Shown in pieces: positions 1-64,000 of a DNA stretch of 64,000 nt. The notes below the pieces were generated by a model. That model was not told the DNA's origin, did not search any database, and saw only the letters and a program-made list of their open reading frames with translations. Position 1 is the stretch's first letter. Every line of letters starts with the position of its first letter. This DNA is from Actinomycetes bacterium (lineage in GTDB: Bacteria > Actinomycetota > Actinomycetes > JBBQFP01). Made by a program: the position numbers and the translations under genes. The stretch is from contig JBBQFP010000005.1 in the NCBI GenBank assembly GCA_038322045.1, positions 27,619 to 91,618 of the forward strand. The letters run 5' to 3'.

Positions 1-897
1 AACCGCATGTGGTTCAACCAGTCCTACGACGAGGCAGGGGCCGTCATGGTCGCCGGTGAGCTCTCTCGCAGCCTGGCCACCCCGTCGACGGGCAGCGGCC
101 CTGTGCGCATCCACGAGAACCTGGTGCAGGACAACATGGCCAACGACGACGGCGGCGGCATCAGGCTGCTGCAGGCCGGCACCGCAGCGGTCGACATCGT
201 CAACAACATCATCGCCAACAACACCTCGGCGCACGAGGGCGGTGGCATCGCCCTCGACGACGCGACCAACGTGCGTCTGGTCAACAACACGATCTACCGC
301 AACCTGACGACGGCGACGGCGGTGACCAGTGACGGGACTCCTGCCCCGGCCGGGCTCTCGACCACGCAGAACAGCGACCAGCTCCAGGCAACCCTGCCGG
401 CCGGCTCGCCGACGTACAGCAAGCCGGTGCAGTTCAACAACATCTTCTGGGACAACTTCGCGGGCAGCTGGAACGGCCAGTTCGTCACCGGTGTCGGCTC
501 CCCCGACGCCCCGGCGGGCGATCCGCTCAACCGCTGGGACATGGGTGTCGCCGATGGCACGGGCACCCTCGACCCGACGAACAGCATCCTGTCCAACGGC
601 ACGGGTGTGATCGCCTCCTTGACCAACAAGGTCGGCGCCGACCCGCTCGTCGTCTCCCCGTTCGCCACGACGGTGACCGTGCAGGCGTCCCGTACCTTCC
701 CGAGCTTCAGGCAGGCGCTGATCGTCGTCGAGAACGTCCCGCCGTCCCTGATGGGTGACTACCACCTCCAGGGGACGTCGCCGGCGCTGGCCAGTGCCGC
801 CGCGAGCAAGGGCGCGCTCACCGCCCCCGGCATCGACGTCGACGGTCAGACCCGGCCCATCGGAGCCGGGCGCGACATCGGTGCGGACGAGCGATGA
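1..897 (+). CDS. Right-handed parallel beta-helix (PbH1/NosD-like) repeat protein; 5' end lies outside the window
   Basis: The frame is open to the window edge. It has repeated beta-helix turn motifs (VQDNMANDDGGGIRL, VNNIIANNTSAHEGGGIAL, VNNTIYRN) and a C-terminal GDYHL...GRDIGADE tail. Its stop overlaps the ATG at 894 (ATGA). Confidence 0.6.
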   Translation, partial: NRMWFNQSYDEAGAVMVAGELSRSLATPSTGSGPVRIHENLVQDNMANDDGGGIRLLQAGTAAVDIVNNIIANNTSAHEGGGIALDDATNVRLVNNTIYRNLTTATAVTSDGTPAPAGLSTTQNSDQLQATLPAGSPTYSKPVQFNNIFWDNFAGSWNGQFVTGVGSPDAPAGDPLNRWDMGVADGTGTLDPTNSILSNGTGVIASLTNKVGADPLVVSPFATTVTVQASRTFPSFRQALIVVENVPPSLMGDYHLQGTSPALASAAASKGALTAPGIDVDGQTRPIGAGRDIGADER

Positions 898-2291
898 GCA
901 CCGACCACCAGGCCGCAGGGCTACCTGATCACGCGCCGTCACCGAAGGAGAAGCACGTGGACCAGCGACAGGGTGCCCTGCACCAAGTCACCCGACGGGG
1001 GCTGCTCCTTGGCGCGGCGGGCACCGCGGCCTACGCCCTGTGGCCGGGGAGCCGCGCCGGCGCACGTCCGGTTACCGCACTGCGGGTCGCTCCTGTGGCC
1101 AGTGCCTCGAGCATGCACCTGGCGGCCACGGACGGCTGGGTGTCCATGGCGGCCAACGCGCCACACACCTCGTTCTGGCCCGACACCCTCGCCCCGTCGC
1201 CCTACGACATGTATGTCTTCGGGTTCCGTGACGTGACAGGCCTCGACGCCGCGGGCGTGACGGCCCAGCGCGGCCTCGCCCAGATCAGCGCGCCCATCCT
1301 CGCGTTCGACGAGTACGACGCGGCGAAGAACAACGACGTCCGGCTGACGCTGAGCAACCTCGGGTTGTCGGTGCGACCGGACCTCGTCGATGGCCACACG
1401 ATCCACTGGCACGGGTTCGTCAACGCCATCCCGCTGTTCGACGGCGTTCCCGAGCTCTCGATCTCGGTGCCGATCGGGCGTCAGTTCACCTACTACTACC
1501 GGCCGCACGACCCAGGCACGTACATGTACCACTGCCACTTCGAGGACGTCGAGCACGTTCAGATGGGGATGACCGGCGTGATCTACGTCCGCCCGCGCCA
1601 GAACGGCACCAACCCGGGCTCAGCGGTCCCGGCCGGTCACCAGCTGCGCTACGCCTACAACGACGGCGACGGGTCCACCCAGTACGACAGGGAGTACTCG
1701 TTCATGCTCAGCGAGGTCTGGGCCGAGGCGCACTACCGCGACGCGCACATCCAGACCACGGACTGGACGGACTACGCTCCGAGCTTCTGGCTGCTCAACG
1801 GTCGCTCGTACCCCGACACCGTCGTGGGCAACGGGAACCCGTTGAGCGGCGTGGCGGCCCCGGCGTCGGGTCTCGGCTGGCCCGGCGGCCAGGAGCGACT
1901 GCGCTACCAGCCCATCTCCTCGCTCATCCAGGCGAACTCCGGGGAGCGAGTCCTGCTGCGGCTGGCGAACCTCGGCTACCAGAACCACGTCATGACCTGC
2001 GACCAGATCCCGCTGACGACGGTGGCCAAGGACAGCGTCCGGCTGGTGAACGCCGGCGGTGTCACCCACTACCTCAGCGGCGACTCGGCGGAGATCGGCC
2101 CCGGCGAGAGCCGTGACGTCATCTTCACTGCGCCCGCCGTCACCGTGCCGACGACGTTCCTGCTCTACGACCGCAGCTACGGCTACCTCAACAACGGCGG
2201 CGGCACCGAGCCGGGCGGGCAGCTGACGCAGATCCGGGTGCACCCGTCGGGGACTCTCCCCGTCCAGCCCATCGATGCACCGAACTCCTAG
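894..2291 (+). CDS. Two-domain multicopper oxidase-like protein A; Tat signal; domain 1 copper ligands intact, domain 2 degenerate
   Basis: Twin-arginine signal TRRGLLLGAAGTAAYA. Copper motifs GHTIHWHG (nt 1395-1415) and YHCHFEDVEHVQMGM (nt 1527-1571). LLNGRSYPDT marks the start of the second cupredoxin domain. An alternative start is GTG 957, preceded by GAAGGAG. Confidence 0.8.
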   Translation: MSTDHQAAGLPDHAPSPKEKHVDQRQGALHQVTRRGLLLGAAGTAAYALWPGSRAGARPVTALRVAPVASASSMHLAATDGWVSMAANAPHTSFWPDTLAPSPYDMYVFGFRDVTGLDAAGVTAQRGLAQISAPILAFDEYDAAKNNDVRLTLSNLGLSVRPDLVDGHTIHWHGFVNAIPLFDGVPELSISVPIGRQFTYYYRPHDPGTYMYHCHFEDVEHVQMGMTGVIYVRPRQNGTNPGSAVPAGHQLRYAYNDGDGSTQYDREYSFMLSEVWAEAHYRDAHIQTTDWTDYAPSFWLLNGRSYPDTVVGNGNPLSGVAAPASGLGWPGGQERLRYQPISSLIQANSGERVLLRLANLGYQNHVMTCDQIPLTTVAKDSVRLVNAGGVTHYLSGDSAEIGPGESRDVIFTAPAVTVPTTFLLYDRSYGYLNNGGGTEPGGQLTQIRVHPSGTLPVQPIDAPNS

Positions 2292-2302
2292 GCGAGGACG
2301 AG

Positions 2303-3619
2303 ATGACGACGACCCTGTTTCGCGCCTCGACGAGGCAGCGCACGGCCCTTCTGTCCATCGTCGTGGTGGCTCTCCTCGGCCTCGTCCTCGCCATCCCCGG
2401 CGGTCGAGGTAACGCTGCGTCCCTGCAGCAGAACGGGATGGTCTGCCAGTCCAACGCCGGCAACACCTTCTCCCTCGACGCCGTGGCCGGCTACATCAGC
2501 ACCCCGGACGGCAACTCGATCTACGCCTGGGGCTACACCGGCAGCGGCCAGCAGTTCCAGCTGCCGGGCCCGGTGCTCTGCGTCGCGAGCGGTGCTCGCG
2601 TGACCGTCGTCCTGCACAACAGGCTGCCCGAACCCGTGTCGCTCACGTTCCCCGGCCAGTCCGACGTGACGGCTGACGGGCTGCCCGCGGAGCCGCAGCT
2701 CGACCCGGGCGGCAACCTCGTGTCGTTGACCCCGGCCGCTCCGGCGACGTCGGGCACCGTCACGTACGCCTTCACTGCGGGGACCCCTGGCACGTACCTG
2801 TACGAGTCGGGGACCGACGTGACCAAGCAGCGACAGATGGGCCTCTACGGCGCTCTCGTCGTCAGGCCCGCGGCGGACGCCGGCAAGGCCAACGACAGGG
2901 CCGACTCCGCCTTCGACACCGGGCGGGAGTTCCTGTTGGTCCTGTCCGAGATCGACCCCGCCCTGCACTCCGCGGTCGAGCGCAGGCGAGCGTTCGACTA
3001 CCGCACGGTCAAGGCGCGCTACTTCTTGATCAACGGCCGCAGCATGCCGGACACCCTCGCTCCGAACTTCGCCTCGTGGCTCCCGAGCCAGCCCTACGGC
3101 GCACTGGTCCACCTCGAGCCGTTCCAGCCGGGGGACCGGCCAGCCCTGATCCGATACCTCAACGCTGGCTCCGTCAACTACCCGTTCCACCCGCACGGCA
3201 ACAACGAGACGGTGATCACCAGAGACGGTGCCCCCATGGTTGACACGGCCGGTCAGGACGCGTCGTTCGAGAAGTTCCTCATCGACGTCGGCCCTGGCCA
3301 GAGCGTCGACACCCTGAACAGGTGGCAGCAGGAGTATCAGGACATCCCGGGGAAACAGATCCCCGCGGACATCGCCCTGCCGCAGCTTCAGGACCAGATC
3401 GTCGGTCCGGGCACCGAGACCTGGTTCTCGGAGAACCCTTACCTGGGCGGCAAGCCCGGAGCGCTGCCCCCCGGCATCGTGCAGAACAACGAGTGCGGTG
3501 AGTACTACCACGTGGCCCACAGCCACGCGCTGGACCAGGCCACCAACTACGGCGCGAGCTTCGGCGGGATGATGACCCTCATCCGCATCGATCCTCGCGG
3601 TGGGTGCCCCACGCCATGA
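2303..3619 (+). CDS. Two-domain multicopper oxidase-like protein B; domain 1 ligands lost, domain 2 retains HPHG and HSH
   Basis: N-terminal hydrophobic signal (ALLSIVVVALLGLVLA). It is paralogous to protein A (GTYLYESG..QMGLYGALVVRP, FLINGRSMPDT). It carries FHPHG (nt 3188-3199) and YHVAHSH (nt 3506-3526). The gap to the upstream gene is 12 nt. Confidence 0.8.
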   Translation: MTTTLFRASTRQRTALLSIVVVALLGLVLAIPGGRGNAASLQQNGMVCQSNAGNTFSLDAVAGYISTPDGNSIYAWGYTGSGQQFQLPGPVLCVASGARVTVVLHNRLPEPVSLTFPGQSDVTADGLPAEPQLDPGGNLVSLTPAAPATSGTVTYAFTAGTPGTYLYESGTDVTKQRQMGLYGALVVRPAADAGKANDRADSAFDTGREFLLVLSEIDPALHSAVERRRAFDYRTVKARYFLINGRSMPDTLAPNFASWLPSQPYGALVHLEPFQPGDRPALIRYLNAGSVNYPFHPHGNNETVITRDGAPMVDTAGQDASFEKFLIDVGPGQSVDTLNRWQQEYQDIPGKQIPADIALPQLQDQIVGPGTETWFSENPYLGGKPGALPPGIVQNNECGEYYHVAHSHALDQATNYGASFGGMMTLIRIDPRGGCPTP

Positions 3620-6600
3620 GCACCTCACGCCGAGAGGACCCGAGCACGATGCACTCATTCCTGAGCACCTCGCCTCGCTCACGCACCGGGCTGACAGCAT
3701 TGGCGGTGACCGCGGCCCTGACGCTCACGAGCTTCGCTGCCGCCGCACCCGCCGTCCAGGCTGCTCCCGTCAGCACGGCACGCGTCAGCGCGGCGCACGT
3801 CGGCACGGTGCGCGCGGCGCCGGCGCCGGCGGTCCCGAGCACCGGCCAGGGCCCCCTTACCAGCACGGCGTGCACCGCAGCCGGCGGCACCGCGGCGTGC
3901 GACCTGTGGACGGCGACCGGGACGCTCGCCCTCTCCGGCGCGAACGTCGCGGTCTGGGGCTTCACGTCGGTCAGCGGTACGCCCGCCAGCGGACGTGGTC
4001 CCGTGCTCGTCGTCACCAGTGGCGACGCCGTGACGGTGACCCTGCACAACACCCTGCCGAGGAATGTCTCGCTGGCCGTCCCTGGTGTCGCGATGATCGC
4101 GCCGGGTACCTCGGTGCGTGGCGAAGACGTCACCGGCGTGGCCGCGGGCGCCTCAGCGGCGTACACGTTCACGGCTCCGGCCGCGGGCACGTACCTCTAC
4201 GAGGCCGGCCACACGGCCAACGGCCCCCGGCAGGTGGCCATGGGCCTGGTGGGCGCCATGGTGGTACGGCCCGCCGGCTTCGACGTCGCGGCGCCGACCC
4301 AAGACGGCTCGCTCGCAACAGCGTTCGACGACGAGGCGGTGCTCGTGCTCGGTGAGGTCGACCCGGCCTTCAACGCCGCGCCGGACACCTACGACCTCCG
4401 GCGCTACCACCCGACGTACCGGCTCATCAACGGCCGGTCGTTCCCTGGGACCGAGGCCATCGCCACCGGACATGGCCGCAGCACGCTCGTGCGCTACGTC
4501 AACGGTGGCCTGCTGGCTCACTCGATGGGCGTGCTCGGTGCCAAGGAGCAGGTCCTCGCCATCGGCGGCCATGCCGATACCGGCCGGGTCCAGCTCGTGT
4601 CGGACATGGTGACGCCAGGTCAGACCGAAGACGTCCGGATCGCGTTCCCTGCTGGCGGTCCGTCGTCCATGCCGCTGTATGAGACGGCCGGGACTCTAGA
4701 CAACGCCGGACAGGTCACCGCCGTGGGCTCTCGGGTGGTGGCTCTCGGCGGCATGATGACGTTCCTGACAGCAGGAGCGGTCGGGTCCAGCGGTGACACC
4801 GTCGGGCCGAAGTCCTCCGGTGTCACGGTCATGCCCAAGCCCGTGACGCCGCTGTCACCCGCGACCGTGACCGCGACCGTGTCCGACGTCGCGACTGGAA
4901 ACGGCAACGTCAAGGCAGCGGAGCTGATCGTCGACTCCACGGTCGTGGCGGTCGGTGGCGGGGTGGTCATGACGGCGGTCGACGGCGTCTTCGACAGCCC
5001 GACCGAGGCCGTCACCGGGACGATCGACACCACCGTCCTGCAGGGGCTCGCGCAGGGTACCCACACGGTGTACGTCCGCGGGCAGGACGCCGCCGCCGTA
5101 CCCAACTGGGGGCCGGTCGCGAGCACGACGTTCACGATGGGCCTGACCGGTCCGACGACGTCGGCGCTGGCTCTCGCCAGCTCGCCGACGAACGGGTCGA
5201 GCGCGGTGCGGCTGACGGCCTCGGGTGACGACTCCAGCATCGGGGGCACGGTGACGGCGGGGGAGTACTTCCTCGACACGGCCGCCGCGGACGGCTCCGG
5301 CACAGCCATGGTCGTCAGCACCCCGGCGCGGGTGGCCGCACTGAGCGCGACCCTCGACACCGTGCTGCTCGGCGGCCTCGTCCAGGGCAAGCACACCCTT
5401 TACGTCCACGCCAAGGACGACAACAACCTCTGGGGTGCGGTCGTCCCGATCGACCTGGTGATGGACCGCACAGGGCCTTCGCTGGGTACCACGGGCAACC
5501 AGGTGACGCCGAACCCGACCAACGGGCTCGTCGGTGACCCGGTCGACCCGACGGCGCTGAAGGTGCATGTCACGCTCGTCGACCCGGTCACCAGCGGGGT
5601 CTCCTCGGCGGTCGTCGCGGCCGAAGGGTTCCTCGATGCCACGGGTACCGCGGGCACCGGCATCGTGTTCGTCGCCGACGACGGCTCGTGGAGCTCCTCC
5701 AGCGAGGCCGGCTACGGCCTCGTGCCGCTCAGCCAGGTCGTGAAGCTCCCGAGCGGTAGCCACACGGTGTTCGTGCACGGCAGGGACGCAGCGGGGAACT
5801 GGGGCACCCTCGCCCCGCTGACCTTCGTCGTCGACCGTGGGCCGACGGTCGTGGCATCGGCACCCGTGACGGTCGGCGTGCTCGCCGCTCCGATCGCGGT
5901 CGGCGTCGCCACCTCGCCGTCCGGCTCGGTGTCAGCGGCTGAGTGGTTCGAGACCGTCGACCCTGGTCCCGGCCTGGCGACGCCGCTCGGCGTCACCTCC
6001 ACCGGCGCGAGCACCGCAACCCTCACGCTGGACCCGAGCCAACTCACCCTCGGGACGCACCTGCTTCGCCAGCGGGCCAGGAGCTCGGGCGGCACGTGGG
6101 GCGCCACGGTGTCGGTGCAGGTCACGGTCACCGCGCTGATCAGCGACACGTTCGAGTCGGGGACGACGGCGGCATGGAGCGCCACCACGGGCAACGTCTC
6201 GGTGGTCACCTCCAGCGCCCTGCAGGGCGCGAGGCTGCTGCGGGTCAGCGGCGGGAACGCGTACCTGACCAGCACCCTGGCCGCCGCGACGCCCGCGCTG
6301 CACGCGACGTTCCTCGTGTCCCCGCAGACGCTGAGCACCGGCAGCAGTGCCGGTGCGTGGGTCTCGGTGATGCAGGGACGAACGGCTGGCGGCACCACGG
6401 TGGTCGACGTCCAGTACCACCGTCAGGGCACCGCTGCACCGCAGGTCAGGCTGGTCGTCAGCAGCGGCGCAGGGACGTCGACCTCGGCAGCCGTCACGCT
6501 GCCGACGGCCACGGCCTCCGCCGTGCGGGTCGACTGGCTCGGCGGCACCACCGGCACGGCGGTGCTGACCGTCAACGGGTCGGCGTCTCCGGCGCAGCCG

Positions 6601-6699
6601 TCAGCCACGACGCTCCAGGTCTCGGCGCTCCGCCTCGGCCTCGTGGGGACCGGCACGACCGGCCGGCTGTTCCTCGACTCCTACCTCGCCTCGCGCTAA
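3616..6699 (+). CDS. Large secreted MCO-like protein C without copper ligands, followed by four Ig-like repeat modules and a lectin-like C-terminal domain
   Basis: The ORF-track start is 3604. ATG 3616 overlaps the stop of protein B (ATGA). Signal peptide RSRTGLTALAVTAALTLTSFAAAAPAVQA. The cupredoxin-like N-terminal 390 aa are paralogous to B (GTYLYEAG..QVAMGLVGAMVVRP, RLINGRSFPGT, ALGGMMTFL), followed by repeats. Confidence 0.75.
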   Translation: MSTSRREDPSTMHSFLSTSPRSRTGLTALAVTAALTLTSFAAAAPAVQAAPVSTARVSAAHVGTVRAAPAPAVPSTGQGPLTSTACTAAGGTAACDLWTATGTLALSGANVAVWGFTSVSGTPASGRGPVLVVTSGDAVTVTLHNTLPRNVSLAVPGVAMIAPGTSVRGEDVTGVAAGASAAYTFTAPAAGTYLYEAGHTANGPRQVAMGLVGAMVVRPAGFDVAAPTQDGSLATAFDDEAVLVLGEVDPAFNAAPDTYDLRRYHPTYRLINGRSFPGTEAIATGHGRSTLVRYVNGGLLAHSMGVLGAKEQVLAIGGHADTGRVQLVSDMVTPGQTEDVRIAFPAGGPSSMPLYETAGTLDNAGQVTAVGSRVVALGGMMTFLTAGAVGSSGDTVGPKSSGVTVMPKPVTPLSPATVTATVSDVATGNGNVKAAELIVDSTVVAVGGGVVMTAVDGVFDSPTEAVTGTIDTTVLQGLAQGTHTVYVRGQDAAAVPNWGPVASTTFTMGLTGPTTSALALASSPTNGSSAVRLTASGDDSSIGGTVTAGEYFLDTAAADGSGTAMVVSTPARVAALSATLDTVLLGGLVQGKHTLYVHAKDDNNLWGAVVPIDLVMDRTGPSLGTTGNQVTPNPTNGLVGDPVDPTALKVHVTLVDPVTSGVSSAVVAAEGFLDATGTAGTGIVFVADDGSWSSSSEAGYGLVPLSQVVKLPSGSHTVFVHGRDAAGNWGTLAPLTFVVDRGPTVVASAPVTVGVLAAPIAVGVATSPSGSVSAAEWFETVDPGPGLATPLGVTSTGASTATLTLDPSQLTLGTHLLRQRARSSGGTWGATVSVQVTVTALISDTFESGTTAAWSATTGNVSVVTSSALQGARLLRVSGGNAYLTSTLAAATPALHATFLVSPQTLSTGSSAGAWVSVMQGRTAGGTTVVDVQYHRQGTAAPQVRLVVSSGAGTSTSAAVTLPTATASAVRVDWLGGTTGTAVLTVNGSASPAQPSATTLQVSALRLGLVGTGTTGRLFLDSYLASR

Positions 6700-6708
6700 C
6701 CCCGATCG

Positions 6709-6753
6709 TCCTCCGGCCCGCCGTCCACCCCCCCGGGGCGGCGGGCCGGAGGA
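6709..6753 (+). terminator. Strong GC hairpin after the MCO trio (15-bp perfect stem)
   Basis: TCCTCCGGCCCGCCG (6709-6723) is the exact reverse complement of CGGCGGGCCGGAGGA (6739-6753). It sits 10 nt after the stop at 6699 and 18 nt before the next ATG. There is no U tract. Confidence 0.45.
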
Positions 6754-6770
6754 CCCAGAAAGGACACGTC

Positions 6771-7244
6771 ATGACAGCACGAGGTCTGCACCGACTCGCC
6801 GCGGGCCGCGGCACTCTGCGGCTGCTCGCCCTCGCCTTGGCGGTGACTCTGGTGGCGGCGTTCGCCTGGCACTCCGCGGGCTCCGCGTCGGCGGTTCGGG
6901 CCTACCAGGTGCCCACCGACCCCGACATGGAGGCTGGCCTCGGCGTCCGGTTCGTGCGGGCCGCCGTCGTGGCCGACGGCGGAATCGTCGAGCTCCGGTA
7001 CACGGTGCTCGACCCGCAGCGGGCGTCGCGGTTCCAGAACGACGTCAAGCACCCGCCGGTGCTGCACAGCGAGCGCCGCAAGGGCAACGTCTACCGCACC
7101 GCCCTCATGCGGCAGGGCCACGACCTGCGGCCCGGCCAGAGCTACTACATCCTCTACCTCAACAACCAGGGCTCGATCCGGCCCGGTGACACCATGGAGA
7201 TCGACGCCGGCGGCAAGAAGCTCCGCAAGGTCCCGGTCCACTGA
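6771..7244 (+). CDS. Small secreted hypothetical protein (157 aa)
   Basis: Internal ATG of the 5943..7244 ORF, preceded by AAAGGA. It has a signal-like N-terminus (LRLLALALAVTLVAAFAWHSAGSASA). Its stop lies 1 nt before the CopC/CopD start. Confidence 0.55.
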   Translation: MTARGLHRLAAGRGTLRLLALALAVTLVAAFAWHSAGSASAVRAYQVPTDPDMEAGLGVRFVRAAVVADGGIVELRYTVLDPQRASRFQNDVKHPPVLHSERRKGNVYRTALMRQGHDLRPGQSYYILYLNNQGSIRPGDTMEIDAGGKKLRKVPVH

Positions 7245-7245
7245 C

Positions 7246-9234
7246 GTGGCGGCCCCTGCCTCGATCGCGCGACGCCTGCGGGCGGGTCTCGCCGTCCTGT
7301 CCGCGGTGGTTCTCGCGATGCTCGCCAGCCTTGCGCTCGCCGGGTCCGCCTCGGCCCACGCGGAGCTCGACAGCAGCGCACCAGGGGACGGGGCGAGCCT
7401 GGCTCAGGCGCCGAGGCAGCTGGTCCTGCGCCTCAGCGAGTCCGTGGAGCTCTCGGCGAGCACGATCAGCATCTCCGACGGTGACGGGCACACCATGCCG
7501 ACGGGTGCGTTGCGCCTGACCCGAGCGCCAGGCGCCGGGACCGAGGCGCCCGTCACCCTCGTCGTGGACCTGCCCACGCTCGGGCGCGGTGACTACCGGG
7601 TCGACTGGCGGACGCTGTCCAGCGACGACCTCCACGTCACCCAGGGTGTCCTCGTCTTCGGCGTCGGCACGACGACGGACGGCGCGAGCGCGGTCAGGTC
7701 CGCCGCAGCGCAGCCGAGGCCCTCGACGGTCGAGGCCGCCACCCGGTGGGTCGGCCTGCTCGCGCTCGGGGTCGCACTGGGCTGCGTCACGCTGCTGGTG
7801 CTGCTGTCCCGCGTTCAGCACGTCGCGGGCGTGGGCCGACCGGTGCGTCGGCGACTGCTCGGAGTCGCGAGTCCGGCCGCCTGGACGGCGCTGGTGGCGG
7901 GGCTCGTCCTTCCCGTGACGCAGGCTGCCGGCGCCGGCGGTGACGTCGGCGCGACGCTGCGCCGGCTGCTGCTGACGGGCGCCTACGCGCCGCGCTGGTG
8001 GCTGCACCAGGCGGCTCTGGCCTGCCTGGTGCTGGCGGTCCGAGCGGCGCGACACCGTGCCGACGACGCCGACGCCGCCGAGCACTCGCGTCGGCTCGGG
8101 GTCGTCGCCGGGGCGTGCGCCGTCGTCGCCTGCACGACCGCGACGCTCATGGGCCATGGCGGGGCGAGAGCCGCCAGTCGACCGCTGCTCGTCGTGGTGG
8201 AGAGCTCCCACGTGCTCGCTGCCCTGCTGTGGACGGGGTCGGTGGTGGCCGCCGCCGTCGTCCTGACGGCTCCGCGACGGCCAGGCGCGGCCGGGCTGCG
8301 CAGCGCCGTGCTTCGCCGGTTCGGGGCGGTGGCCGCTGGGTGCGTCGCCGTCATGGTCGTCACCGGGCTGCTCCTTGCCGGACGCCGCATCGCCACGCTC
8401 GACGCACTGGTGCACTCGACCTACGGGGTGACCCTGCTGGTCAAGTGCGCCGTCGGGCTGCTCGCGGGCCTGCTCGGCCTGGTGAGCTCGGTCGCGCTGC
8501 GCCCGCCCTGGGCGGCGCGGGTGGGGCTGTACCGGGCGCCGCAGCGCTGGGCGGGCCGGCTCCTGCCGTGGGAGGGGCTGCTCGTGGTGGGAGCGCTGGG
8601 CGCAGCGGCGGTGCTGGCCGCGTCCGCGCCGGCGTCAGGGCCGCGCTGGGCGGTCGCGCACCCGCCGGCGCTGCTCGTCGGGGGCAACGCCGGTGACCTG
8701 GTGGAGACGGTACGGGTCAAGCCGGACCGCCCGGGTGCCAACTTCGTCTCGGTCGACGTGTTCGACTCCCGCCGTCCAGCGCCCGGACCGGTCCGCAGCG
8801 TCGAGGTGACGTTGCGTGGGCCGACCGGCTCCACGCAGAGCGCTCCGGCGGTCACCGCGGGCGGGTCGACGTGGCTCGTGGCGGGCTCGCAGCTGACGGC
8901 GGGGGTCTGGCACATCGGCGTGCGGGCGTCGCGCAGCGGGCTGCCCGACGCGACGGCGAGCTACCGCTGGGTCGTGCCGGACCCGGCGGCTCGGCAGGTC
9001 ACCGGTGTGGCAGCCGCTCCTCTGACGCGGTGGACGGACCCCGCTGCGGCTGTCGTCGGCCTCGCTGCCCTCGCCGGCCTGGCGGGTGCGCTGCACCGCC
9101 GGCGCCGTCCGCGCGTGGAAGCCGGGACCGCCGACGTCGAGGATGGGGGCGACCGGGCCGAAGACGGCGCGGCGGGAGCCCATGCGGCAGCGGTGAGCGC
9201 GCCCCCGGCGCTGGAGGGTGCCGGGGTGCGCTGA
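7246..9234 (+). CDS. CopC/CopD fusion copper resistance/uptake protein with a C-terminal extracytoplasmic beta-sandwich-like domain and TM anchor
   Basis: GTG 7246 is in frame with the 7186 ORF. The signal peptide ends ASAHAELDSSAP, giving the mature N-terminal His typical of CopC. It has DDLHVTQG, then about 8 hydrophobic CopD-type helices, a soluble domain (VKPDRPGANFVSVDVFD...) and an acidic tail. Confidence 0.85.
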   Translation: MAAPASIARRLRAGLAVLSAVVLAMLASLALAGSASAHAELDSSAPGDGASLAQAPRQLVLRLSESVELSASTISISDGDGHTMPTGALRLTRAPGAGTEAPVTLVVDLPTLGRGDYRVDWRTLSSDDLHVTQGVLVFGVGTTTDGASAVRSAAAQPRPSTVEAATRWVGLLALGVALGCVTLLVLLSRVQHVAGVGRPVRRRLLGVASPAAWTALVAGLVLPVTQAAGAGGDVGATLRRLLLTGAYAPRWWLHQAALACLVLAVRAARHRADDADAAEHSRRLGVVAGACAVVACTTATLMGHGGARAASRPLLVVVESSHVLAALLWTGSVVAAAVVLTAPRRPGAAGLRSAVLRRFGAVAAGCVAVMVVTGLLLAGRRIATLDALVHSTYGVTLLVKCAVGLLAGLLGLVSSVALRPPWAARVGLYRAPQRWAGRLLPWEGLLVVGALGAAAVLAASAPASGPRWAVAHPPALLVGGNAGDLVETVRVKPDRPGANFVSVDVFDSRRPAPGPVRSVEVTLRGPTGSTQSAPAVTAGGSTWLVAGSQLTAGVWHIGVRASRSGLPDATASYRWVVPDPAARQVTGVAAAPLTRWTDPAAAVVGLAALAGLAGALHRRRRPRVEAGTADVEDGGDRAEDGAAGAHAAAVSAPPALEGAGVR

Positions 9235-9384
9235 GGCCCGCCGACTCGCAGGAGCGCGGATCACCCGGCTCCCGCGGCCAGTGATCGATGTCACTCTCCG
9301 TAACATCAGGAATGGCCGTTCAGTATTTCTGTTGTCGATACTCTACGCAGAGTCACTGGAACGGGGAATCGCGAGGGAGCGGAC

Positions 9385-9726
9385 GTGCGTGATCTGGCGC
9401 CGAGCATCTATCGGCAACGGCTGGTCATCGAGGGGAGCTGCAGCGAGGCGATCGGTGCGGCGGAGATCAGCGAGTACCTGACCGATCTGTCGAACACCAT
9501 CGACATGGTGGCCCTCATCGAGCCGGTCACGCACCTGTCGCCGACCTACGGCTGGGCCGGGTGGATCCACTGGGAGACCTCCGGGGCGCACTTCTACGCG
9601 TGGGACGAGCCCGACCTGTTCTTCAGCGTCGACATCTACTCGTGCAAGCCCTTCGACGTCGCCCATGCGGTCGAGATGACGCGGGAGCGCTTCGGCTGCT
9701 CCGACGTCGAGTTCGCGGAGCTGTGA
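9385..9726 (+). CDS. S-adenosylmethionine decarboxylase-like (SpeH/SpeD class 1b fold, pyruvoyl-type) small protein
   Basis: 113 aa. By eye, WETSGAHFYAWDEPDLFFSVDIYSCKPFD aligns to the SESHLTIHTWPE...DLFTCG core of bacterial AdoMetDC. The processing Ser is present but is preceded by Thr rather than Glu. A GAGGGAG RBS lies upstream. Confidence 0.6.
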   Translation: MRDLAPSIYRQRLVIEGSCSEAIGAAEISEYLTDLSNTIDMVALIEPVTHLSPTYGWAGWIHWETSGAHFYAWDEPDLFFSVDIYSCKPFDVAHAVEMTRERFGCSDVEFAEL

Positions 9727-10574
9727 GCGCCCCCGCGCGTGCCGGAGCTGCCGTCCTCAGCCTTCACGTCAACCCGACCGGCGAGCTGCTCGAGGCCGCC
9801 CGAGAGTGCGAGGCCGAGATCTTCCAGCGCTGGTACGGCAACTCGCGCCGACAGCTCGACGCCGAGTACGGCCCCTACGAGCACGCGACGGCGTTCATCG
9901 TCCTGTGCCGTGAGGGCGATGGCGGCACGATGGTCGTCGACGGCCTCGAGGTCGTCGGCGTCACCCGGGTGATCCGGCCGAACTCGCGGGGACTCAAGAC
10001 GTTCACCGACGTCGCCCTCCCGCCGTGGGAGGTTGATCCCGACCGCGCCAGCCGCGCCGCCGGGCTCGATCCCGCGACGACGTGGGAGGTCGCGACGATC
10101 GGCGTCCGCTCCGGTCGCGGCCTCGCCGGGCGGCAGTGCGCGGCGGCGCTCTATCACGGCCTCGTGCTCGCCGGCCGGGTCAACGACGTCCATGCGCTCG
10201 TCGCCGTCCTCGACGAGAAGGTCCGCGGCATGCTCGAGGCCGCCGGGCTCGGGATGCAGGCGCTGCCGGGCACCAAGCCCATGCCCTACCTGGGCTCCGC
10301 TGCGAGCACCCCCGTGTTCGGCGAGCTCGCCGCGATGCTCAGCCGGCAGCGTCGGCACTCCCCGGAGGCGTACCGGCTCGTCACGCTGGGCGTGGGGCTC
10401 AGCGGGGTCACCGTGCCGCCGCCCGAGGCGTTCCTCCTGCCGGTTCCGGCGATCTCGGTGACGGCAGGGTGTGCTGACCGGGTGACGGTCGTCCTGCCGC
10501 AGCAGCGGAGGATCGACCTGCGCTCGTCGAGGTCAGCAGGCGGACTCGTCGAGGAGCCGGCCGCGCGCGGCTAG
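9724..10574 (+). CDS. Hypothetical protein, possibly a GNAT / N-acyl-synthase-like fold
   Basis: GTG 9724 overlaps the upstream stop (GTGA). GC3 is high. The pattern EAEIFQRWYG...EYGPYE...VVGVTRVI...WEVATIGV...YLGSAASTPV resembles acyltransferase-fold enzymes, but the family call is weak. Its 3' end overlaps the convergent gene by 42 nt. Confidence 0.45.
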
Positions 10575-12857
10575 CGCTCCGGCGACGCTGGGGGCTCCGG
10601 TCGTCGGCGCCGCCGCCGTCCGGCGCCGTACCCAGGCCTCGACGTCGCGCGCCGGCATCGGACGAGCGATGTGGTAGCCCTGGAGGACGTCGACGCCCAT
10701 CGAGGCGAGCTCGCTGCCGGTGTCGGCGTCCTCGACGCCCTCCGCCACGAGCCGTAGCCCCATGGCGTGGGCCATCTGGCGGGTCGAGTCGACGATGACC
10801 TTGCTGCGGGGGTCCGAGCGCATCGTGGCGACGAAGGTGCGGTCGATCTTGAGCTCCTGCACCGGAAGGTCGCGCAGGTAGGCCAGCGACGAGAACCCGG
10901 TGCCGTAGTCGTCGACGGAGATCTGCACCTGGTGGGCCCGCAGGTCGAGCAGCGTCTCGCGGGCCCGCTCCGGGTCGGCGATGAACGAGTCCTCGGTGAC
11001 CTCGACGAGGATCGACTGCGGTGGCAGGCCGTGCTCGGTGATCTGGCGGAACAGCTGCGGCAGGACGCTGCCCGCAAGCAGTTCCGGCGGCGCGCAGTTG
11101 ACGGCGACGTGGAAGTCCAGGCCCCGGTCCAGCCACCCGCGTGCGTCGGTGACGGCGAGCCGCATGACCTGCTCCGAGAGCGCCCGCATGAGCCCCGAGC
11201 GCCTGGCGTCGGGCAGGAACGCCGCGGGCTGAAGGAGCCCGTGCTGCGGGTGCTCCCAGCGCACGAGCGCCTCGACGCCGAGCACCTCGTCGGTGACGGC
11301 GTCCACCTGAGGTTGGTACCAGAGGACGAGCTGGTCGTTCTCGATGCCCCGGCGGAGCTCCTCGATGAGTGCCAGCCGGTGGTGGGAGAACTCATCGCGC
11401 GTGGCGTCGTAGAGGACGACGGCCGAGCGCGCCGAGCGCGCCTGGTTGAGCGCGACCTCGGCCCGGCGCAGGACGTCGGACGGCGCGAGGTCGGTGCCCG
11501 CCCCCGCCGCGACGCCGACGGAGGTGCGGATCGCGAGCTCCATGCCGTTGACGAGGACCGGCCGCAGCAGCTCGTCGCGGGCGCGGCGGGCCGTCTCGAG
11601 CAGGACGATGTCGTCGTCGAGGCGGACGACGACGGCGAACTCGTCAGCACCCTGACGGGCCACGGTAGCCGAGGACCCGAGCGTCTTCGTCAGCCGGCGG
11701 GCAACGACCTGGAGCACGGCGTCGCCCGACTCGTGGCCGAGGCTGTCGTTGATGTCCTTGAAGCCGTCGATGTCGAGGAGCAGCACGCCGATGGGGCCAC
11801 CGAGCCGGATCGAGGCCTCGAGCTCGATGAGCAGCCCGCGGCGGTTCGGCAGCGACGTCAGCTCGTCGAGCTTGGCCAGACGGAGCTCCTCACTGGTCCG
11901 CTCGGCGTCGCGCATCGCCAGCGTGAGACGCCACATCGCCGCCGTCAGCGTGATGACGGCCGGCACGGTGACGTACCACCCGGCGAAGCCGGCGGGACGG
12001 GTGACGAGCACACCGACGGCGACAGACGCGGCAGCAACGAGCAACGAGGCGGGCTGCCGGCGGTTGGGGGCCGCTGAGTCGACCGACGACGTCGTCGCGC
12101 CCGCGACGACGAGGGCGAAGCCGAGGCCGTAGACGAGGTCGAGCGAGGCGCTCGAGACGTAGGTGTCGCTCGCGAGGTTGGCCACGAGGCTGCAGTCGGC
12201 GACCGCGACGGCGAGGAACCCGAGGGACAACGTCGTCGTCTGCCAGGACACCCGGCGCTGCCGCAGCAGCACCTGGCCGAGCACGGTGAGGGCCAGGGCG
12301 GAGTCGATGAGCGGGTACAGCAGCGCCATGAACAGCGGCATCCCCGAGGCCCCGAGGGCCTGCGCCGCCGGCATGAGCAGCACCGATGCCGCGATGCACG
12401 CCACGCCGCCGCAGACGACCGCGGTCTCGAGCCACACCGAGGCGCCCCGGCTGGTGCGGCGCGGCACGTCGAGGAGGAGGAACGACACGATCCCGACGTA
12501 GGAGGCGAGGAACCACAGCTCGCCGGGCGCAGGGAAGCGGGTCAGCGTGGCGACGCCGCCGCCGATGAGCGCGACCGATCCCGCGGCCCAGGACGCCAGC
12601 CCTGCGGCGAGGCAGAGCAGCGGCATCCGGCGCGCGGGCTGGAGCAGCCCGGAGAGGAGCAGCCGGCCGAGCAGGAGGAGGAAGAACGCCGCCATCGTGG
12701 CGGTGAGGGCGCCGTGCATCGATGCACCGACGTGCTCGGCGCCGACGACGAGGATGATGCCGCCACCGCAGAGGAGCACGGCCCAGCTGAGGCGTTGGAG
12801 GGTGACCGCGACGAGGCGCACGTCAGCGGCACGCCACTGCTCGGTCCGTCGTCGCAC
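10533..12857 (-). CDS. Membrane sensor with GGDEF (GADEF variant) and EAL domains (c-di-GMP turnover)
   Basis: About 300 aa of hydrophobic helices, then LPNRRG...DIDGFKDINDSLGHESGD...RQGADEF, then EALVRWEHP...DDYGTGFSSLAYL...KIDRTFV...EGVE...QGYHIARP. Confidence 0.85.
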   Translation of the reverse strand: MRRRTEQWRAADVRLVAVTLQRLSWAVLLCGGGIILVVGAEHVGASMHGALTATMAAFFLLLLGRLLLSGLLQPARRMPLLCLAAGLASWAAGSVALIGGGVATLTRFPAPGELWFLASYVGIVSFLLLDVPRRTSRGASVWLETAVVCGGVACIAASVLLMPAAQALGASGMPLFMALLYPLIDSALALTVLGQVLLRQRRVSWQTTTLSLGFLAVAVADCSLVANLASDTYVSSASLDLVYGLGFALVVAGATTSSVDSAAPNRRQPASLLVAAASVAVGVLVTRPAGFAGWYVTVPAVITLTAAMWRLTLAMRDAERTSEELRLAKLDELTSLPNRRGLLIELEASIRLGGPIGVLLLDIDGFKDINDSLGHESGDAVLQVVARRLTKTLGSSATVARQGADEFAVVVRLDDDIVLLETARRARDELLRPVLVNGMELAIRTSVGVAAGAGTDLAPSDVLRRAEVALNQARSARSAVVLYDATRDEFSHHRLALIEELRRGIENDQLVLWYQPQVDAVTDEVLGVEALVRWEHPQHGLLQPAAFLPDARRSGLMRALSEQVMRLAVTDARGWLDRGLDFHVAVNCAPPELLAGSVLPQLFRQITEHGLPPQSILVEVTEDSFIADPERARETLLDLRAHQVQISVDDYGTGFSSLAYLRDLPVQELKIDRTFVATMRSDPRSKVIVDSTRQMAHAMGLRLVAEGVEDADTGSELASMGVDVLQGYHIARPMPARDVEAWVRRRTAAAPTTGAPSVAGALAARGRLLDESAC

Positions 12858-13040
12858 GCCGCCCGCCCCACAAGTCGTGGCTGCTCCCGGCGGCGAGGTC
12901 CTCCCCGCGCGCCGTACCTCGAGCCGATTACCCCTGGGGGAAGAATCGGCAGCGCAGGCGTCGACCTTGACAGCGGTCTCCGCCCGTTCCCCCGAACCAG
13001 GTCAGATGCTTGCACAACGTTGGTGACGAGGTGAAACCTG

Positions 13041-13077
13041 CTCCCCGGGGCTCCCCGGGCTCCCCGGGCTCCCCGGG
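13041..13077. repeat. 9-10 bp tandem repeat (CTCCCCGGG x4) in a divergent intergenic region
   Basis: The sequence reads ctccccgggg ctccccggg ctccccggg ctccccggg. Each unit contains the CCCGGG palindrome. Confidence 0.9.
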
Positions 13078-13122
13078 CGCGTCTGCGGGGCTGGTCAACT
13101 CCGTCGCGGGCGGTCGTCGTCG

Positions 13123-14898
13123 GTGCGACCATGTGGGACGCGCCCCGTGACCCGGGGCGTCGGAGGTGTACCTGTGCTGACCCCCCTGCTGCGGCGATTC
13201 CTGCGTCCCTACGCACGCTGGCTCGTCGTCGTCCTCGTCCTCCTGCTCGTCCAGGCCATGACGAGCCTGTACCTGCCGACGCTCAACGCCCGGCTCATCG
13301 ACGAGGGCGTCACCCAGGGCGACCTGCACCGGGTGTGGACGATAGGCGGCTGGATGCTCCTCGTCTCCGCCGTCCTCGCCGTCGCGACGGTGGCCGGCGT
13401 CTACTGGTCGGCCCGCACGGCGATGGCGGTCGGGCGGGACATGAGGGCAGCGGTGTTCCTCACCGTCGAGGGGTTCAGCGCCCGGGAGGTCAACGCCTTC
13501 GGCACCCCGTCGCTCATCACCCGCAACACCAATGACGTCCAGCAGGTCCAGATGGTCGTCCTGCTCGGTCTCACGATCATGGTGCTCGGGCCGGTCACCA
13601 TGGTCGGCGGGATCGTCATGGCGCTGCGTCAGGACGTCGGACTGTCGGCCGTGCTCATCGTGGCGCTGCCGGTCATGGCCGGGGTGATCGGGCTGCAGGT
13701 CCGACGGCTCCTGCCGCTCTTCCGGTCGATGCAGGTAAAGATCGACACGATCACCTCGGTGCTGCGCGAGCAGATCACCGGCGTCCGAGTCGTCCGGGCC
13801 TTCGTCAAGGAGGAGCACGAGACGGCGCGGTTCGCCGACGCCAACGCCGACCTCACCGGCACTGCGCTCCAGGTGACCCGCGTCTTCGCCCTGCTCATGC
13901 CCATGCTCATGGCGGTGCTCAACCTCTCGAGCGTCGCCATCATGTGGTTCGGCGCCCACCGGGTCGACGACGGCGCCCTGCAGATCGGCCAGCTCACCGC
14001 CTTCCTCAGCTACATGATGCAGATCCTTCTCGCGGTCATGATGGCGACGATGATGGTCGTCATGGTGCCGCGGGCCGCCGCGTGCGCCGAGCGCATCTGC
14101 GCCGTCCTCGACACCGAGCCAACCGTCCGTGAGCCTGCTCTCCCCGTCCTGGCCACGCCGGGCCTCGGGGTCGAGCTCGTCGACGTCGGGTTCAGCTACC
14201 CCGGCGCCGAGCGTCCGGTGCTCAGCGGGGTGTCGTTCACCCTGCGCCCCGGCGCGACGACGGCGATCGTCGGGAGCACCGGCGCGGGCAAGACGACGCT
14301 CGTCAACCTCCTCCCGCGCCTCTACGACGTCACCGAGGGGCGGGTGCTCGTCGGTGGCGTGGACGTTCGCGAGCAGGGGCTCGAGGCGCTGTGGGCCTCC
14401 ATCGCCCTGTGCCCCCAGAAGCCCTTCCTCTTCCGCGGCACCGTGGCGAGCAACCTGCGTTTCGGCGACCCCGAGGCCACCGACGACGACCTCTGGCGCG
14501 CGCTCGAGGTGGCTCAGGCAAGGGACTTCGTCGAGGCGATGGAGGGAGGCCTCGAGGCGGAGATCGTCCAGGGCGGGGCGAACCTCTCTGGCGGTCAGCG
14601 CCAGCGGCTCGCCATCGCCCGCGCCGTCGTCAAGCGTCCTGCCGTGTACGTCTTCGACGACAGCTTCTCGGCGTTGGACTACACGACCGACGCGCGGCTG
14701 CGTGCGGCGCTGCGGGAGTGCACCCGTGACGCCGTCGTCCTCGTCGTGGCGCAGCGGGTGAGCACCGTCATGCACGCCGAGCGGATCGTCGTCCTCGACG
14801 AGGGCCGGGTCGTGGGCATCGGCACCCACGACGAGCTCCTCGAGACCTGCACGACCTACGAAGAGATCGTCAGCTCCCAGCTGGCGGCTGCGGCATGA
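13123..14898 (+). CDS. ABC transporter permease/ATP-binding protein (exporter half-transporter 1)
   Basis: Six-helix TMD followed by an NBD with Walker A GSTGAGKTT, signature LSGGQRQR and Walker B VYVFDD. The start is uncertain; an in-frame GTG near 13174 gives VLTPLLRRF. Confidence 0.85.
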   Translation: MRPCGTRPVTRGVGGVPVLTPLLRRFLRPYARWLVVVLVLLLVQAMTSLYLPTLNARLIDEGVTQGDLHRVWTIGGWMLLVSAVLAVATVAGVYWSARTAMAVGRDMRAAVFLTVEGFSAREVNAFGTPSLITRNTNDVQQVQMVVLLGLTIMVLGPVTMVGGIVMALRQDVGLSAVLIVALPVMAGVIGLQVRRLLPLFRSMQVKIDTITSVLREQITGVRVVRAFVKEEHETARFADANADLTGTALQVTRVFALLMPMLMAVLNLSSVAIMWFGAHRVDDGALQIGQLTAFLSYMMQILLAVMMATMMVVMVPRAAACAERICAVLDTEPTVREPALPVLATPGLGVELVDVGFSYPGAERPVLSGVSFTLRPGATTAIVGSTGAGKTTLVNLLPRLYDVTEGRVLVGGVDVREQGLEALWASIALCPQKPFLFRGTVASNLRFGDPEATDDDLWRALEVAQARDFVEAMEGGLEAEIVQGGANLSGGQRQRLAIARAVVKRPAVYVFDDSFSALDYTTDARLRAALRECTRDAVVLVVAQRVSTVMHAERIVVLDEGRVVGIGTHDELLETCTTYEEIVSSQLAAAA

Positions 14899-16889
14899 GC
14901 ACGGCTCCTCCTGCAGGCGGCCCGAGGACCCCGACGGCACCGCCCAAGCCCCCGCCCGGCGCACGCGGCGGCCCCGGGATGGCTCACATGGCCATGGCGA
15001 TGCCCGTCGAGAAGCCGAAGAGCTTCGGGGTCTCGGCCCGCCGCCTGGTCGGGTCGCTCCGCCCGGAGCGCGCGCTCATCGCCGCCGTCGCCGCCCTCGG
15101 CGCGGTGAGCGTGGCGCTGTCGGTCCTTGGTCCCCGGGTCCTCGGGCACGTGACGAACATCGTGTTCGAGGGCATCAGCAGCCGCCGGCTCCCCGCCGGG
15201 GTGACGCAGGCCGAGGCGGTGGCCTCGCTGCGTGCGAAAGGTGACGCGCGGGTCGCCGACATCCTCTCGGCGATGACGCTGCGTCCCGGGCAGGGAATCG
15301 ACTTCGGCGCGCTCAACCGGTGGGTCTCGGTCGCCGTGCTTCTCTTCCTCACGAGCTCGGCGTTCATGTGGGCGCAGAACTACCTCATGGCCGGAGTCGT
15401 CCAGCGCACGGGGTACCGGCTGCGCGAAGAGGTCGACGCCAAGCTCAACCGGCTGCCGCTGCGCTACTTCGACAACAGCTCACGGGGCGACCTGCTGAGC
15501 CGGGTCACCAACGACATCGACAACGTCACGCAGACGTTGCAGCAGACCCTGAGCCAGGCGCTCACCGCGCTGCTCACCGTCATCGGCGTCCTCGTCATGA
15601 TGCTGAGCATCAGCCCCCTGCTGGCGCTCGTCTCGCTCGTCGTCCTCCCGGTCTCCGGCGTCGTCGCCCAGGCTGTCGCCCGGCGCTCGCAGCCTCAGTT
15701 CGCCGAGCAGTGGCGCTGGACCGGCATCCTCAACGGCCACGTCGAGGAGATGCACACCGGGCACGAGCTCGTGAAGGTCTACGGGCGCCGGCGTCAGGCC
15801 GTGGAGACCTTCGCCGAGGCCAACGACGAGCTGTACTCGGCCAGCTTCAGGGCGCAGTTCATCTCCGGCATCATCCAGCCCCTGCTCGGGCTGCTGAGCA
15901 ACCTCAACTACGCGGCGATCTGCGTCATCGGCGGCTGGCGCGTGACGACGGGGTCGTTGTCCCTCGGCGACGTCCAGGCGTTCATCCAGTACTCCCGTCA
16001 GTTCTCCATGCCGATCACCCAGCTCGCCAGCGTGGCCAACCTGCTCCAGAGCGGGGTCGCCTCGGCGGAGCGGGTCTACGAGCTGCTCGACGCCGACGAG
16101 GAGCCCGCCCTCCAGCGGTCGCCCGCCACGCTCCCCGTCTCCGGTCCCGCGCGAGGCAGGGTCGCCTTCGAGCACATCGCATTTCGCTACGCCCCAGACG
16201 TGCCCCTCATCGACGACCTCTCGGTCCGGGTCGAGCAGGGGAGCACGGTCGCGATCGTCGGGCCGACCGGGGCCGGGAAGACGACCCTCGTCAACCTCCT
16301 CATGCGCTTCTATGACGTCGACGCCGGGCGCATCACGCTCTCCGGCGTCGACATCAGGGACCTACGGCGTGACGAGCTCCGGCGCAGCTTCGGCATGGTG
16401 CTCCAGGACACCTGGCTCTTCCGGGGCACCATCCGGGACAACATCGCCTACGGCGCCACGGGTGCCACCGACGAGCAGGTGCTTGCCGCTGCGCGGGCGG
16501 CTTATGTCGACAGGTTCGTCCACCACATCCCCGACGGCTACCTCACGGTCATCGACGACGAGGCCTCGAACCTCTCCGCGGGAGAGAAGCAGCTCGTGAC
16601 GATCGCCCGCGCCTTCCTCGCCGACCCGCCGATCCTCATCCTCGACGAGGCGACGTCCTCGGTCGACACGCGCACCGAGGTCCTCGTCCAGGCTGCGATG
16701 GCACGGCTGCGCCATGGCCGGAAGAGCTTCGTCATCGCCCACCGTCTCTCGACGATCCGCGACGCCGACACGATCCTCGTCATGGACGCCGGTGCCGTCG
16801 TCGAGCAGGGGACCCACGAGGAGCTCCTCGCCTCGGGCGGGGTCTACGCGCGCTTGCACGCCAGCCAGTTCGAGGGCGCCGTCACCTGA
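14895..16889 (+). CDS. ABC transporter permease/ATP-binding protein (exporter half-transporter 2)
   Basis: ATGA overlap with the upstream gene. Walker A GPTGAGKTT, signature LSAGEKQL and Walker B ILILDE. Confidence 0.9.
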   Translation: MSTAPPAGGPRTPTAPPKPPPGARGGPGMAHMAMAMPVEKPKSFGVSARRLVGSLRPERALIAAVAALGAVSVALSVLGPRVLGHVTNIVFEGISSRRLPAGVTQAEAVASLRAKGDARVADILSAMTLRPGQGIDFGALNRWVSVAVLLFLTSSAFMWAQNYLMAGVVQRTGYRLREEVDAKLNRLPLRYFDNSSRGDLLSRVTNDIDNVTQTLQQTLSQALTALLTVIGVLVMMLSISPLLALVSLVVLPVSGVVAQAVARRSQPQFAEQWRWTGILNGHVEEMHTGHELVKVYGRRRQAVETFAEANDELYSASFRAQFISGIIQPLLGLLSNLNYAAICVIGGWRVTTGSLSLGDVQAFIQYSRQFSMPITQLASVANLLQSGVASAERVYELLDADEEPALQRSPATLPVSGPARGRVAFEHIAFRYAPDVPLIDDLSVRVEQGSTVAIVGPTGAGKTTLVNLLMRFYDVDAGRITLSGVDIRDLRRDELRRSFGMVLQDTWLFRGTIRDNIAYGATGATDEQVLAAARAAYVDRFVHHIPDGYLTVIDDEASNLSAGEKQLVTIARAFLADPPILILDEATSSVDTRTEVLVQAAMARLRHGRKSFVIAHRLSTIRDADTILVMDAGAVVEQGTHEELLASGGVYARLHASQFEGAVT

Positions 16890-16904
16890 CCCGGTGGCGG
16901 CGGC

Positions 16905-16932
16905 TTCCGCGCCGACGTTACCGACCGGTAAC
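16905..16932. terminator. 28-bp perfect palindrome: hairpin terminator or operator
   Basis: GCCGACGTTACCG-AC-CGGTAACGTCGGC. It lies 16 nt after the ABC stop and 50 nt before the acyl-CoA dehydrogenase start. Confidence 0.4.
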
Positions 16933-16981
16933 GTCGGCCTCCACCGGCGACCGGCGTCGGGCCACGGAACGGAGCGTCCCC

Positions 16982-18706
16982 TTGAGCGAGCCCCGCAGCC
17001 TGCTGCTCAACCCCGTGACGGCCGACTGGTCGAGGCTGGACCCGGCGACCCGCCGCGCCGTCGCAGCCACCGTCGACTTCTTCGAGTCGCGCGGCAAGGC
17101 GGCGCTCACGGAGGCCGACCGGGGCCGCGGATGGTACTCCGACTTCCTCGAGCACCTCGCCAAGCACCGGGTGCTCGCGACGTTCCTCACCCCGCGGGCC
17201 GACGCGGGCGCCGATGCCGACAAGCGCTGGGACACCGCACGGATCAGCCTGCTCTCCGAGGTCCTCGGCTTCTACGGCCTGCCCTACTGGTACGCGTACC
17301 AGGTGACGATCCTCGGCCTCGGGCCGGTCTGGCAGAGCGACAACGCCACCGCCCGCGCCCGGGCCGCCCGGCTGCTCGACCATGGCGCCGTCTTCGGGTT
17401 CGGCCTCTCGGAGAAGGAGCACGGCGCCGACATCTACTCGACCGACATGCTCCTGACGCCGAGCGGCGACGGCTTCCTCGCTGACGGCAGCAAGTACTAC
17501 ATCGGCAACGGCAACGTCGCCGGGATGCTGTCGGTCTTCGGCCGCCGCACCGACGTCGAGGGGCCGCAGGGCTACGTCTTCTTCGCCGTCGACCCCCGTC
17601 ACCCGCGGTACCACCTCGTCAAGAACATCGTCGACTCCCAGATGTTCGTCAGCGAGTTCCGGCTCGACGGCTACCCCGTCCGCCCCGAGGACGTCCTGCA
17701 CGCTGGGCAGGCGGCCTTCGATGCGGCGCTCAACACCGTCAACGTCGGCAAGTTCAACCTCGGTTTCGCCTCCATCGGCCTCTGCGAGCACTCCTTCTAC
17801 GAGGCGCTGACCCACGCCCACGACCGGGTGCTCTACGGACGACGGGTCACCGAGTTCCCGCACGTCCGCCAGGGGCTCACCGACGCCTATGCCCGACTCG
17901 TCGCGATGAAGCTCTTCGCCGACCGGGCCATCGACCACCTCCGGTGCGCCTCACCCGAGGACCGCAGGTACCTCCTGTTCAACCCCGTGACGAAGATGAA
18001 GGTCACCACCGAGGGCGAGCGGGTCATCGACCTGCTCTGGGACGTCATCGCGGCCAAGGGGTTCGAGAAGGACACGTACTTCAGCATGGCCGCCCGCGAC
18101 ATCAGGGCACTGCCCAAGCTCGAGGGCACCGTGCACGTCAACATGGCGCTCGTCCTCAAGTTCCTCCCCAACGTCCTCTTCGGGCCGGTGAGCATGCCCG
18201 AGGTCCCCACCCGGCAGGACGCCGCTGACGACGCGTTCCTGTTCCGTCAGGGTCCGACGAGGGGCCTCGGTGCGGTGCGCTTCCCCGACTGGCGACCGGC
18301 CTACGACCGCTTCGGCCACCTCCCCGACGTCGCTCTGCTGCGCGAGCAGGCCGAGTCGCTGACAGCGCTCCTGGCGAGCTCGCCGCCGGACGCGGCTCAG
18401 GCCAAGGACCTCGACCTCATGCTGCCGCTCGGCGAGCTGTTCACCCTCGTCGTCTACGGCCAGCTCGTCCTCGAACAGGCCGCGATCCTCGGTCTCGACG
18501 AGGACCTGCTCGACGAGGTGGCAGGCGTGCTCGTCCGGGACTTCTCGGCGGCGGCCGTCGCGTGGCACGGCCGCGCCGGGGTGCAGGACGCGCAGCGGCA
18601 GTGGGCGCTCTCCGCGGTGCGTGCCCCTGTCCACGACGCCGCTCGTGCAGGGCGGGTGTGGGAGCAGGTCGTGGCCCACGCCGGGGCCTACGCCATGAAC
18701 CCCTGA
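16982..18706 (+). CDS. Acyl-CoA dehydrogenase family protein (long form)
   Basis: TTG start. 574 aa with ACAD-like segments (GFGLSEKEHGADIYSTDM, GSKYYIGNGN, NVGKFNLGFASIGLCEH). Confidence 0.8.
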   Translation: MSEPRSLLLNPVTADWSRLDPATRRAVAATVDFFESRGKAALTEADRGRGWYSDFLEHLAKHRVLATFLTPRADAGADADKRWDTARISLLSEVLGFYGLPYWYAYQVTILGLGPVWQSDNATARARAARLLDHGAVFGFGLSEKEHGADIYSTDMLLTPSGDGFLADGSKYYIGNGNVAGMLSVFGRRTDVEGPQGYVFFAVDPRHPRYHLVKNIVDSQMFVSEFRLDGYPVRPEDVLHAGQAAFDAALNTVNVGKFNLGFASIGLCEHSFYEALTHAHDRVLYGRRVTEFPHVRQGLTDAYARLVAMKLFADRAIDHLRCASPEDRRYLLFNPVTKMKVTTEGERVIDLLWDVIAAKGFEKDTYFSMAARDIRALPKLEGTVHVNMALVLKFLPNVLFGPVSMPEVPTRQDAADDAFLFRQGPTRGLGAVRFPDWRPAYDRFGHLPDVALLREQAESLTALLASSPPDAAQAKDLDLMLPLGELFTLVVYGQLVLEQAAILGLDEDLLDEVAGVLVRDFSAAAVAWHGRAGVQDAQRQWALSAVRAPVHDAARAGRVWEQVVAHAGAYAMNP

Positions 18707-18749
18707 CACCGCTCGGACGGTTGCGCCGAGGGCCTGGCATCCCCCTGAG

Positions 18750-19886
18750 CTAGACCCTCGGCGCCGGGTGCTCGTCGACGTCCGGCTCGTGGACCGCCGC
18801 GTCGGCCCGACGGGTCCGCATCACCGACAGCGCGATCGAGCCCCCGAGCACGACGAGCACCATCCCGAGGCTGAGCAGGCTCGGCACGTGCCAGATGGGC
18901 GTGATGAGCATCTTCACGCCGATGAGGACGAGCACGAGCGCCAGGCCGGGCGGCAGGTAGCGGAAGCGGTGCACGGCGTCGGCGAGGAGGAAGTAGAGGG
19001 CGCGCAGCCCGAGCACCGCGAGCACCATCCCGAGGCTGAGCATGCTCGGCACGTGCCAGATCGGCGTGATGAGCATCTTGACGCCGATGAGGACGAGCAC
19101 GAGCGCCAGGCCGGGCGGCAGGTAGCGGAAGCGGTGCACGGCGTCGGCGAGGAGGAAGTAGAGGGCGCGCAGCCCGAGCACCGCGAGGGCGTTGGACGTG
19201 AAGACGAGGAACGGGTCGCGCGTGACGCCGAAGACCGCCGGGATCGAGTCGACGGCGAAGATGATGTCGCTGACCTCGATGGTGACGAGCACGAGCAGCA
19301 GAGGGGTCGCGACCCATCTGCCTGCCTGCCGGATGACGAAGTGCTGGCCGTGGTAGTCCTCGGTCATCGGCACCCGACGACGGACCCAGCGCACAGCGCG
19401 GCTGTTTGTCGGGTCGGAGTGCGCGTCCTTGGTCACGACGAGCTTGATTCCGGCGTAGAGGAGGAAGGCGCCGAAGAGCGGGAGCACCCAGGCGAACCGG
19501 TCGATCGCCACGGAGCCGAGCGCGATGAAGATCGCGCGGAAGACCAGCGCCCCGATGACCCCGAAGAACAGCACCCGGTGCTGGAGCTCGCGCGGCACGG
19601 CGAAGGACGTGAGGATCACCGTGAAGACGAAGACGTTGTCGACGGCGAGGCTCTTCTCGAGCACCCAGGCGGTGAGGTACTGGCTGCCGGCGTCGGAACC
19701 CCAGATCGCCCAGACGGCGACCCCGAACCCGAGGCCGATGCTGATCCAGACGGCCGACCAGGCCGCCGCCTCTTTCGTGCTCGGCACGTGGGCGTCGCGG
19801 TGAGCGACGAGGTCGACGGCAAGGAGGAGGAGCACACCGGCGACGAAGGCCGCCCAGGCCCAGATCGGGACCGACAACGAGAGCAC
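18750..19886 (-). CDS. TerC family integral membrane protein (Alx/TerC-like), carrying a 55-aa internal duplication
   Basis: The start is set at GTG 19886, 7 nt after GGAGG; the ORF-track ATG 19970 would run through the riboswitch. TerC motifs are present (EKSLAVDNVFVF, SDIIFAVDSIPAVFGVT). Confidence 0.85.
   Translation of the reverse strand: MLSLSVPIWAWAAFVAGVLLLLAVDLVAHRDAHVPSTKEAAAWSAVWISIGLGFGVAVWAIWGSDAGSQYLTAWVLEKSLAVDNVFVFTVILTSFAVPRELQHRVLFFGVIGALVFRAIFIALGSVAIDRFAWVLPLFGAFLLYAGIKLVVTKDAHSDPTNSRAVRWVRRRVPMTEDYHGQHFVIRQAGRWVATPLLLVLVTIEVSDIIFAVDSIPAVFGVTRDPFLVFTSNALAVLGLRALYFLLADAVHRFRYLPPGLALVLVLIGVKMLITPIWHVPSMLSLGMVLAVLGLRALYFLLADAVHRFRYLPPGLALVLVLIGVKMLITPIWHVPSLLSLGMVLVVLGGSIALSVMRTRRADAAVHEPDVDEHPAPRV
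18856..19185. repeat. 165-bp x2 direct tandem duplication inside terC (3 mismatches)
   Basis: 18856-19020 versus 19021-19185. The differences are only at gcaGgct/gcaTgct, gatGggc/gatCggc and cttCacg/cttGacg. The period of 165 is 55 codons, so the duplication is in frame. Confidence 0.95.
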
Positions 19887-19914
19887 GAGGGATACCTCCG
19901 GGCACGAGCGATGC

Positions 19915-20035
19915 CCCCGGGGTCTTCGCCGCCCGTGCGCTTCACGGGCTTCCCAGGCCGGCCACCGCACGGGCGATGACGTGATGACGACCTGGGGACG
20001 TCGGGCGTACTCCCCACCGAGGTGTCCTCAGTGTG
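19915..20035 (-). promoter_or_regulatory. Probable yybP-ykoY (Mn2+) riboswitch in the terC leader
   Basis: The minus-strand RNA contains GGGGAGUA (20015-20008), GUCGUCA (19991-19985) and GCGAAGACC (19929-19921). These are in the same order as the conserved blocks of yybP-ykoY as I recall them. A hairpin overlapping the GGAGG RBS follows. Confidence 0.6.
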
Positions 20036-20068
20036 ACGGAGGCGTCGCCCTGCGGCAACCGAGGGCCG

Positions 20069-21529
20069 TCAGCCTCCGCTGCTGCCGCGCAGTCCCGAGG
20101 TCCGCTCCGCGGCTGCCCGTGCCGCGGCAGCGTCCATCGGGCGGCCGAAGAGCCAGCCCTGCCCGCGGGCACATCCGGCCGTGCGTAGCTGTCGGTACTG
20201 CGCCTCCGTCTCGATCCCCTCGGCGACGACCTCCATGCCGAGGGCGTGGGCGAGAGCGAGGACGGCGTCGGTGACCGGGCTCCGCTCGTCGCGGGCGTCG
20301 ATCGTCGCGACGAAGGACTTGTCGACCTTGACGGTGTCGGCGGCGCAGTCGAGCAGCCAGGTGAGCGAGGAGTAGCCGGTGCCGAAGTTGTCGAGCGACA
20401 CCCGCACGCCGAGCGAACGGAGCTCGGCCATGACGGCGGCCGCTCGCCTCGTGTCGGCGAGGACGGCGGCCTCGGTGACCTCGATGACGAGCTGGTCGGT
20501 GCCGAGCTCGTGGCGGCGCAGGTTGTCGGCGACTGTCGAGACCAGGGTCGGGTGGAGGAACTGCGTCGGGGAGAGGTTGACCGAGACCGTCAGCCGGGGG
20601 TCCTTCCACGATGCGACGGCGGCAGCGGCCTGCTCCATGAGGGTCTCGCCGAGGGCGATGATCAGCCCGGTGTCCTCGGCGACGTCGAGGAAGCGCTCCG
20701 GCAGGAGCATCCCGCGCCGTGGGTGGTGCCACCGCGCCAGGGACTCGAAGCCGGTGAGCCGCCGGTCGGCGAGGGAGACCAGCGGCTGGAAGTTGCAGAC
20801 GAACTCGTCGGCGAGCAACCCTCGCTCGATGTCGCTGGCAGCCAGCGGCGTCGTCGTCCGGCGCGCCCGGTTCGTGCGGGGCCGGCCGTCGTAGCCGTAG
20901 GTGGTCTCGCGTCGGCGGTACGCCTCGAGGGCCGCACCCGCCTCGAGCGCGGCCTCGGTGAGCAGGTCGATGGTCTCGGCGTCGAGGTGTGCGACGACGC
21001 ACAGGGCGCCCGAGGAGCCGCTCCTGTCGCCGAAGGGGACGACGAGCACGCCGCTCTTCGTCGTCGTCGGCGTCCCGATCGCGAGCGCCTCGCGGGTGTC
21101 GACGTCGAGAGTGTCCAGCGTGGCGAAGGCCGTGAGCGCGGCCCGGTTGGCCCCGCGGGAGTAGGCCACCGGCTCGAGACGCGGCCCGGTGCTCAGCGCG
21201 ACGACGGCCGGGGCGAGCTCGCCGATGATGTCCTGGACCTCGGCGAGGGTCTGCGCGCAGATCGCGCGCCGGTCGGTGCAGCCGAGCAGCCGGACGCCGA
21301 AGTGCGTGAGCCGCGTCTGGCGCAGGAGCCGCGCCTGCTCGGCCTCGAGCCGCAGCCGCAGCCCTGCCTCGACGGCGACGGCCCGGTGCGAGTCCTGCCT
21401 GCCTCGCCAGGCGAGCGTGAGGCCTGCTGCGAGGACAGCCACCGCCAAGAGCCCCAGGAGCCAGCTCATGGGGAGGTGCACGGCGACGTCGTCGTGATCA
21501 CGGTCGGCGCTCCTTCCGACCCTCAGCAT
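20069..21529 (-). CDS. Membrane-anchored EAL-domain protein (putative c-di-GMP phosphodiesterase; ESL variant)
   Basis: N-terminal TM helix (WLLGLLAVAVLAAGLTLAW), a sensor region of about 200 aa, then FQPLV...ESLARWHHP...DNFGTGYSSLTWL...KVDKSFV...EGIE...GQGWLFGRP. An alternative start is MSWLL at 21469. Confidence 0.8.
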   Translation of the reverse strand: MLRVGRSADRDHDDVAVHLPMSWLLGLLAVAVLAAGLTLAWRGRQDSHRAVAVEAGLRLRLEAEQARLLRQTRLTHFGVRLLGCTDRRAICAQTLAEVQDIIGELAPAVVALSTGPRLEPVAYSRGANRAALTAFATLDTLDVDTREALAIGTPTTTKSGVLVVPFGDRSGSSGALCVVAHLDAETIDLLTEAALEAGAALEAYRRRETTYGYDGRPRTNRARRTTTPLAASDIERGLLADEFVCNFQPLVSLADRRLTGFESLARWHHPRRGMLLPERFLDVAEDTGLIIALGETLMEQAAAAVASWKDPRLTVSVNLSPTQFLHPTLVSTVADNLRRHELGTDQLVIEVTEAAVLADTRRAAAVMAELRSLGVRVSLDNFGTGYSSLTWLLDCAADTVKVDKSFVATIDARDERSPVTDAVLALAHALGMEVVAEGIETEAQYRQLRTAGCARGQGWLFGRPMDAAAARAAAERTSGLRGSSGG

Positions 21530-21630
21530 GCCAGCACCGGGCCGTCCCGGGGATGCCTATGCACCGGTTCGTCTCCCGCAGGCATCGTTGCATGCCTCGC
21601 CCGGAGGATGAGTACCAGCAGCGGATCCGC

Positions 21631-22248
21631 CTACGCGGCGGCGTCCTCCCGGCCGCGGGTGCGCCGCCGGTGCGCGAGGAGCGCCACCGCCGCCGCGACG
21701 AGGACGACGGCGCCGGCGACCCAGCCGAAGCGCCGGACGACGCTCTCGAACGAGGTCCCTGCCACGAAGCCGACGATGGTGAACGTCGTCGCCCACACCA
21801 GCCCGCCCACGGCGTTCCAGGCGAAGAAGCGCGGGTAGTGCATGCCCGACATCCCGGCCAGGCCCGGCATGACCGCCCGGAGGAACGCGACCCACCGTCC
21901 GGCGAAGATCGCCCAGCCGCCCCTCTCGGCGAGGTAGCCCTGGGCGCCATCGAGCCGGTGCCGGTGCCCGCGCAGCAGTCTGCTCGTGAGCACGCGAGGA
22001 CCGAAGACCCGCCCGACCTCATAGCCGACGGAGTCTCCGACGATCGCCGCGACGACCGCGACGACGAGGATCGCGGCGAGGGGCACGACCTTCTGGCTGG
22101 CGAGGACGCCCCCGAGGACGACCGCCGTCTCACCGGGCAGGACGAAGCCGAGGAAGACCGCCGCCTCCCCGAAGGCCAGCCCGCCGACGACGGCGTAGAC
22201 CAGCCACCCGTTGAGGTGGAGGAGGAAGGTCGTCAGCGCGTGCCCCAT
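21631..22248 (-). CDS. DedA family membrane protein
   Basis: GEAAVFLGFVLPGETAVVLGGVLA and FAGRWVAFLRAVMPGLAGMSGM are typical DedA/SNARE-associated motifs. Confidence 0.85.
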   Translation of the reverse strand: MGHALTTFLLHLNGWLVYAVVGGLAFGEAAVFLGFVLPGETAVVLGGVLASQKVVPLAAILVVAVVAAIVGDSVGYEVGRVFGPRVLTSRLLRGHRHRLDGAQGYLAERGGWAIFAGRWVAFLRAVMPGLAGMSGMHYPRFFAWNAVGGLVWATTFTIVGFVAGTSFESVVRRFGWVAGAVVLVAAAVALLAHRRRTRGREDAAA

Positions 22249-22271
22249 GGTGGGCTCAGCCTACGGCGGCC

Positions 22272-22577
22272 TCAGGGCCCCGGAGCGAGTTCCCGGTGCT
22301 CCTCGGCGTCGTCGGCGACCCGGCTCAGGGCGCGCCGACCAGGCCCGCTCCAGCCGCAGGTGCTGCACGTGGCACGGGCGAACGGTCCTTCGTGGCCGAC
22401 GGTGACCTCGTGCGTGACCGGGGCTGCCACCGGGTCCTGCCCGTCAGGGCGCTGCGGTGTGAGGTCGGACCGCGCCCGCACGAGCGTGCTGCCCGCGGCT
22501 GAACCTGATGCGGCGCCCTCGGGCTCGCCGGCTGATGGGGGCACAGCGTCAGCGTAGGGGCTTCCCGGGCAGCGCAC
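22272..22577 (-). CDS. Hypothetical small protein
   Basis: GC3 is high in this frame. It has a CxxC-containing C-terminus (ATCSTCGWSGPG) and is co-directional with dedA. No clear RBS is present and the true start may be internal. Confidence 0.3.
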   Translation of the reverse strand: MRCPGSPYADAVPPSAGEPEGAASGSAAGSTLVRARSDLTPQRPDGQDPVAAPVTHEVTVGHEGPFARATCSTCGWSGPGRRALSRVADDAEEHRELAPGP

Positions 22578-22636
22578 GCGCGGGGGCAGCCCCTACGCTC
22601 GCCCCACGCCTGTCACGACGTCGCCAGGAGAGCGCT

Positions 22637-24064
22637 GTGCCCGCTGCCGCTTCAGCCACCGACCCGTCCGACCGCCCCGTGGCCGCCCCTGCCGGTGCGG
22701 GGCGCGCGCCGGCGTCGCTCGACCGCGACCGGCTCGCCGCGCTGCTCACGCGTGAGCTCGACGCCTTCGTCGCGGCCCGGCCTCGGTCGCGCAAGGTCGC
22801 CGAGCGCGCCAGGCGCAGCCTCGTCGGCGGGGTGCCCATGAGCTGGATGACCAAGGGCGCGGGCCCGTTCCCGGTCGTCCTGGCGTCAGCGCGAGGTGCG
22901 CACCTCACTGACGTCGATGGCATCGACTACGTGGACCTCTGCCTCGGTGACACCGGCGCGATGACCGGGCACTCGCCCGCGGCCACCGTGGCGGCCGTCA
23001 CCGAGCAGCTGAGCCGCGGCATCACGACGATGCTCCCGACCGAGGACGCCGTCGCCGTCGCCGAGGACCTCGCGCGGCGTTTCGGCCTGCCGCGCTGGCA
23101 GGTGACTCTCTCGGCGACGGACGCGAACCGCCACGTCATCCGCTACGCCCGCCACCTCACCGGTCGGTCGAAGATCGTCGTCTTCGACTACTGCTACCAC
23201 GGGACGGTCGACGAGACCTTCGCCACCCTCGACGCCGAGGGCCGCACCGTGGCACGCCGCGGCAACATCGGTGCCCCGGTGCCGCTCGAGGAGACGACCC
23301 GCGTCGTCCCCTGGAACGACGTGGCCGCCCTGGAGGCGGCCCTCGCGCACGGTGACGTGGCGGCTGTGCTCACCGAGCCCGCGCTGACCAACGTCGGGAT
23401 CGTCCTGCCCGCGGAGGGGTTCCACGCGGCCCTGCGCGAGCTGACGCGGGCGCATGGCGCGTACCTCGTCATCGACGAGACCCACACGATCTCGGTCGGG
23501 CCGGGCGGGATGACAGCGCGCGACGGGCTCGAGCCGGACCTCCTCGTCATGGGAAAGCCCATCGGCGGCGGCATCCCCTGCGGGGTGTTCGGCATGACCG
23601 AGGAGATCGCCCGCGCGATCGAGGCCTCGGTCGAGCGCGAGGACGTCGACGTCGGTGGCATCGGGGGAACCCTCGCGGGCAACGCGCTCTCTCTCGCGGC
23701 GATGCGCGCCACGCTCACCGAGGTGCTCACCGAGGAGGCCTTCGCCACGATGCTCCCGCTGGGCGAGCGCTGGGCCGACGGCGTCGACGCCGCGATGTCC
23801 GCTCACGGCGCGGCGTGGCAGTGCAGCCGGCTCGGCGCCCGTGGTGAGTACACCTTCTCGCCCGTCCCGCCGCACGACGGAGCCTCTGCTGCCGCGGCCT
23901 CCGACCCCGAGCTCGAGCGGTTCCTCCACCTCTACCTGCTCAACCGAGGGGTGCTCATGACGCCGTTCCACAACATGGCGCTCATGTCGCCGGCGACCAC
24001 GGGGGCCGACGTGGACCGGCACACCGTCGCGTTCGAGGCGGCACTCGGGGAGCTCTTCGGCTGA
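22637..24064 (+). CDS. Class-III (GSA-aminomutase-like) PLP-dependent aminotransferase
   Basis: GTG 22637 lies 6 nt after AGGAG, within ORF 22508. Motifs: LVGGVPMSWM, DTGAMTGHSP, YLVIDETHT and VMGKPIGGGIP (PLP lysine). Confidence 0.8.
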   Translation: MPAAASATDPSDRPVAAPAGAGRAPASLDRDRLAALLTRELDAFVAARPRSRKVAERARRSLVGGVPMSWMTKGAGPFPVVLASARGAHLTDVDGIDYVDLCLGDTGAMTGHSPAATVAAVTEQLSRGITTMLPTEDAVAVAEDLARRFGLPRWQVTLSATDANRHVIRYARHLTGRSKIVVFDYCYHGTVDETFATLDAEGRTVARRGNIGAPVPLEETTRVVPWNDVAALEAALAHGDVAAVLTEPALTNVGIVLPAEGFHAALRELTRAHGAYLVIDETHTISVGPGGMTARDGLEPDLLVMGKPIGGGIPCGVFGMTEEIARAIEASVEREDVDVGGIGGTLAGNALSLAAMRATLTEVLTEEAFATMLPLGERWADGVDAAMSAHGAAWQCSRLGARGEYTFSPVPPHDGASAAAASDPELERFLHLYLLNRGVLMTPFHNMALMSPATTGADVDRHTVAFEAALGELFG

Positions 24065-24104
24065 CCGGTGTGCTCGAGGCGACGTCGCGGCCGCCCCGGA
24101 GCGG

Positions 24105-24884
24105 CTACCCGAAGCGCCCGGTGATGTAGTCCTCCGTCCTGCGCTCGGAGGGGTTGCTGAAGATCTTCGACGTGGAGTCCATCTCGATGAGCCGCCCCGG
24201 CTTCCCTGCGCCGGCGATGGTGAAGAAGGCCGTCGCGTCGCTCACCCGCGCGGCCTGCTGCATGTTGTGGGTGACGATGACGATCGTGTAGCGCTCCTTG
24301 AGCTCGTTCATGAGGTCCTCGATGGCCAGCGTCGAGATCGGGTCGAGCGCCGAGCACGGCTCGTCCATGAGCAGGACGGCGGGCTCGACGGCGATCGCCC
24401 GGGCGATGCACAGGCGCTGCTGCTGACCGCCGGAGAGGCCGGAGCCGGGCCGGTCCAGGCGGTCCTTGACCTCGTCCCAGAGGTTCGCCCCGCGCAGCGA
24501 GCGCTCGACGACCTCGGCGGTCTCCTTGCTGCTCATCCGGGTGCCGTTGAGGCGCCGCCCGGCGGCGACGTTCTCGGCGATGGACATCGTCGGGAACGGG
24601 TTCGGGCGCTGGAAGACCATGCCGACCGTGCGGCGGACGGCGACCGGGTCGACGCCGGGGCCGTAGAGGTCCTCGTCGTCGAGCATGACCTTGCCGTCGA
24701 CCCGCGTGCCGGGAATGACCTCGTGCATGCGGTTGAGAGTGCGCAGGAACGTCGACTTGCCGCACCCGGAGGGACCGATGAAGGCGGTGATCGCCCGCGG
24801 TTCGATCGTCATGCTGACGTCCTCGATGGCGGGGACCTTGCCGTAGTAGGCGGAGAGCCCGGAGACGTCGATGCGCTTGGCCAT
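24105..24884 (-). CDS. pstB: Phosphate ABC transporter ATP-binding protein PstB
   Basis: [31 protein letters not shown] and [12 protein letters not shown]. It is the last gene of the pstSCAB order. Confidence 0.95.
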
Positions 24885-24896
24885 GGAAGAGCGTCC

Positions 24897-25973
24897 TTAC
24901 CGGCTGGTCTTGGGTGCGAAGAACCTCGCGATGGCTCGCGCCATGAGGTTGAGGAGCATGACGATGAGGATGAGGGTCAGGGCTGCGGCCCAGGCCCGGT
25001 CGGTGGCGAACTGCAGCCCACGGCCGTTCTCGGAGAAGACGTACAACGGCAGGGAGGACTGTGGGCCGTTGAACGGGTTCGCGTTGATCGAGTCGAAGCC
25101 GAAGACCGTGACGAGCACCGGGGCGGTCTCGCCGGTGACTCGCGCGACGGCGAGCATGATGCCGGTGACGATGCCGGCGATCGCCGTCGGGATGACGACC
25201 TTGAGGATCGTGCGCCACCGCGGCACGCCGAGGGCGAGCGAGGCCTCGCGCAGCTCGTCGGGCACGAGCTTGAGCATCTCCTCGGAGCTGCGCACGACGA
25301 CGGGCACCATGAGGATCGACAGCGCCAGCCCGCCGGCGAACCCCGAGTACCCCCGGCCGAGGCCGAGCACCCAGAACGACAGGATGAACAGGCCCGCCAC
25401 GATCGACGGGATGCCGGTCATGACGTCGACGAAGAACGTGATGACCTTGGCGAGCCGGCCCTTGCCGTACTCCACGAGGTACACGGCCGTGAGGACGCCG
25501 ATCGGGACGGCGATGACGCTGGCGATCGCCACCTGCTGGAGGGTGCCGAGGATCGCGTGGTAGGCGCCGCCGTAGCTGTCCCGCGGGCCGACGTTGCGCA
25601 TCGAGCGGGTGAGGAAGTCGAGGTCCAGGCGACCGAGGCCCTTGACGAGCGTGTAGCCCAGGACGGAGACCAGCGGGACGAGCGCCAGGACGAATGCGCA
25701 GTAGACGAGGGTTGTCGCGAAGCGGTCCTTGGCCTGGCGGGCGCCCTCGTACAGCGCGGAGAGAGCGGTCAGCCCGAGGACGAAGACGACGGCGGTGCTC
25801 AGAACGAGCTGTGCGTTGCCGTAGAGCGGGGTCACGGCGAAGAGCATGGCGACGGCCCCCAGCGCCGCGACGCCGACGGCCGTCGGCGCCCACCGTGGCA
25901 GGACTGTGGACTGGAGGTCGTAGGGGTCGGCCGGGGCCTGGCTGGTCGGCGCGGGAGGGGTGATCGTGCTCAT
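24897..25973 (-). CDS. pstA: Phosphate ABC transporter permease PstA
   Basis: PstA-type permease with an EAA-like loop (EASLALGVPRWRTI). Confidence 0.9.
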   Translation of the reverse strand: MSTITPPAPTSQAPADPYDLQSTVLPRWAPTAVGVAALGAVAMLFAVTPLYGNAQLVLSTAVVFVLGLTALSALYEGARQAKDRFATTLVYCAFVLALVPLVSVLGYTLVKGLGRLDLDFLTRSMRNVGPRDSYGGAYHAILGTLQQVAIASVIAVPIGVLTAVYLVEYGKGRLAKVITFFVDVMTGIPSIVAGLFILSFWVLGLGRGYSGFAGGLALSILMVPVVVRSSEEMLKLVPDELREASLALGVPRWRTILKVVIPTAIAGIVTGIMLAVARVTGETAPVLVTVFGFDSINANPFNGPQSSLPLYVFSENGRGLQFATDRAWAAALTLILIVMLLNLMARAIARFFAPKTSR

Positions 25974-27013
25974 GCCGCAGCCGCCGAGTACTCACGTCGC
26001 CGGGCGATGATGAGCCGGGCGGCGCCGTTGACGACGAGGGTGATGACGAACAGGACGAGTCCGGAGGCGATGAGAGCGCCACGCCCGGTGGGTCCGGCCT
26101 CGCCGAACTTGTTGGCGATGTTGGCCGCGATGGTGTTGCCCCCGGGGTTGAGCACCTTGATCGAGATGAGGAAGTTCGACGAGAGCACCATCGCGACAGC
26201 GACCGTCTCGCCGAGCGCGCGGCCGAGCCCGAGCATGGCGGCGCTGATGACCCCCGAGCGGCCGAAGGGCAGCACCGACATGCGGATCATCTCCCAGCGG
26301 GTGGCGCCGAGGGCGAGCGCGGCCTCCTCCAGGATCCGCGGGGACTGGAAGAACACCTCGCGGCTGACGGCGGCGACCACGGGGAGGATCATGATGGCGA
26401 GGATGACGCTCGCGGTGAAGATGGATCGCGCGCCGACCTGCGTGCGGTCGAAGAGCGGGATCCAGCCCAACCAGTGGTCGAGCCAGCGGTGCAACCCCTC
26501 GATGCGCGGGATGATGAAGAAGACTCCCCAGAGCCCGTAGACGACGCTCGGCACGGCCGCGAGCAGGTCGATGACGTAGGCGAGGGCTCGCGCGAGCCGT
26601 CTGGGCGCGTAGTGGGAGATGAACAGGGCCACGCCGACGGCGACGGGGACCGCCATAGCCATGGCGAGCACCGAGCTGATGACTGTGCCGACGACGAGCG
26701 CGGCGACCCCGAAGACCGGCTTGGCGGCGTCGTCGGGGAACCACGTCCGCTCGGTGAAGAAGTTCGCCGTGTTCGCCGACAGCGCCTCGCGGGCCTGCCA
26801 GACGAGGAAGATGGCGATCGACGCCATGATCACCAGCAGGAGGACGCCCGAGCCTCGGGACAGGCCGCTGAAGACGCGGTCGCCCACGCGACGCGGTGCG
26901 GCGTCGGCGGTGTCGACTCCGGGCAGGCGGGGTGGCTGGGGTCCCTGCGCCGTCTCGGTCGTGCTCGTCATGGTCGCTCCGGTTGGGAGGGAGGAGGGCG
27001 ACGGGCCCGGCAC
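25970..27013 (-). CDS. pstC: Phosphate ABC transporter permease PstC
   Basis: 4-nt overlap with pstA. EAA loop EAALALGATRWEMI. Confidence 0.9.
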   Translation of the reverse strand: MPGPSPSSLPTGATMTSTTETAQGPQPPRLPGVDTADAAPRRVGDRVFSGLSRGSGVLLLVIMASIAIFLVWQAREALSANTANFFTERTWFPDDAAKPVFGVAALVVGTVISSVLAMAMAVPVAVGVALFISHYAPRRLARALAYVIDLLAAVPSVVYGLWGVFFIIPRIEGLHRWLDHWLGWIPLFDRTQVGARSIFTASVILAIMILPVVAAVSREVFFQSPRILEEAALALGATRWEMIRMSVLPFGRSGVISAAMLGLGRALGETVAVAMVLSSNFLISIKVLNPGGNTIAANIANKFGEAGPTGRGALIASGLVLFVITLVVNGAARLIIARRREYSAAAA

Positions 27014-27055
27014 CTGCCGTCGGGCACGTGCCGGGCGCGTCGTCGTCCGGTCAGC

Positions 27056-27080
27056 GGCACCGGACCGGTGGTCTGGTGCC
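27056..27080 (-). other. Intercistronic stem-loop between pstS and pstC
   Basis: ggcaccggacc-ggt-ggtctggtgcc forms an 11-bp stem (one G-U pair) with a 3-nt loop, 21 nt after the pstS stop. Confidence 0.5.
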
Positions 27081-27100
27081 GCCGCCTGGTGAGGCTACTG

Positions 27101-28267
27101 CTAGGACATCGCCGCGACGGAGGCGCGCACCTTGGTCACCAAGGTGGCGGGCAGCGGGCCGTACCCGTTCTTGGCGAGCAGCTGCTGGCCGGCGTCCCCA
27201 GCGGTGTAGCCGAGGAAGGACTTGGCGAGCGGCAGCTTGTCGGCCGCCGTGCCCTTCTCGCAGGCGATCTCGTAGGTGACGAGGACGACGGGGTAGGCAC
27301 CCTCGGCCTTCGTCGCGTAGTCGAGCTTGAGCGCAAGGTCGTTGCCCGTGCCGACGACCTTGGCTGCGTCGAGCGCCTTGCCGGCTGCCTCGGTGGTCAG
27401 CTCGACGGGTGCGGAGGCACCCGTCGCGATCTTGGCGATCCCCAGGCCGCTGTTCTGGGCGAAGGAGAGCTCCATGTACCCGATGGCGCCGGCGGTCTGC
27501 TTGACGCCTGCGCTGACGCCCTCGGAGCCCTTGGCGCCCTGTCCGCCGGGGGCCTTCCACTCCTTGGCGTGCTCGAGGGTCCAGTCGGTCTTCGCCGCCG
27601 CTGCCAGGTACTTCGTGAAGTTGTCGGTCGTGCCGGAGGAGTCCGAGCGGTGGAACGCCTGGATGCCGGTGCTCGGCAGGGTGGCGCCGGCGTTGAGCGC
27701 CTTGATCGCCGGGTCGTCCCACTTGGTGATCTTGCCCGTGAAGATCTTCGCGATCGTCGGGGCATCGAGCACGAGGCCCTTGACCCCCTCGACGTTGTAG
27801 CCGATCGCGATCGGCCCGACGACCATGGGGATGTTGATCGCCTTGCCGGTCTTGCAGCGTGCGTCGGCCTTCGGCTGCTCCTCCGGCTTGAGCGCGGAGT
27901 CGGAGCCGGCGAAGTCGGTCGTGCCGGCGATGAACTGCTCGATGCCGGCCCCCGAGCCCACGCTCTGGTAGTTGATCGTCGAGCCGGCGCAGGCGCTCTG
28001 GTACGCCTTGATCCACTCGGCCATGGCGTTGGCCTGGGCGCTGGAGCCCGACGCCGTGATCGAGCCGGTGGCGCAGTCCTTTGAGGCCGTCGCGCTGGCG
28101 CTGCCTGCGGCGCTCGATGCACCGGGCGTGGTGGTGCCGCCGCTCGAGGAGGTGTTCGGGTTGCTGTCGCTGCCGCATGCCGTCAGGGCGAGCGCGCCGA
28201 CAAGGGCGACGCCGGCAAGGCGTCCGTAGCGCTGGATCGTCACGTCGTGGAATCCCTCTCTTGTCAC
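27101..28267 (-). CDS. pstS: Phosphate-binding lipoprotein PstS
   Basis: Lipobox LTACGS, a Ser/Thr-rich linker, and PstS motifs (GSSAQ, SGAGIEQF, HRSDSSGTT). Confidence 0.95.
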   Translation of the reverse strand: MTREGFHDVTIQRYGRLAGVALVGALALTACGSDSNPNTSSSGGTTTPGASSAAGSASATASKDCATGSITASGSSAQANAMAEWIKAYQSACAGSTINYQSVGSGAGIEQFIAGTTDFAGSDSALKPEEQPKADARCKTGKAINIPMVVGPIAIGYNVEGVKGLVLDAPTIAKIFTGKITKWDDPAIKALNAGATLPSTGIQAFHRSDSSGTTDNFTKYLAAAAKTDWTLEHAKEWKAPGGQGAKGSEGVSAGVKQTAGAIGYMELSFAQNSGLGIAKIATGASAPVELTTEAAGKALDAAKVVGTGNDLALKLDYATKAEGAYPVVLVTYEIACEKGTAADKLPLAKSFLGYTAGDAGQQLLAKNGYGPLPATLVTKVRASVAAMS

Positions 28268-28340
28268 GTCCGATCGGGTCGTCGACCCGTCGTGTCGAGA
28301 GGGACGCTAAGCAGCGCAGATGTCGCGCTCGCACGGCAGG

Positions 28341-28362
28341 GGTGAACTGAGGGTGAACGCAG
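28341..28362 (-). promoter_or_regulatory. PHO box: two adjacent 11-nt direct repeat units with a GTTCACC core upstream of pstS
   Basis: The minus strand reads GTTCACCCTCA GTTCACCCCTG, 74-95 nt upstream of the pstS start. A third GTTCACC sits at 28413-28407, exactly 55 nt (5 x 11) further upstream. Confidence 0.7.
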
Positions 28363-28403
28363 GACGTCGGACAGGTACGGGTCACATGACCGACGAATGC
28401 CGT

Positions 28404-29348
28404 TCAGGTGAACGAACGGTACTGAGAGCTTCGACCTGCGCCTGTGACGACCGGGCGCTCGTGGCGCTCGGCGGTGACGACCCGGCCCTGCGCGCACTGG
28501 AGGACGACGAAGGCGGCCGTCTCGAGCGGTCGGGGCGGCGCAGTGACGCCTGAGCCCTCGCAGAGCCGCTCGAGCAGCGCCGGCAGCAGCGGGCGGTGGC
28601 TGCACAGCAGGAGCGGGGTCCGCCGCTTGCGCAGCTCGACGACCCGGGCCAGGGAGGTCTCGGGGGACTGCGCCCAGGCCTCTTCGCTGAGCTGCGGCTC
28701 CACCTCGACGTGGACCCCCAGCCGATGGGCGAGGGGCTCGACCGTCGACAGCGCGCGCTCGCTGTCGGAGGAGACGACGGTCATCGGCCCCAGCGTGAGG
28801 AGGACCTCGACGAGCGCATCGGACTGCGCCCGGCCACGGGCCTCGAGCGGGCGGTCGGCGTCCCGGCCGTGCCACCCGTCACGCTTGCGCGCCTTGGCGT
28901 GCCGCAGGACGACGAGCGGCTGCGTGTCCACGGTCGCGGCGACGGCCGAGCGGACGAGCTGGGCGTCGCGCGGCTGGGTGAGCAGCCCGCGCGCCGCCGA
29001 GGGCGGTACCCAGACGAGCTCGTCGACTTCGGAGGTCGGGACGAACGGCTGGTGGTGACCCTGGGCGAACCAGTAGTGGACGACCTTGGGGCGGCCATCG
29101 ACCTGGTACCGGGTCGTCCCGGCGGGCCGGCCGAGCGAGACGTGCTGCCCGGTCTCCTCGGCGACCTCCCGCACGGCGGTCTGCAGGACGTGCTCGCCCG
29201 ACTCGGCCTTGCCCTTGGCCAGCGACCAGTCGTCGTACTTGGGCCGGTGGACGACGGCGACCTCGACCCCCTCGCGCGTGCTCGCCGGGCGCCAGAGCAC
29301 CGCGCCGGCGGCCCGGACTGCGGCGACGGGCCGGGGTTCGTCAGCCAC
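28404..29348 (-). CDS. Nudix hydrolase fused to a histidine-phosphatase (SixA-like) domain (MutT1-like)
   Basis: GTG 29348 lies 4 nt after the upstream stop. Nudix box GKAESGEHVLQTAVREVAEETG, and the RHAKA motif of the His-phosphatase domain. Confidence 0.85.
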   Translation of the reverse strand: MADEPRPVAAVRAAGAVLWRPASTREGVEVAVVHRPKYDDWSLAKGKAESGEHVLQTAVREVAEETGQHVSLGRPAGTTRYQVDGRPKVVHYWFAQGHHQPFVPTSEVDELVWVPPSAARGLLTQPRDAQLVRSAVAATVDTQPLVVLRHAKARKRDGWHGRDADRPLEARGRAQSDALVEVLLTLGPMTVVSSDSERALSTVEPLAHRLGVHVEVEPQLSEEAWAQSPETSLARVVELRKRRTPLLLCSHRPLLPALLERLCEGSGVTAPPRPLETAAFVVLQCAQGRVVTAERHERPVVTGAGRSSQYRSFT

Positions 29349-29352
29349 GGCG

Positions 29353-30879
29353 TCAGCTCGGCAGCCAACGCCGCCAGCGGCGCCGGGAGACCTGTCGCCA
29401 GATGCCCGAGAAGTCGTCCTTGCAGTGCTCCGCCGAGCGACGCTGGAGCTCGAAGAGCAGCCCGAGGGCGAAGCCGGTCGACCCGTTGGTCCGCGGCCGG
29501 GCCGCGACATCGCGCAGCACGTCCCCGGCGATGACGGCGTCCTGGTGGTCGCCGAGCACCTCAGTGACGCGAGCGAGCTGCCTGGCCAGCCCCTTGGCCT
29601 CGCTGCCGAGGACCGGAGCGCAGGCCTCGGCGGCGTAGCGGGCCTTCTTCGCGGCGATCCTCGTCTCGTGCCACTGCTCGTCTGGCTGGTCGTGGCTCAG
29701 GGCGGCGGCGTCGCGGGCCAACCGCTTCCACGCCTTCGCCACGAGGGGTGGGAGCGCGTCGCCCGCGCTGGCCGCAGCGGCGTCGGTGAGCGCGGGCTCG
29801 CGCGCCGCAGCCACAAGGGTGTCGAGCAGCGCCAGGTATCGTTCCGAGCGCATCGCCTCGGCGACCGCGGCGCTCGCCTGCGTCATGCCGCTGTCGAGCG
29901 CACGGTGCACGGCGGGACCCGCCAGCCGCCCGTCGTCGGCGTCCAGGAGGGCCATGTCGCGCTCGAAGCGGGCGATGAGCACCTCGCGGTCGCGGACCTC
30001 GCCGAGGACGCCCGCGACCCAGCCGAGCTCGACCCGCAGGGGGTCGGCCCACTCCGGTTCGACGAGCGGTGCGAACACCTTGAGGCCGCTGCGCATCCGT
30101 CGGGCCGCGACCCGCATCTGGTGCACGGCGTCGTGCTCGCCCCTGCGCACCCGGACGTCCTGGGCGAGGAAGGCGCGGACCTGGGTCGCGAGGTGGGCCC
30201 GGACCGCCTCGCCGGCGGGATCCTGCGGCCCCACCGAGGCAGGGGGCAGGACGTCGGGAGCGGCGGCGGCGGAGGGGCCGAGGGCGCGCGCCGCCTTCGA
30301 GGTGAAGGCGCCCCGCACGGCGCCGGCTGCCAGGAGCTGCTCCTCGACCGCGTCGAGCTCGGCCTCCTCGCCGTCCCGGGTCTCGAGCTCGAGCTCGCGG
30401 AACCGGGCGGCGACCCGGTCCTCGTCGAGCACCGAGACGGTGTCGTCGGTCAGCTCTGCGAGAAGCCGGCCGTCGGTCGAGCGCAGCTCGTGGATCGTCC
30501 GTTCGGTCTGGAGGGCCGCCACGGGCTCGAGCGCCGCACCGCGGGTCAGCCCGAGGACGAGCTCGCTCAGCGCGGCCGGCGGCGACCCCTCGGCAGCGGC
30601 GGTCAGGGGCACGTGCAGCTCTTCGCGGTGACCGACCCCGCCGGACGTCGGCAGCTTGAGGTGCCACCCGGCGTCGGAGCCTCCGGTGCGGCGGCGCAGC
30701 GTGACCCCGTGGCGGGCGAGCCGCAGGTCCGCGGTGTCGTAGTACGTGGCGGTCAGCTCCACGGTGACCGCCGGGGAGGCCCCGGTGACCGGAGGCAGCC
30801 GGAACAGCCCGTGGACCTTGTACTTGCGCTCGACCTCGATCGCGGATTGGAGGGCTGGTCGTCGTGGGTCAGGAGGCAT
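29353..30879 (-). CDS. CYTH and CHAD domain protein (triphosphate-tunnel / polyphosphate-associated)
   Basis: N-terminal IEVERKYKV with beta-strand pattern typical of CYTH, and a helical His/Arg-rich C-terminal CHAD-like region. It overlaps the ppk stop by 11 nt. Confidence 0.8.
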
Positions 30880-32968
30880 ACGGACGCCTTGTCTTGTGCA
30901 TCTCGATGAGCTCGTGCTGGAGGTCGACGAGGGGCTCGCCGTCCGGGCCGTGGTTGCGTCTCGTCCAGTGTCCGTCGGCCTCGAGCTCCCAGGCGGCGAT
31001 CTCGGGCGACATGCCCCGGGCGAAGAGGCGCACGAGCTCGGCGCGGTGGCGCTCGTCGCGGAGCCGGACGAGGGTCTCGACCCGGCGGTCGAGGTTGCGG
31101 TGCATGAGGTCGGCGCTGCCCATCCACACCTCGGGGTCGCCGGCGTTGTGGAAGATGTAGATCCGGGAGTGCTCGAGGAAGCGGCCGAGCACGCTGCGGA
31201 CCCGGACGTTCTCCGAGAGCCCCGGGACCCCCGGCCGGACGGCGCAGATGCCGCGTACCCAGATCTCGACGGGCACCCCCGCCTGGGAGGCGCGGTAGAG
31301 GGCGTCGAGCACCTGCTCGTCGACGATGCTGTTGACCTTGAACTGGATGGCAGCAGGGCGGCCTGCGTGGTGGTTGGCCACCTCGCCCTCGATGCGCTCG
31401 ACGAGCCCGCTGCGCACGGAGTGCGGCGCGACGAGGAACCGCTCGTAGGTCTCGTTGAGGGAGTAGCCCGAGAGGTGGTTGAACAGGTTGGTCACGTCGT
31501 CGGCGATGTCGGCGTCGCAGGTGAGCAGGCCGACGTCCTCGTAGAGCCGCGCGGTCTTGGGGTGGTAGTTGCCCGTGCCGACGTGGCTGTAGCGGCGCAG
31601 CCCCCCGGGCTCGCGGCGGACGACCATGGAGAGCTTGCAGTGGGTCTTGAGGCCGACGAGGCCGTAGACGACGTGGACGCCGGCCTGCTCGAGCTTGCGC
31701 GCCCACGAGATGTTGGCCTGCTCGTCGAAGCGGGCCTTGAGCTCGACGAGCGCGAGCACCTGCTTGCCGGACTCGGCTGCGTCGACGAGGGCGTCGACGA
31801 TGGGGGAGTCGCCCGAGGTGCGGTAGAGGGTCTGCTTGATGGCGAGCACCGCGGGGTCGGCGGCGGCCTGCTCGAGGAACGCCTGGACGCTCGTGGAGAA
31901 CGAGTCGTAGGGGTGGTGGAGGAGGATGTCGGCCCGGCGGATCGCGGCGAAGACGTCGGAGGCCTTCGAGGACTCCACCTCGGCGAGCTGGCTGTGGGTG
32001 CGGGGGACGAACGACGGGTACTGCAGCTCGGCCCGGTCGAGGTCGGCGATCGCGAAGAGCCCGGTGAGGTCGAGCGGGCCTGAGTGGGCGTAGACCTCGT
32101 TGTCGGCGACGCCGAGCTCGCGGACGAGCACCCCGAGCACCTGGGGGTCGATGGACTCCTCGACCTCGAGGCGCACGGGCGGACCGAAGCGGCGCCGGGT
32201 GAGCTCGCGCTCGAGGAACTGGAGGAGGTTCTCCGCGTCGTCCTCCTCGACGTCGAGGTCCTCGTTGCGGGTCACCCGGAAGGTGTGCTGCTGGAGCACC
32301 TCCATTCCGGGGAAGAGGTCGGCGAGGTGTGCGGCGATGACGTCCTCGAGCGGGACGAAGCGCTGCTTGCTCACGGCGTAGAAGCGGGGCAGGAGCTTGG
32401 GGACCTTGACCCGGGCGAAGGACTCCTTGCCGGTGCGCGGGTTGCGGACGACGACGGCGAGGTTGAGGCTCAGCCCCGAGATGTAGGGGAACGGGTGGGC
32501 CGGGTCGACAGCGAGCGGCGTGAGCACCGGGTAGACGCGCTCGCTGAACACCACGGTCTGCGTAGCGCGCTCCTCGTCGGTGAGCTCCTCCCACCGGACG
32601 ATCTCGATCCCCTCCTGCGCGAGCGCGGGGAGGATCTCGTCGCGGAACACCCGCGCCTGGATGCTGCACAGCTCGTGGGCCTTGACCGAGATGGCCTCGA
32701 GGACCTCGCGCGGCAGCATGCCCGAGGCGGCCCGGACGGCGAGGCCCGTGGCGATCCGGCGCTTGAGGCCCGCGACGCGGACCATGAAGAACTCGTCGAG
32801 GTTCGAGGAGAAGATCGCGAGGAACCGGGCCCGCTCGAGCAGAGGAAGCTCGGGGTCGCGGGCGAGATCGAGGACGCGGTCGTTGAACTCCAGCCAGCTC
32901 GTCTCGCGGTCGAGGAACCGGTCAGCGGGCAGCTCCGGGCGGGTCTCGACGCTCTCCTCGACGGTCAT
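30869..32968 (-). CDS. ppk1: Polyphosphate kinase 1
   Basis: 699 aa with [47 protein letters not shown] and [15 protein letters not shown]. Confidence 0.95.
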
Positions 32969-34023
32969 GGAGCCATCCTCTCAACCTGCGGCGCCGCGTC
33001 TGTCCCGAGAGGGACACCGTCTCGCTGCGGCGAGCCGTCCTCGGCGGCCTGGCCGAACATGACGTCGCTGTCCCACAGCGTGAAGCCGAGGCGCTCGTAC
33101 ATCAACCGTGCCCCGGTGTTGCCCGCGTCGACGTAGAGCATCGCCTGAGGCAGACCGAGGGCGCGCAGGTGCCGTAGGCCCACGAGGGTCAGCGCCTTGC
33201 CCAGGCCTGTGCCGCGTGCCGAGGGGTCGACGCCGACGACGTAGACCTCGCCGATCGGCTCGTGCCCGTGCCCGCCGCCGGTTCCGTGGACCTTCGTCCA
33301 GTGGAACCCGACGAGCCGCGGGGGCGACGGGGCGACGGCGTCTCCTGCGGAGGTAGGGGCGCCGGTGGCCTCCGCGGCGGCGTCGGTGTCAGGGGCCGAC
33401 TCGGCGAGGAAGAACCCGGCCGGGTCGAACCACGGCTCCTGAAGCCGCCGGCGCAGGTCCCCGCGCGTCCAGGCGCCCTGCTCGGGGTGCTCGGCGAAGG
33501 CCGTGGCGTTGAGGTCGAGCCACCGATCGTCGTCCTCACCGGGCGCGAAGGTCCGGACGGCGACGCCGTCGGGCAGCACCGCCGCGGGGAGTGGCGCGAG
33601 CAGGCTGCGACGGAGCTGGAGCAGCTCGCGCACCGCCGTGAGCCCGCGGGAGCCGGCGAGGCGTTCGGCGGCGTCGCTTCCCCCGTGGGCCCACAGGCGC
33701 AGCCGGCCGTCGGGCGAGGCGGCCTTGAGCTCGTCGACGAGCGCGCCGCCGACGCCGGCGCGGCGGTGCGCGGGATGGACGACGACCTCCGCGCTCGAGC
33801 CCGCGACCTCGTCGGTGGTGTCGAGGTGGGCGTAGCCGACGAGCCGACCGCCGTCGTGGGCGAGGAGGTTGCGGCTGTGCGGGTCGCCGCCGTGGCGCAG
33901 GTGGAGGGAGACGTGCTCGGAGAGAGGAGAGACTCCGTCGGCATCGGTGGCGGCCTCGACGAGGGCGAGCACCTCGCGGACGTCGGCGTCGGGCAGGTGC
34001 TCGGTCAGCGTCACCGACGTCAT
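32965..34023 (-). CDS. mshD: Mycothiol synthase (two GNAT domains)
   Basis: Tandem GNAT domains ([14 protein letters not shown] and [15 protein letters not shown]). ATGA overlap with the ppk1 start. Confidence 0.8.
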
Positions 34024-34077
34024 GCCCGCCGACCCTAGTGCTCACCAGCGAGCCGTGCGGACGGTGCCGCGGCGGGG

Positions 34078-35316
34078 CTAGCGGAAGATCCCGGTGTGGC
34101 CGAGGGAGTACCGGCCAGGCTGCGGGAACACCGAGAGCCCGTGCGGTCCGCGGCCCACCGGGACGCGGGCCAGGAGCTGGCCGTCGCTCGTGCGGATGGC
34201 GTACACCTCGGAGCTGTACCGGCCGGACAGCCAGAGCACCCTGCCGTCGGCCGAGAGCCCTCCCATGTCCGGGCTGCTGCCGCGGGGCAGGTGCCAGGTC
34301 TGGCGCACCCTGCCGGTCGCCATGTCGAGCAGGGAGATCGAGCCCTCCCCGCGGTTGCTCACGTAGAGCGTCCGCGAGTCCCTGCTGACGTAGAGGCCGT
34401 GCGCCCCCGCCCCGGTATGGACGAACCCCCTGATCCGGAACGTCGTCGCGTCGAGGACCCAGAGGCCGTCGCGCGTCATGTCCGCGACATAGAAGGTGCG
34501 TCCGTCGGTCGAGAGCTTGACGTCCTGAGGCATCCCGCCGCCGGGCAGGTGCTGCTGGCGGATGACAGCCATCGTCGACGTGTCGACCTCGAGGAGGTCG
34601 GCGCTGAACTCGCAGCTCACGAGGAACCGGCGGCCGTCGGCGGTGAAGTCCGCGTGGTTGACGCCTGCGCAGCCGACCTGGACGACCTTCTGCGCGGCCA
34701 TGGTGTGCGGCTCCCGGAAAACGAGCGCATGGTCGGCCGAGGCCATGACGACGGCGTGCTTGCCGTCGGGGGTGAAGTAGAGGTTGTAGGGGTCGTGCAC
34801 CGGCACCGGTCGCCCGGCCCGACCGGTGCGCGGGTCGATCGGGGTCAGGGAGTTGCCGAGGTCGTTGTTGACCCAGAGGGTCCGCAGGTCCCAGGACGGC
34901 ACGACGTGCTGCGGCTCCCGGCCCACCGGCAGCGTCGCGAGCACGCGGTAGGTGGCCTGGTCGATGACCGTCACGGTGTTGCTCATCGTGTTGGGCACGT
35001 AGACCTGCGCGGGGTCCTGGCGGACGACGGGCGAGAGGGCACCTGGTCGATCGGCCGCCCAGACGTCGTGGGGGTCGAGCAGCGGCGGCATGCCGGGCAG
35101 CGGTCCCTCCGCACCCGCCGTCGGAGCGGCCTTCGGCGTCGGGGTGGCGCCCGTCGACCCGAGGGAGCTGGGGCTGCTCGCCTGGGCCTCCGGCCGCGCG
35201 GGCCGGCCGGTGCTCGAGAGGCTGCCGCTGCTGCTGCCGCACCCCGCGAGGAGCAGCGCGCAGAGCACGAGTCCGGCCTGCCCCGCGTGCCGCCGTCGGG
35301 CAGTGAGCCGAGTCAC
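34078..35316 (-). CDS. YVTN-type beta-propeller repeat lipoprotein
   Basis: GTG 35316 overlaps the upstream stop (GTGA). Lipobox LLAGCGS and a Ser/Pro linker. Repeated xVxVID/xLxVxN propeller blades (VYVPNTMSNTVTVID, TLYVSNRGEGSISLLD). Confidence 0.8.
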   Translation of the reverse strand: MTRLTARRRHAGQAGLVLCALLLAGCGSSSGSLSSTGRPARPEAQASSPSSLGSTGATPTPKAAPTAGAEGPLPGMPPLLDPHDVWAADRPGALSPVVRQDPAQVYVPNTMSNTVTVIDQATYRVLATLPVGREPQHVVPSWDLRTLWVNNDLGNSLTPIDPRTGRAGRPVPVHDPYNLYFTPDGKHAVVMASADHALVFREPHTMAAQKVVQVGCAGVNHADFTADGRRFLVSCEFSADLLEVDTSTMAVIRQQHLPGGGMPQDVKLSTDGRTFYVADMTRDGLWVLDATTFRIRGFVHTGAGAHGLYVSRDSRTLYVSNRGEGSISLLDMATGRVRQTWHLPRGSSPDMGGLSADGRVLWLSGRYSSEVYAIRTSDGQLLARVPVGRGPHGLSVFPQPGRYSLGHTGIFR

Positions 35317-36146
35317 CGCGGGCGGAGCAATGCGCTCGCGGTGACGGCTCGCAGGTGTCGCGAGGCGAGCAGGTCGAGCAACGCCGGCAGCGCCTCGACC
35401 GTGCCCGGGTGGCCCAGGTGCAGGCTGACGACCGAGCCCGGGCGCAGGGCAGCCGCCACGGTGCGGATGACGGCCGTCGCTCCGGGGTCGGTGTAGTCGA
35501 GGGAGTCGACGTCGTAGGAGAGGACGTGACGGTAGCCGGCCCTCCCGGCGGCGCCGAGCACGGGCCGCGACGCGTGCGGTGTGCCGGAGGGCCGGAACCA
35601 CGCGCCGGGCGAGCCGGTGAGGCGTCCGATCACGGCCTCGGCGCGCTCGATCTCGGTGAAGGCGGTCGCGGCATCCATCCTCGCCATCGGCCGGTGGTTC
35701 ATCGTGTGGTTCCCGAGCTCGTGACCTCCGTCGAGGATGCGGGTGGCCATCGACGGCTCCGCCGTGAGCCAGCTGCCGACGGCGAGCACCGTCACGCGGG
35801 CACCGGCGCGTTCGGCCTCGCTGAGCAGCGATCGAGCCAGCGCGGCGCTGCCCTGCCCGTGAAAGGTCAGCGCGACGGCGTCCCCGGTGCGCGAGCCGTG
35901 GACGACCTCGACCGCCGGGCCGGTCGCGGCCGGCTCAGGCGACGTGGCGGTCGTGGCACCACCCGTCTCCGTGGTCGGGCCTGACGACGCCGCCGAGGCC
36001 GAAGGAGTGGCCGGGGGACCGCCCGGCGCAGCGGCCGTGCCGGCCGGCCTCGTCGCAGGAGCGCTCTTCGACGTGCCGGCGCACCCGGCGGCCAGCGCCC
36101 CCGCGGCGAGCAGAGCGAGCACCCGACGCCGGTCGACGTCGGTCAT
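35313..36146 (-). CDS. Polysaccharide deacetylase (NodB/CE4) family lipoprotein
   Basis: ATG 36146 overlaps the upstream stop (ATGA). Tat/lipobox RRRVLALLAAGALAAGCAG. NodB-like TFHGQG, HELGNHTMNH and VSLHLGHPGT. Confidence 0.8.
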   Translation of the reverse strand: MTDVDRRRVLALLAAGALAAGCAGTSKSAPATRPAGTAAAPGGPPATPSASAASSGPTTETGGATTATSPEPAATGPAVEVVHGSRTGDAVALTFHGQGSAALARSLLSEAERAGARVTVLAVGSWLTAEPSMATRILDGGHELGNHTMNHRPMARMDAATAFTEIERAEAVIGRLTGSPGAWFRPSGTPHASRPVLGAAGRAGYRHVLSYDVDSLDYTDPGATAVIRTVAAALRPGSVVSLHLGHPGTVEALPALLDLLASRHLRAVTASALLRPR

Positions 36147-37126
36147 GGAGTCGCTCGGGTGTGGTCGACCGGGACGACGCCGCCGGATGCGGCCGAGCTC
36201 GTGGCCGCGGCAACGACGCGGTGCGCCTCGGCCCCCTCGAACATCCCGTGCGCATCCGCCGTCGCCTCGACGACCGAGAGCGTCATGGCGAGCAGCAGGC
36301 CCAGGACGACGAGGACCGGCCACGCCCGGCGGGGCGGCGCGGGTCGCTGCAAAGCCCTGACCCGGGATGCGACTTCGGCGACGCCTGGCAGGACCGTCGA
36401 GGGGAGCATCGGGGAGGAAGCGCGAGGCCCGGTCGCGGCTCGCGTCAGTGCCTCCGCGACGGTGCCGCGGCGGCACGCTGCAGCGGCGTCCTCGTCAGCC
36501 CAGCGCTCGCAGGCCTCGGCGACCGCCTGGGGGAGCCGGCGCAGGGCGGGGTTCGCGGCGGCGCACACCGCAGCGGCGCTGTGGTGGAGGTGGTGGCGGT
36601 GGCGCAGGTGCGAGCGCTCGTGCTCGAGCAGCGCGCGCCGCTGGGCGCCGTCGAGGCGCTGGAGGAGAGCGGTGCTGACGACGATGCGCCCGGGGCGTCC
36701 CGGGACGGCGTACGCCTCGGCCAGCGGGCTGTCGAGGACGGTGAGCTCGGTCCCTCGGCCGGCCAACGCCCGTGCCAGGCCATGCGCCTCGCGCAGCTCG
36801 TGAAGACGTCGTCGCGCGGTGGTAGCGACGGCTGCCGCCGTCGCTACCAGGGCCGCAAGCGCCCACAGCGCCACTGGCCAGGCCACCGGGTCGGCGCGGC
36901 CAAGGACCGCGCGCGACCAGTGGTCGGCGAGAGCGAGCACCGGGACCCTGGCGACGAGCGTGATCGACAGGATCGTCAGCGATACGTACGAGGCGGCTGC
37001 GCTGATGACGCCACCGGCGCTGAGCAGCCAGGCGGCCGTCGCCGGTGGTGTCTGGCGCGTCACCGGCCTGGCGAGGACGGCGAAGGCCGCGCTGAGCAGG
37101 AGCGGGAGGTAGACCGAGAACCTCAC
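36143..37126 (-). CDS. M56 family (BlaR1-like) membrane metallopeptidase lacking a penicillin-binding sensor domain
   Basis: GTG 37126 overlaps the blaI-like stop (GTGA). Four hydrophobic helices and the zinc motif LEHERSHLRHRH (HExxH). It is only 327 aa. Confidence 0.8.
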   Translation of the reverse strand: MRFSVYLPLLLSAAFAVLARPVTRQTPPATAAWLLSAGGVISAAASYVSLTILSITLVARVPVLALADHWSRAVLGRADPVAWPVALWALAALVATAAAVATTARRRLHELREAHGLARALAGRGTELTVLDSPLAEAYAVPGRPGRIVVSTALLQRLDGAQRRALLEHERSHLRHRHHLHHSAAAVCAAANPALRRLPQAVAEACERWADEDAAAACRRGTVAEALTRAATGPRASSPMLPSTVLPGVAEVASRVRALQRPAPPRRAWPVLVVLGLLLAMTLSVVEATADAHGMFEGAEAHRVVAAATSSAASGGVVPVDHTRATP

Positions 37127-37518
37127 GAGGCTGGCTCCTCCAGACTAGGGGCTGGCCCCTCTGGACGGCCGAGGCCGAGGAGCTGGGCGAGCGTGGTCTC
37201 CTCGGCCGGCGTCAGGGTCTCGATGAAGCGGCTGAGGACGGCCCCGGAGTCGTTCTCACGGTCGAGGATCGCCCGCATCCGCCCGGCCGCCAGCCCGGAC
37301 TCGTCGAGCACGGGGGTGTAGGCGTGGGCCCGCCCGGCGAGCTCCCGGCGCACCGCGCCCTTGTGGTGCAGGCGCGTGAGGATCGTCTGGACGGTCGTGT
37401 ACGCCAGGTCGGTGCCCAGGCCGTCCGCCACCTGAGCCGCGGTGAGCGGGTCCTGAGATGCCCAGAGCGTCGCGAGGACCTCGGACTCGAGGCCACCGGA
37501 CTCGCGGCGCTTGCGCAA
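37123..37518 (-). CDS. BlaI/MecI/CopY family transcriptional repressor
   Basis: Winged-helix N-terminus (LESEVLATLWASQDPLTAAQVADGL...YTTVQTILTRLHHKGAVRRE). Confidence 0.85.
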   Translation of the reverse strand: MRKRRESGGLESEVLATLWASQDPLTAAQVADGLGTDLAYTTVQTILTRLHHKGAVRRELAGRAHAYTPVLDESGLAAGRMRAILDRENDSGAVLSRFIETLTPAEETTLAQLLGLGRPEGPAPSLEEPAS

Positions 37519-37566
37519 CAGGCCTCCTCGTGCCGGGCGCGGGTGGCGGGTCCGGTCGTCGTCTTC

Positions 37567-37612
37567 TGACTCCTACAGTACGGTAGGAGTCAGAAACCTA
37601 CACCCCCGTAGG
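37567..37612. promoter_or_regulatory. Two CTAC-N6-GTAG palindromic operator-like sites in the blaI-uppP divergent region
   Basis: TGACTCCTAC-AGTACG-GTAGGAGTCA (37567-37592) has perfect 10-bp arms. CCTAC-ACCCCC-GTAGG follows at 37597-37612. Confidence 0.6.
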
Positions 37613-37652
37613 AGCTGGAGCTGCGGGACGCCGACGGACGGATGACTGCTCT

Positions 37653-38660
37653 GTGATCACGTATCTGCAAGCGGCCGTCATCGGCCTGCTCCAAGGGGTC
37701 ACCGAGCTGTTCCCGGTGTCGAGCCTCGGACACTCGGTCCTCGTCCCGGCCCTCCTCGGAGGTAGCTGGCAGCACCTCGTCACCGAGTCGTCGACCGGAA
37801 CGTCCGAGCAGAGCCCCTACCTGGCCTTCATCGTCGCGCTGCACGTCGCCACCGCGCTGGCGCTGCTCGTGTACTTCCGCCGTGACTGGGTGCGCGTCAT
37901 CGCGGGCTTCGTCCGCAGCCTGGGTCCCTCCCTGCGCGCCCGACGCGTGGTCGTCGCCGACGCCGACCAGCGGCTCGCCTGGCTCATCGTCGTCGCGACC
38001 ATCCCCGTCGGTGTCACCGGGCTCCTCCTCGAGCACACGTTCCGGACCTTGTTCGCCAAGCCGCTCGCGGCGGCGGTGTTCCTCACCGTCAACGGCGGCA
38101 TCCTCCTCGCCGGCGAGCTGCTGCGACGCCGGGCCTGGGTCGAGCCCGAGGTCGGTGATCTGGCCGACCGGGCTGACCTGGCCGCCGCCGACGGCGCCCC
38201 AGAACTCGTCGGGGCGGCAGCGGCCTCGAGCGCCACGACCGCCATGACGGCGGCACCTGGCCATCGACGGCCGGTCCGTCGCCTGGCCACCCTCGAGCAC
38301 CGCGAGGCCGCCGTCGTCGGCGTCTTCCAGACAACCGCACTTCTGGCTGGGATCAGCCGCTCCGGGGTGGCGATGGTGGGCGGGCTCGTCCGTGGCCTCT
38401 CGCACGCCGACGCGGCCCGCTTCTCGTTCATGCTCGCGACCCCCGTCATCCTCGCCGCAGGGCTGCTCAAGGTGCCGACGCTGTTCGGGCCTGCCGGTGA
38501 CGGCATGCACGGCCAGGTGGTCCTCGGGTTCGCCGTGGCGGGCTGCTCGGCGTACGCCTCGGTGCGGTGGCTCACCCGCTACTTCCAGACCCGCACGCTC
38601 ACGCCGTTCGCTGTCTACTGCCTCGTCGCCGGCGGCCTGTGCATCGCGCGGTTCGCGTGA
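37653..38660 (+). CDS. uppP: Undecaprenyl-diphosphate phosphatase
   Basis: GTG start. AVIGLLQGVTELFPVSSLGH at the N-terminus and ISRSG...FSFMLATP. A central insert of about 50 aa is Ala-rich. Confidence 0.9.
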   Translation: MITYLQAAVIGLLQGVTELFPVSSLGHSVLVPALLGGSWQHLVTESSTGTSEQSPYLAFIVALHVATALALLVYFRRDWVRVIAGFVRSLGPSLRARRVVVADADQRLAWLIVVATIPVGVTGLLLEHTFRTLFAKPLAAAVFLTVNGGILLAGELLRRRAWVEPEVGDLADRADLAAADGAPELVGAAAASSATTAMTAAPGHRRPVRRLATLEHREAAVVGVFQTTALLAGISRSGVAMVGGLVRGLSHADAARFSFMLATPVILAAGLLKVPTLFGPAGDGMHGQVVLGFAVAGCSAYASVRWLTRYFQTRTLTPFAVYCLVAGGLCIARFA

Positions 38661-38787
38661 ACCCGCACCGTCGTGCGCTCGACCTGACCCGTCCCACCGA
38701 CCAGCTCACCCAGGAGGACACCGTGCCCCGCGCGACTCGCCTCATGCCCGACTGCCCACCGGCCGCCCGATCAGGGACGGTGCTCTG

Positions 38788-39273
38788 ATGCCGAGCACCG
38801 CCTTCGGGCTGCCGGTGCACGCGCTCGTCGTGCACGCCGTCGTCGTCCTCGTGCCGCTGGCCGCACTGGGAGTCATCGCGATCGCCCTCCGACCGGCCTG
38901 GCGAGCGACCTACGGCTGGCTCACGGTCCTCGTCGCTGCGGTGGCGACGGTGCTCGTGCCGGTCGCGACGAGCAGCGGGGAGTCGCTGCAGGAGCGCGTC
39001 GGAGACAGCCCGGCCATCTCCGACCATGCGGAGCTCGGTGACCAGCTGCTCATCTTCATGGTGCCGACGCTCGCGGTCGCGGCCGCCATCGTCTGGCTCG
39101 ATCGCCGTCGGCGCGCCGGCTCAGGGCAGCCGCGGCTGCTCATGGTGACCAGCGTGCTCGGCGTCGTGCTGGCGATCGCGGTCGGCGTCCAGGTGGCGCG
39201 GATCGGGCACTCGGGCGCGACAGCGGTGTGGAAGCCGGTCATCGCCTCGACGGCGGGCGGCGGAGGCGGCTGA
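38788..39273 (+). CDS. DUF2231-like membrane protein
   Basis: Internal ATG of ORF 38392. GLPVHALVVHAVVVLVPLAAL followed by three more helices. Confidence 0.6.
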   Translation: MPSTAFGLPVHALVVHAVVVLVPLAALGVIAIALRPAWRATYGWLTVLVAAVATVLVPVATSSGESLQERVGDSPAISDHAELGDQLLIFMVPTLAVAAAIVWLDRRRRAGSGQPRLLMVTSVLGVVLAIAVGVQVARIGHSGATAVWKPVIASTAGGGGG

Positions 39274-39294
39274 CGGTCGCCAGCGGCGGCGGGA

Positions 39295-40020
39295 TCAGCC
39301 GGCGCGCAGGTTGACGCTCGTGTCCTCCTCCGCGCCCGGCCCGGCAGGCACGACGAACCGGTACCCGACGTTGCGCACCGTGCCGATGAGCGCGTCATGC
39401 TCGGTGCCGAGCTTCGCCCGCAGCCGCCGGACGTGGACGTCGACCGTGCGCGTGCCGCCGAAGTAGTCATAGCCCCACACCTCCTGGAGCAGCATCGCCC
39501 GGGTGAACACCCGCCCGGGGTGCTGCGCCAGGTACTTGAGGAGCTCGAACTCCTTGAAGGTGAGGTCGAGCACCCGTCCGCGGACCTTGGCGGTGTAGGA
39601 CGCCTCGTCGATGACGAGGTCTCCGCTGCGGATCTCCTCGGGTGAGTCGTCGGCAGGGGCTGCGAGGACCTGCGCGCGACCCTGCGCCAGCCGCAGGCGC
39701 GCCTCGAGCTCGGCGGGGCCGACCGTGTCGACGACGACGTCGTCGACCCCCCAGTCGGCGCTCACCGCCGCCATGCCGCCCTCGGTGAGGATGACGACGA
39801 GAGGCGCCCCGGCCCCCGTCGTCGTCAGGACGCGGCAGAGGCTGCGCACGTGCGGCAGGTCGCGCCGGCCGTCGACCAGGACGACGTCGCACGGAGGGAC
39901 GTCGAGCAGCGCGGCGGCCTCGGCCGGGGCCACCCGGACGGTGTGGTGGAGCAGCCCGAGGGCGGGCAGCACCTCTGCAGAGCTGCGCAGGTCGTTGGTC
40001 AGCAGCAGGACCTGGCTCAC
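39295..40020 (-). CDS. glnR: Orphan OmpR-family regulator GlnR (nitrogen regulator)
   Basis: GTG 40020 lies after GGAGG. The N-terminus [56 protein letters not shown] closely matches Streptomyces GlnR as I recall it. The C-terminus is a winged helix ([25 protein letters not shown]). Confidence 0.8.
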
Positions 40021-40133
40021 GGGTACCTCCGGTGCTCGCGTTCCGCTGCGCTCCCCGTCGACGAGGGTCAGGAAAGCACAGAAGGACCCGGAGGCGCCGT
40101 CGCCCGAGTCCAACAGATGCGAGAGTAGCCCAC

Positions 40134-40931
40134 GTGCTGACGCCGTACCCCCGCGCCCTGCTCAGCGACGACGGCGTCCGACTCCAGGCGGTCCACGACC
40201 CGGCGCTCCTCGGCGGGCGCGACCTCGCCTTCGTCCTCGTCCCCGGCTTCACCGGCTCGTGGCGCCGCCCCGAGCTGCGGCGGCTGGCTCGCTGGTTCTC
40301 CTCCTACGGGGGCGTCGTCGGACTTGACCTGCGCGGCCACGGCGGCTCATCCGGCGTCTCGACGCTCGGCGACCTCGAGATCCTCGACCTCGACGCCGCG
40401 GTCCGATGGGCGCGGTTGCTCGGCTACGGCAGGGTCGTCACCGTGGGCTTCTCCATGGGCGGCTCGGTGGTGCTCCGCCACGCCGCGCTGCTCGGCCACG
40501 CCGGCGCAGGGCTGAGCCGGGTCGACGCCGTCGTGTCGGTCAGCGCCGCCGCTCGCTGGTTCTACCGCGGGACCCGGCCGATGCGGCTCGTCCACCGGGC
40601 GGTCGAGACCCGGTCGGGCCGGCTCTACGCGCGTCACGCGATGCGCACCCGCATCGCGGCGTCGGGCTGGGACCCACCGCCGGAGCCACCCGTCGAGGTC
40701 GTCGGGCGGATCGCCCCAACGCCACTGCTGCTCGTCCACGGCGCGCGCGACCACTACTTCCCCCTCGAGCACGCCGAGGCGCTCGCCATGGCGGCCGGGC
40801 AGCCGAGCGAGCTGTGGGTCGAGGCCGGTATGGCCCACGCCGAGACCGCGGCGACCGCCGACCTCGCGTTCCGCATCGCCCGGTGGGCCAGCTCGGCGAC
40901 GGCCCGGCACCTCGTCGCGGACGCGGCATGA
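40134..40931 (+). CDS. Alpha/beta hydrolase
   Basis: GTG 40134 within ORF 40032. Nucleophile elbow GFSMGG, and a late HGARDHYFP / AHAE region. Confidence 0.7.
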
Positions 40932-41749
40932 GCCCGACGACCGACAACGGACGACCGACGAGCCGGGTGCCCCGGGGTCTCGATGCTGCTGAGGCCACCG
41001 AGGCTGCGATCCTCCACCCGGCGCCGCGCGGCCCCGTGGCGTGGTGGGCCGGGCCCCTCGGCCTGGCGCTCGCCGCTGCGCTCAGCGTCGCGGCGCTGCT
41101 CGGCCCCTGGCCGCTGGCGGCCGCCGTCCTCGTCGTGCAGGTCGTCATCATGATCAGCTGGCTCGAGGCGATCGGTGCACCGGGGGGACGTGGTGCGCAG
41201 GTCGTCGTCCTCGCGGTGGCCGTCGCCGCCGACCTGGTCCTCGTCGTCCCCTCGGCGACGAGACCGGGTCTTGTCCTCGCGCCGCTGGGCCTGTCGGTGC
41301 TCGCCGTCGTCGGCCACCAGCTGGCCCGGCGCGGCGGACGCCTGCGCGTCGTCCGTTCGCTCACGGCGACCTCGTCGGCCGCGGTCCTCGTCGCCTTCGT
41401 CGCCATGCTCATCCCGCTGGCACGGCTCGACTCCGGAGACCAGCTCGTCATCGCCGGGCTGCTGGCCGCCGGACTGTGCGCCCTCGTCGTCCCCCTCCCG
41501 GTGCCGGGCTGGGCGACGGCCGTGCTCAGCGTCGTCGCCGGTGCCGCGTGCGCGGCGGGGGTGGGGGCAGCCGGGTCGCTCGGCGGGATGCCGGGCGCGG
41601 CGCTCGGAGCGTCCGCGGCCCTGGCTGCAGCCGTCGGCGCCGGTGTGGCGCGGGTAGCCGACCGGAGCGTGCCCGCGCTCGCCGCGGCTCTACCTCTCGC
41701 GACGGCGGCACCGGTGGTGTACCTGCTCGGCAGGGCGCTCCTCGGCTGA
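40928..41749 (+). CDS. Hypothetical polytopic membrane protein
   Basis: ATGA overlap with the hydrolase stop. About 7 Ala/Leu/Val-rich hydrophobic segments. Confidence 0.55.
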   Translation: MSPTTDNGRPTSRVPRGLDAAEATEAAILHPAPRGPVAWWAGPLGLALAAALSVAALLGPWPLAAAVLVVQVVIMISWLEAIGAPGGRGAQVVVLAVAVAADLVLVVPSATRPGLVLAPLGLSVLAVVGHQLARRGGRLRVVRSLTATSSAAVLVAFVAMLIPLARLDSGDQLVIAGLLAAGLCALVVPLPVPGWATAVLSVVAGAACAAGVGAAGSLGGMPGAALGASAALAAAVGAGVARVADRSVPALAAALPLATAAPVVYLLGRALLG

Positions 41750-41839
41750 CCGGCCCCGCCTGGGGACGAACGTCGTCTGCGTCCACAGCCCGCGCCGCTG
41801 TACCTGGCAGGCGCGCGGCTCGTCCATAGACTCGGCCGC

Positions 41840-42310
41840 ATGACCCCCCAGCTGCCGCGGCCCACCCTGGCCACCGACCCGACCGTTCCGGCGGCCGAGG
41901 AGCTCGCGCGCGGGTTGCGGGAGAGCGGTCGGCGGCTCACCCCTCAGCGGCAGATGGTGCTCGAGGCGGTCAACGAGCTCGAGCACGCGACGCCGGAGGA
42001 GGTCTTTGCGCGGGTGCACGCGTCCTCGAGCGCCGTCAACATCTCGACCGTCTACCGGTCGCTGGAGCTCCTCGAGCAGCTCGGTCTCGTCAGCCACACT
42101 CATCTCGGGCCTGGCGCGACGACGTACCACCAGGCTCGGGAGGTCCACCACCTCCACCTCGTCTGCCGTGGGTGCGGTCACGTCGCCGAGGTCCCCTCGT
42201 CCGCGGCCGAGGAGCTGCTGGCCCGGGTCCGCGAGGCCGAGGGCTTCGTCGTCGACGTCGCCCACCTCTCCCTCTACGGCCGCTGCGCCGGCTGCGGCGC
42301 GCAGGCATGA
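41840..42310 (+). CDS. Fur family transcriptional regulator
   Basis: RLTPQRQMVLEAV, STVYRSLELLEQLGLV, HHLHLVCRGCGHV and the C-terminal CAGCG pair. Confidence 0.85.
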   Translation: MTPQLPRPTLATDPTVPAAEELARGLRESGRRLTPQRQMVLEAVNELEHATPEEVFARVHASSSAVNISTVYRSLELLEQLGLVSHTHLGPGATTYHQAREVHHLHLVCRGCGHVAEVPSSAAEELLARVREAEGFVVDVAHLSLYGRCAGCGAQA

Positions 42311-43206
42311 GGAGCCCCCTGCTCGAGCGTGACGGGGCCGTCGAGGCGGAGGGAGTCGACGCCGGTGTCGCTGCCCACTACGGCGAGCCCTACCGGGAGC
42401 AGCGCTGGCTCGAGGGCGGCGAGGCCTCGGTCGACCTCTCCCACCTCCCCGTGCTCGAGGTCAGCGGCGCCGACCGGCTGTCGTGGCTGCACTCGCTGAC
42501 CTCCCAGCACCTCACGGCACTGCCCACAGGGCGATGGGCCGAGTCGCTCGTCCTCAGCCCGCACGGGCACGTCGAGCACCACCTGCGCCTCGTCGACGAC
42601 GGCGCGCGGACCCTCGCCGTCGTCGAGCCCGGCACGGTCGACGCGCTGCGGGCGTTCCTCGACTCCATGCGGTTCCTCCTGCGCGTCGACGTCCGCGACG
42701 TCACCGAGTCCCTCGCCGTCGTCCGCGAAGGACGCGGGCCGCTGCGACTGCTGCCGCGCGAGCAGCTCGCCGCGTGGGGCGACGCCCAGCCGGCGCTGGC
42801 AGGCATCTGGGCCGAGGAGGCGCTCCGCGTCGCCGAGCACCGCCCGCGGCTCGGGTTCGAGACCGACCACCGGACGATCCCGCACGAGGTCGGCTGGCTC
42901 GAGACAGCAGTTCACCTCGACAAGGGGTGCTACCGCGGCCAGGAGACCGTCGCCAGGGTGCACAACCTCGGCCGTCCTCCGCGTCGGCTCGTGTTCCTCC
43001 ACCTCGACGGCAGCGAGGTCGACCTGCCCGGCCACGGCAGCGAGGTCACGCTCGACTCTCGTCTGGTCGGCTTCGTCACGAGCTCGGCCCGTCACCACGA
43101 GCTGGGTCCGATCGCCCTCGCCCTCGTCAAGCGCTCCACCCCGGTCGAGGCCGTCCTCCAGGCTGGGGGGATCGCCGCAGCGCAGGAGGTCGTCGTCGCC
43201 CCGTGA
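42307..43206 (+). CDS. ygfZ: Folate-binding YgfZ/CAF17-like Fe-S cluster protein
   Basis: ATGA overlap with the fur stop. AHYGEPYREQR and the signature KGCYRGQETVARV. Confidence 0.8.
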   Translation: MRSPLLERDGAVEAEGVDAGVAAHYGEPYREQRWLEGGEASVDLSHLPVLEVSGADRLSWLHSLTSQHLTALPTGRWAESLVLSPHGHVEHHLRLVDDGARTLAVVEPGTVDALRAFLDSMRFLLRVDVRDVTESLAVVREGRGPLRLLPREQLAAWGDAQPALAGIWAEEALRVAEHRPRLGFETDHRTIPHEVGWLETAVHLDKGCYRGQETVARVHNLGRPPRRLVFLHLDGSEVDLPGHGSEVTLDSRLVGFVTSSARHHELGPIALALVKRSTPVEAVLQAGGIAAAQEVVVAP

Positions 43207-43772
43207 GACCGCACCTCCTGCTCACGATCGTCGCCGTGACGCTCGCTGGATGCACGCAGCACGCCGCACCTGCCGCCGCGGTGGTCCAGCTGCCGGCAGG
43301 GGCTCCGCGCCCACCGGCCGGATCGTTCTCGGCCGTGGTCGAGCGCGTCGTCGACGGCGACACGATGCTCGCGCGGCACGGTGACCGGGTCGTCCGGGTG
43401 CGCTTCATCGGCATCGACAGCCCGGAGTCGGTGAAGCCCAACACCCCCGTCGAGTGCTGGGGCAAGCAGGCGTCGCGGCTCACCGCATCCCTGCTGCCCG
43501 CGGGGACGGCCGTGACCGCGGCGTACGAGCCGGGAGGACGCACCGACCGGTACGGCCGGGAGCTGTGGGACCTCTGGCTGTCCGACGGCCGCTTCGTCCA
43601 GTCCGTCATCGTCGCCTCCGGAGCCGCTCGGCCGCGGCAGTTCCAGCCGCAGACTCGGCACGCCGGCTACCTGCGCGAGGTCGAGGCCGTGGCGGAACGG
43701 GCGCGGGTGGGGCTCTACCGGGCCTGCCCCGAGCCCGCATGGGTCGGAGCCGCCCGCGCGCGGGCCGGCTGA
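43203..43772 (+). CDS. Thermonuclease (SNase-like) family lipoprotein
   Basis: GTGA overlap with the ygfZ stop. Lipobox TLAGCT. VVDGDTML...VRFIGIDSPES...YGRELWD. Confidence 0.75.
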   Translation: MRPHLLLTIVAVTLAGCTQHAAPAAAVVQLPAGAPRPPAGSFSAVVERVVDGDTMLARHGDRVVRVRFIGIDSPESVKPNTPVECWGKQASRLTASLLPAGTAVTAAYEPGGRTDRYGRELWDLWLSDGRFVQSVIVASGAARPRQFQPQTRHAGYLREVEAVAERARVGLYRACPEPAWVGAARARAG

Positions 43773-43797
43773 TCCGTCCTCCTCGTCGTCGCCGGCC

Positions 43798-44226
43798 TCA
43801 GGTGACGTCGACGACGAGGGTCATCGGCCCCACGTTCGTGAGGCTCACCTCCATGGAGGCGCCGAAGACGCCCTCGGCCACCGTCGCCCCGCGCGCCCGC
43901 AGCGTCGCGACGACAAGATCGACGAGCGGTTGCGCCGTCTCGCCGGGCGCGGCCGCCGACCACGACGGGCGCCTGCCCTTGGCGGTGTCGCCGTAGAGGG
44001 TGAACTGGCTGACGACGAGCACCGGCGACCCGAGCTCGGCCGCCGATCGCTCCCCGCCCATGATCCGCAGGTCGTGGACCTTCGCCGCGAGCCGCTCGGC
44101 CGTGCTCGGGGAGTCCGCGTGGGTCACCCCGACGAGGACGACGAGCCCGTCGCCGGCGAACCCTCCGACGACGACGCCGTCGACCCGGACGCTCGCGTCG
44201 CGTGCCCGCTGGACGACTGCCCGCAC
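43798..44226 (-). CDS. dtd: D-aminoacyl-tRNA deacylase
   Basis: GTG 44226 gives VRAVVQRA... The protein has SQFTLYGDTAKGRRPSW and ends NVGPMTLVVDV. The ORF-track ATG 44484 adds an implausible Arg/Ser-rich extension. Confidence 0.85.
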   Translation of the reverse strand: MRAVVQRARDASVRVDGVVVGGFAGDGLVVLVGVTHADSPSTAERLAAKVHDLRIMGGERSAAELGSPVLVVSQFTLYGDTAKGRRPSWSAAAPGETAQPLVDLVVATLRARGATVAEGVFGASMEVSLTNVGPMTLVVDVT

Positions 44227-44245
44227 CGTCAGGACACCCGCACCG

Positions 44246-44608
44246 TCAGTACACCAGCGCCTGGACGCTGTCGCGGAGGACCTCGTCGACGAAGGACGCC
44301 GCCCCCGCGATGCGCACGCCGGGCAGCACGTCGTCGGGGCCGATCCCTCGCCGCAGGGCGCACTGGGTGCACAGCGTGACCTGACCCGACTCGAGGACGA
44401 GCTCGAGGAGCTCGTCGAGAGGTGCGGAGTGCTCGAGGGCAAAGGTCGCCGCTCGTCCCGGGACGGCGAACCACGCCGCCTCACCGGTCAGCCACAACGA
44501 GACCGCGGCGCCCGCGGACGCCGCGGTCGCCGCGACCGTGAAGGCCTGGGAGCACCGCTCGGGCGCATCGCTGCCAGAGGTGGCTTTCACCACCAGGGTT
44601 CGGGTCAT
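44246..44608 (-). CDS. DsrE/DsrF-like family protein
   Basis: 120 aa: TLVVKATSGSD...VSLWLTGEAAWF...VTLCTQCALRRG. Confidence 0.6.
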   Translation of the reverse strand: MTRTLVVKATSGSDAPERCSQAFTVAATAASAGAAVSLWLTGEAAWFAVPGRAATFALEHSAPLDELLELVLESGQVTLCTQCALRRGIGPDDVLPGVRIAGAASFVDEVLRDSVQALVY

Positions 44609-44649
44609 GCGACCCAGGCTAGGGCGCCCACGCTCGGTAGAGTGAGGGT

Positions 44650-44757
44650 GTGGACACCGTCGAGATCTTCTACACCGGCCTTCTCGCCGTCATCGCGGTC
44701 GTGATTTTCTGGTTCGCGGCCGTCGTCGTCATCAAGCTCTACAAGGGCCAGCGCTAG
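44650..44757 (+). CDS. Candidate 35-aa single-helix membrane peptide
   Basis: GTG..TAG gives VDTVEIFYTGLLAVIAVVIFWFAAVVVIKLYKGQR, with GAGGG upstream. It is not in the supplied ORF track because it is too short. Confidence 0.35.
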   Translation: MDTVEIFYTGLLAVIAVVIFWFAAVVVIKLYKGQR

Positions 44758-44766
44758 CCTGATCCG

Positions 44767-45255
44767 GTGGAGATCTCTGCCGACCTGCACCCGGAGCTCG
44801 TGCCGCTCGCCTTCCTCGTCGGTACGTGGCGGGGCGCAGGCGTGGGCGGTTACCCCTCCGTCGAGGAGTTTCGCTTCGGCCAGGAGATCGTCTTCAGCCA
44901 CGACACCCGCCCCTTCCTCAGCTATCGCAGCACCTCCTGGCTGCTCGACGACGACGGTCAGCGGGTGAAGCCCTCCGGCAGCGAGTCCGGCTTCTGGCGA
45001 CCCCGCCCAGGCGGTGAGCTCGAGGTCCTCCTGGCGCACCCCACCGGCTTCGCCGAGGTCTGGGTCGGCACGGTCGAGGGCGCCAAGATCGAGCTCCAGA
45101 CCGACGTCGTCGCCCGCACGTCCTCTGCCAAGTCGGTCACTGCCGGGCACCGGCTCTACGGGCTCGTCGAGGGCGACCTCCTGTGGGCCTACGACATGGC
45201 GGCCGAAGGCCACCCCCTCCAGCCGCACCTCTCAGCGCGGCTCAAGCGGGACTGA
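44767..45255 (+). CDS. Nitrobindin / FABP-like heme-binding beta-barrel (DUF1794) protein
   Basis: LAFLVGTWRGAGVGGYPSVEEFRFGQEIVF..., about 160 aa, which is typical of actinobacterial nitrobindin. Confidence 0.75.
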   Translation: MEISADLHPELVPLAFLVGTWRGAGVGGYPSVEEFRFGQEIVFSHDTRPFLSYRSTSWLLDDDGQRVKPSGSESGFWRPRPGGELEVLLAHPTGFAEVWVGTVEGAKIELQTDVVARTSSAKSVTAGHRLYGLVEGDLLWAYDMAAEGHPLQPHLSARLKRD

Positions 45256-45274
45256 GTCAAGGGTCGGCCCGGCC

Positions 45275-46900
45275 TCAGCCCCGGCCGAACAATCCCCGTC
45301 GCTTGTTCCGGGCGGCTGCGCTCGCCGGGACATAGATGGGCGACGAGCGCTGCGGTGCCCGCGGCGCAGGTTCGTCCTCGTCGCCGAGGCTGGACAGCTC
45401 GCGGAGCAGCGCTGCGGTGTCCGCGTTGTTGGTCGGGCCGCTGCTGCGCTCGCCGAGCGCGGGGTGCCCGGACCCGGTCTGGCGGTACGACGGCTCGGGC
45501 GCAGCGACCGGTGCAGCGACGACCGCGGGAGCCGGCGCTGTCCCGAGGAAGGACTCCATCGACAGCTCGCGCAGCATGGCGGCCGGCGACGTCTCGGCCG
45601 CCTCCCAGCCGCGGTCCTCGGCCTCGGCCGTCGCGGGCGCGGCTCCCCCGGGGTTCCACGGGAGCGCCTCCACCTCGGCAGTCACCGGCGCGGCCGCCTC
45701 GGAGGGCCACGGGAGCTCCTCGGAGCGGTCCTCGGCGTCGTCGTCGACAGTCGTGATCTCGCCCGTCACGCCGGCGACCTGATCGAGGATCGCGCTGAGC
45801 AGATCCTCGGTCGCGGGCCCGAGCTGCGGGAGCGGGGCGGTGACCCCTCGTTCGGAGTCCGGCTCCCAGGCGGCGGCGGCCGCGTCGATGTCGATGGCGT
45901 CGGCGTCGGCGTCGGCGGCTGCGTCGACAGCTGCGGCGACAGCGGCCTGCGCCTCGGCAGCGGCGACCGCGTCGGACTCGGCTACCGCGGCCGCCGCCGC
46001 GGCCGCCTCGGCAGCGGCGACGGCGTCAGTGGCCGCCTCGGCCTCCTCGGCCGCCTCGGGCACCTCGGGCACCTCGTACGGCCCGTCGAGAGCCGCCGAG
46101 ACGCGCGCGACCGTCGCCAGCACGTCGTCCAGCCCATGCGCCACCTCGGCGCCGTCGTCCTGCACGTCCGCGATGGCGCGGGCGTCCTCGCTCATCGGAT
46201 CGACGTCGACGAGTCGGGCCGAGACGAGGTGCGCCACGACGCAGCCGGCCTCGAACAGGGTGAACCCGCAGTCGGCCGCCAGCGCTGAGACCGACCGCTC
46301 GCCGTCGACCTTGCACAGCAGCGCCCAGTCGTTGGGCCCGAGGACCACCTCGTCGGCGAGGGCCGAGCGGGTCGAGAGGCGGACGACGGCGCGCGGACCG
46401 CCTACGACCTCGGCGAGCTGCGCCCACGTCGTCAGCCGGGAGCCGACCTCGCGCAGGAGCGACTCGACGTCGATGGGCGGCGCGACGTCCTGGCGGGTGC
46501 GTCGGCCGGTCCGGAACCTCCACCGCGAGACGGGCCAGCCGAGCAGTGCCGTGACGCCGTCCGTGAGCTGCTCGACGACGTAGGACTCGACGACGGCGCG
46601 CTCGACGTAGCCGAGGTGGACGAGCAGCTCGCCGAGCCGCCAGCCCTGCAGCTCGGTGCGCTGGATCTCCAGCGACTCGGCGAGAGCCTCCGGCGTCAGG
46701 GCGCCGCAGGAGAGCAGCCGGGCGCCGAGCATCATCCGGCGGCCCGGGACGCTCACGGCGTAGACGAGGCCCTCCCGCAGGAACACCTCGGCCTCGTCGC
46801 CGTTGCCGTCGCGGACGTAGAGGCAGCCGGTCGCTCCTCGCGCGGCCGCGTCGAGCAGGACCGTCTCGAGCCTGCCCGTCAGCACCGGCGCCTGGCTCAC
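45275..46900 (-). CDS. DUF4388 (PATAN-like) domain protein with a long acidic Ala-rich C-terminal region
   Basis: GTG 46900 gives VSQAPVLTGRLETVLLDAAARGATGCLYV.... The upstream part of the 833-aa ORF is antisense to the BKACE gene and is rejected. Confidence 0.7.
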   Translation of the reverse strand: MSQAPVLTGRLETVLLDAAARGATGCLYVRDGNGDEAEVFLREGLVYAVSVPGRRMMLGARLLSCGALTPEALAESLEIQRTELQGWRLGELLVHLGYVERAVVESYVVEQLTDGVTALLGWPVSRWRFRTGRRTRQDVAPPIDVESLLREVGSRLTTWAQLAEVVGGPRAVVRLSTRSALADEVVLGPNDWALLCKVDGERSVSALAADCGFTLFEAGCVVAHLVSARLVDVDPMSEDARAIADVQDDGAEVAHGLDDVLATVARVSAALDGPYEVPEVPEAAEEAEAATDAVAAAEAAAAAAAVAESDAVAAAEAQAAVAAAVDAAADADADAIDIDAAAAAWEPDSERGVTAPLPQLGPATEDLLSAILDQVAGVTGEITTVDDDAEDRSEELPWPSEAAAPVTAEVEALPWNPGGAAPATAEAEDRGWEAAETSPAAMLRELSMESFLGTAPAPAVVAAPVAAPEPSYRQTGSGHPALGERSSGPTNNADTAALLRELSSLGDEDEPAPRAPQRSSPIYVPASAAARNKRRGLFGRG

Positions 46901-47005
46901 GCGTCCCCCATCGTCCCCGCAGCGTTCTGCTACCCGTCGTTGTCGGCACCTCGACGCCGCGGGTTGAGCCGCTGGAGAGGGGTCCCGCTGTGACACGATG
47001 CGGGC

Positions 47006-47899
47006 ATGGCCCCAGCCACCATGATCACCTGCGCTCCCACGGGCGCCGAGACGGCGAAGGCCGACGCCCCGGGCCTGCCCGTCACGGTCGAGGAGCTCGT
47101 GAGAGCCGGTCGTGAGGTCGAGGCTGCCGGCGCGGCGATGATCCACGTCCACGTGCGCGACGACGACGCGCAGCCGACGCTGGACCTCGGCCGGGTCACC
47201 GAGGCGCTCGACGGGCTCCGCGCCGAGACGACGCTCGTCATCCAGGTGTCCACCGGGGGCTCGGTCCACGACAGCTTCGCCGACCGGCTGCGGGTCCTCG
47301 ACGCGGAGCCCGACTCGTGCTCGGTGAGCTGCGGCACGCTGAACTTCGGCGACGACGTCTTCGCCAACCCGTGGTCGTTCATGGTCGAGCTCTACCAGGA
47401 GACCCAGGCCCGCGAGATCGTCCCCGAGTTCGAGCTGTTCGACCTCGGCCACGTCGCCTCGCTGCACCGCCTCCTCGACACCTGCGGGGAGCCCTACGGT
47501 GGACAGGTGCACTGCGACCTCGTCACCGGAGTGCCTGGCGGGATGCCGGGCACCCCGGCGGCCGTTCTCGCCGCTGTCGCGGCGCTGCCCGTCGGTGCGA
47601 CGTGGTCCGCGACCGGGGTCGGGCGCAGCACGCTCCCGGTGGCTCTCACGGCGCTGGCCGCCGGTGGGCACCTGCGGGTGGGCATGGAGGACGTCCTCAC
47701 CCTCTCCCGCGGCGTCCCCGTCGACTCCAACCGCCAGCTCGTCGAGCGCGCCGCCGCGCTGGCGAGGCTCGCCCAACGCCCACCGATGACCCCTGACGCG
47801 GCCCGGGCGCTCCTGCGCACCCGCTCCGCGACGAGCCCCGACAGCCGCTCCGCGACGAGCCCCGACAGCCGCACAGCGGCGGGAGAAGGATCAGCATGA
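47006..47899 (+). CDS. 3-keto-5-aminohexanoate cleavage enzyme (BKACE/DUF849) family protein
   Basis: ITCAPTGAE...MIHVHVRD...QVSTGG...LFDLGH...LRVGMED. Confidence 0.8.
   Translation: MAPATMITCAPTGAETAKADAPGLPVTVEELVRAGREVEAAGAAMIHVHVRDDDAQPTLDLGRVTEALDGLRAETTLVIQVSTGGSVHDSFADRLRVLDAEPDSCSVSCGTLNFGDDVFANPWSFMVELYQETQAREIVPEFELFDLGHVASLHRLLDTCGEPYGGQVHCDLVTGVPGGMPGTPAAVLAAVAALPVGATWSATGVGRSTLPVALTALAAGGHLRVGMEDVLTLSRGVPVDSNRQLVERAAALARLAQRPPMTPDAARALLRTRSATSPDSRSATSPDSRTAAGEGSA
47821..47868. repeat. Perfect 24-bp x2 tandem duplication in the 3' tail of the BKACE gene
   Basis: ccgctccgcgacgagccccgacag occurs twice, encoding RSATSPDS RSATSPDS. Confidence 0.95.
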
Positions 47900-48462
47900 C
47901 CGACCCCATGCCTGGCGGACGCCGGCGCATCGACCGGGTCCTGGGTGAGAACTTCCTCGCCGACCTGCAGACCATCCCCCTCGAGGAGCTCCGGGCCCGT
48001 CGGCGTGAGTCCGAGCAGGAGGAGGCGGACCTCTCCTACATCCGCCGGCTCCTGCACGCACGCCTCGACCTCGTGCGCGCCGAGCTCGGCCGACGCGAGA
48101 ACCCCGACGAGCCGGAGGAGCCGTTCATCGCCCGCCTGGCCCGCATCCTCGCCGACCCCGCCCGGGGTGAGGGGCCCACGATGCAGGCAGCCGCCCGCGT
48201 CATGACCGTCGAGCCGAGCCGCATCGCCGAGCACCGCCGCCGGGTCGAGCAGATCGTCGCCGACGTCGGACTCTCCGACGTCGAGGCGCGTACGGTCGAG
48301 GAGCTCACCGAGGCGGTCGGGCGGCTCGAGACCTTCGAGGAGGGCGTCTCGACCAACCGGCGCGCCGTGCAGCACGTCGTCGACGCGCTCAGCGCCGAGG
48401 TCGGACGCCGGTACCGCGACGGTGCGGTCCGGGCCGAGGACACCCTGTCCCACCACTCCTGA
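47896..48462 (+). CDS. rsiG: RsiG family protein (c-di-GMP-binding anti-sigma factor for WhiG/FliA-type sigma)
   Basis: ATGA overlap with BKACE. GGRRRIDRVL N-terminus. Two helix motifs: E43-x3-S-x2-R-x3-H-x3-D58 and E148-x3-S-x2-R-x3-Q-x3-D163. Confidence 0.75.
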   Translation: MTDPMPGGRRRIDRVLGENFLADLQTIPLEELRARRRESEQEEADLSYIRRLLHARLDLVRAELGRRENPDEPEEPFIARLARILADPARGEGPTMQAAARVMTVEPSRIAEHRRRVEQIVADVGLSDVEARTVEELTEAVGRLETFEEGVSTNRRAVQHVVDALSAEVGRRYRDGAVRAEDTLSHHS

Positions 48463-48469
48463 GCCGGAC

Positions 48470-49417
48470 GTGACGGTCGTCGTCGAGGTCGTCCGCTCCG
48501 GCTTCGTCGAGAGCCGCCACCACGGGTCGGTCATCGCCGTCGACCGCGATGGTCAGGCCGTCCTCGACGTGGGGGAGACCCGCATTCCGGTGTTCGGTCG
48601 CTCGGCCAACAAGCCGCTGCAGGCCGTCGGCATGCTCCGAGCCGGTCTCGACCTCGACGGAGAGCTCCTCGCCCTGGCTGCGTCGTCCCACAGCGGGCAA
48701 CCGGTCCACCTCGCCGGGGTGCGCCGGATCCTCGCCGCCGCGGGGCTCGACGAGTCTGCGCTCGGCAACGTCGCCGACTGGCCGCTCGACGACGTCGCCC
48801 GCGAGGACACCCTGCGGGCGTCGGGGCAGCCGAGCCGCCTCGCCATGAACTGCTCGGGCAAGCACGCAGCGATGCTCCTGACCTGTGTGCGCAACGGCTG
48901 GGACGTCGAGAGCTACCTCGACCCTGCCCACCCCCTGCAGGTGGCCCTGACGGCCGCCGTCGAGGATCTCGCCGGCGAGCAGGTGCGCCACGTCGGGGTC
49001 GACGGGTGCGGCGCCCCTGTCCTCGCGCTCACCCTCGCGGGGCTCGCGCGCGCCTTCGGCCGGCTGGCCGCAGCCGGCTCCGGCCCCGAGCGGTTGGTCG
49101 CCGACGCGATGCGCGCGCACCCTCGCCTCGTCGGCGGTGACGGCCGCGACGTCACCGAGCTCATGTCCGGCGTCAAGGGCCTGCTCGCCAAGGACGGCGC
49201 CGAGGGCGTCTACGCCGCGGGGCTGCCCGACGGGTCGGCACTCGCGGTGAAGATCGAGGACGGCGGCGATCGTGCCCGTGGCCCGGTCGTCGTCGCGGCC
49301 CTGCGCGCGCTCGGGGTCCAGTCCGCCGTCCTGGACCGGCTCGCCACGGGCGTGGTGCTCGGCGGGGGGAGGCCGGTCGGTGAGCTCCGGCTCGTTGCGC
49401 TGACCGGTCGACCATGA
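48470..49417 (+). CDS. Asparaginase (L-asparaginase II / PF06089-like) family protein
   Basis: GTG 48470. VRSGFVESRHHGSV, RSANKPLQA, ASSHSG, NCSGKHAAML. Confidence 0.75.
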   Translation: MTVVVEVVRSGFVESRHHGSVIAVDRDGQAVLDVGETRIPVFGRSANKPLQAVGMLRAGLDLDGELLALAASSHSGQPVHLAGVRRILAAAGLDESALGNVADWPLDDVAREDTLRASGQPSRLAMNCSGKHAAMLLTCVRNGWDVESYLDPAHPLQVALTAAVEDLAGEQVRHVGVDGCGAPVLALTLAGLARAFGRLAAAGSGPERLVADAMRAHPRLVGGDGRDVTELMSGVKGLLAKDGAEGVYAAGLPDGSALAVKIEDGGDRARGPVVVAALRALGVQSAVLDRLATGVVLGGGRPVGELRLVALTGRP

Positions 49418-49502
49418 CGACGGCGACGGTGTGACGGAGCCGACAGCGGACTGCTTGCTCGCGCGCTTGCAATAGCTAGCACGGGGGCGCACACTAGGAC
49501 AC

Positions 49503-49937
49503 ATGCCCCAGCTGCACGTGAGCTCGCTCGGCGAGTTCATCCATGAGCAGCGCAAGGGAGCGCAGTACTCCTTGCGTCAGCTGGCCGACGCCGCCGGTGT
49601 CTCCAACCCCTACCTCAGCCAGATCGAGCGGGGGCTGCGGAAGCCGTCGGCCGAGATCCTCCAGCAGATCGCCAAGGCGCTGCGGATCTCGGCAGAGACG
49701 CTCTACGTGCGTGCGGGCATCCTCGACGAGCGCGACGGCGACGAGGTGAGCGCGGCGATCCTCGCCGACCCGCATCTCAACGAGCGCCAGAAGAGCGTGC
49801 TCATCGACATCTACGCCTCGTTCCGCAAGGAGACGCCGCCAACCGAGCCCGCAACCGCGGAGCCCGACGGCGCAGCACTGACGGGCCGCCTTCCGGCAGC
49901 CCCAGAACCCGTGGACGCGCACGTCACGTCCCACTGA
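49503..49937 (+). CDS. XRE-family helix-turn-helix transcriptional regulator (Rv0474-like)
   Basis: SLRQLADAAGVSNPYLSQIERGLRKPS. It sits upstream of an hbhA-like gene, as in mycobacteria. Confidence 0.8.
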   Translation: MPQLHVSSLGEFIHEQRKGAQYSLRQLADAAGVSNPYLSQIERGLRKPSAEILQQIAKALRISAETLYVRAGILDERDGDEVSAAILADPHLNERQKSVLIDIYASFRKETPPTEPATAEPDGAALTGRLPAAPEPVDAHVTSH

Positions 49938-49950
49938 CGAAAGGGTCGAC

Positions 49951-50529
49951 ATGACCATCACCGAAGACTTCAAGACCATCACCGAAGACCTCAGGAAGCC
50001 CCTCGAGAGCAAGCCGTTCTACGCCATGGCCGGCGCCCTCGACGTCACCGTCGAGCAGGTCCGCAAGGTCGGCACCATGGAGCGGCCGAACCTCGTCACG
50101 TTCAAGATCACCCCGACCGAGGTCCGCAAGGACATCACCGAGGCGCTGAGCACGGTCTCCACCGAGCTCACCCACCTGCCCCAGCGGGCGCAGACGATGA
50201 CCCACGACCTCACGATCCGCGTCGAGGAGACCTACGACGAGCTCGTCGTCCGTGGGCGCCGCGTCGTCACCCGGGTGCGTCGTCAGTCCGCCACCCAGCA
50301 CCTCACCGAGGAGGCCCGCACGACCGTCCGTCGTACCAGGGCCGCCGCCTCGACGGCGAAGGCCAGCGGCACCGCGACGAAGCGCGCGGCCCGTAAGACG
50401 ACGGGCACCGTCCGCTCGGGTGCCGCCGCGACCGCCAAGGCGACGAAGGCTGCCGCCCAGAGCGCGGCCGCCACGGTCGAGCAGGCCGCTGTCGCCACCG
50501 AGAAGGCCTCCGAGAAGCTCGGCAACTGA
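49951..50529 (+). CDS. HbhA-like (heparin-binding hemagglutinin family) coiled-coil protein with a Lys/Ala-rich tail
   Basis: PFYAMAGALDVTVEQVRK..., then an Ala/Lys/Thr-rich C-terminus (TAKASGTATKRAARKTTG...AKATKAAAQ). Confidence 0.65.
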   Translation: MTITEDFKTITEDLRKPLESKPFYAMAGALDVTVEQVRKVGTMERPNLVTFKITPTEVRKDITEALSTVSTELTHLPQRAQTMTHDLTIRVEETYDELVVRGRRVVTRVRRQSATQHLTEEARTTVRRTRAAASTAKASGTATKRAARKTTGTVRSGAAATAKATKAAAQSAAATVEQAAVATEKASEKLGN

Positions 50530-50578
50530 TACCCGCTGGACCTGACGCGGCGCACGCCGTCGGCAGGCCGGCCGCAGA

Positions 50579-50616
50579 CGTGGGCCCGCTCCCCTCTCGC
50601 CGGGGGGGCGGGCCCA
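50579..50616 (+). terminator. Hairpin terminator after the hbhA-like gene
   Basis: GTGGGCCCGC...GCGGGCCCAC forms a perfect 10-bp outer stem, with inner CCCC/GGGG pairing. Confidence 0.55.
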
Positions 50617-50680
50617 CCTGCGTCCGGTGGCCCGGCCCGTGGCGTTCCACCGGTGACCGACGTCGCTTAGGCTCGGTGTC

Positions 50681-50992
50681 GTGCTGATGCCGCTCGGATT
50701 CCTCATGGTCGTGATCGGCTGGGGCCTGCTCCTGCTGACGATCTTCGCCCTCGTCGACGCCGTGATGCGGCCGCAGGCGGCCTATCCCGCCGCGGGCAAG
50801 CAGAGCAAGGCCATGTGGCTGATCTTCCTCGGGCTGGCCGCCGTGTGGCAGCTCCTCGGCAACAGCGCCATCGGGATCATCGGCCTGCTCGGCGTCGTCG
50901 CCACGATCGTCTACCTCGTCGACGTCCGCCCGGCGCTGCGTCAGGTCAGCGGCGGGCGCCGGCGTGGCGGGGGCAGCGACCGGCCCTGGTAG
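50681..50992 (+). CDS. DUF2516 family small membrane protein (Rv0476-like)
   Basis: GTG start. LLLLTIFALVDAVMRP...[13 protein letters not shown]. Synteny with the XRE and hbhA-like genes. Confidence 0.75.
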   Translation: MLMPLGFLMVVIGWGLLLLTIFALVDAVMRPQAAYPAAGKQSKAMWLIFLGLAAVWQLLGNSAIGIIGLLGVVATIVYLVDVRPALRQVSGGRRRGGGSDRPW

Positions 50993-52764
50993 CCCTCCCC
51001 GGCGTCAGTGCCCGCTTCGACGACACCCTCGCCGGCTCTGCGCTCGTCTTCGCCGAGGCTGACGCCGTCGTCCGGGCCGACCGCCCCGACGAGGTCGTCG
51101 CCGCCCTCGACGCCGTGCACGCCGCGACGCTCCGCGGGGCATGGGCGTGGGGCTTCGTCGCCTACGAGGCCGCGCCTGCGCTCGACCCCACGCTCGCCGC
51201 ACCGCACCGTTGCACGGTGCCGCTCGTCTGGTTCGGCCTCAGCGGGCCGCCCAGCCGCGAGCCCTCGCTGCCGCCGCAGCCCGCGGGTGACGGTGCTGCA
51301 CGGTGGAGCCGCGGGTGGACCTCGGAGGGCTACCGCGGCGACGTCGCGGAGGTCCGACGCCGGATCGCTGCGGGTGACACCTACCAGTGCAACCTCACGG
51401 CCCGGCTGCACGGTGAGGTCCCGGACGCGCGGGCGCTCTACCAGCATCTCCTCGCCGGGCAGCGGACCGCCTACGCGGCCCACGTCTCGACCGGCTCCCA
51501 CGAGGTCGTCAGCGGCTCGCCCGAGCTCTTCCTCCGTCGCGCCGGCGAGCGGGTGCTCATGCGGCCGATGAAGGGCACCGCGGCCCGAGGCCGGTTCCGC
51601 TCCGAGGACGACGTGGCAGCGCGGTCGCTGGTGTCCAGCAGCAAGGAGCGGGCCGAGAACGTCATGATCGTCGACCTGCTGCGCAACGACCTCTCACGGG
51701 TGGCACTGCAGGGGAGCGTGATCGTCCCAACGATGCTCCGCGTCGAGCGCTACGGCACCGTGTGGCAGCTGACCTCCGACGTCGAGGCCGTCGTCGCACC
51801 CGAGGTGACGCTCACCGAGCTGCTCCGTGCGCTGTTCCCCTGCGGGTCGGTGACCGGCGCGCCCAAGGCACGCACCACCGAGGTCATCGCGGGGCTCGAG
51901 GGCGAGGCGCGCGGCGTCTACTGCGGCGCGATCGGCTGGGTGGCCCCTCCCGACGAGCCGGTACGCGCGCAGCTCAGCGTCGGCATCCGCACCGCTGTCG
52001 TCGAGAGGGCCACGGGGCGGGCCGGGTACGGCACGGGGAGCGGGATCACCTGGGGCTCGGTCGCCGAGGACGAGGAGGCCGAGCTCGTCGCGAAGACCGC
52101 CGTCCTCCTCGGCCGCCCGAGCGGCGAGGCGCTCCTCGAGACGCTGCGCCACGAACCCGGCGTCGGCGTCCTGCGGCTCGAGCGGCATCTGCGCCGGCTC
52201 GCGTGGTCTGCCGAGGTGCTCGGCTTCGCCGTCGACCTCGACGCGGTGCGCGCCCGGCTCGCGGGGCTCGGCAGCGCTGGTCCGGCCAGGGTGCGGCTCG
52301 TCGTGCAGCGCGACGGCGCCGTCGACGTCGCTGTGTCGCCGGCCCCGCAGCCCGCGGGCCGGCCCGTCCGGGTCGAGCTCTGCCGGCGGCCCGTCTCGTC
52401 CACCGACGTGCGGCTGTTCCACAAGACGACCGACCGGGCGGTCTACGACGAGCGCCTCGCTCACCACCCCGACGCCGACGACGTCGTCCTCACCAACGAG
52501 CGCGGCGAGGTCACCGAGTCGAGCATCGCCAACGTCGCCGTCCGGCTCGACGGCTCGTGGTGGACGCCGCCTCTCGACGCCGGCTGCCTGCCCGGGACCC
52601 TGCGCGAGGAGCTGCTCGAGCGGCAGGAGCTCACCGAGCGGGTCCTCAGCGTCGACGACGTCGCGCGGGCCGACGCCCTCGCGCTCGTGAGCTCGCTCCG
52701 AGGCTGGCGTGCGGCGGTGCTCGTCGGCGACCCTGGTCGACGAGGAGGTGCGCCATGCGCGTGA
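50815..52764 (+). CDS. pabB: Aminodeoxychorismate synthase component I fused to an aminodeoxychorismate lyase-like (class IV aminotransferase) domain; start uncertain
   Basis: Chorismate-binding core ([51 protein letters not shown]). The C-terminal 220 aa are PabC-like (HKTTDR, ANV). See the finding on the start codon. Confidence 0.8.
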
Positions 52765-53007
52765 GCGTGGTCCGTGGGGACATCACCGAGCAGGACGTCG
52801 ACGCCGTCGTCAATGCCGCGAACAAGGTGATGCGCGACGGAGGGGGCGTCGACGGGGCCATCCATGCCGCCGGAGGGCCCGAGGGTCGCCGCCTGCGTGC
52901 GCCGCCTCCCCGGTGGCCCGCCCACCGTCCTCGCGACGCCGACCAGCGTCGAGGAGGCCCGGTTCGTCTTGCTCAGCGCGGAGCCACCGCGGCCCACGCC
53001 AGGGTGA
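52755..53007 (+). pseudogene. Decayed macro-domain (ADP-ribose-binding / deacetylase) gene remnant
   Basis: An intact N-terminus ([43 protein letters not shown]) is followed by a 1-nt frameshift. The shifted frame reads [30 protein letters not shown] and then stops. The remaining 90 aa or so are absent, and the 3' end overlaps a convergent gene. Confidence 0.55.
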
Positions 53008-53773
53008 CCTCGCCCCGCGGCCACCGGGCGGGCTCGGCCGCCACGGCCCAGTCGGCAGCGACCGCGCGCACGGTGGCGACCCAGCGCTGACGCGGCCCGA
53101 ACGGGGCCAGAGGCGCGGCGCTCGCCCAGGCGCGGTCGAGGTCGCGCAGCAGCGCGTGGACCGGCTCGCCCGGCACGTTGTGGTGGATGAGCGCCTTCGG
53201 CAGCCGCTCGGCCAGCTGCGAGGGTGCGTCGAGGTGCGAGAGGTCCGCGGCGAGGGTGAGCGTGCGCGGCCCTTCGGCGTCGAGCAGCACCCACCCGGCG
53301 AGCCGGCCCACCTCGTCGCAGGTGCCCTCGACGAGCGCCCCGCCGGGCGCGAGCCCAGCGCGCAGGGTGCCCCAGGCCGTCAGGGCGGCGTCCTCGTCGT
53401 ACTGGCGCAGGACGTTGAGCGCCCGCACGAGGGCCGGACGCCGACCCGCGAGCTCGAACCCTCCCGCCTCGAACGCCACCCCGGGGCGGGCGAGTCCGCG
53501 AGCAGCGGCGACCCTCGCCGGGTCGATCTCCAGCCCGAGGACTGCGACGTCGGACCGGACGGCGCGCAGCCGGTCGAGCAGCTCCAGCGTCGTCACCGGG
53601 GCGGAGCCGTAGCCGAGGTCGACGACGAGCGGCTCGGCGGCCAGCCGCAGCCGCCGCCCCTGGGTCGCGGCGAGCCAGCGGTCGATGCGCCGCAGCCGGT
53701 TGGGCGCCGTCGTCCCCCGGGTGACGACGCCCAGCGGTCGCCGCGGCGTCGGTCGCCGGGGCAGGGCGCTCAC
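52973..53773 (-). CDS. Class I SAM-dependent methyltransferase
   Basis: GTG 53773 overlaps the SDR stop (GTGA). [10 protein letters not shown] (motif I) and LGLEID. The upstream part of the 531-aa ORF is rejected. Confidence 0.7.
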
Positions 53774-54528
53774 GTGCTCCGGTGGACCTTGTGGGCCGCC
53801 GCCTGCGCGAGCGGCTTGAGGACGAGGAGGTCGACGTCGACGTGCGGAGGGCGGGTGACGCACCAGGTGATCGCGTCGGCGACGTCCTCGGCGGTCAGCG
53901 GGGCGTCGACGCCGGCGTAGACCGACGCGGCCCTCGCCTCGTCGCCGCCGAAGCGGTTGAGGGCGAACTCGTCGGTGCGCACCATGCCGGGGGCGATCTC
54001 GGTGACCCGGACGGGCTGGCCGCACAGCTCCAGGCGCAGGGTCTCGGCCAGCGCGGTCTGCGCGTGCTTCGCGGCGGTGTACCCGCCCCCGCCCTCGTAG
54101 ACGACGTGCCCCGCCGTCGAGGTGACGAGGACGACGTGCCCCTGTCCCGAGGCCACGAGGGTCGGCAGCAGCGCCTTGGTCATCCGCAGCGACCCGAGGA
54201 CGTTGACCTCGAACATCGCGCGCCAGTCCTCGACCCCGGCGTCGGCCACGGGGTCGAGGCCGACCGCCCCGCCCGCGTTGTTGACGAGCACCTGCGCCGG
54301 GCCGACGGCCTCGGTGAAGGCGTCGACGGACTCCTGCGACGTGACGTCGAGAGCCAGGGCGCGCCCCCCGGTCTCGTCGGCGAGGGCCTCGAGGCGGTCG
54401 AGGCGTCGAGCGCCGAGGACGACGTCGAAGCCCGCTGCGGCCAGCAGCCGGGCGGTCGCGGCACCGATGCCGCTGCTCGCACCGGTGACGACGGCGGTGC
54501 CCCGGACGGGGACGGTGGGAGAGGTCAT
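53770..54528 (-). CDS. SDR family oxidoreductase
   Basis: TGASSGIG cofactor motif, NNAG, and YTAAK catalytic Tyr/Lys. Confidence 0.9.
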
Positions 54529-54675
54529 GTCGGCGATTGTCCCAACGGTTGGGGCGGGACGTTGCCACCGGCTGGGCGCCGAGGGGTGGACCGGCGGGGA
54601 ATGGGGCAGGATCGCGGGCGGTTCCCCACGTCAGGCCGCACCGACCGGCCGCCCACGCTCGAGGGAGGTAGCTGC

Positions 54676-55968
54676 GTGACGCTGCGACCCCTGCTCAGCC
54701 GTCGTCCGCTGCGCGTGGCGACGCTGTCCGTGCACACCTCACCGCTGGACCAGCCGGGCACCGGCGACGCCGGGGGCATGAACGTCTACGTCGTCGAGAT
54801 GTCCAAGCGGCTGGCCGAGGCCGGTGTCAGCGTCGAGATCTTCACCCGCGCCACGGCCGCGGACCTCCCCCCGTCGGTCGAGATCGCCCCCGGCGTCACC
54901 GTGCGCCACGTCGTCGCCGGTCCGTACGGCGGCATGGCGAAGGAAGACCTCCCCGGGCAGCTGTGCGCCGTCACGGCCGGCGTGCTGCGGGCCGAGGCGA
55001 TGCGCGAGCCCGGCCACTACGACGTCGTCCACTCCCACTACTGGCTCTCCGGGCAGGTGGGTTGGCTCGCCTCCGAGCGCTGGGGCGTGCCGCTCGTGCA
55101 CTCGGCGCACACCCTCGCCCGGGTGAAGAACCAGGGCCTGGCCGCCGGTGACACCCCCGAGCCGTCCGCCCGGGCGATCGGCGAGGAGCAGGTCGTCGCC
55201 GCCAGCGACCGCCTCGTCGCCAACACCGACGAGGAGGCGCGTCACCTCGTCGAGCTCTACGGCGCCGATCCCGGGCGGGTGGTCACGGTGCACCCAGGCG
55301 CGGACCTCGAGACGTTCCGGCCCGGATCGCGCTCGGCCGCCCGCGCCGCCCTCGGTCTGCGCGAGGACGCCGTCGTCCTCCTCTTCGTCGGGCGGATCCA
55401 GCCGCTCAAGGCCCCTGACGTCCTGCTCCGGGCAGCGGCGCGGATGCTCGAGACCGACCCGGCCCTTCGCGGCCGCCTCGTCGTCGCTGTCGTCGGCGGC
55501 CCGAGCGGTTCCGGGCTCGCCGAGCCGGACTGGCTCGTCGACCTCGCCGCCGAGCTCGGTATCTCCGACGTCGTCCGCTTCGAGAAGCCCGTGCGCCAGC
55601 ACGAGCTCGTCACGTGGTACCGCGCCGCTGACCTCACGGCCGTCCCCTCCTACAGCGAGTCGTTCGGGCTCGTCGCCGTCGAGTCCCAGGCGTGCGGCAC
55701 CCCCGTCGTCGCCGCGGCCGTCGGCGGCCTGCCGACGGCGGTAGCCCACCGCAGCACCGGCCTGCTCGTCCCCGGGCACGACCCGCTGGACTGGGCCAGA
55801 GCCCTCGGCGAGGTCGTCGAGGGCCGGGGCCTGCGGGCCGCCATGGGCAGGGCCGGCCTGGAGCGGGCCCGCAGCTTCGGCTGGCCCGCGGCCGCGGCGT
55901 CGCTGATCGACGTGTACGCCGAGGCCGTCGCCGAGCGCGAGGACCGGCGACGGCTGGCCCTGGCGTGA
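54676..55968 (+). CDS. mshA: D-inositol-3-phosphate glycosyltransferase (mycothiol biosynthesis)
   Basis: GTG 54676 lies after [35 protein letters not shown], and the C-terminal [29 protein letters not shown]. Confidence 0.9.
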
Positions 55969-56486
55969 GCGCCCTCTCCGGTCGTCGGGCCGCGGCCGCC
56001 GAGGCTGTCCGCAGCGCCGTACGGCTCGCCGAGGTCGAGTGCGAGGAGTCGGCTCCCGGCACCTTCGTCGTCACGCTCCCCGGCGAGCACAAGCTGCGCA
56101 CGACCGTGTCCCTCGTCGTCGGCGACCACACGCTGGGCCTCAACGCCTTCGTCGTCCGGGCACCGGAGGAGGACGCAGTCACCGTCTACCGGTGGCTGCT
56201 CGAGCACAACCTCCGCGCGCAGGGGGTCGCCTTCGCCGTCGACCGGCTCGGCGACGTCTACCTCGTCGGCACGCTGCCCCTCGCGGCGGTGACCCCGGAC
56301 GAGGTCGACCGGCTGCTCGGCGCCGTCGTCACGCTCTCCGACGGCTCCTTCGACACCCTGCTCACCCTCGGTTTCGCCGGGGCGATCCGTCGGGAGCACG
56401 CGTGGCGGGTCTCCCGCGGCGAGCCGACGACGAACCTCGACGCCTTCGCCGGGATCCTCCACCTCGGCGAGGAGCCGCATCGGTAG
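55965..56486 (+). CDS. YbjN domain-containing protein (Rv0487-like)
   Basis: GTGA overlap with msh[31 protein letters not shown]. Confidence 0.7.
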
Positions 56487-56496
56487 GCTCGCGGTC

Positions 56497-57252
56497 ATGA
56501 CGCACGCGACGCACACCCTGGTCCTGCTCCGCCACGGCGAGAGCGTCTGGAACGCCCAGAACCTCTTCACCGGCTGGGTCGACGTCGACCTCTCGGAGAA
56601 GGGCCTCGCCGAGGCTCGTCGCGGCGGCACGATGCTCACGCAGGCCGGCGTCCTGCCCGACGTCGTCCACACCTCGGTGCAGCGGCGGGCGATCCGCACC
56701 GCGCAGGAGGCCCTCGACGAGTGCGACCGCCACTGGATCCCCGTGCGGCGGTCGTGGCGGCTCAACGAGCGCCACTACGGTGCGCTGCAGGGCAAGAACA
56801 AGAAGCAGACGCTCGAGGAGTTCGGCGAGGAGCAGTTCATGCTCTGGCGCCGCTCCTACGACGTCCCGCCGCCGCGCCTCTCCGACGACGACCAGTACTC
56901 CCAGGTCGGCGAGGCGCGCTACCGCGACCTGCCCGACGAGATCGTCCCGCGCACCGAGTGCCTCAAGGACGTCGTCGCCCGGATGCTGCCCTACTGGTAC
57001 GACGGCATCGTCCCCGACCTCATGGCCCGCCGGACCGTCCTCGTCGCCGCCCACGGCAACTCGCTGCGAGCGCTCGTCAAGCACCTCGACCACGTGAGCG
57101 ACGACTCGATCGCCGGCCTCAACATCCCGACGGGCATCCCGCTCGTCTACCGGCTCGACCAGCACCTCGCCCCGACGGTCCCCGGCGGGGAGTACCTCGA
57201 CCCGGCCGCCGCGGCTGCCGCGATCGAGGCCGTGAAGAACCAAGGGCGCTAG
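56497..57252 (+). CDS. gpmA: 2,3-bisphosphoglycerate-dependent phosphoglycerate mutase
   Basis: [47 protein letters not shown]. Confidence 0.95.
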
Positions 57253-57299
57253 CCCGACGAGCCAGGGCGCCGGCGGCCCGGGCGCCGAGCGCGCAGAGG

Positions 57300-57971
57300 C
57301 TAGCCGCCGGTCGTCAGCGTGGTCTGGTCGGCGGCGTACTGCCCGGTGACCAGGTAGACGACGCGCCGCGCGGCTAAGACCGCGTGGTCGGCGAACCTCT
57401 CGTAGTAGCGCCCGATGAGCGTGAGGTCGATGGCTGCCTCGATGCCGCGGTCCCAGCTCTCGTCGAGCAGCAGGGTGAACAGCTCGCGGTGCAGCCGGTC
57501 CATCTCGTCGTCGTCCTCCTCGAGCTCCAGCGCCACCCGGACGTCCTTGCTCGCGACGACGGTCCCGGCCTTGGCGACGATCCCCGTGGCGACGTGCCCC
57601 ATCTGCTGGATCGTCGCCCGCAGCTCCGGGGGGACGGCCGACTCGGGGTAGCGCATCCGGGCGACCTTCGCCACGTGGCGCGCGAGGTCGCCCATCCGCT
57701 CGAAGTCGGAGCACATGCGCAGGCCCGTGAAGACGATCCGCAGATCGGTGGCCACAGGCTGCTGACGGGCGAGCAGGGTGAACGAGCGCTCGTCGATGTC
57801 GTTGCGCAGCTTGTCGACGACGTCGTCCGCCGAGATCACGCTCTCGGCGATCCCGAGGTCGGCGTCGAGCAGCGCGGTGGTCGCCCGTTCCATCGCCGAC
57901 CCGGCCAGCCGGGCCATCTCGACGAGCTGGTCGCTGATGCTGTCGAGCTCCTCGTGGTAAGCGTCGCGCAC
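57300..57971 (-). CDS. phoU: Phosphate signalling complex protein PhoU
   Basis: Two PhoU repeats (ADDVVDKLRNDIDERS; DDDEMDRLHRELF) and ERFADHAV / ERMGDLARHVA. Confidence 0.9.
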   Translation of the reverse strand: MRDAYHEELDSISDQLVEMARLAGSAMERATTALLDADLGIAESVISADDVVDKLRNDIDERSFTLLARQQPVATDLRIVFTGLRMCSDFERMGDLARHVAKVARMRYPESAVPPELRATIQQMGHVATGIVAKAGTVVASKDVRVALELEEDDDEMDRLHRELFTLLLDESWDRGIEAAIDLTLIGRYYERFADHAVLAARRVVYLVTGQYAADQTTLTTGG

Positions 57972-58074
57972 GGTGCTGCTCCTGACTTTCGCAAGGGGGA
58001 CGTGTCGGCTGCGCTGCTCCAGCCTGTGTCGTCCGGCCAGGCTAGGGGGTGCGCGCTACCGCAGCGGTCGCCGG

Positions 58075-58103
58075 GGTGAACGGCACCCGGTGGTCCGGTG
58101 AAC
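58075..58103 (-). promoter_or_regulatory. PHO-box-like GTTCACC units, 22 nt apart, upstream of phoU
   Basis: The minus strand reads GTTCACCGGAC-CACCGGGTGCC-GTTCACCCCGG. It lies 104-132 nt upstream of the phoU start and also upstream of senX3 on the other strand. Confidence 0.55.
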
Positions 58104-58209
58104 AGTAGGAGACGAGCCGCCTGTGGGGGCCGTCCGCGCCCCGGAGGCCGTGCCGCGGCTCCGTACGATGCACGCGTGCGGCAGGCGGTCGCCTGCCGCC
58201 TCGGTGAGA

Positions 58210-58242
58210 TGCTCGGGACCTGCTCGGGACCTGCTCGGGACC
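58210..58242. repeat. Perfect 11-bp x3 tandem repeat (TGCTCGGGACC) just upstream of senX3
   Basis: Copies at 58210-58220, 58221-58231 and 58232-58242. The period is not a multiple of 3. Confidence 0.9.
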
Positions 58243-58272
58243 CGTTCGGTGACACGGTGGAGAGGCGGGCGC

Positions 58273-59442
58273 GTGCGCAGCATCCGGCGTCCCGACCTCA
58301 GCCCTCGCCAGCGTCTCCCTTCGGGGGGCGAGGCCGGGACCGGGCTCCCTGAGGCCGCCCTCGAGGTCCTCACGGCACTGGGCGCCTCGCTCGTCGTCCT
58401 CGGTCCGGGCGACGACGTCCGCTATGAGAGCGAGGACGTCGCAGCCCTCGGGGTGCTGCGCAACGGGCGGGTCGCCGCCGACGCGCTGCTCGCCCTCACC
58501 CGGGGGACCCGTCGAGACGGCGTCGTCCGTACCACCGAGCTCGAGCTCGCGCGAGGTCCTCTCGGCGGGGAGACCCTGAGCGTCTCGGCCCAGGCGACCC
58601 GGCTGGACGACGGGCTCGTGCTCCTGCTCCTCGAGGACCGCACCGAGGCCCGACGTCTCGACGCGGTACGCCGCGACTTCGTCGCCAACGTCTCCCACGA
58701 GCTCAAGACGCCCGTGGGCGCCCTCGCCCTTCTCGCCGAGGCGATCTGCGAGGCCACCGACGACCCCGAGGCGGTCAAGCGCTTCGCCGGCCGGATGCAG
58801 CACGAGGCCTCGCGCCTCGGCGCGCTCGTCGGCGAGCTCATCGAGCTCTCCCGGCTGCAGGACCGCGACCCCGTCCGCGAGGCGGTCGAGGTCGACGTCG
58901 ACGACGTCGTCGGCGACGCCCTGGACCGGTGCCGGTTCGCCGCCCATTCCAAGAGCATCTCTCTCGTCTACCACGGTGGCGACGAGGTGTACGTGCTCGG
59001 CGACGAGGAGCAGCTCGTCACCGCGCTGCGCAACCTCGTCATGAACGCCATCAGCTACAGCCCCCAGCACACCAAGGTCACCCTCGCGCTCCGCCGCGCG
59101 GGCGAGCTCGCCGAGATCACGGTGACCGACCAGGGCATCGGGATCCCCGAGGCCGACATCGACCGGATCTTCGAGCGGTTCTACCGGGTGGATCCCGCTC
59201 GGTCTCGTGCCACAGGAGGCACCGGCCTGGGGCTGGCGATCGTCAAGCACGTCGCTGCGGTCCACGGTGGCGACGTCTCCGTGTGGAGCGTCGAGGGCGC
59301 CGGGTCGACGTTCACGCTCCGGCTGCCCGCGCTGCGCGAGAACCCCGTAGCCCAGCTGGACTCCGCGGCTGATCTCTACCCTGCGCCCGAGCCGGACCCC
59401 GCAGATCAGCCCTACCCCGCTCCCCAGGAGGACGCACCGTGA
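58273..59442 (+). CDS. senX3: Sensor histidine kinase SenX3-like (PAS-HisKA-HATPase; no obvious TM helix)
   Basis: GTG 58273 lies 8 nt after GGAGAGG; the ORF-track ATG is 58123. RRDFVANVSHELKTP H-box, N-box LVMNAISYS, and G-boxes DQGIGI / GTGLGLAIV. Confidence 0.85.
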   Translation: MRSIRRPDLSPRQRLPSGGEAGTGLPEAALEVLTALGASLVVLGPGDDVRYESEDVAALGVLRNGRVAADALLALTRGTRRDGVVRTTELELARGPLGGETLSVSAQATRLDDGLVLLLLEDRTEARRLDAVRRDFVANVSHELKTPVGALALLAEAICEATDDPEAVKRFAGRMQHEASRLGALVGELIELSRLQDRDPVREAVEVDVDDVVGDALDRCRFAAHSKSISLVYHGGDEVYVLGDEEQLVTALRNLVMNAISYSPQHTKVTLALRRAGELAEITVTDQGIGIPEADIDRIFERFYRVDPARSRATGGTGLGLAIVKHVAAVHGGDVSVWSVEGAGSTFTLRLPALRENPVAQLDSAADLYPAPEPDPADQPYPAPQEDAP

Positions 59443-60116
59443 CCCGGCTGCTCGTCGTCGAGGACGAGGAGTCGTTCTCCGACGCCCTCTCCTACATGCT
59501 GCGCAAGGAGGGCTTCGAGGTCGCCGTCGCGGCCACGGGGCCCGCGGCGCTCGAGGAGTTCGACCGCTCCGGGGCCGACCTCGTCCTGCTCGACCTCATG
59601 CTCCCCGGGCTCCCCGGCACAGAGGTCTGCCGAGCTCTGCGGCAACGCTCCACCGTCCCGGTGATCATGCTCACCGCCAAGGACAGCGAGGTCGACAAGG
59701 TCGTCGGACTCGAGCTCGGCGCCGACGACTACGTGACGAAGCCCTTCTCGCCGCGCGAGCTCGTCGCACGGATCCGGGCCGTCCTGCGCCGCGGCGAGAG
59801 CGTGGAGCTGCTCACCGGCACCCTCGAGGCCGGTCCCGTGCGGATGGACGTCGAGCGGTACGTCGTCACGGTCGACGGGCGCCCGACGCCGATGCCGCTC
59901 AAGGAGTTCGAGCTGCTCGAGCTGCTCCTGCGCAACTCCGGGCGGGTGCTCACCCGCATGCAGCTCATCGACCGGGTCTGGGGCTCGGACTACGTCGGGG
60001 ACACGAAGACCCTCGACGTCCACGTCAAGCGGCTGCGAGCCAAGATCGAGACCGACCCGTCCAACCCGCACCTTCTCGTGACGGTGCGCGGCCTCGGCTA
60101 CAAGCTCGAGGCCTGA
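59439..60116 (+). CDS. regX3: OmpR-family response regulator RegX3
   Basis: GTGA overlap with the kinase. LLVVEDEES, DLVLLDLMLPG, KPFSPREL, and a winged helix (LKEFELLELL, LDVHVKRLRAKIE). Confidence 0.95.
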   Translation: MTRLLVVEDEESFSDALSYMLRKEGFEVAVAATGPAALEEFDRSGADLVLLDLMLPGLPGTEVCRALRQRSTVPVIMLTAKDSEVDKVVGLELGADDYVTKPFSPRELVARIRAVLRRGESVELLTGTLEAGPVRMDVERYVVTVDGRPTPMPLKEFELLELLLRNSGRVLTRMQLIDRVWGSDYVGDTKTLDVHVKRLRAKIETDPSNPHLLVTVRGLGYKLEA

Positions 60117-60149
60117 GCGCGGGAGCGGCGGTCTCGGGAGCGGCTGGTC

Positions 60150-60725
60150 TCAGGAGGCCGACGGCGACGGGACCGCGCTGGCCCAGAAGCCGCTCGCCGG
60201 CACGACCGGGACGGCGAAGGTGATGGCGCCGCCGCGTGCCAGCGTCACGGTGAGCGAGGTGATGTCGCCGGGCTTGGCGGTGAGCCCCTCGACCGTTGCC
60301 TGGGCTGTGGCCACCGAGGCGCCTGGCGTGCCGTAGCCCCCGCCAAAGCGCAGGACGCCCTTGGCGGGCACCGAGGCCTCGCCGCCGATGGTGGCCGCCG
60401 TCCCGCCGACGGTGACGGCCGTGACCTCGTCGGCCTGCGACGCGTTGTTGGCGATGCTCGTCGAGAGGACCGAGGGCGCGCCCTCGCCCGGAGAGACGAC
60501 GACAGCGTTGAGCACCCGGATGTCGCCCTGGGAGGCCTGGGTACCGTCGGCCGGCGCGTAAGGCTTGTCGGTCTGCGCGGTGCGACCGGCGCCGCACCCG
60601 GCAAGGAGCGGCACGACGACGGCAGCGGCGAGGGCGACCCTGCCGGGACGGCGCAGCCGCCGGGTGCCGACGGCGGGCGCGGGTCGTGCTGGGGTCACGG
60701 TGCGTCTCCTCGTACGGGCGGGCAC
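60150..60725 (-). CDS. Secreted lipoprotein, function unknown
   Basis: Arg-rich N-region and lipobox LLAGCG. The body is a beta-rich Gly/Ala/Thr/Val sequence. Confidence 0.6.
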   Translation of the reverse strand: MPARTRRRTVTPARPAPAVGTRRLRRPGRVALAAAVVVPLLAGCGAGRTAQTDKPYAPADGTQASQGDIRVLNAVVVSPGEGAPSVLSTSIANNASQADEVTAVTVGGTAATIGGEASVPAKGVLRFGGGYGTPGASVATAQATVEGLTAKPGDITSLTVTLARGGAITFAVPVVPASGFWASAVPSPSAS

Positions 60726-60755
60726 GGGTGGTCACGGGTCGAGAGGGCGTGCTCG

Positions 60756-61610
60756 TCAGGGGAGCCTACCCACAGTGCCCGGCGCGCCACCGAGGGCGGT
60801 GTCGGCGAGGGAGGTCCCGGCGACGACGAGCAGGGCGACGTCCATCGCGGCGACGACGAGGACGAGCCGGAACGCCTGCCTCGCGCGCTGCGGGCGCTCG
60901 CGCGCCGCGAGAACCCCGGCGGCGGCCGCGACCGCCATGGCAGGCGGGGCGGCCCGGATCAGCCTGTTCTTCCCGTCGAGCCCTCGGGTGAGCGACCCGG
61001 TGGCCACGAGCAGCAGCCCCGCTGTCGCCTCGAGCCCGTGGCGGTAGCCCAGCCGGTGCGGCATGCCGGACACACCGGAGGAAGCGTCGGCGTCGAGGTC
61101 GGGCAGGACGTTGGCGACGTGGGCGGCGACACCGAGGGTCGAGCCGGCGAGGACGAGCCACCCCGGCACCCGCCGGTGCGGTGGCACCGCCAGCACGGCA
61201 GCCGCCGGGAACGCTCCGAACCCGGTCGCGTAGGGCAGCCACGACCAGGTGCTCGACTTGAGCCCCGCGTTGTAGGCCCATCCCGACGCCACGGCCGCGA
61301 GGTGCGCCGCACCCGCCCGGCGCCCGAGCGCCAGGCTCAGCGGCACGGTGAGGGCTGCTGCCGTCGCTGCGCCGCCGGCCACCGTCCGGCGGCGGAGCAC
61401 CCCGGTCGCGACCGGCTTGTCGCTGCGGCCGACGGCCCGGTCCCTGGCCGCATCGAGGGCGTCGTTGGACCAGCCGATCGACAGCTGCCCGGCGAGGACG
61501 GCGAGGGCGACCCGCGCGGCCCGCCGCGGCCCCGCCCCTGCGGCCACGGCGAGGCCGGTGAGCGTGGCCGTCACGGCCGCCGTGGGCAGCGGGTGGCACG
61601 CGGCGATCAT
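60756..61610 (-). CDS. UbiA family prenyltransferase
   Basis: ATG 61610 (MIAACHP). SIGWSNDALDAARD (the NDxxDxxxD-type motif), and 8-9 hydrophobic helices. Confidence 0.75.
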   Translation of the reverse strand: MIAACHPLPTAAVTATLTGLAVAAGAGPRRAARVALAVLAGQLSIGWSNDALDAARDRAVGRSDKPVATGVLRRRTVAGGAATAAALTVPLSLALGRRAGAAHLAAVASGWAYNAGLKSSTWSWLPYATGFGAFPAAAVLAVPPHRRVPGWLVLAGSTLGVAAHVANVLPDLDADASSGVSGMPHRLGYRHGLEATAGLLLVATGSLTRGLDGKNRLIRAAPPAMAVAAAAGVLAARERPQRARQAFRLVLVVAAMDVALLVVAGTSLADTALGGAPGTVGRLP

Positions 61611-61884
61611 CGTGGCGGTGCTCTGCTTGCCCTGCGCCAACCGGCGACGGGCGGCCCCTCCACGGCGACGACTTGCGACGGCGGGCACGCCCGGAGTATT
61701 GCGGAGGCACGCACGAGCGCACAACGACAGCCACGCTGCGTGACCGGTTCGGGGTCGCCACCACGCCTCACTAGGGTTTGTCAACCCTCTCTCAAGCCTC
61801 TGACCTGCGCGAATGGCTGGATCGGAGGTTTTGCGAATGGCGGCAGCGTGTTACCCTGGAGGTCACGGAAGGGGTACCTGACAC

Positions 61885-62367
61885 ATGACGTTCAAGGTCG
61901 GCGAGACGGTGGTCTACCCCCATCACGGGGCCGCGTTGATCGAGGCTATCGAGACCCGAACGATCGCCGGGGTCGAGAAGCTCTACCTGGTCCTCAAGGT
62001 CGCCCAGGGCGACCTGACGGTGCGAGTCCCTGCAGAGAACGCCGAGTTCGTCGGCGTGCGTGACGTCGTCGGCCAAGAGGGCCTCGACCGGGTCTTCCAG
62101 GTGCTGCGTCTGCCGCACACCGAGGAGCCCACCAACTGGTCGCGTCGCTACAAGGCCAACCTCGAGAAGCTGGCCTCGGGCGACGTCATCAAGGTCGCCG
62201 AGGTCGTGCGCGACCTGTGGCGTCGGGACAAGGACCGCGGGCTCTCCGCCGGGGAGAAGCGCATGCTCTCCAAGGCCCGTCAGATCCTCGTCTCCGAGCT
62301 CGCCCTCGCCGAGCACACCAACGAGGACAAGGCCGAGACGATCCTCGACGCGGTCCTCGCCTCGTAG
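61885..62367 (+). CDS. carD: CarD family RNA-polymerase-binding transcriptional regulator
   Basis: [20 protein letters not shown]...[12 protein letters not shown]...LSAGEKRML. Confidence 0.95.
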
Positions 62368-62388
62368 GCGAGAGCTCACGGCACGACC

Positions 62389-62422
62389 GACGGCGCGGCT
62401 CCTGTTCAGGAGCCGCGCCGTC
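62389..62422 (+). terminator. Strong hairpin after carD (15-bp perfect stem, 4-nt loop)
   Basis: GACGGCGCGGCTCCT-GTTC-AGGAGCCGCGCCGTC. It lies 22 nt after the carD stop and 18 nt before the next ATG. Confidence 0.6.
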
Positions 62423-62439
62423 GTGACGATGACGATGAC

Positions 62440-63612
62440 ATGACGTCTGCCGTGACCGACCTCCCCGCACCGGCGAGCCCCCCGCGGACTCATCGGCTGC
62501 GCCGTGTGCCCAGCGTCGTCGTCGAGCTGCTCCGGTTCTGCGTCGTCGTCTTCGCCGCTGCAGCGGGGTATGAGACCGCACGCGCGCTGGCACCGGATGC
62601 CGGCGCCGTCCTCGGGCCCTTCGACGCCGTCACCGTCGGGCTCATCGTCGGCTCCGGCCTCGGGTACGCCGTCGGCGGGGTGCTCGGTCGGCTCACGCTC
62701 TCCGCCGTCCGGCGCACCGAGCGCACCCTGCACGAGCGTCCGGCCGAGGAGCTCGTCACCGGCGTCGTCGGGGCCGTCGTCGGGTCGCTGGCCGGGGCGG
62801 CGGCGTCCTGGCCGGTCTTCCTCCTGGCACCGAATCGGCTGGCGCTGCCGGTCCTGTGCTTCCTCGGCATCGCCGTCGGGCTCCTCGGCTACCGGATCGG
62901 AGCCAGCCGCTGCGAGCAGATGCTCCGGCTCGTTGGTGGCCCGGCCGGAGTCGCTCCGCGCCGGAGCACCGCGAGCGCCCTGCCCAAGATCGTCGACACG
63001 TCGGTGGCCATCGACGGCCGCCTCGTCGACGTCGTCCGGGCCGGGTTCCTCCACGGCCGGATGATCGTCACGGCGCCGGTGCTCAGCGAGCTCCAGGGGC
63101 TCGCCGACGCAGGTGACGAGCTGCGTCGGGCCAAGGGCCGCCGCGGCCTCGAGCTGCTCGAGTCCCTGCGTGGGGAGCGGGGGGTCACCCTCGAGGTCAT
63201 CGGTGACGAGGCCCCCGAGGTCGCCGACGTCGACGCCAAGCTCGTCCGGATGTGCCTGGACCGCGACTGGGCGCTGCTCACCCTCGACTCCAACCTCGCC
63301 CGGGTCGCGGCCGTCGCCGGGGTGCGGGTGCTCAACCTCCACGCGCTGGCCCAGGCGCTGCGCCCGCCCGTCGTCGCCGGCGACGAGGTCGACGTCCTGC
63401 TGCTCAAGGGCGGCAAGGAGCAGGGCCAGGCGGTGGGGTACCTCGACGACGGGACGATGGTCGTCGTCGAACGGGCCCGTGGCTTCGTCGGCCGGGAGCT
63501 GCCCGTCCTCGTCACCAGCGTCCTCACGACGGCGAACGGGCGGATGGTCTTCGCCCGTCCGGTGGTCGGCCCGGAGCCGCACGGCCCAGGCCCACGCCCC
63601 CGGTCTGACTGA
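62440..63612 (+). CDS. Membrane-anchored PIN and TRAM domain protein
   Basis: Four N-terminal helices, a PIN core (KIVDTSVAIDGRL...DAKLV...LLTLDSNL), and a C-terminal TRAM-like beta domain (VDVLLLKGGKEQGQAVGYLDDGTMVVV). Confidence 0.75.
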   Translation: MTSAVTDLPAPASPPRTHRLRRVPSVVVELLRFCVVVFAAAAGYETARALAPDAGAVLGPFDAVTVGLIVGSGLGYAVGGVLGRLTLSAVRRTERTLHERPAEELVTGVVGAVVGSLAGAAASWPVFLLAPNRLALPVLCFLGIAVGLLGYRIGASRCEQMLRLVGGPAGVAPRRSTASALPKIVDTSVAIDGRLVDVVRAGFLHGRMIVTAPVLSELQGLADAGDELRRAKGRRGLELLESLRGERGVTLEVIGDEAPEVADVDAKLVRMCLDRDWALLTLDSNLARVAAVAGVRVLNLHALAQALRPPVVAGDEVDVLLLKGGKEQGQAVGYLDDGTMVVVERARGFVGRELPVLVTSVLTTANGRMVFARPVVGPEPHGPGPRPRSD

Positions 63613-63692
63613 GCGCCCCCGGGGGCGCCGCAGACCCCGCGGTGCGGGAGGATCACCCTCGTGACCCGTCCGTGCGCTCCCCAGGTGCCGCG

Positions 63693-64000
63693 ATGAGCGT
63701 CGCCGCGATCGTCCCGGCCGCCGGGCGCGGCGAGCGCCTCGGACCTGGGGTCCCCAAGGCCCTGCGTCTGCTCGGTGGCGCGCCGCTGCTCGTCCACGCC
63801 GTCCGCGCGCTGGCCGGGTCGGTGCAGGTGGGGCTCGTCGTCGTCGCCGCCCCACCTCACGACGTCGCTGACGTGCGACGCCTGCTCGCCGACCACCAGG
63901 TCGGCGCCTCGGTGGTCGTCGTCGCGGGCGGGGAGAGCCGGACGGAGTCCGTGGCGCTCGCGCTCGCGGCGCTGCCGCCGGAGGTCGACGTCGTCCTCGT
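63693..64000 (+). CDS. ispD: 2-C-methyl-D-erythritol 4-phosphate cytidylyltransferase; 3' end lies outside the window
   Basis: MSVAAIVPAAGRGERLGPGVPKALRLLGGAPLL...AGGESRTES. The frame is open to the window end, and the carD-PIN/TRAM-ispD synteny fits. Confidence 0.85.
   Translation, partial: MSVAAIVPAAGRGERLGPGVPKALRLLGGAPLLVHAVRALAGSVQVGLVVVAAPPHDVADVRRLLADHQVGASVVVVAGGESRTESVALALAALPPEVDVVL

Follow-up and report, generated by a model that had tools for sequence, protein, structure and literature searches.

A candidate hetero-oligomeric multicopper oxidase with copper ligands divided among paralogous subunits in soil actinobacteria

Three paralogous genes in a copper-associated locus

The window, a stretch of 64,000 nucleotides, opens inside the gene for a giant beta-helix protein and continues on the same strand with three tandem genes for two-domain multicopper oxidase (MCO) paralogs, which we call A, B, and C, followed by a small gene and a CopC-CopD fusion (Table 1). 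The giant gene (~1700-1800 aa) begins upstream of the window; its full-length orthologs measure 1710-1790 aa and contain CarboxypepD_reg, SdrD_B, and TIG domains. No further copper genes occur in the rest of the 64-kb window. The junctions are tight: the upstream stop overlaps the start of A by ATGA (894-897), A and B are separated by 11 nt (not 12, as first reported) with a GAGGA Shine-Dalgarno before the start of B, and the ATG of C (3616) overlaps the stop of B in the ATGA noted originally. An alternative start for C is GTG 3604; overlaps of -4 and -16 with B are both found among orthologs. CopC-CopD possibly starts at GTG 7246, directly after the stop of the small gene.

Table 1 Features of the locus (positions in the window).
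Feature	Position	Strand	Details
Giant secreted beta-helix protein, C-terminal 296 aa	7..897	+	Pfam Beta_helix, NosD; NCBIfam choice_anch_Q
Subunit A, two-domain MCO paralog	894..2291	+	465 aa; profile match to 3g5w, E 9e-22
Tat motif of A (R34-R35 in TRRGLLLGAAG)	993..998	+	motif
A motif H168-T-I-H171-W-H173-G (residues 168-174)	1395..1415	+	T1 His and two TNC His
A motif HCHFEDVEHVQMGM (residues 213-226; H213-C214-H215-x5-H221-x4-M226)	1530..1571	+	
Subunit B, two-domain MCO paralog	2303..3619	+	438 aa; Sec-type signal
B motif H296-P-H298(-G)	3188..3196	+	two domain-2 TNC His; aligned to MHSHG, 2zwn domain 2
B motif H406-S-H408	3518..3526	+	two domain-2 TNC His, by position
Subunit C, whole ORF	3616..6699	+	1027 aa
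C N-terminal part: signal peptide and copper-free two-domain MCO module (core ~3865-4791)	3616..4800	+	3g5w profile E 6.5e-18
C four Ig-like repeats, ~110 aa each	4801..6132	+	weak Pfam Big_13 match
C C-terminal beta-sandwich-like domain	6133..6699	+	Pfam CBM_4_9 E 0.005, below curated cut-off
Small conserved membrane-anchored or secreted protein	6771..7244	+	conserved His, Met residues
CopC-CopD fusion (copper handling or import)	7186..9234	+	Pfam CopC 1.9e-17, CopD 5.8e-12

The twin arginines of A, R34 and R35, show at least 90% conservation (consensus LSRRxLLxGxAG); this motif suggests Tat export of A, whereas B and C look Sec-exported. Given these different routes, a complex of the three could form, and its trinuclear cluster (TNC) be built, only after export from the cytoplasm. 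The Ig-like repeats of C, which begin near nt 4801, 5140, 5464, and 5833, were read by eye and went undetected by BLAST self-comparison of C; the domain behind them is tentatively CBM_4_9-like.

As originally predicted, A, B, and C are paralogs. Identities are 25% for A and B (E 2e-14), 26% for A and C (E 6e-12), and 34% for B and C (E 2e-29), which makes B the closest paralog of C, and hhalign probabilities among the three are 99.6-100%. All match Pfam Cu-oxidase_3 above its cut-off; Cu-oxidase_2 is matched by A and B, above cut-off in A. Sources that name these proteins use just 'multicopper oxidase domain-containing protein'. Profile matches to 3g5w and 2zwn span both domains in each chain (A, E 9e-22; C, E 6.5e-18; B, E 4e-7). 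AlphaFold2 monomer models of A and B, built from shallow 41-sequence alignments, are of moderate to low confidence (pLDDT 69.5 and 60.9, with B residues 343-432 below 50). The model of A has 3g5w as its top Foldseek match (TM(target) 0.67); that of B was too poor for fold searches or interface reasoning and was dropped. A canonical CopA/CueO copper-resistance oxidase, a three-domain chain, was rejected on architecture and score: NCBIfam copper_res_A gives 32-36 bits against a cut-off of 479 and CueO 18-24 bits against 525. C also has a weak NCBIfam match to FtsP.

Distribution of copper ligands over A, B, and C

Two-domain MCOs are trimers whose TNC is coordinated by residues of two protomers, and in type C the type-1 (T1) copper lies in the N-terminal domain (PMC13151041). 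By sequence and structure, the trio comes closest to two type-C enzymes, the Nitrosomonas europaea blue copper oxidase 3G5W and the metagenomic mgLAC 2ZWN, which share with it two cupredoxin domains, a T1 site in domain 1, and the same motif set: H-x-x-H-x-H-G and H-C-H..H..M in domain 1, H-x-H-G and H-x-H in domain 2. We judged ligand positions by profile alignment to these two oxidases.

Domain 1 of A holds a complete T1 site (H168, C214, H221, and M226) and four TNC histidines (H171, H173, H213, and H215). Its HTIHWHG aligns to PHTIHWHG in domain 1 of 3g5w and 2zwn; the motif at residues 213-226, which comprises the T1 Cys, His, and Met and two TNC histidines, aligns to their YHCHVNVNEHV. 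Domain 2 of A has T368/D370 and Y425/R427 at the TNC positions and so no ligands, with Y425-D-R427, equivalent to the HSH of B, aligning to the HDH of 3g5w and 2zwn; indeed, the whole of A (465 aa) has no HxH beyond the domain-1 motifs. B is the reverse. Its domain-1 ligand positions are V112/T115/P117, E168-S-G170, and Q176, with no His or Cys at any of them in the alignment, and its domain 2 keeps both motifs, H406-S-H408 being the positional counterpart of the C-terminal HDH in 3g5w and 2zwn. C has no HxH anywhere in its 1027 aa, just two cysteines (C86 and C95), and V/A/P, E-A-G, G305/L307, and Y-E-T at the positions of the 3g5w ligands. The full set of eight TNC histidines is present solely in the A and B pair, and C contributes none.

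The residues retained in A and B coincide with true ligand positions of the type-C structures. The original prediction, which had placed a full T1 site and four TNC histidines in domain 1 of A, had found domain 2 of A ligand-free, and had described B as its mirror image, is borne out on each of these points, down to the residues and nucleotides of the A motifs. It had also denied C all four motifs; the absence of ligands stands, but the 'LAHSMG' quoted for one motif is offset relative to 3g5w, since the two TNC positions are G305 and L307 and H302 is the vestigial first histidine of H-x-x-H-x-H-G. We considered a second, NirK-T2-like site in the 'dead' domains from the conserved H365 of A and H302 and H199 of C, which did not hold: H365 and H302 both align to the vestigial domain-2 histidine kept by 3g5w and 2zwn, so no new site is needed for them, and H199 aligns to the last histidine of the HCH motif, which speaks neither for nor against a residual metal site there.

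The known type-C MCOs are homotrimers with 12 ligand positions per chain and three T1 sites and three TNCs per trimer. In contrast, an A-B-C unit would have at most one of each: a T1 site in the N-terminal domain is found in A and in neither B nor C, and no chain of the trio has all eight TNC histidines. Neither is this a ceruloplasmin-type chain with six cupredoxin domains in one polypeptide, as there are three separate ORFs. The ligand distribution argues against a functional homotrimer, and the complementary pattern, as read from the alignments, is far beyond chance.

Conservation, synteny, and fusions among relatives

A precedes B in 80/80 genome loci and C is present wherever the contig continues; neither A nor B was ever found alone among ~80 orthologous loci. 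The co-occurrence implied by the original prediction is thus seen, in the order A-B-C, in every locus long enough. These loci span Micromonosporaceae, Pseudonocardiaceae, Nocardioidaceae, Kribbellaceae, Intrasporangiaceae, Frankiales, and Acidothermaceae. Contig permitting, A, B, and C follow the giant surface protein in that order and are themselves followed by the small protein and then CopC-CopD, with the giant beta-helix protein adjoining A in 78/80 loci, the small protein conserved 3' of C in 66 loci and in L081, L082, and L084, and CopC-CopD conserved downstream in most. The small protein may be a copper chaperone; neither it nor the linker domains of the B-C fusions described below have a Pfam or NCBIfam match. 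Junctions are tight or overlapping (A-B gap, median 13.5 nt, -4 and +1 common; B-C overlaps of -4, -13, or -16 frequent). A two-component system is usually near the trio, and the best match of the nearby response regulator is the heavy-metal subfamily, below its cut-off.

All 8 ligands of A are kept in 81/81 orthologs, the HPH motif of B in 77/77, and its HSH motif in 76/77. The B family comprises 412 clusters (50% identity) at E<1e-30; all 86 cluster representatives in which the four ligand columns are aligned read H-H-H-H, and none of the family's representatives was seen to restore the domain-1 ligand set. The complementary loss noticed in one genome is therefore invariant in ~80 loci and in the wider B family. 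Columns at least 95% conserved make up 56% of A domain 1 and 46% of B domain 2, compared with 17-31% of A domain 2 and of C. Given that the ligands are invariant and that A domain 1 and B domain 2 are the most conserved domains, we take this as purifying selection. C evolves faster, with ortholog identities of 41-56% compared to 56-74% for A and B.

In two divergent lineages B and C are fused: P0241 (884 aa) and P0242 (1156 aa) are B-linker-C proteins with a homologous linker domain in both and the gene context of unfused loci. The linkers of B-C proteins are very long and variable (140-470 aa), and B-C, with four cupredoxin domains, is the largest natural fusion observed. Such fusions speak for B and C being parts of one particle. 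An apparent A-B fusion, P0287 (L088), was rejected as unreliable, since its contig is 3 kb long and carries broken genes; fusions in L083 and L089 (a giant-A protein, and a B-C protein with truncated B) were discarded as probable indel artefacts, since the two loci trace to a single ENA sample and B has lost its last motif in them.

The trio order also occurs on a 57% GC contig (L086) and on a Gram-negative contig (L087). The A-like protein of L087 has lost the T1 Cys and HCH motif, so the trio can persist without a canonical oxidase site; this hints at a scaffold role that would be independent of catalysis. L084 encodes two C units in tandem in one protein (C-C), which brings the total to eight cupredoxin domains; this counts against a strict six-domain ring, as such a ring does not predict eight. 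The C-terminal modules of C vary as well, from Ig-like repeats at this locus to NHL/HYR in L087 and a faint dockerin match in L084.

A proposed oxidase, its alternatives, and its relation to known systems

The two-protomer TNC rule together with the ligand split means that no single chain of the trio can build a TNC, but that A domain 1 and B domain 2 can. An obligate heteromer with one A-B active site and a copper-free C is supported by these sequence comparisons, and we consider it probable that A, B, and C together make up a single exported hetero-oligomeric MCO, most simply a 1:1:1 ring of six cupredoxins. A domain 1 would supply the sole T1 copper, where substrate electrons enter, and half of the TNC, and B domain 2 would supply the remaining half; O2 would be reduced at this single TNC on the A(d1)/B(d2) interface, fed via the C214-His bridges. 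The implied ring order is B(d2)-A(d1), A(d2)-C(d1), C(d2)-B(d1), in which copper-free C would close the ring. The variable C-terminal binding modules of C fit a scaffold or targeting subunit and probably tether or target the enzyme. The trio is translationally coupled with the upstream giant surface protein, and the small conserved protein and CopC-CopD probably supply copper. The comparisons show the ligand mapping, the invariant pattern, the synteny, and the B-C fusions; we infer the assembly, ring order, stoichiometry, and accessory-gene roles. The substrate might be a metal ion (Cu(I), Fe(II), or Mn(II)), a phenolic compound, or a molecule of the cell surface.

It is also conceivable, though unlikely, that A and B build the single TNC as a heterodimer or higher-order assembly without a six-domain ring, and that C works apart from them as an adaptor or surface anchor with another binding partner, for example the giant beta-helix protein. 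The C-C tandem of L084 and the long, variable B-C linkers demand no closed ring, and the faster evolution of C also speaks for this reading. However, C keeps the complete two-domain type-C fold signature across both domains, it is the closest paralog of B, and B-C fusions suggest that both belong to one particle. Moreover, the two-domain MCOs known so far assemble as closed trimers, as does NirK (PMC13151041).

Less probable still is a reading without an O2-reducing oxidase, in which each protein works on its own as a monomer or homo-oligomer: A as a blue-copper electron carrier whose extra histidines are spare, and B and C as copper-binding, sequestering, or structural proteins of a copper-homeostasis locus. 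Copper-free MCO homologs with non-enzymatic roles exist (FtsP/SufI), and CopC-CopD in the locus, the L087 variant without T1, and the response regulator nearest the heavy-metal subfamily, though below cut-off, are in keeping with such roles. Yet this leaves unexplained why the complementary TNC halves (HxH/HCH in A domain 1, HxH/HxH in B domain 2) are invariant and why A retains the Cys-His electron-transfer bridge. Half a TNC is not known to have a function. Finally, ligand loss is typical of pseudo-enzymes, but decay of duplicated oxidase genes without joint function is hardly credible and effectively refuted by the conservation data, as judged from intact reading frames in A, B, and C (GC3 0.90-0.91), synteny kept across orders of Actinomycetota, invariant retained ligands, fusions, and translational coupling.

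The hetero-oligomeric oxidase that we favor would share with type-C MCOs a TNC placed between domain 1 of one chain and domain 2 of the next. If the heterotrimer model holds, it would also resemble ceruloplasmin, hephaestin, and MnxG, in which a six-cupredoxin ring has a single TNC and two degenerate interfaces. Those six-domain MCOs are one polypeptide with up to three T1 sites in even-numbered domains (type-B-like), whereas the trio has three polypeptides (two if B and C are fused) and one T1 site in an N-terminal domain; ceruloplasmin matches to B are marginal (E ~5e-3), which indicates no close sequence relationship. Hetero-oligomeric MCOs are known in the Mnx complex of Bacillus sp. PL-12 (MnxE3F3G) and the heterodimeric laccase POXA3, where obligatory accessory subunits are encoded beside the oxidase gene. 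These subunits, unlike B and C, are not MCO paralogs; they contribute no TNC ligands, and the catalytic chain is complete alone. FtsP (SufI) has kept the cupredoxin fold, lost all copper ligands, and taken a non-catalytic role; it resembles C in having the fold without any ligand, but is a three-domain monomer of cell division with no partnership with active MCO paralogs. The two-domain MCO-like Nmar_1354 of Nitrosopumilus maritimus (PDB 9CCK), which is among the PDB matches of A and B, was described as an alpha-alpha-alpha' 'heterotrimer' (PMC11761707). A single gene accounts for its heterogeneity, since one protomer has shed a dangling cupredoxin domain, and its ligand sets are full throughout.

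Our full-text literature search turned up no account of paralogs assembling into a heteromeric two-domain MCO, in agreement with the original prediction, which knew of no MCO split in this way; a catalytic cluster split over two paralogs with a dead, ring-closing third is undescribed for MCOs in the literature searched. Six-domain MCOs reportedly derive from a two-domain trimer, in the model of Nakamura and Go. With some caution, we favor the view that the trio represents a widespread, undescribed class of obligate heterotrimeric MCO, with a split site and a copper-free paralog as ring-closer, that is the unfused counterpart of the postulated intermediate; the B-C fusions would be the next step, and the enzyme the core of a conserved cell-surface copper module of soil Actinomycetota, with a Gram-negative lineage as a further carrier.

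Many soil actinobacteria share a conserved locus with the trio at its core, together with a two-component system, the giant surface protein, the small protein, and CopC-CopD. If the model holds, each protein would be catalytically incomplete alone, so that single-gene expression and laccase mining would fail and co-expression would be required. If true, it would also offer an extant example of the path from homotrimer through paralog specialization to fusion by which ceruloplasmin, hephaestin, MnxG, and the factor V/VIII A-domains are assumed to have arisen, with both a three-chain stage and a two-chain stage, in which B and C are fused, observable here.

Copper ligands of the three paralogs

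A, B and C lie in a window with a G+C content of 69-77% whose nearest relatives in a genome scan are uncultured and cultured Actinomycetota; their GC3 of 0.90-0.91 each matches the expectation for genuine genes of this genome. All three contain Pfam multicopper-oxidase (MCO) cupredoxin domains, and none reaches the cut-off of a curated NCBIfam oxidase family. Pairwise identities are 25% (A/B), 26% (A/C) and 34% (B/C), and profile-profile comparisons give probabilities of 99.6-100%; by sequence, the three are paralogs of one another. The tight packing originally predicted holds: B and C overlap by ATGA, and the A-B gap, given as 12 nt, measures 11 nt, with a GAGGA Shine-Dalgarno sequence upstream of B. 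The median A-B gap across related loci is 13.5 nt; B and C often overlap, by 4, 13 or 16 nt.

When the PDB was searched by sequence and by profile, 3g5w and 2zwn came out as the top matches for all three proteins (profile E-values of 9e-22 for A, 6.5e-18 for C, spanning both domains, and about 4e-7 for B). These structures are the Nitrosomonas europaea blue copper oxidase and the metagenomic mgLAC, both type-C two-domain enzymes. 3g5w is also the best Foldseek match for the AF2 model of A; the AF2 monomer models are mediocre, with pLDDT values of 69.5 for A and 60.9 for B, where the C-terminal 90 residues are unresolved. Within the MCO superfamily, of which A, B and C are members, their nearest group is the type-C two-domain enzymes.

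When A is aligned to the type-C structures, GHTIHWHG in domain 1 pairs with PHTIHWHG, retaining the type-1 (T1) His and two His of the trinuclear cluster (TNC), and YHCHFEDVEHVQMGM pairs with YHCHVNVNEHV..M, retaining the T1 Cys, His and Met and two further TNC His. In domain 2 of A, NHVMTCDQ pairs with VHAIHTHG, placing T368 and D370 at TNC positions, and Y425-D-R427 pairs with HDH, where the TNC positions are gone. Domain 1 of B carries V112, T115, P117 and E168-S-G170..Q176 at the ligand positions and retains none, while in domain 2 FHPHG, aligned with MHSHG, and H406-S-H408, the HDH counterpart by position, each keep two TNC His. The retained His of A and B thus map to ligand positions, and the complementary loss proposed for the pair is borne out, all ligand positions being replaced in A domain 2 and B domain 1. 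The motifs themselves are where the original prediction had placed them in residues and nucleotides (HTIHWHG at 168-174 and HCH-x5-H-x4-M at 213-226 in A; HPH at 296-298 and HSH at 406-408 in B). C was likewise correctly described as lacking ligands: it contains no HxH anywhere, and V/A/P, E-A-(G), G305/L307 and Y-E-T replace all four motifs.

Two-domain MCOs are trimers in which each TNC is shared by two protomers, and type-C members have their T1 site in the N-terminal domain (PMC13151041). Given this rule and the ligand map, homo-oligomers of A, B or C would yield no TNC; only contact between A domain 1 and B domain 2 would bring the full eight-His site together.

A near-invariant single His persists in each "dead" second domain: H365 of A (nt 1986-1988) and H302 of C (nt 4519-4521). 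In domain 2 of 3g5w and 2zwn, the residue aligned with either one is the first His of H-x-x-H-x-H-G, the vestigial T1-His position. H199 is a further His kept by C, and its counterpart in the alignment is the final His of HCH; for all three residues, a structural or a metal-binding role is possible.

Conservation, fusions and variant loci

Of 393 relatives of A returned by the genome scan, 80 loci were kept; they include Micromonospora, Amycolatopsis, Kribbella, Terrabacter, Nocardioides, Planosporangium, Dactylosporangium, Frankiales, Acidothermaceae, Nakamurella and others. The co-occurrence of the paralogs is upheld: B lies directly 3' of A in 80/80 loci, and C follows B in every locus long enough to show it. 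All eight ligands of A are present in 81/81 sequences and all four of B in 76-77 of 77; C orthologs have zero. Conservation is highest in A domain 1 and B domain 2 and lowest in C.

A search of 1.84 billion cluster representatives with a B profile gave 412 B-family clusters at E<1e-30, and we read the ligands in 149 new representatives among the matches listed. Domain 2 is H-H-H-H in 86/86 representatives with all four ligand columns aligned; 55 others are truncated or unaligned at these columns and eight read otherwise. None of the 149 listed was seen to restore the domain-1 ligand set; a few B-family representatives carry a lone His at the first HCH position.

In two B-family representatives, P0241 (884 aa) and P0242 (1156 aa), one ORF encodes an entire B joined by a linker to a C module. 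The two are divergent, yet their linkers have a common homologous domain of about 80 aa, so these B-C fusions are genuine and not frameshift artefacts. On both contigs the gene order is the large surface-protein gene (the giant), A, B-C, the small gene and CopC-CopD. This Rosetta-stone evidence points to B and C belonging to one particle. We discounted three other loci as probable artefacts: the giant-A and truncated-B-C fusions of L083 and L089, which come from one ENA sample (ERZ25039488), have lost terminal motifs and probably reflect assembly indels, and the L088 fusion lies on a fragmentary contig.

Two variant loci depart from the common plan. In L084, A and B are accompanied by a tandem C-C protein (4112-6202, 696 aa) with two copper-free C modules and a faint dockerin match, which replaces C and its Ig-like tail; the resulting eight cupredoxin domains are not predicted by a simple six-domain ring. 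In L087 (6684-13924), the A-B-C order stands beside Gram-negative-type neighbours (BamD-like, RelA/SpoT). YSGF stands where its A-like protein would have YHCH, so that both the HCH motif and the T1 Cys are gone; the B-like protein reads HPFHFDG, and the C-like protein, of 1490 aa, carries NHL, SBBP and HYR modules. It follows that the trio architecture is older and wider than Actinomycetota and can outlast the canonical copper site; together, the two variants show that it is not strictly bound to a six-domain, four-copper enzyme.

Neighbouring genes

The giant gene is found 5' of A in 78/80 loci. Full-length orthologs (L001:4605-9977, L008:4814-9946) encode secreted proteins of about 1700-1800 aa that end in a choice-of-anchor-Q C-terminus and contain CarboxypepD_reg, SdrD_B, TIG and NosD-like beta-helix regions; candidate roles for the protein are substrate, anchor and maturation factor.

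Features of the window
Feature	Position	Strand	Remarks
Giant, C-terminus	7-897	+	window begins inside gene; overlaps A by ATGA
A	894-2291	same as B and C	465 aa
B	2303-3619	same as A and C	438 aa
C	3616-6699	same as A and B	1027 aa
Small protein	6771-7244	+	about 157 aa; N-terminal hydrophobic segment
CopC-CopD, longest ORF	from GTG 7186		overlaps small gene by 59 nt
AdoMetDC-like ORF	9385-9726		
GGDEF-EAL protein	10533-12857	-	
ABC exporter pair	13123-16889		
TerC	18750-19970	-	
EAL protein	20069-21529	-	
Polyphosphate kinase	30869-32968	-	
Chorismate-binding/aminotransferase-IV fusion	50815-52764		

The small protein, for which Pfam and NCBIfam searches give no family, is retained 3' of C in 66 loci from actinobacteria, and also in L081, L082 and L084, which are distant. 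Three His and one Met are among the residues that at least 90% of its orthologs share, and a role as copper chaperone to the oxidase is possible. The CopC-CopD fusion (Pfam) follows. An alternative start, GTG 7246, one base past the small-gene stop, is more likely to be the true one; after predicted cleavage at ASA|HAEL, mature CopC would begin with His, as Cu(II)-binding CopC proteins do.

In 63/80 loci (e.g. L001:2631-4551) the cluster has a histidine kinase and an OmpR-type response regulator next to it, either divergent upstream or downstream. The top NCBIfam match of the regulator, below cut-off, is the heavy-metal (cztR/silR/copR) subfamily. Here the pair would be expected upstream of the window, beyond the sequence given. 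The remainder, 9385-64000, holds unrelated housekeeping and signalling genes.

Predicted assembly and known oxidases

The evidence for an A-B-C oxidase comprises the ligand logic, conservation, co-occurrence and fusions; its assembly, stoichiometry, metallation and substrate are what we infer. A bears a Tat motif (RR, residues 34-35, at least 90% conserved), and B and C have Sec-type signals and conserved Cys pairs, so that A would be exported by Tat and B and C by Sec; with such mixed export, assembly would have to be extracytoplasmic. The three are predicted to form a 1:1:1 ring of six cupredoxin domains. The lone T1 site, in A domain 1, would take electrons from a putative substrate, and the C214-H213/H215 bridges would carry them to one TNC, held by H171, H173, H213 and H215 of A and H296, H298, H406 and H408 of B if metallated as expected, where O2 would be reduced to water. 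The other interfaces, A domain 2/C domain 1 and C domain 2/B domain 1 in the presumed ring order, would lack copper. Modules appended to C, which here are Ig-like repeats plus a beta-sandwich domain and elsewhere are different binding modules, probably localise the enzyme to the cell surface or to the giant encoded alongside it, and copper is plausibly supplied by the small protein and CopC-CopD.

Whereas a full ligand set per chain defines type-C two-domain MCOs, A, B and C each fall short of it. In function the predicted A-B-C ring is like ceruloplasmin-type oxidases, whose six-domain ring holds a single TNC, yet it is made of separate paralogous chains. The Mnx complex and POXA3 are heteromeric MCOs with non-MCO accessory subunits; here, in contrast, the partners are all MCO paralogs. 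The Nmar_1354 "heterotrimer" arises by proteolysis of a single gene product (PMC11761707), and its heterogeneity stems from one gene, not from three paralogous genes as here. In a full-text literature search, we found no description of an oxidase split over paralogs in this way. Such a split oxidase would matter for the evolution of metalloenzymes, and for how proteins of this kind are annotated and expressed.
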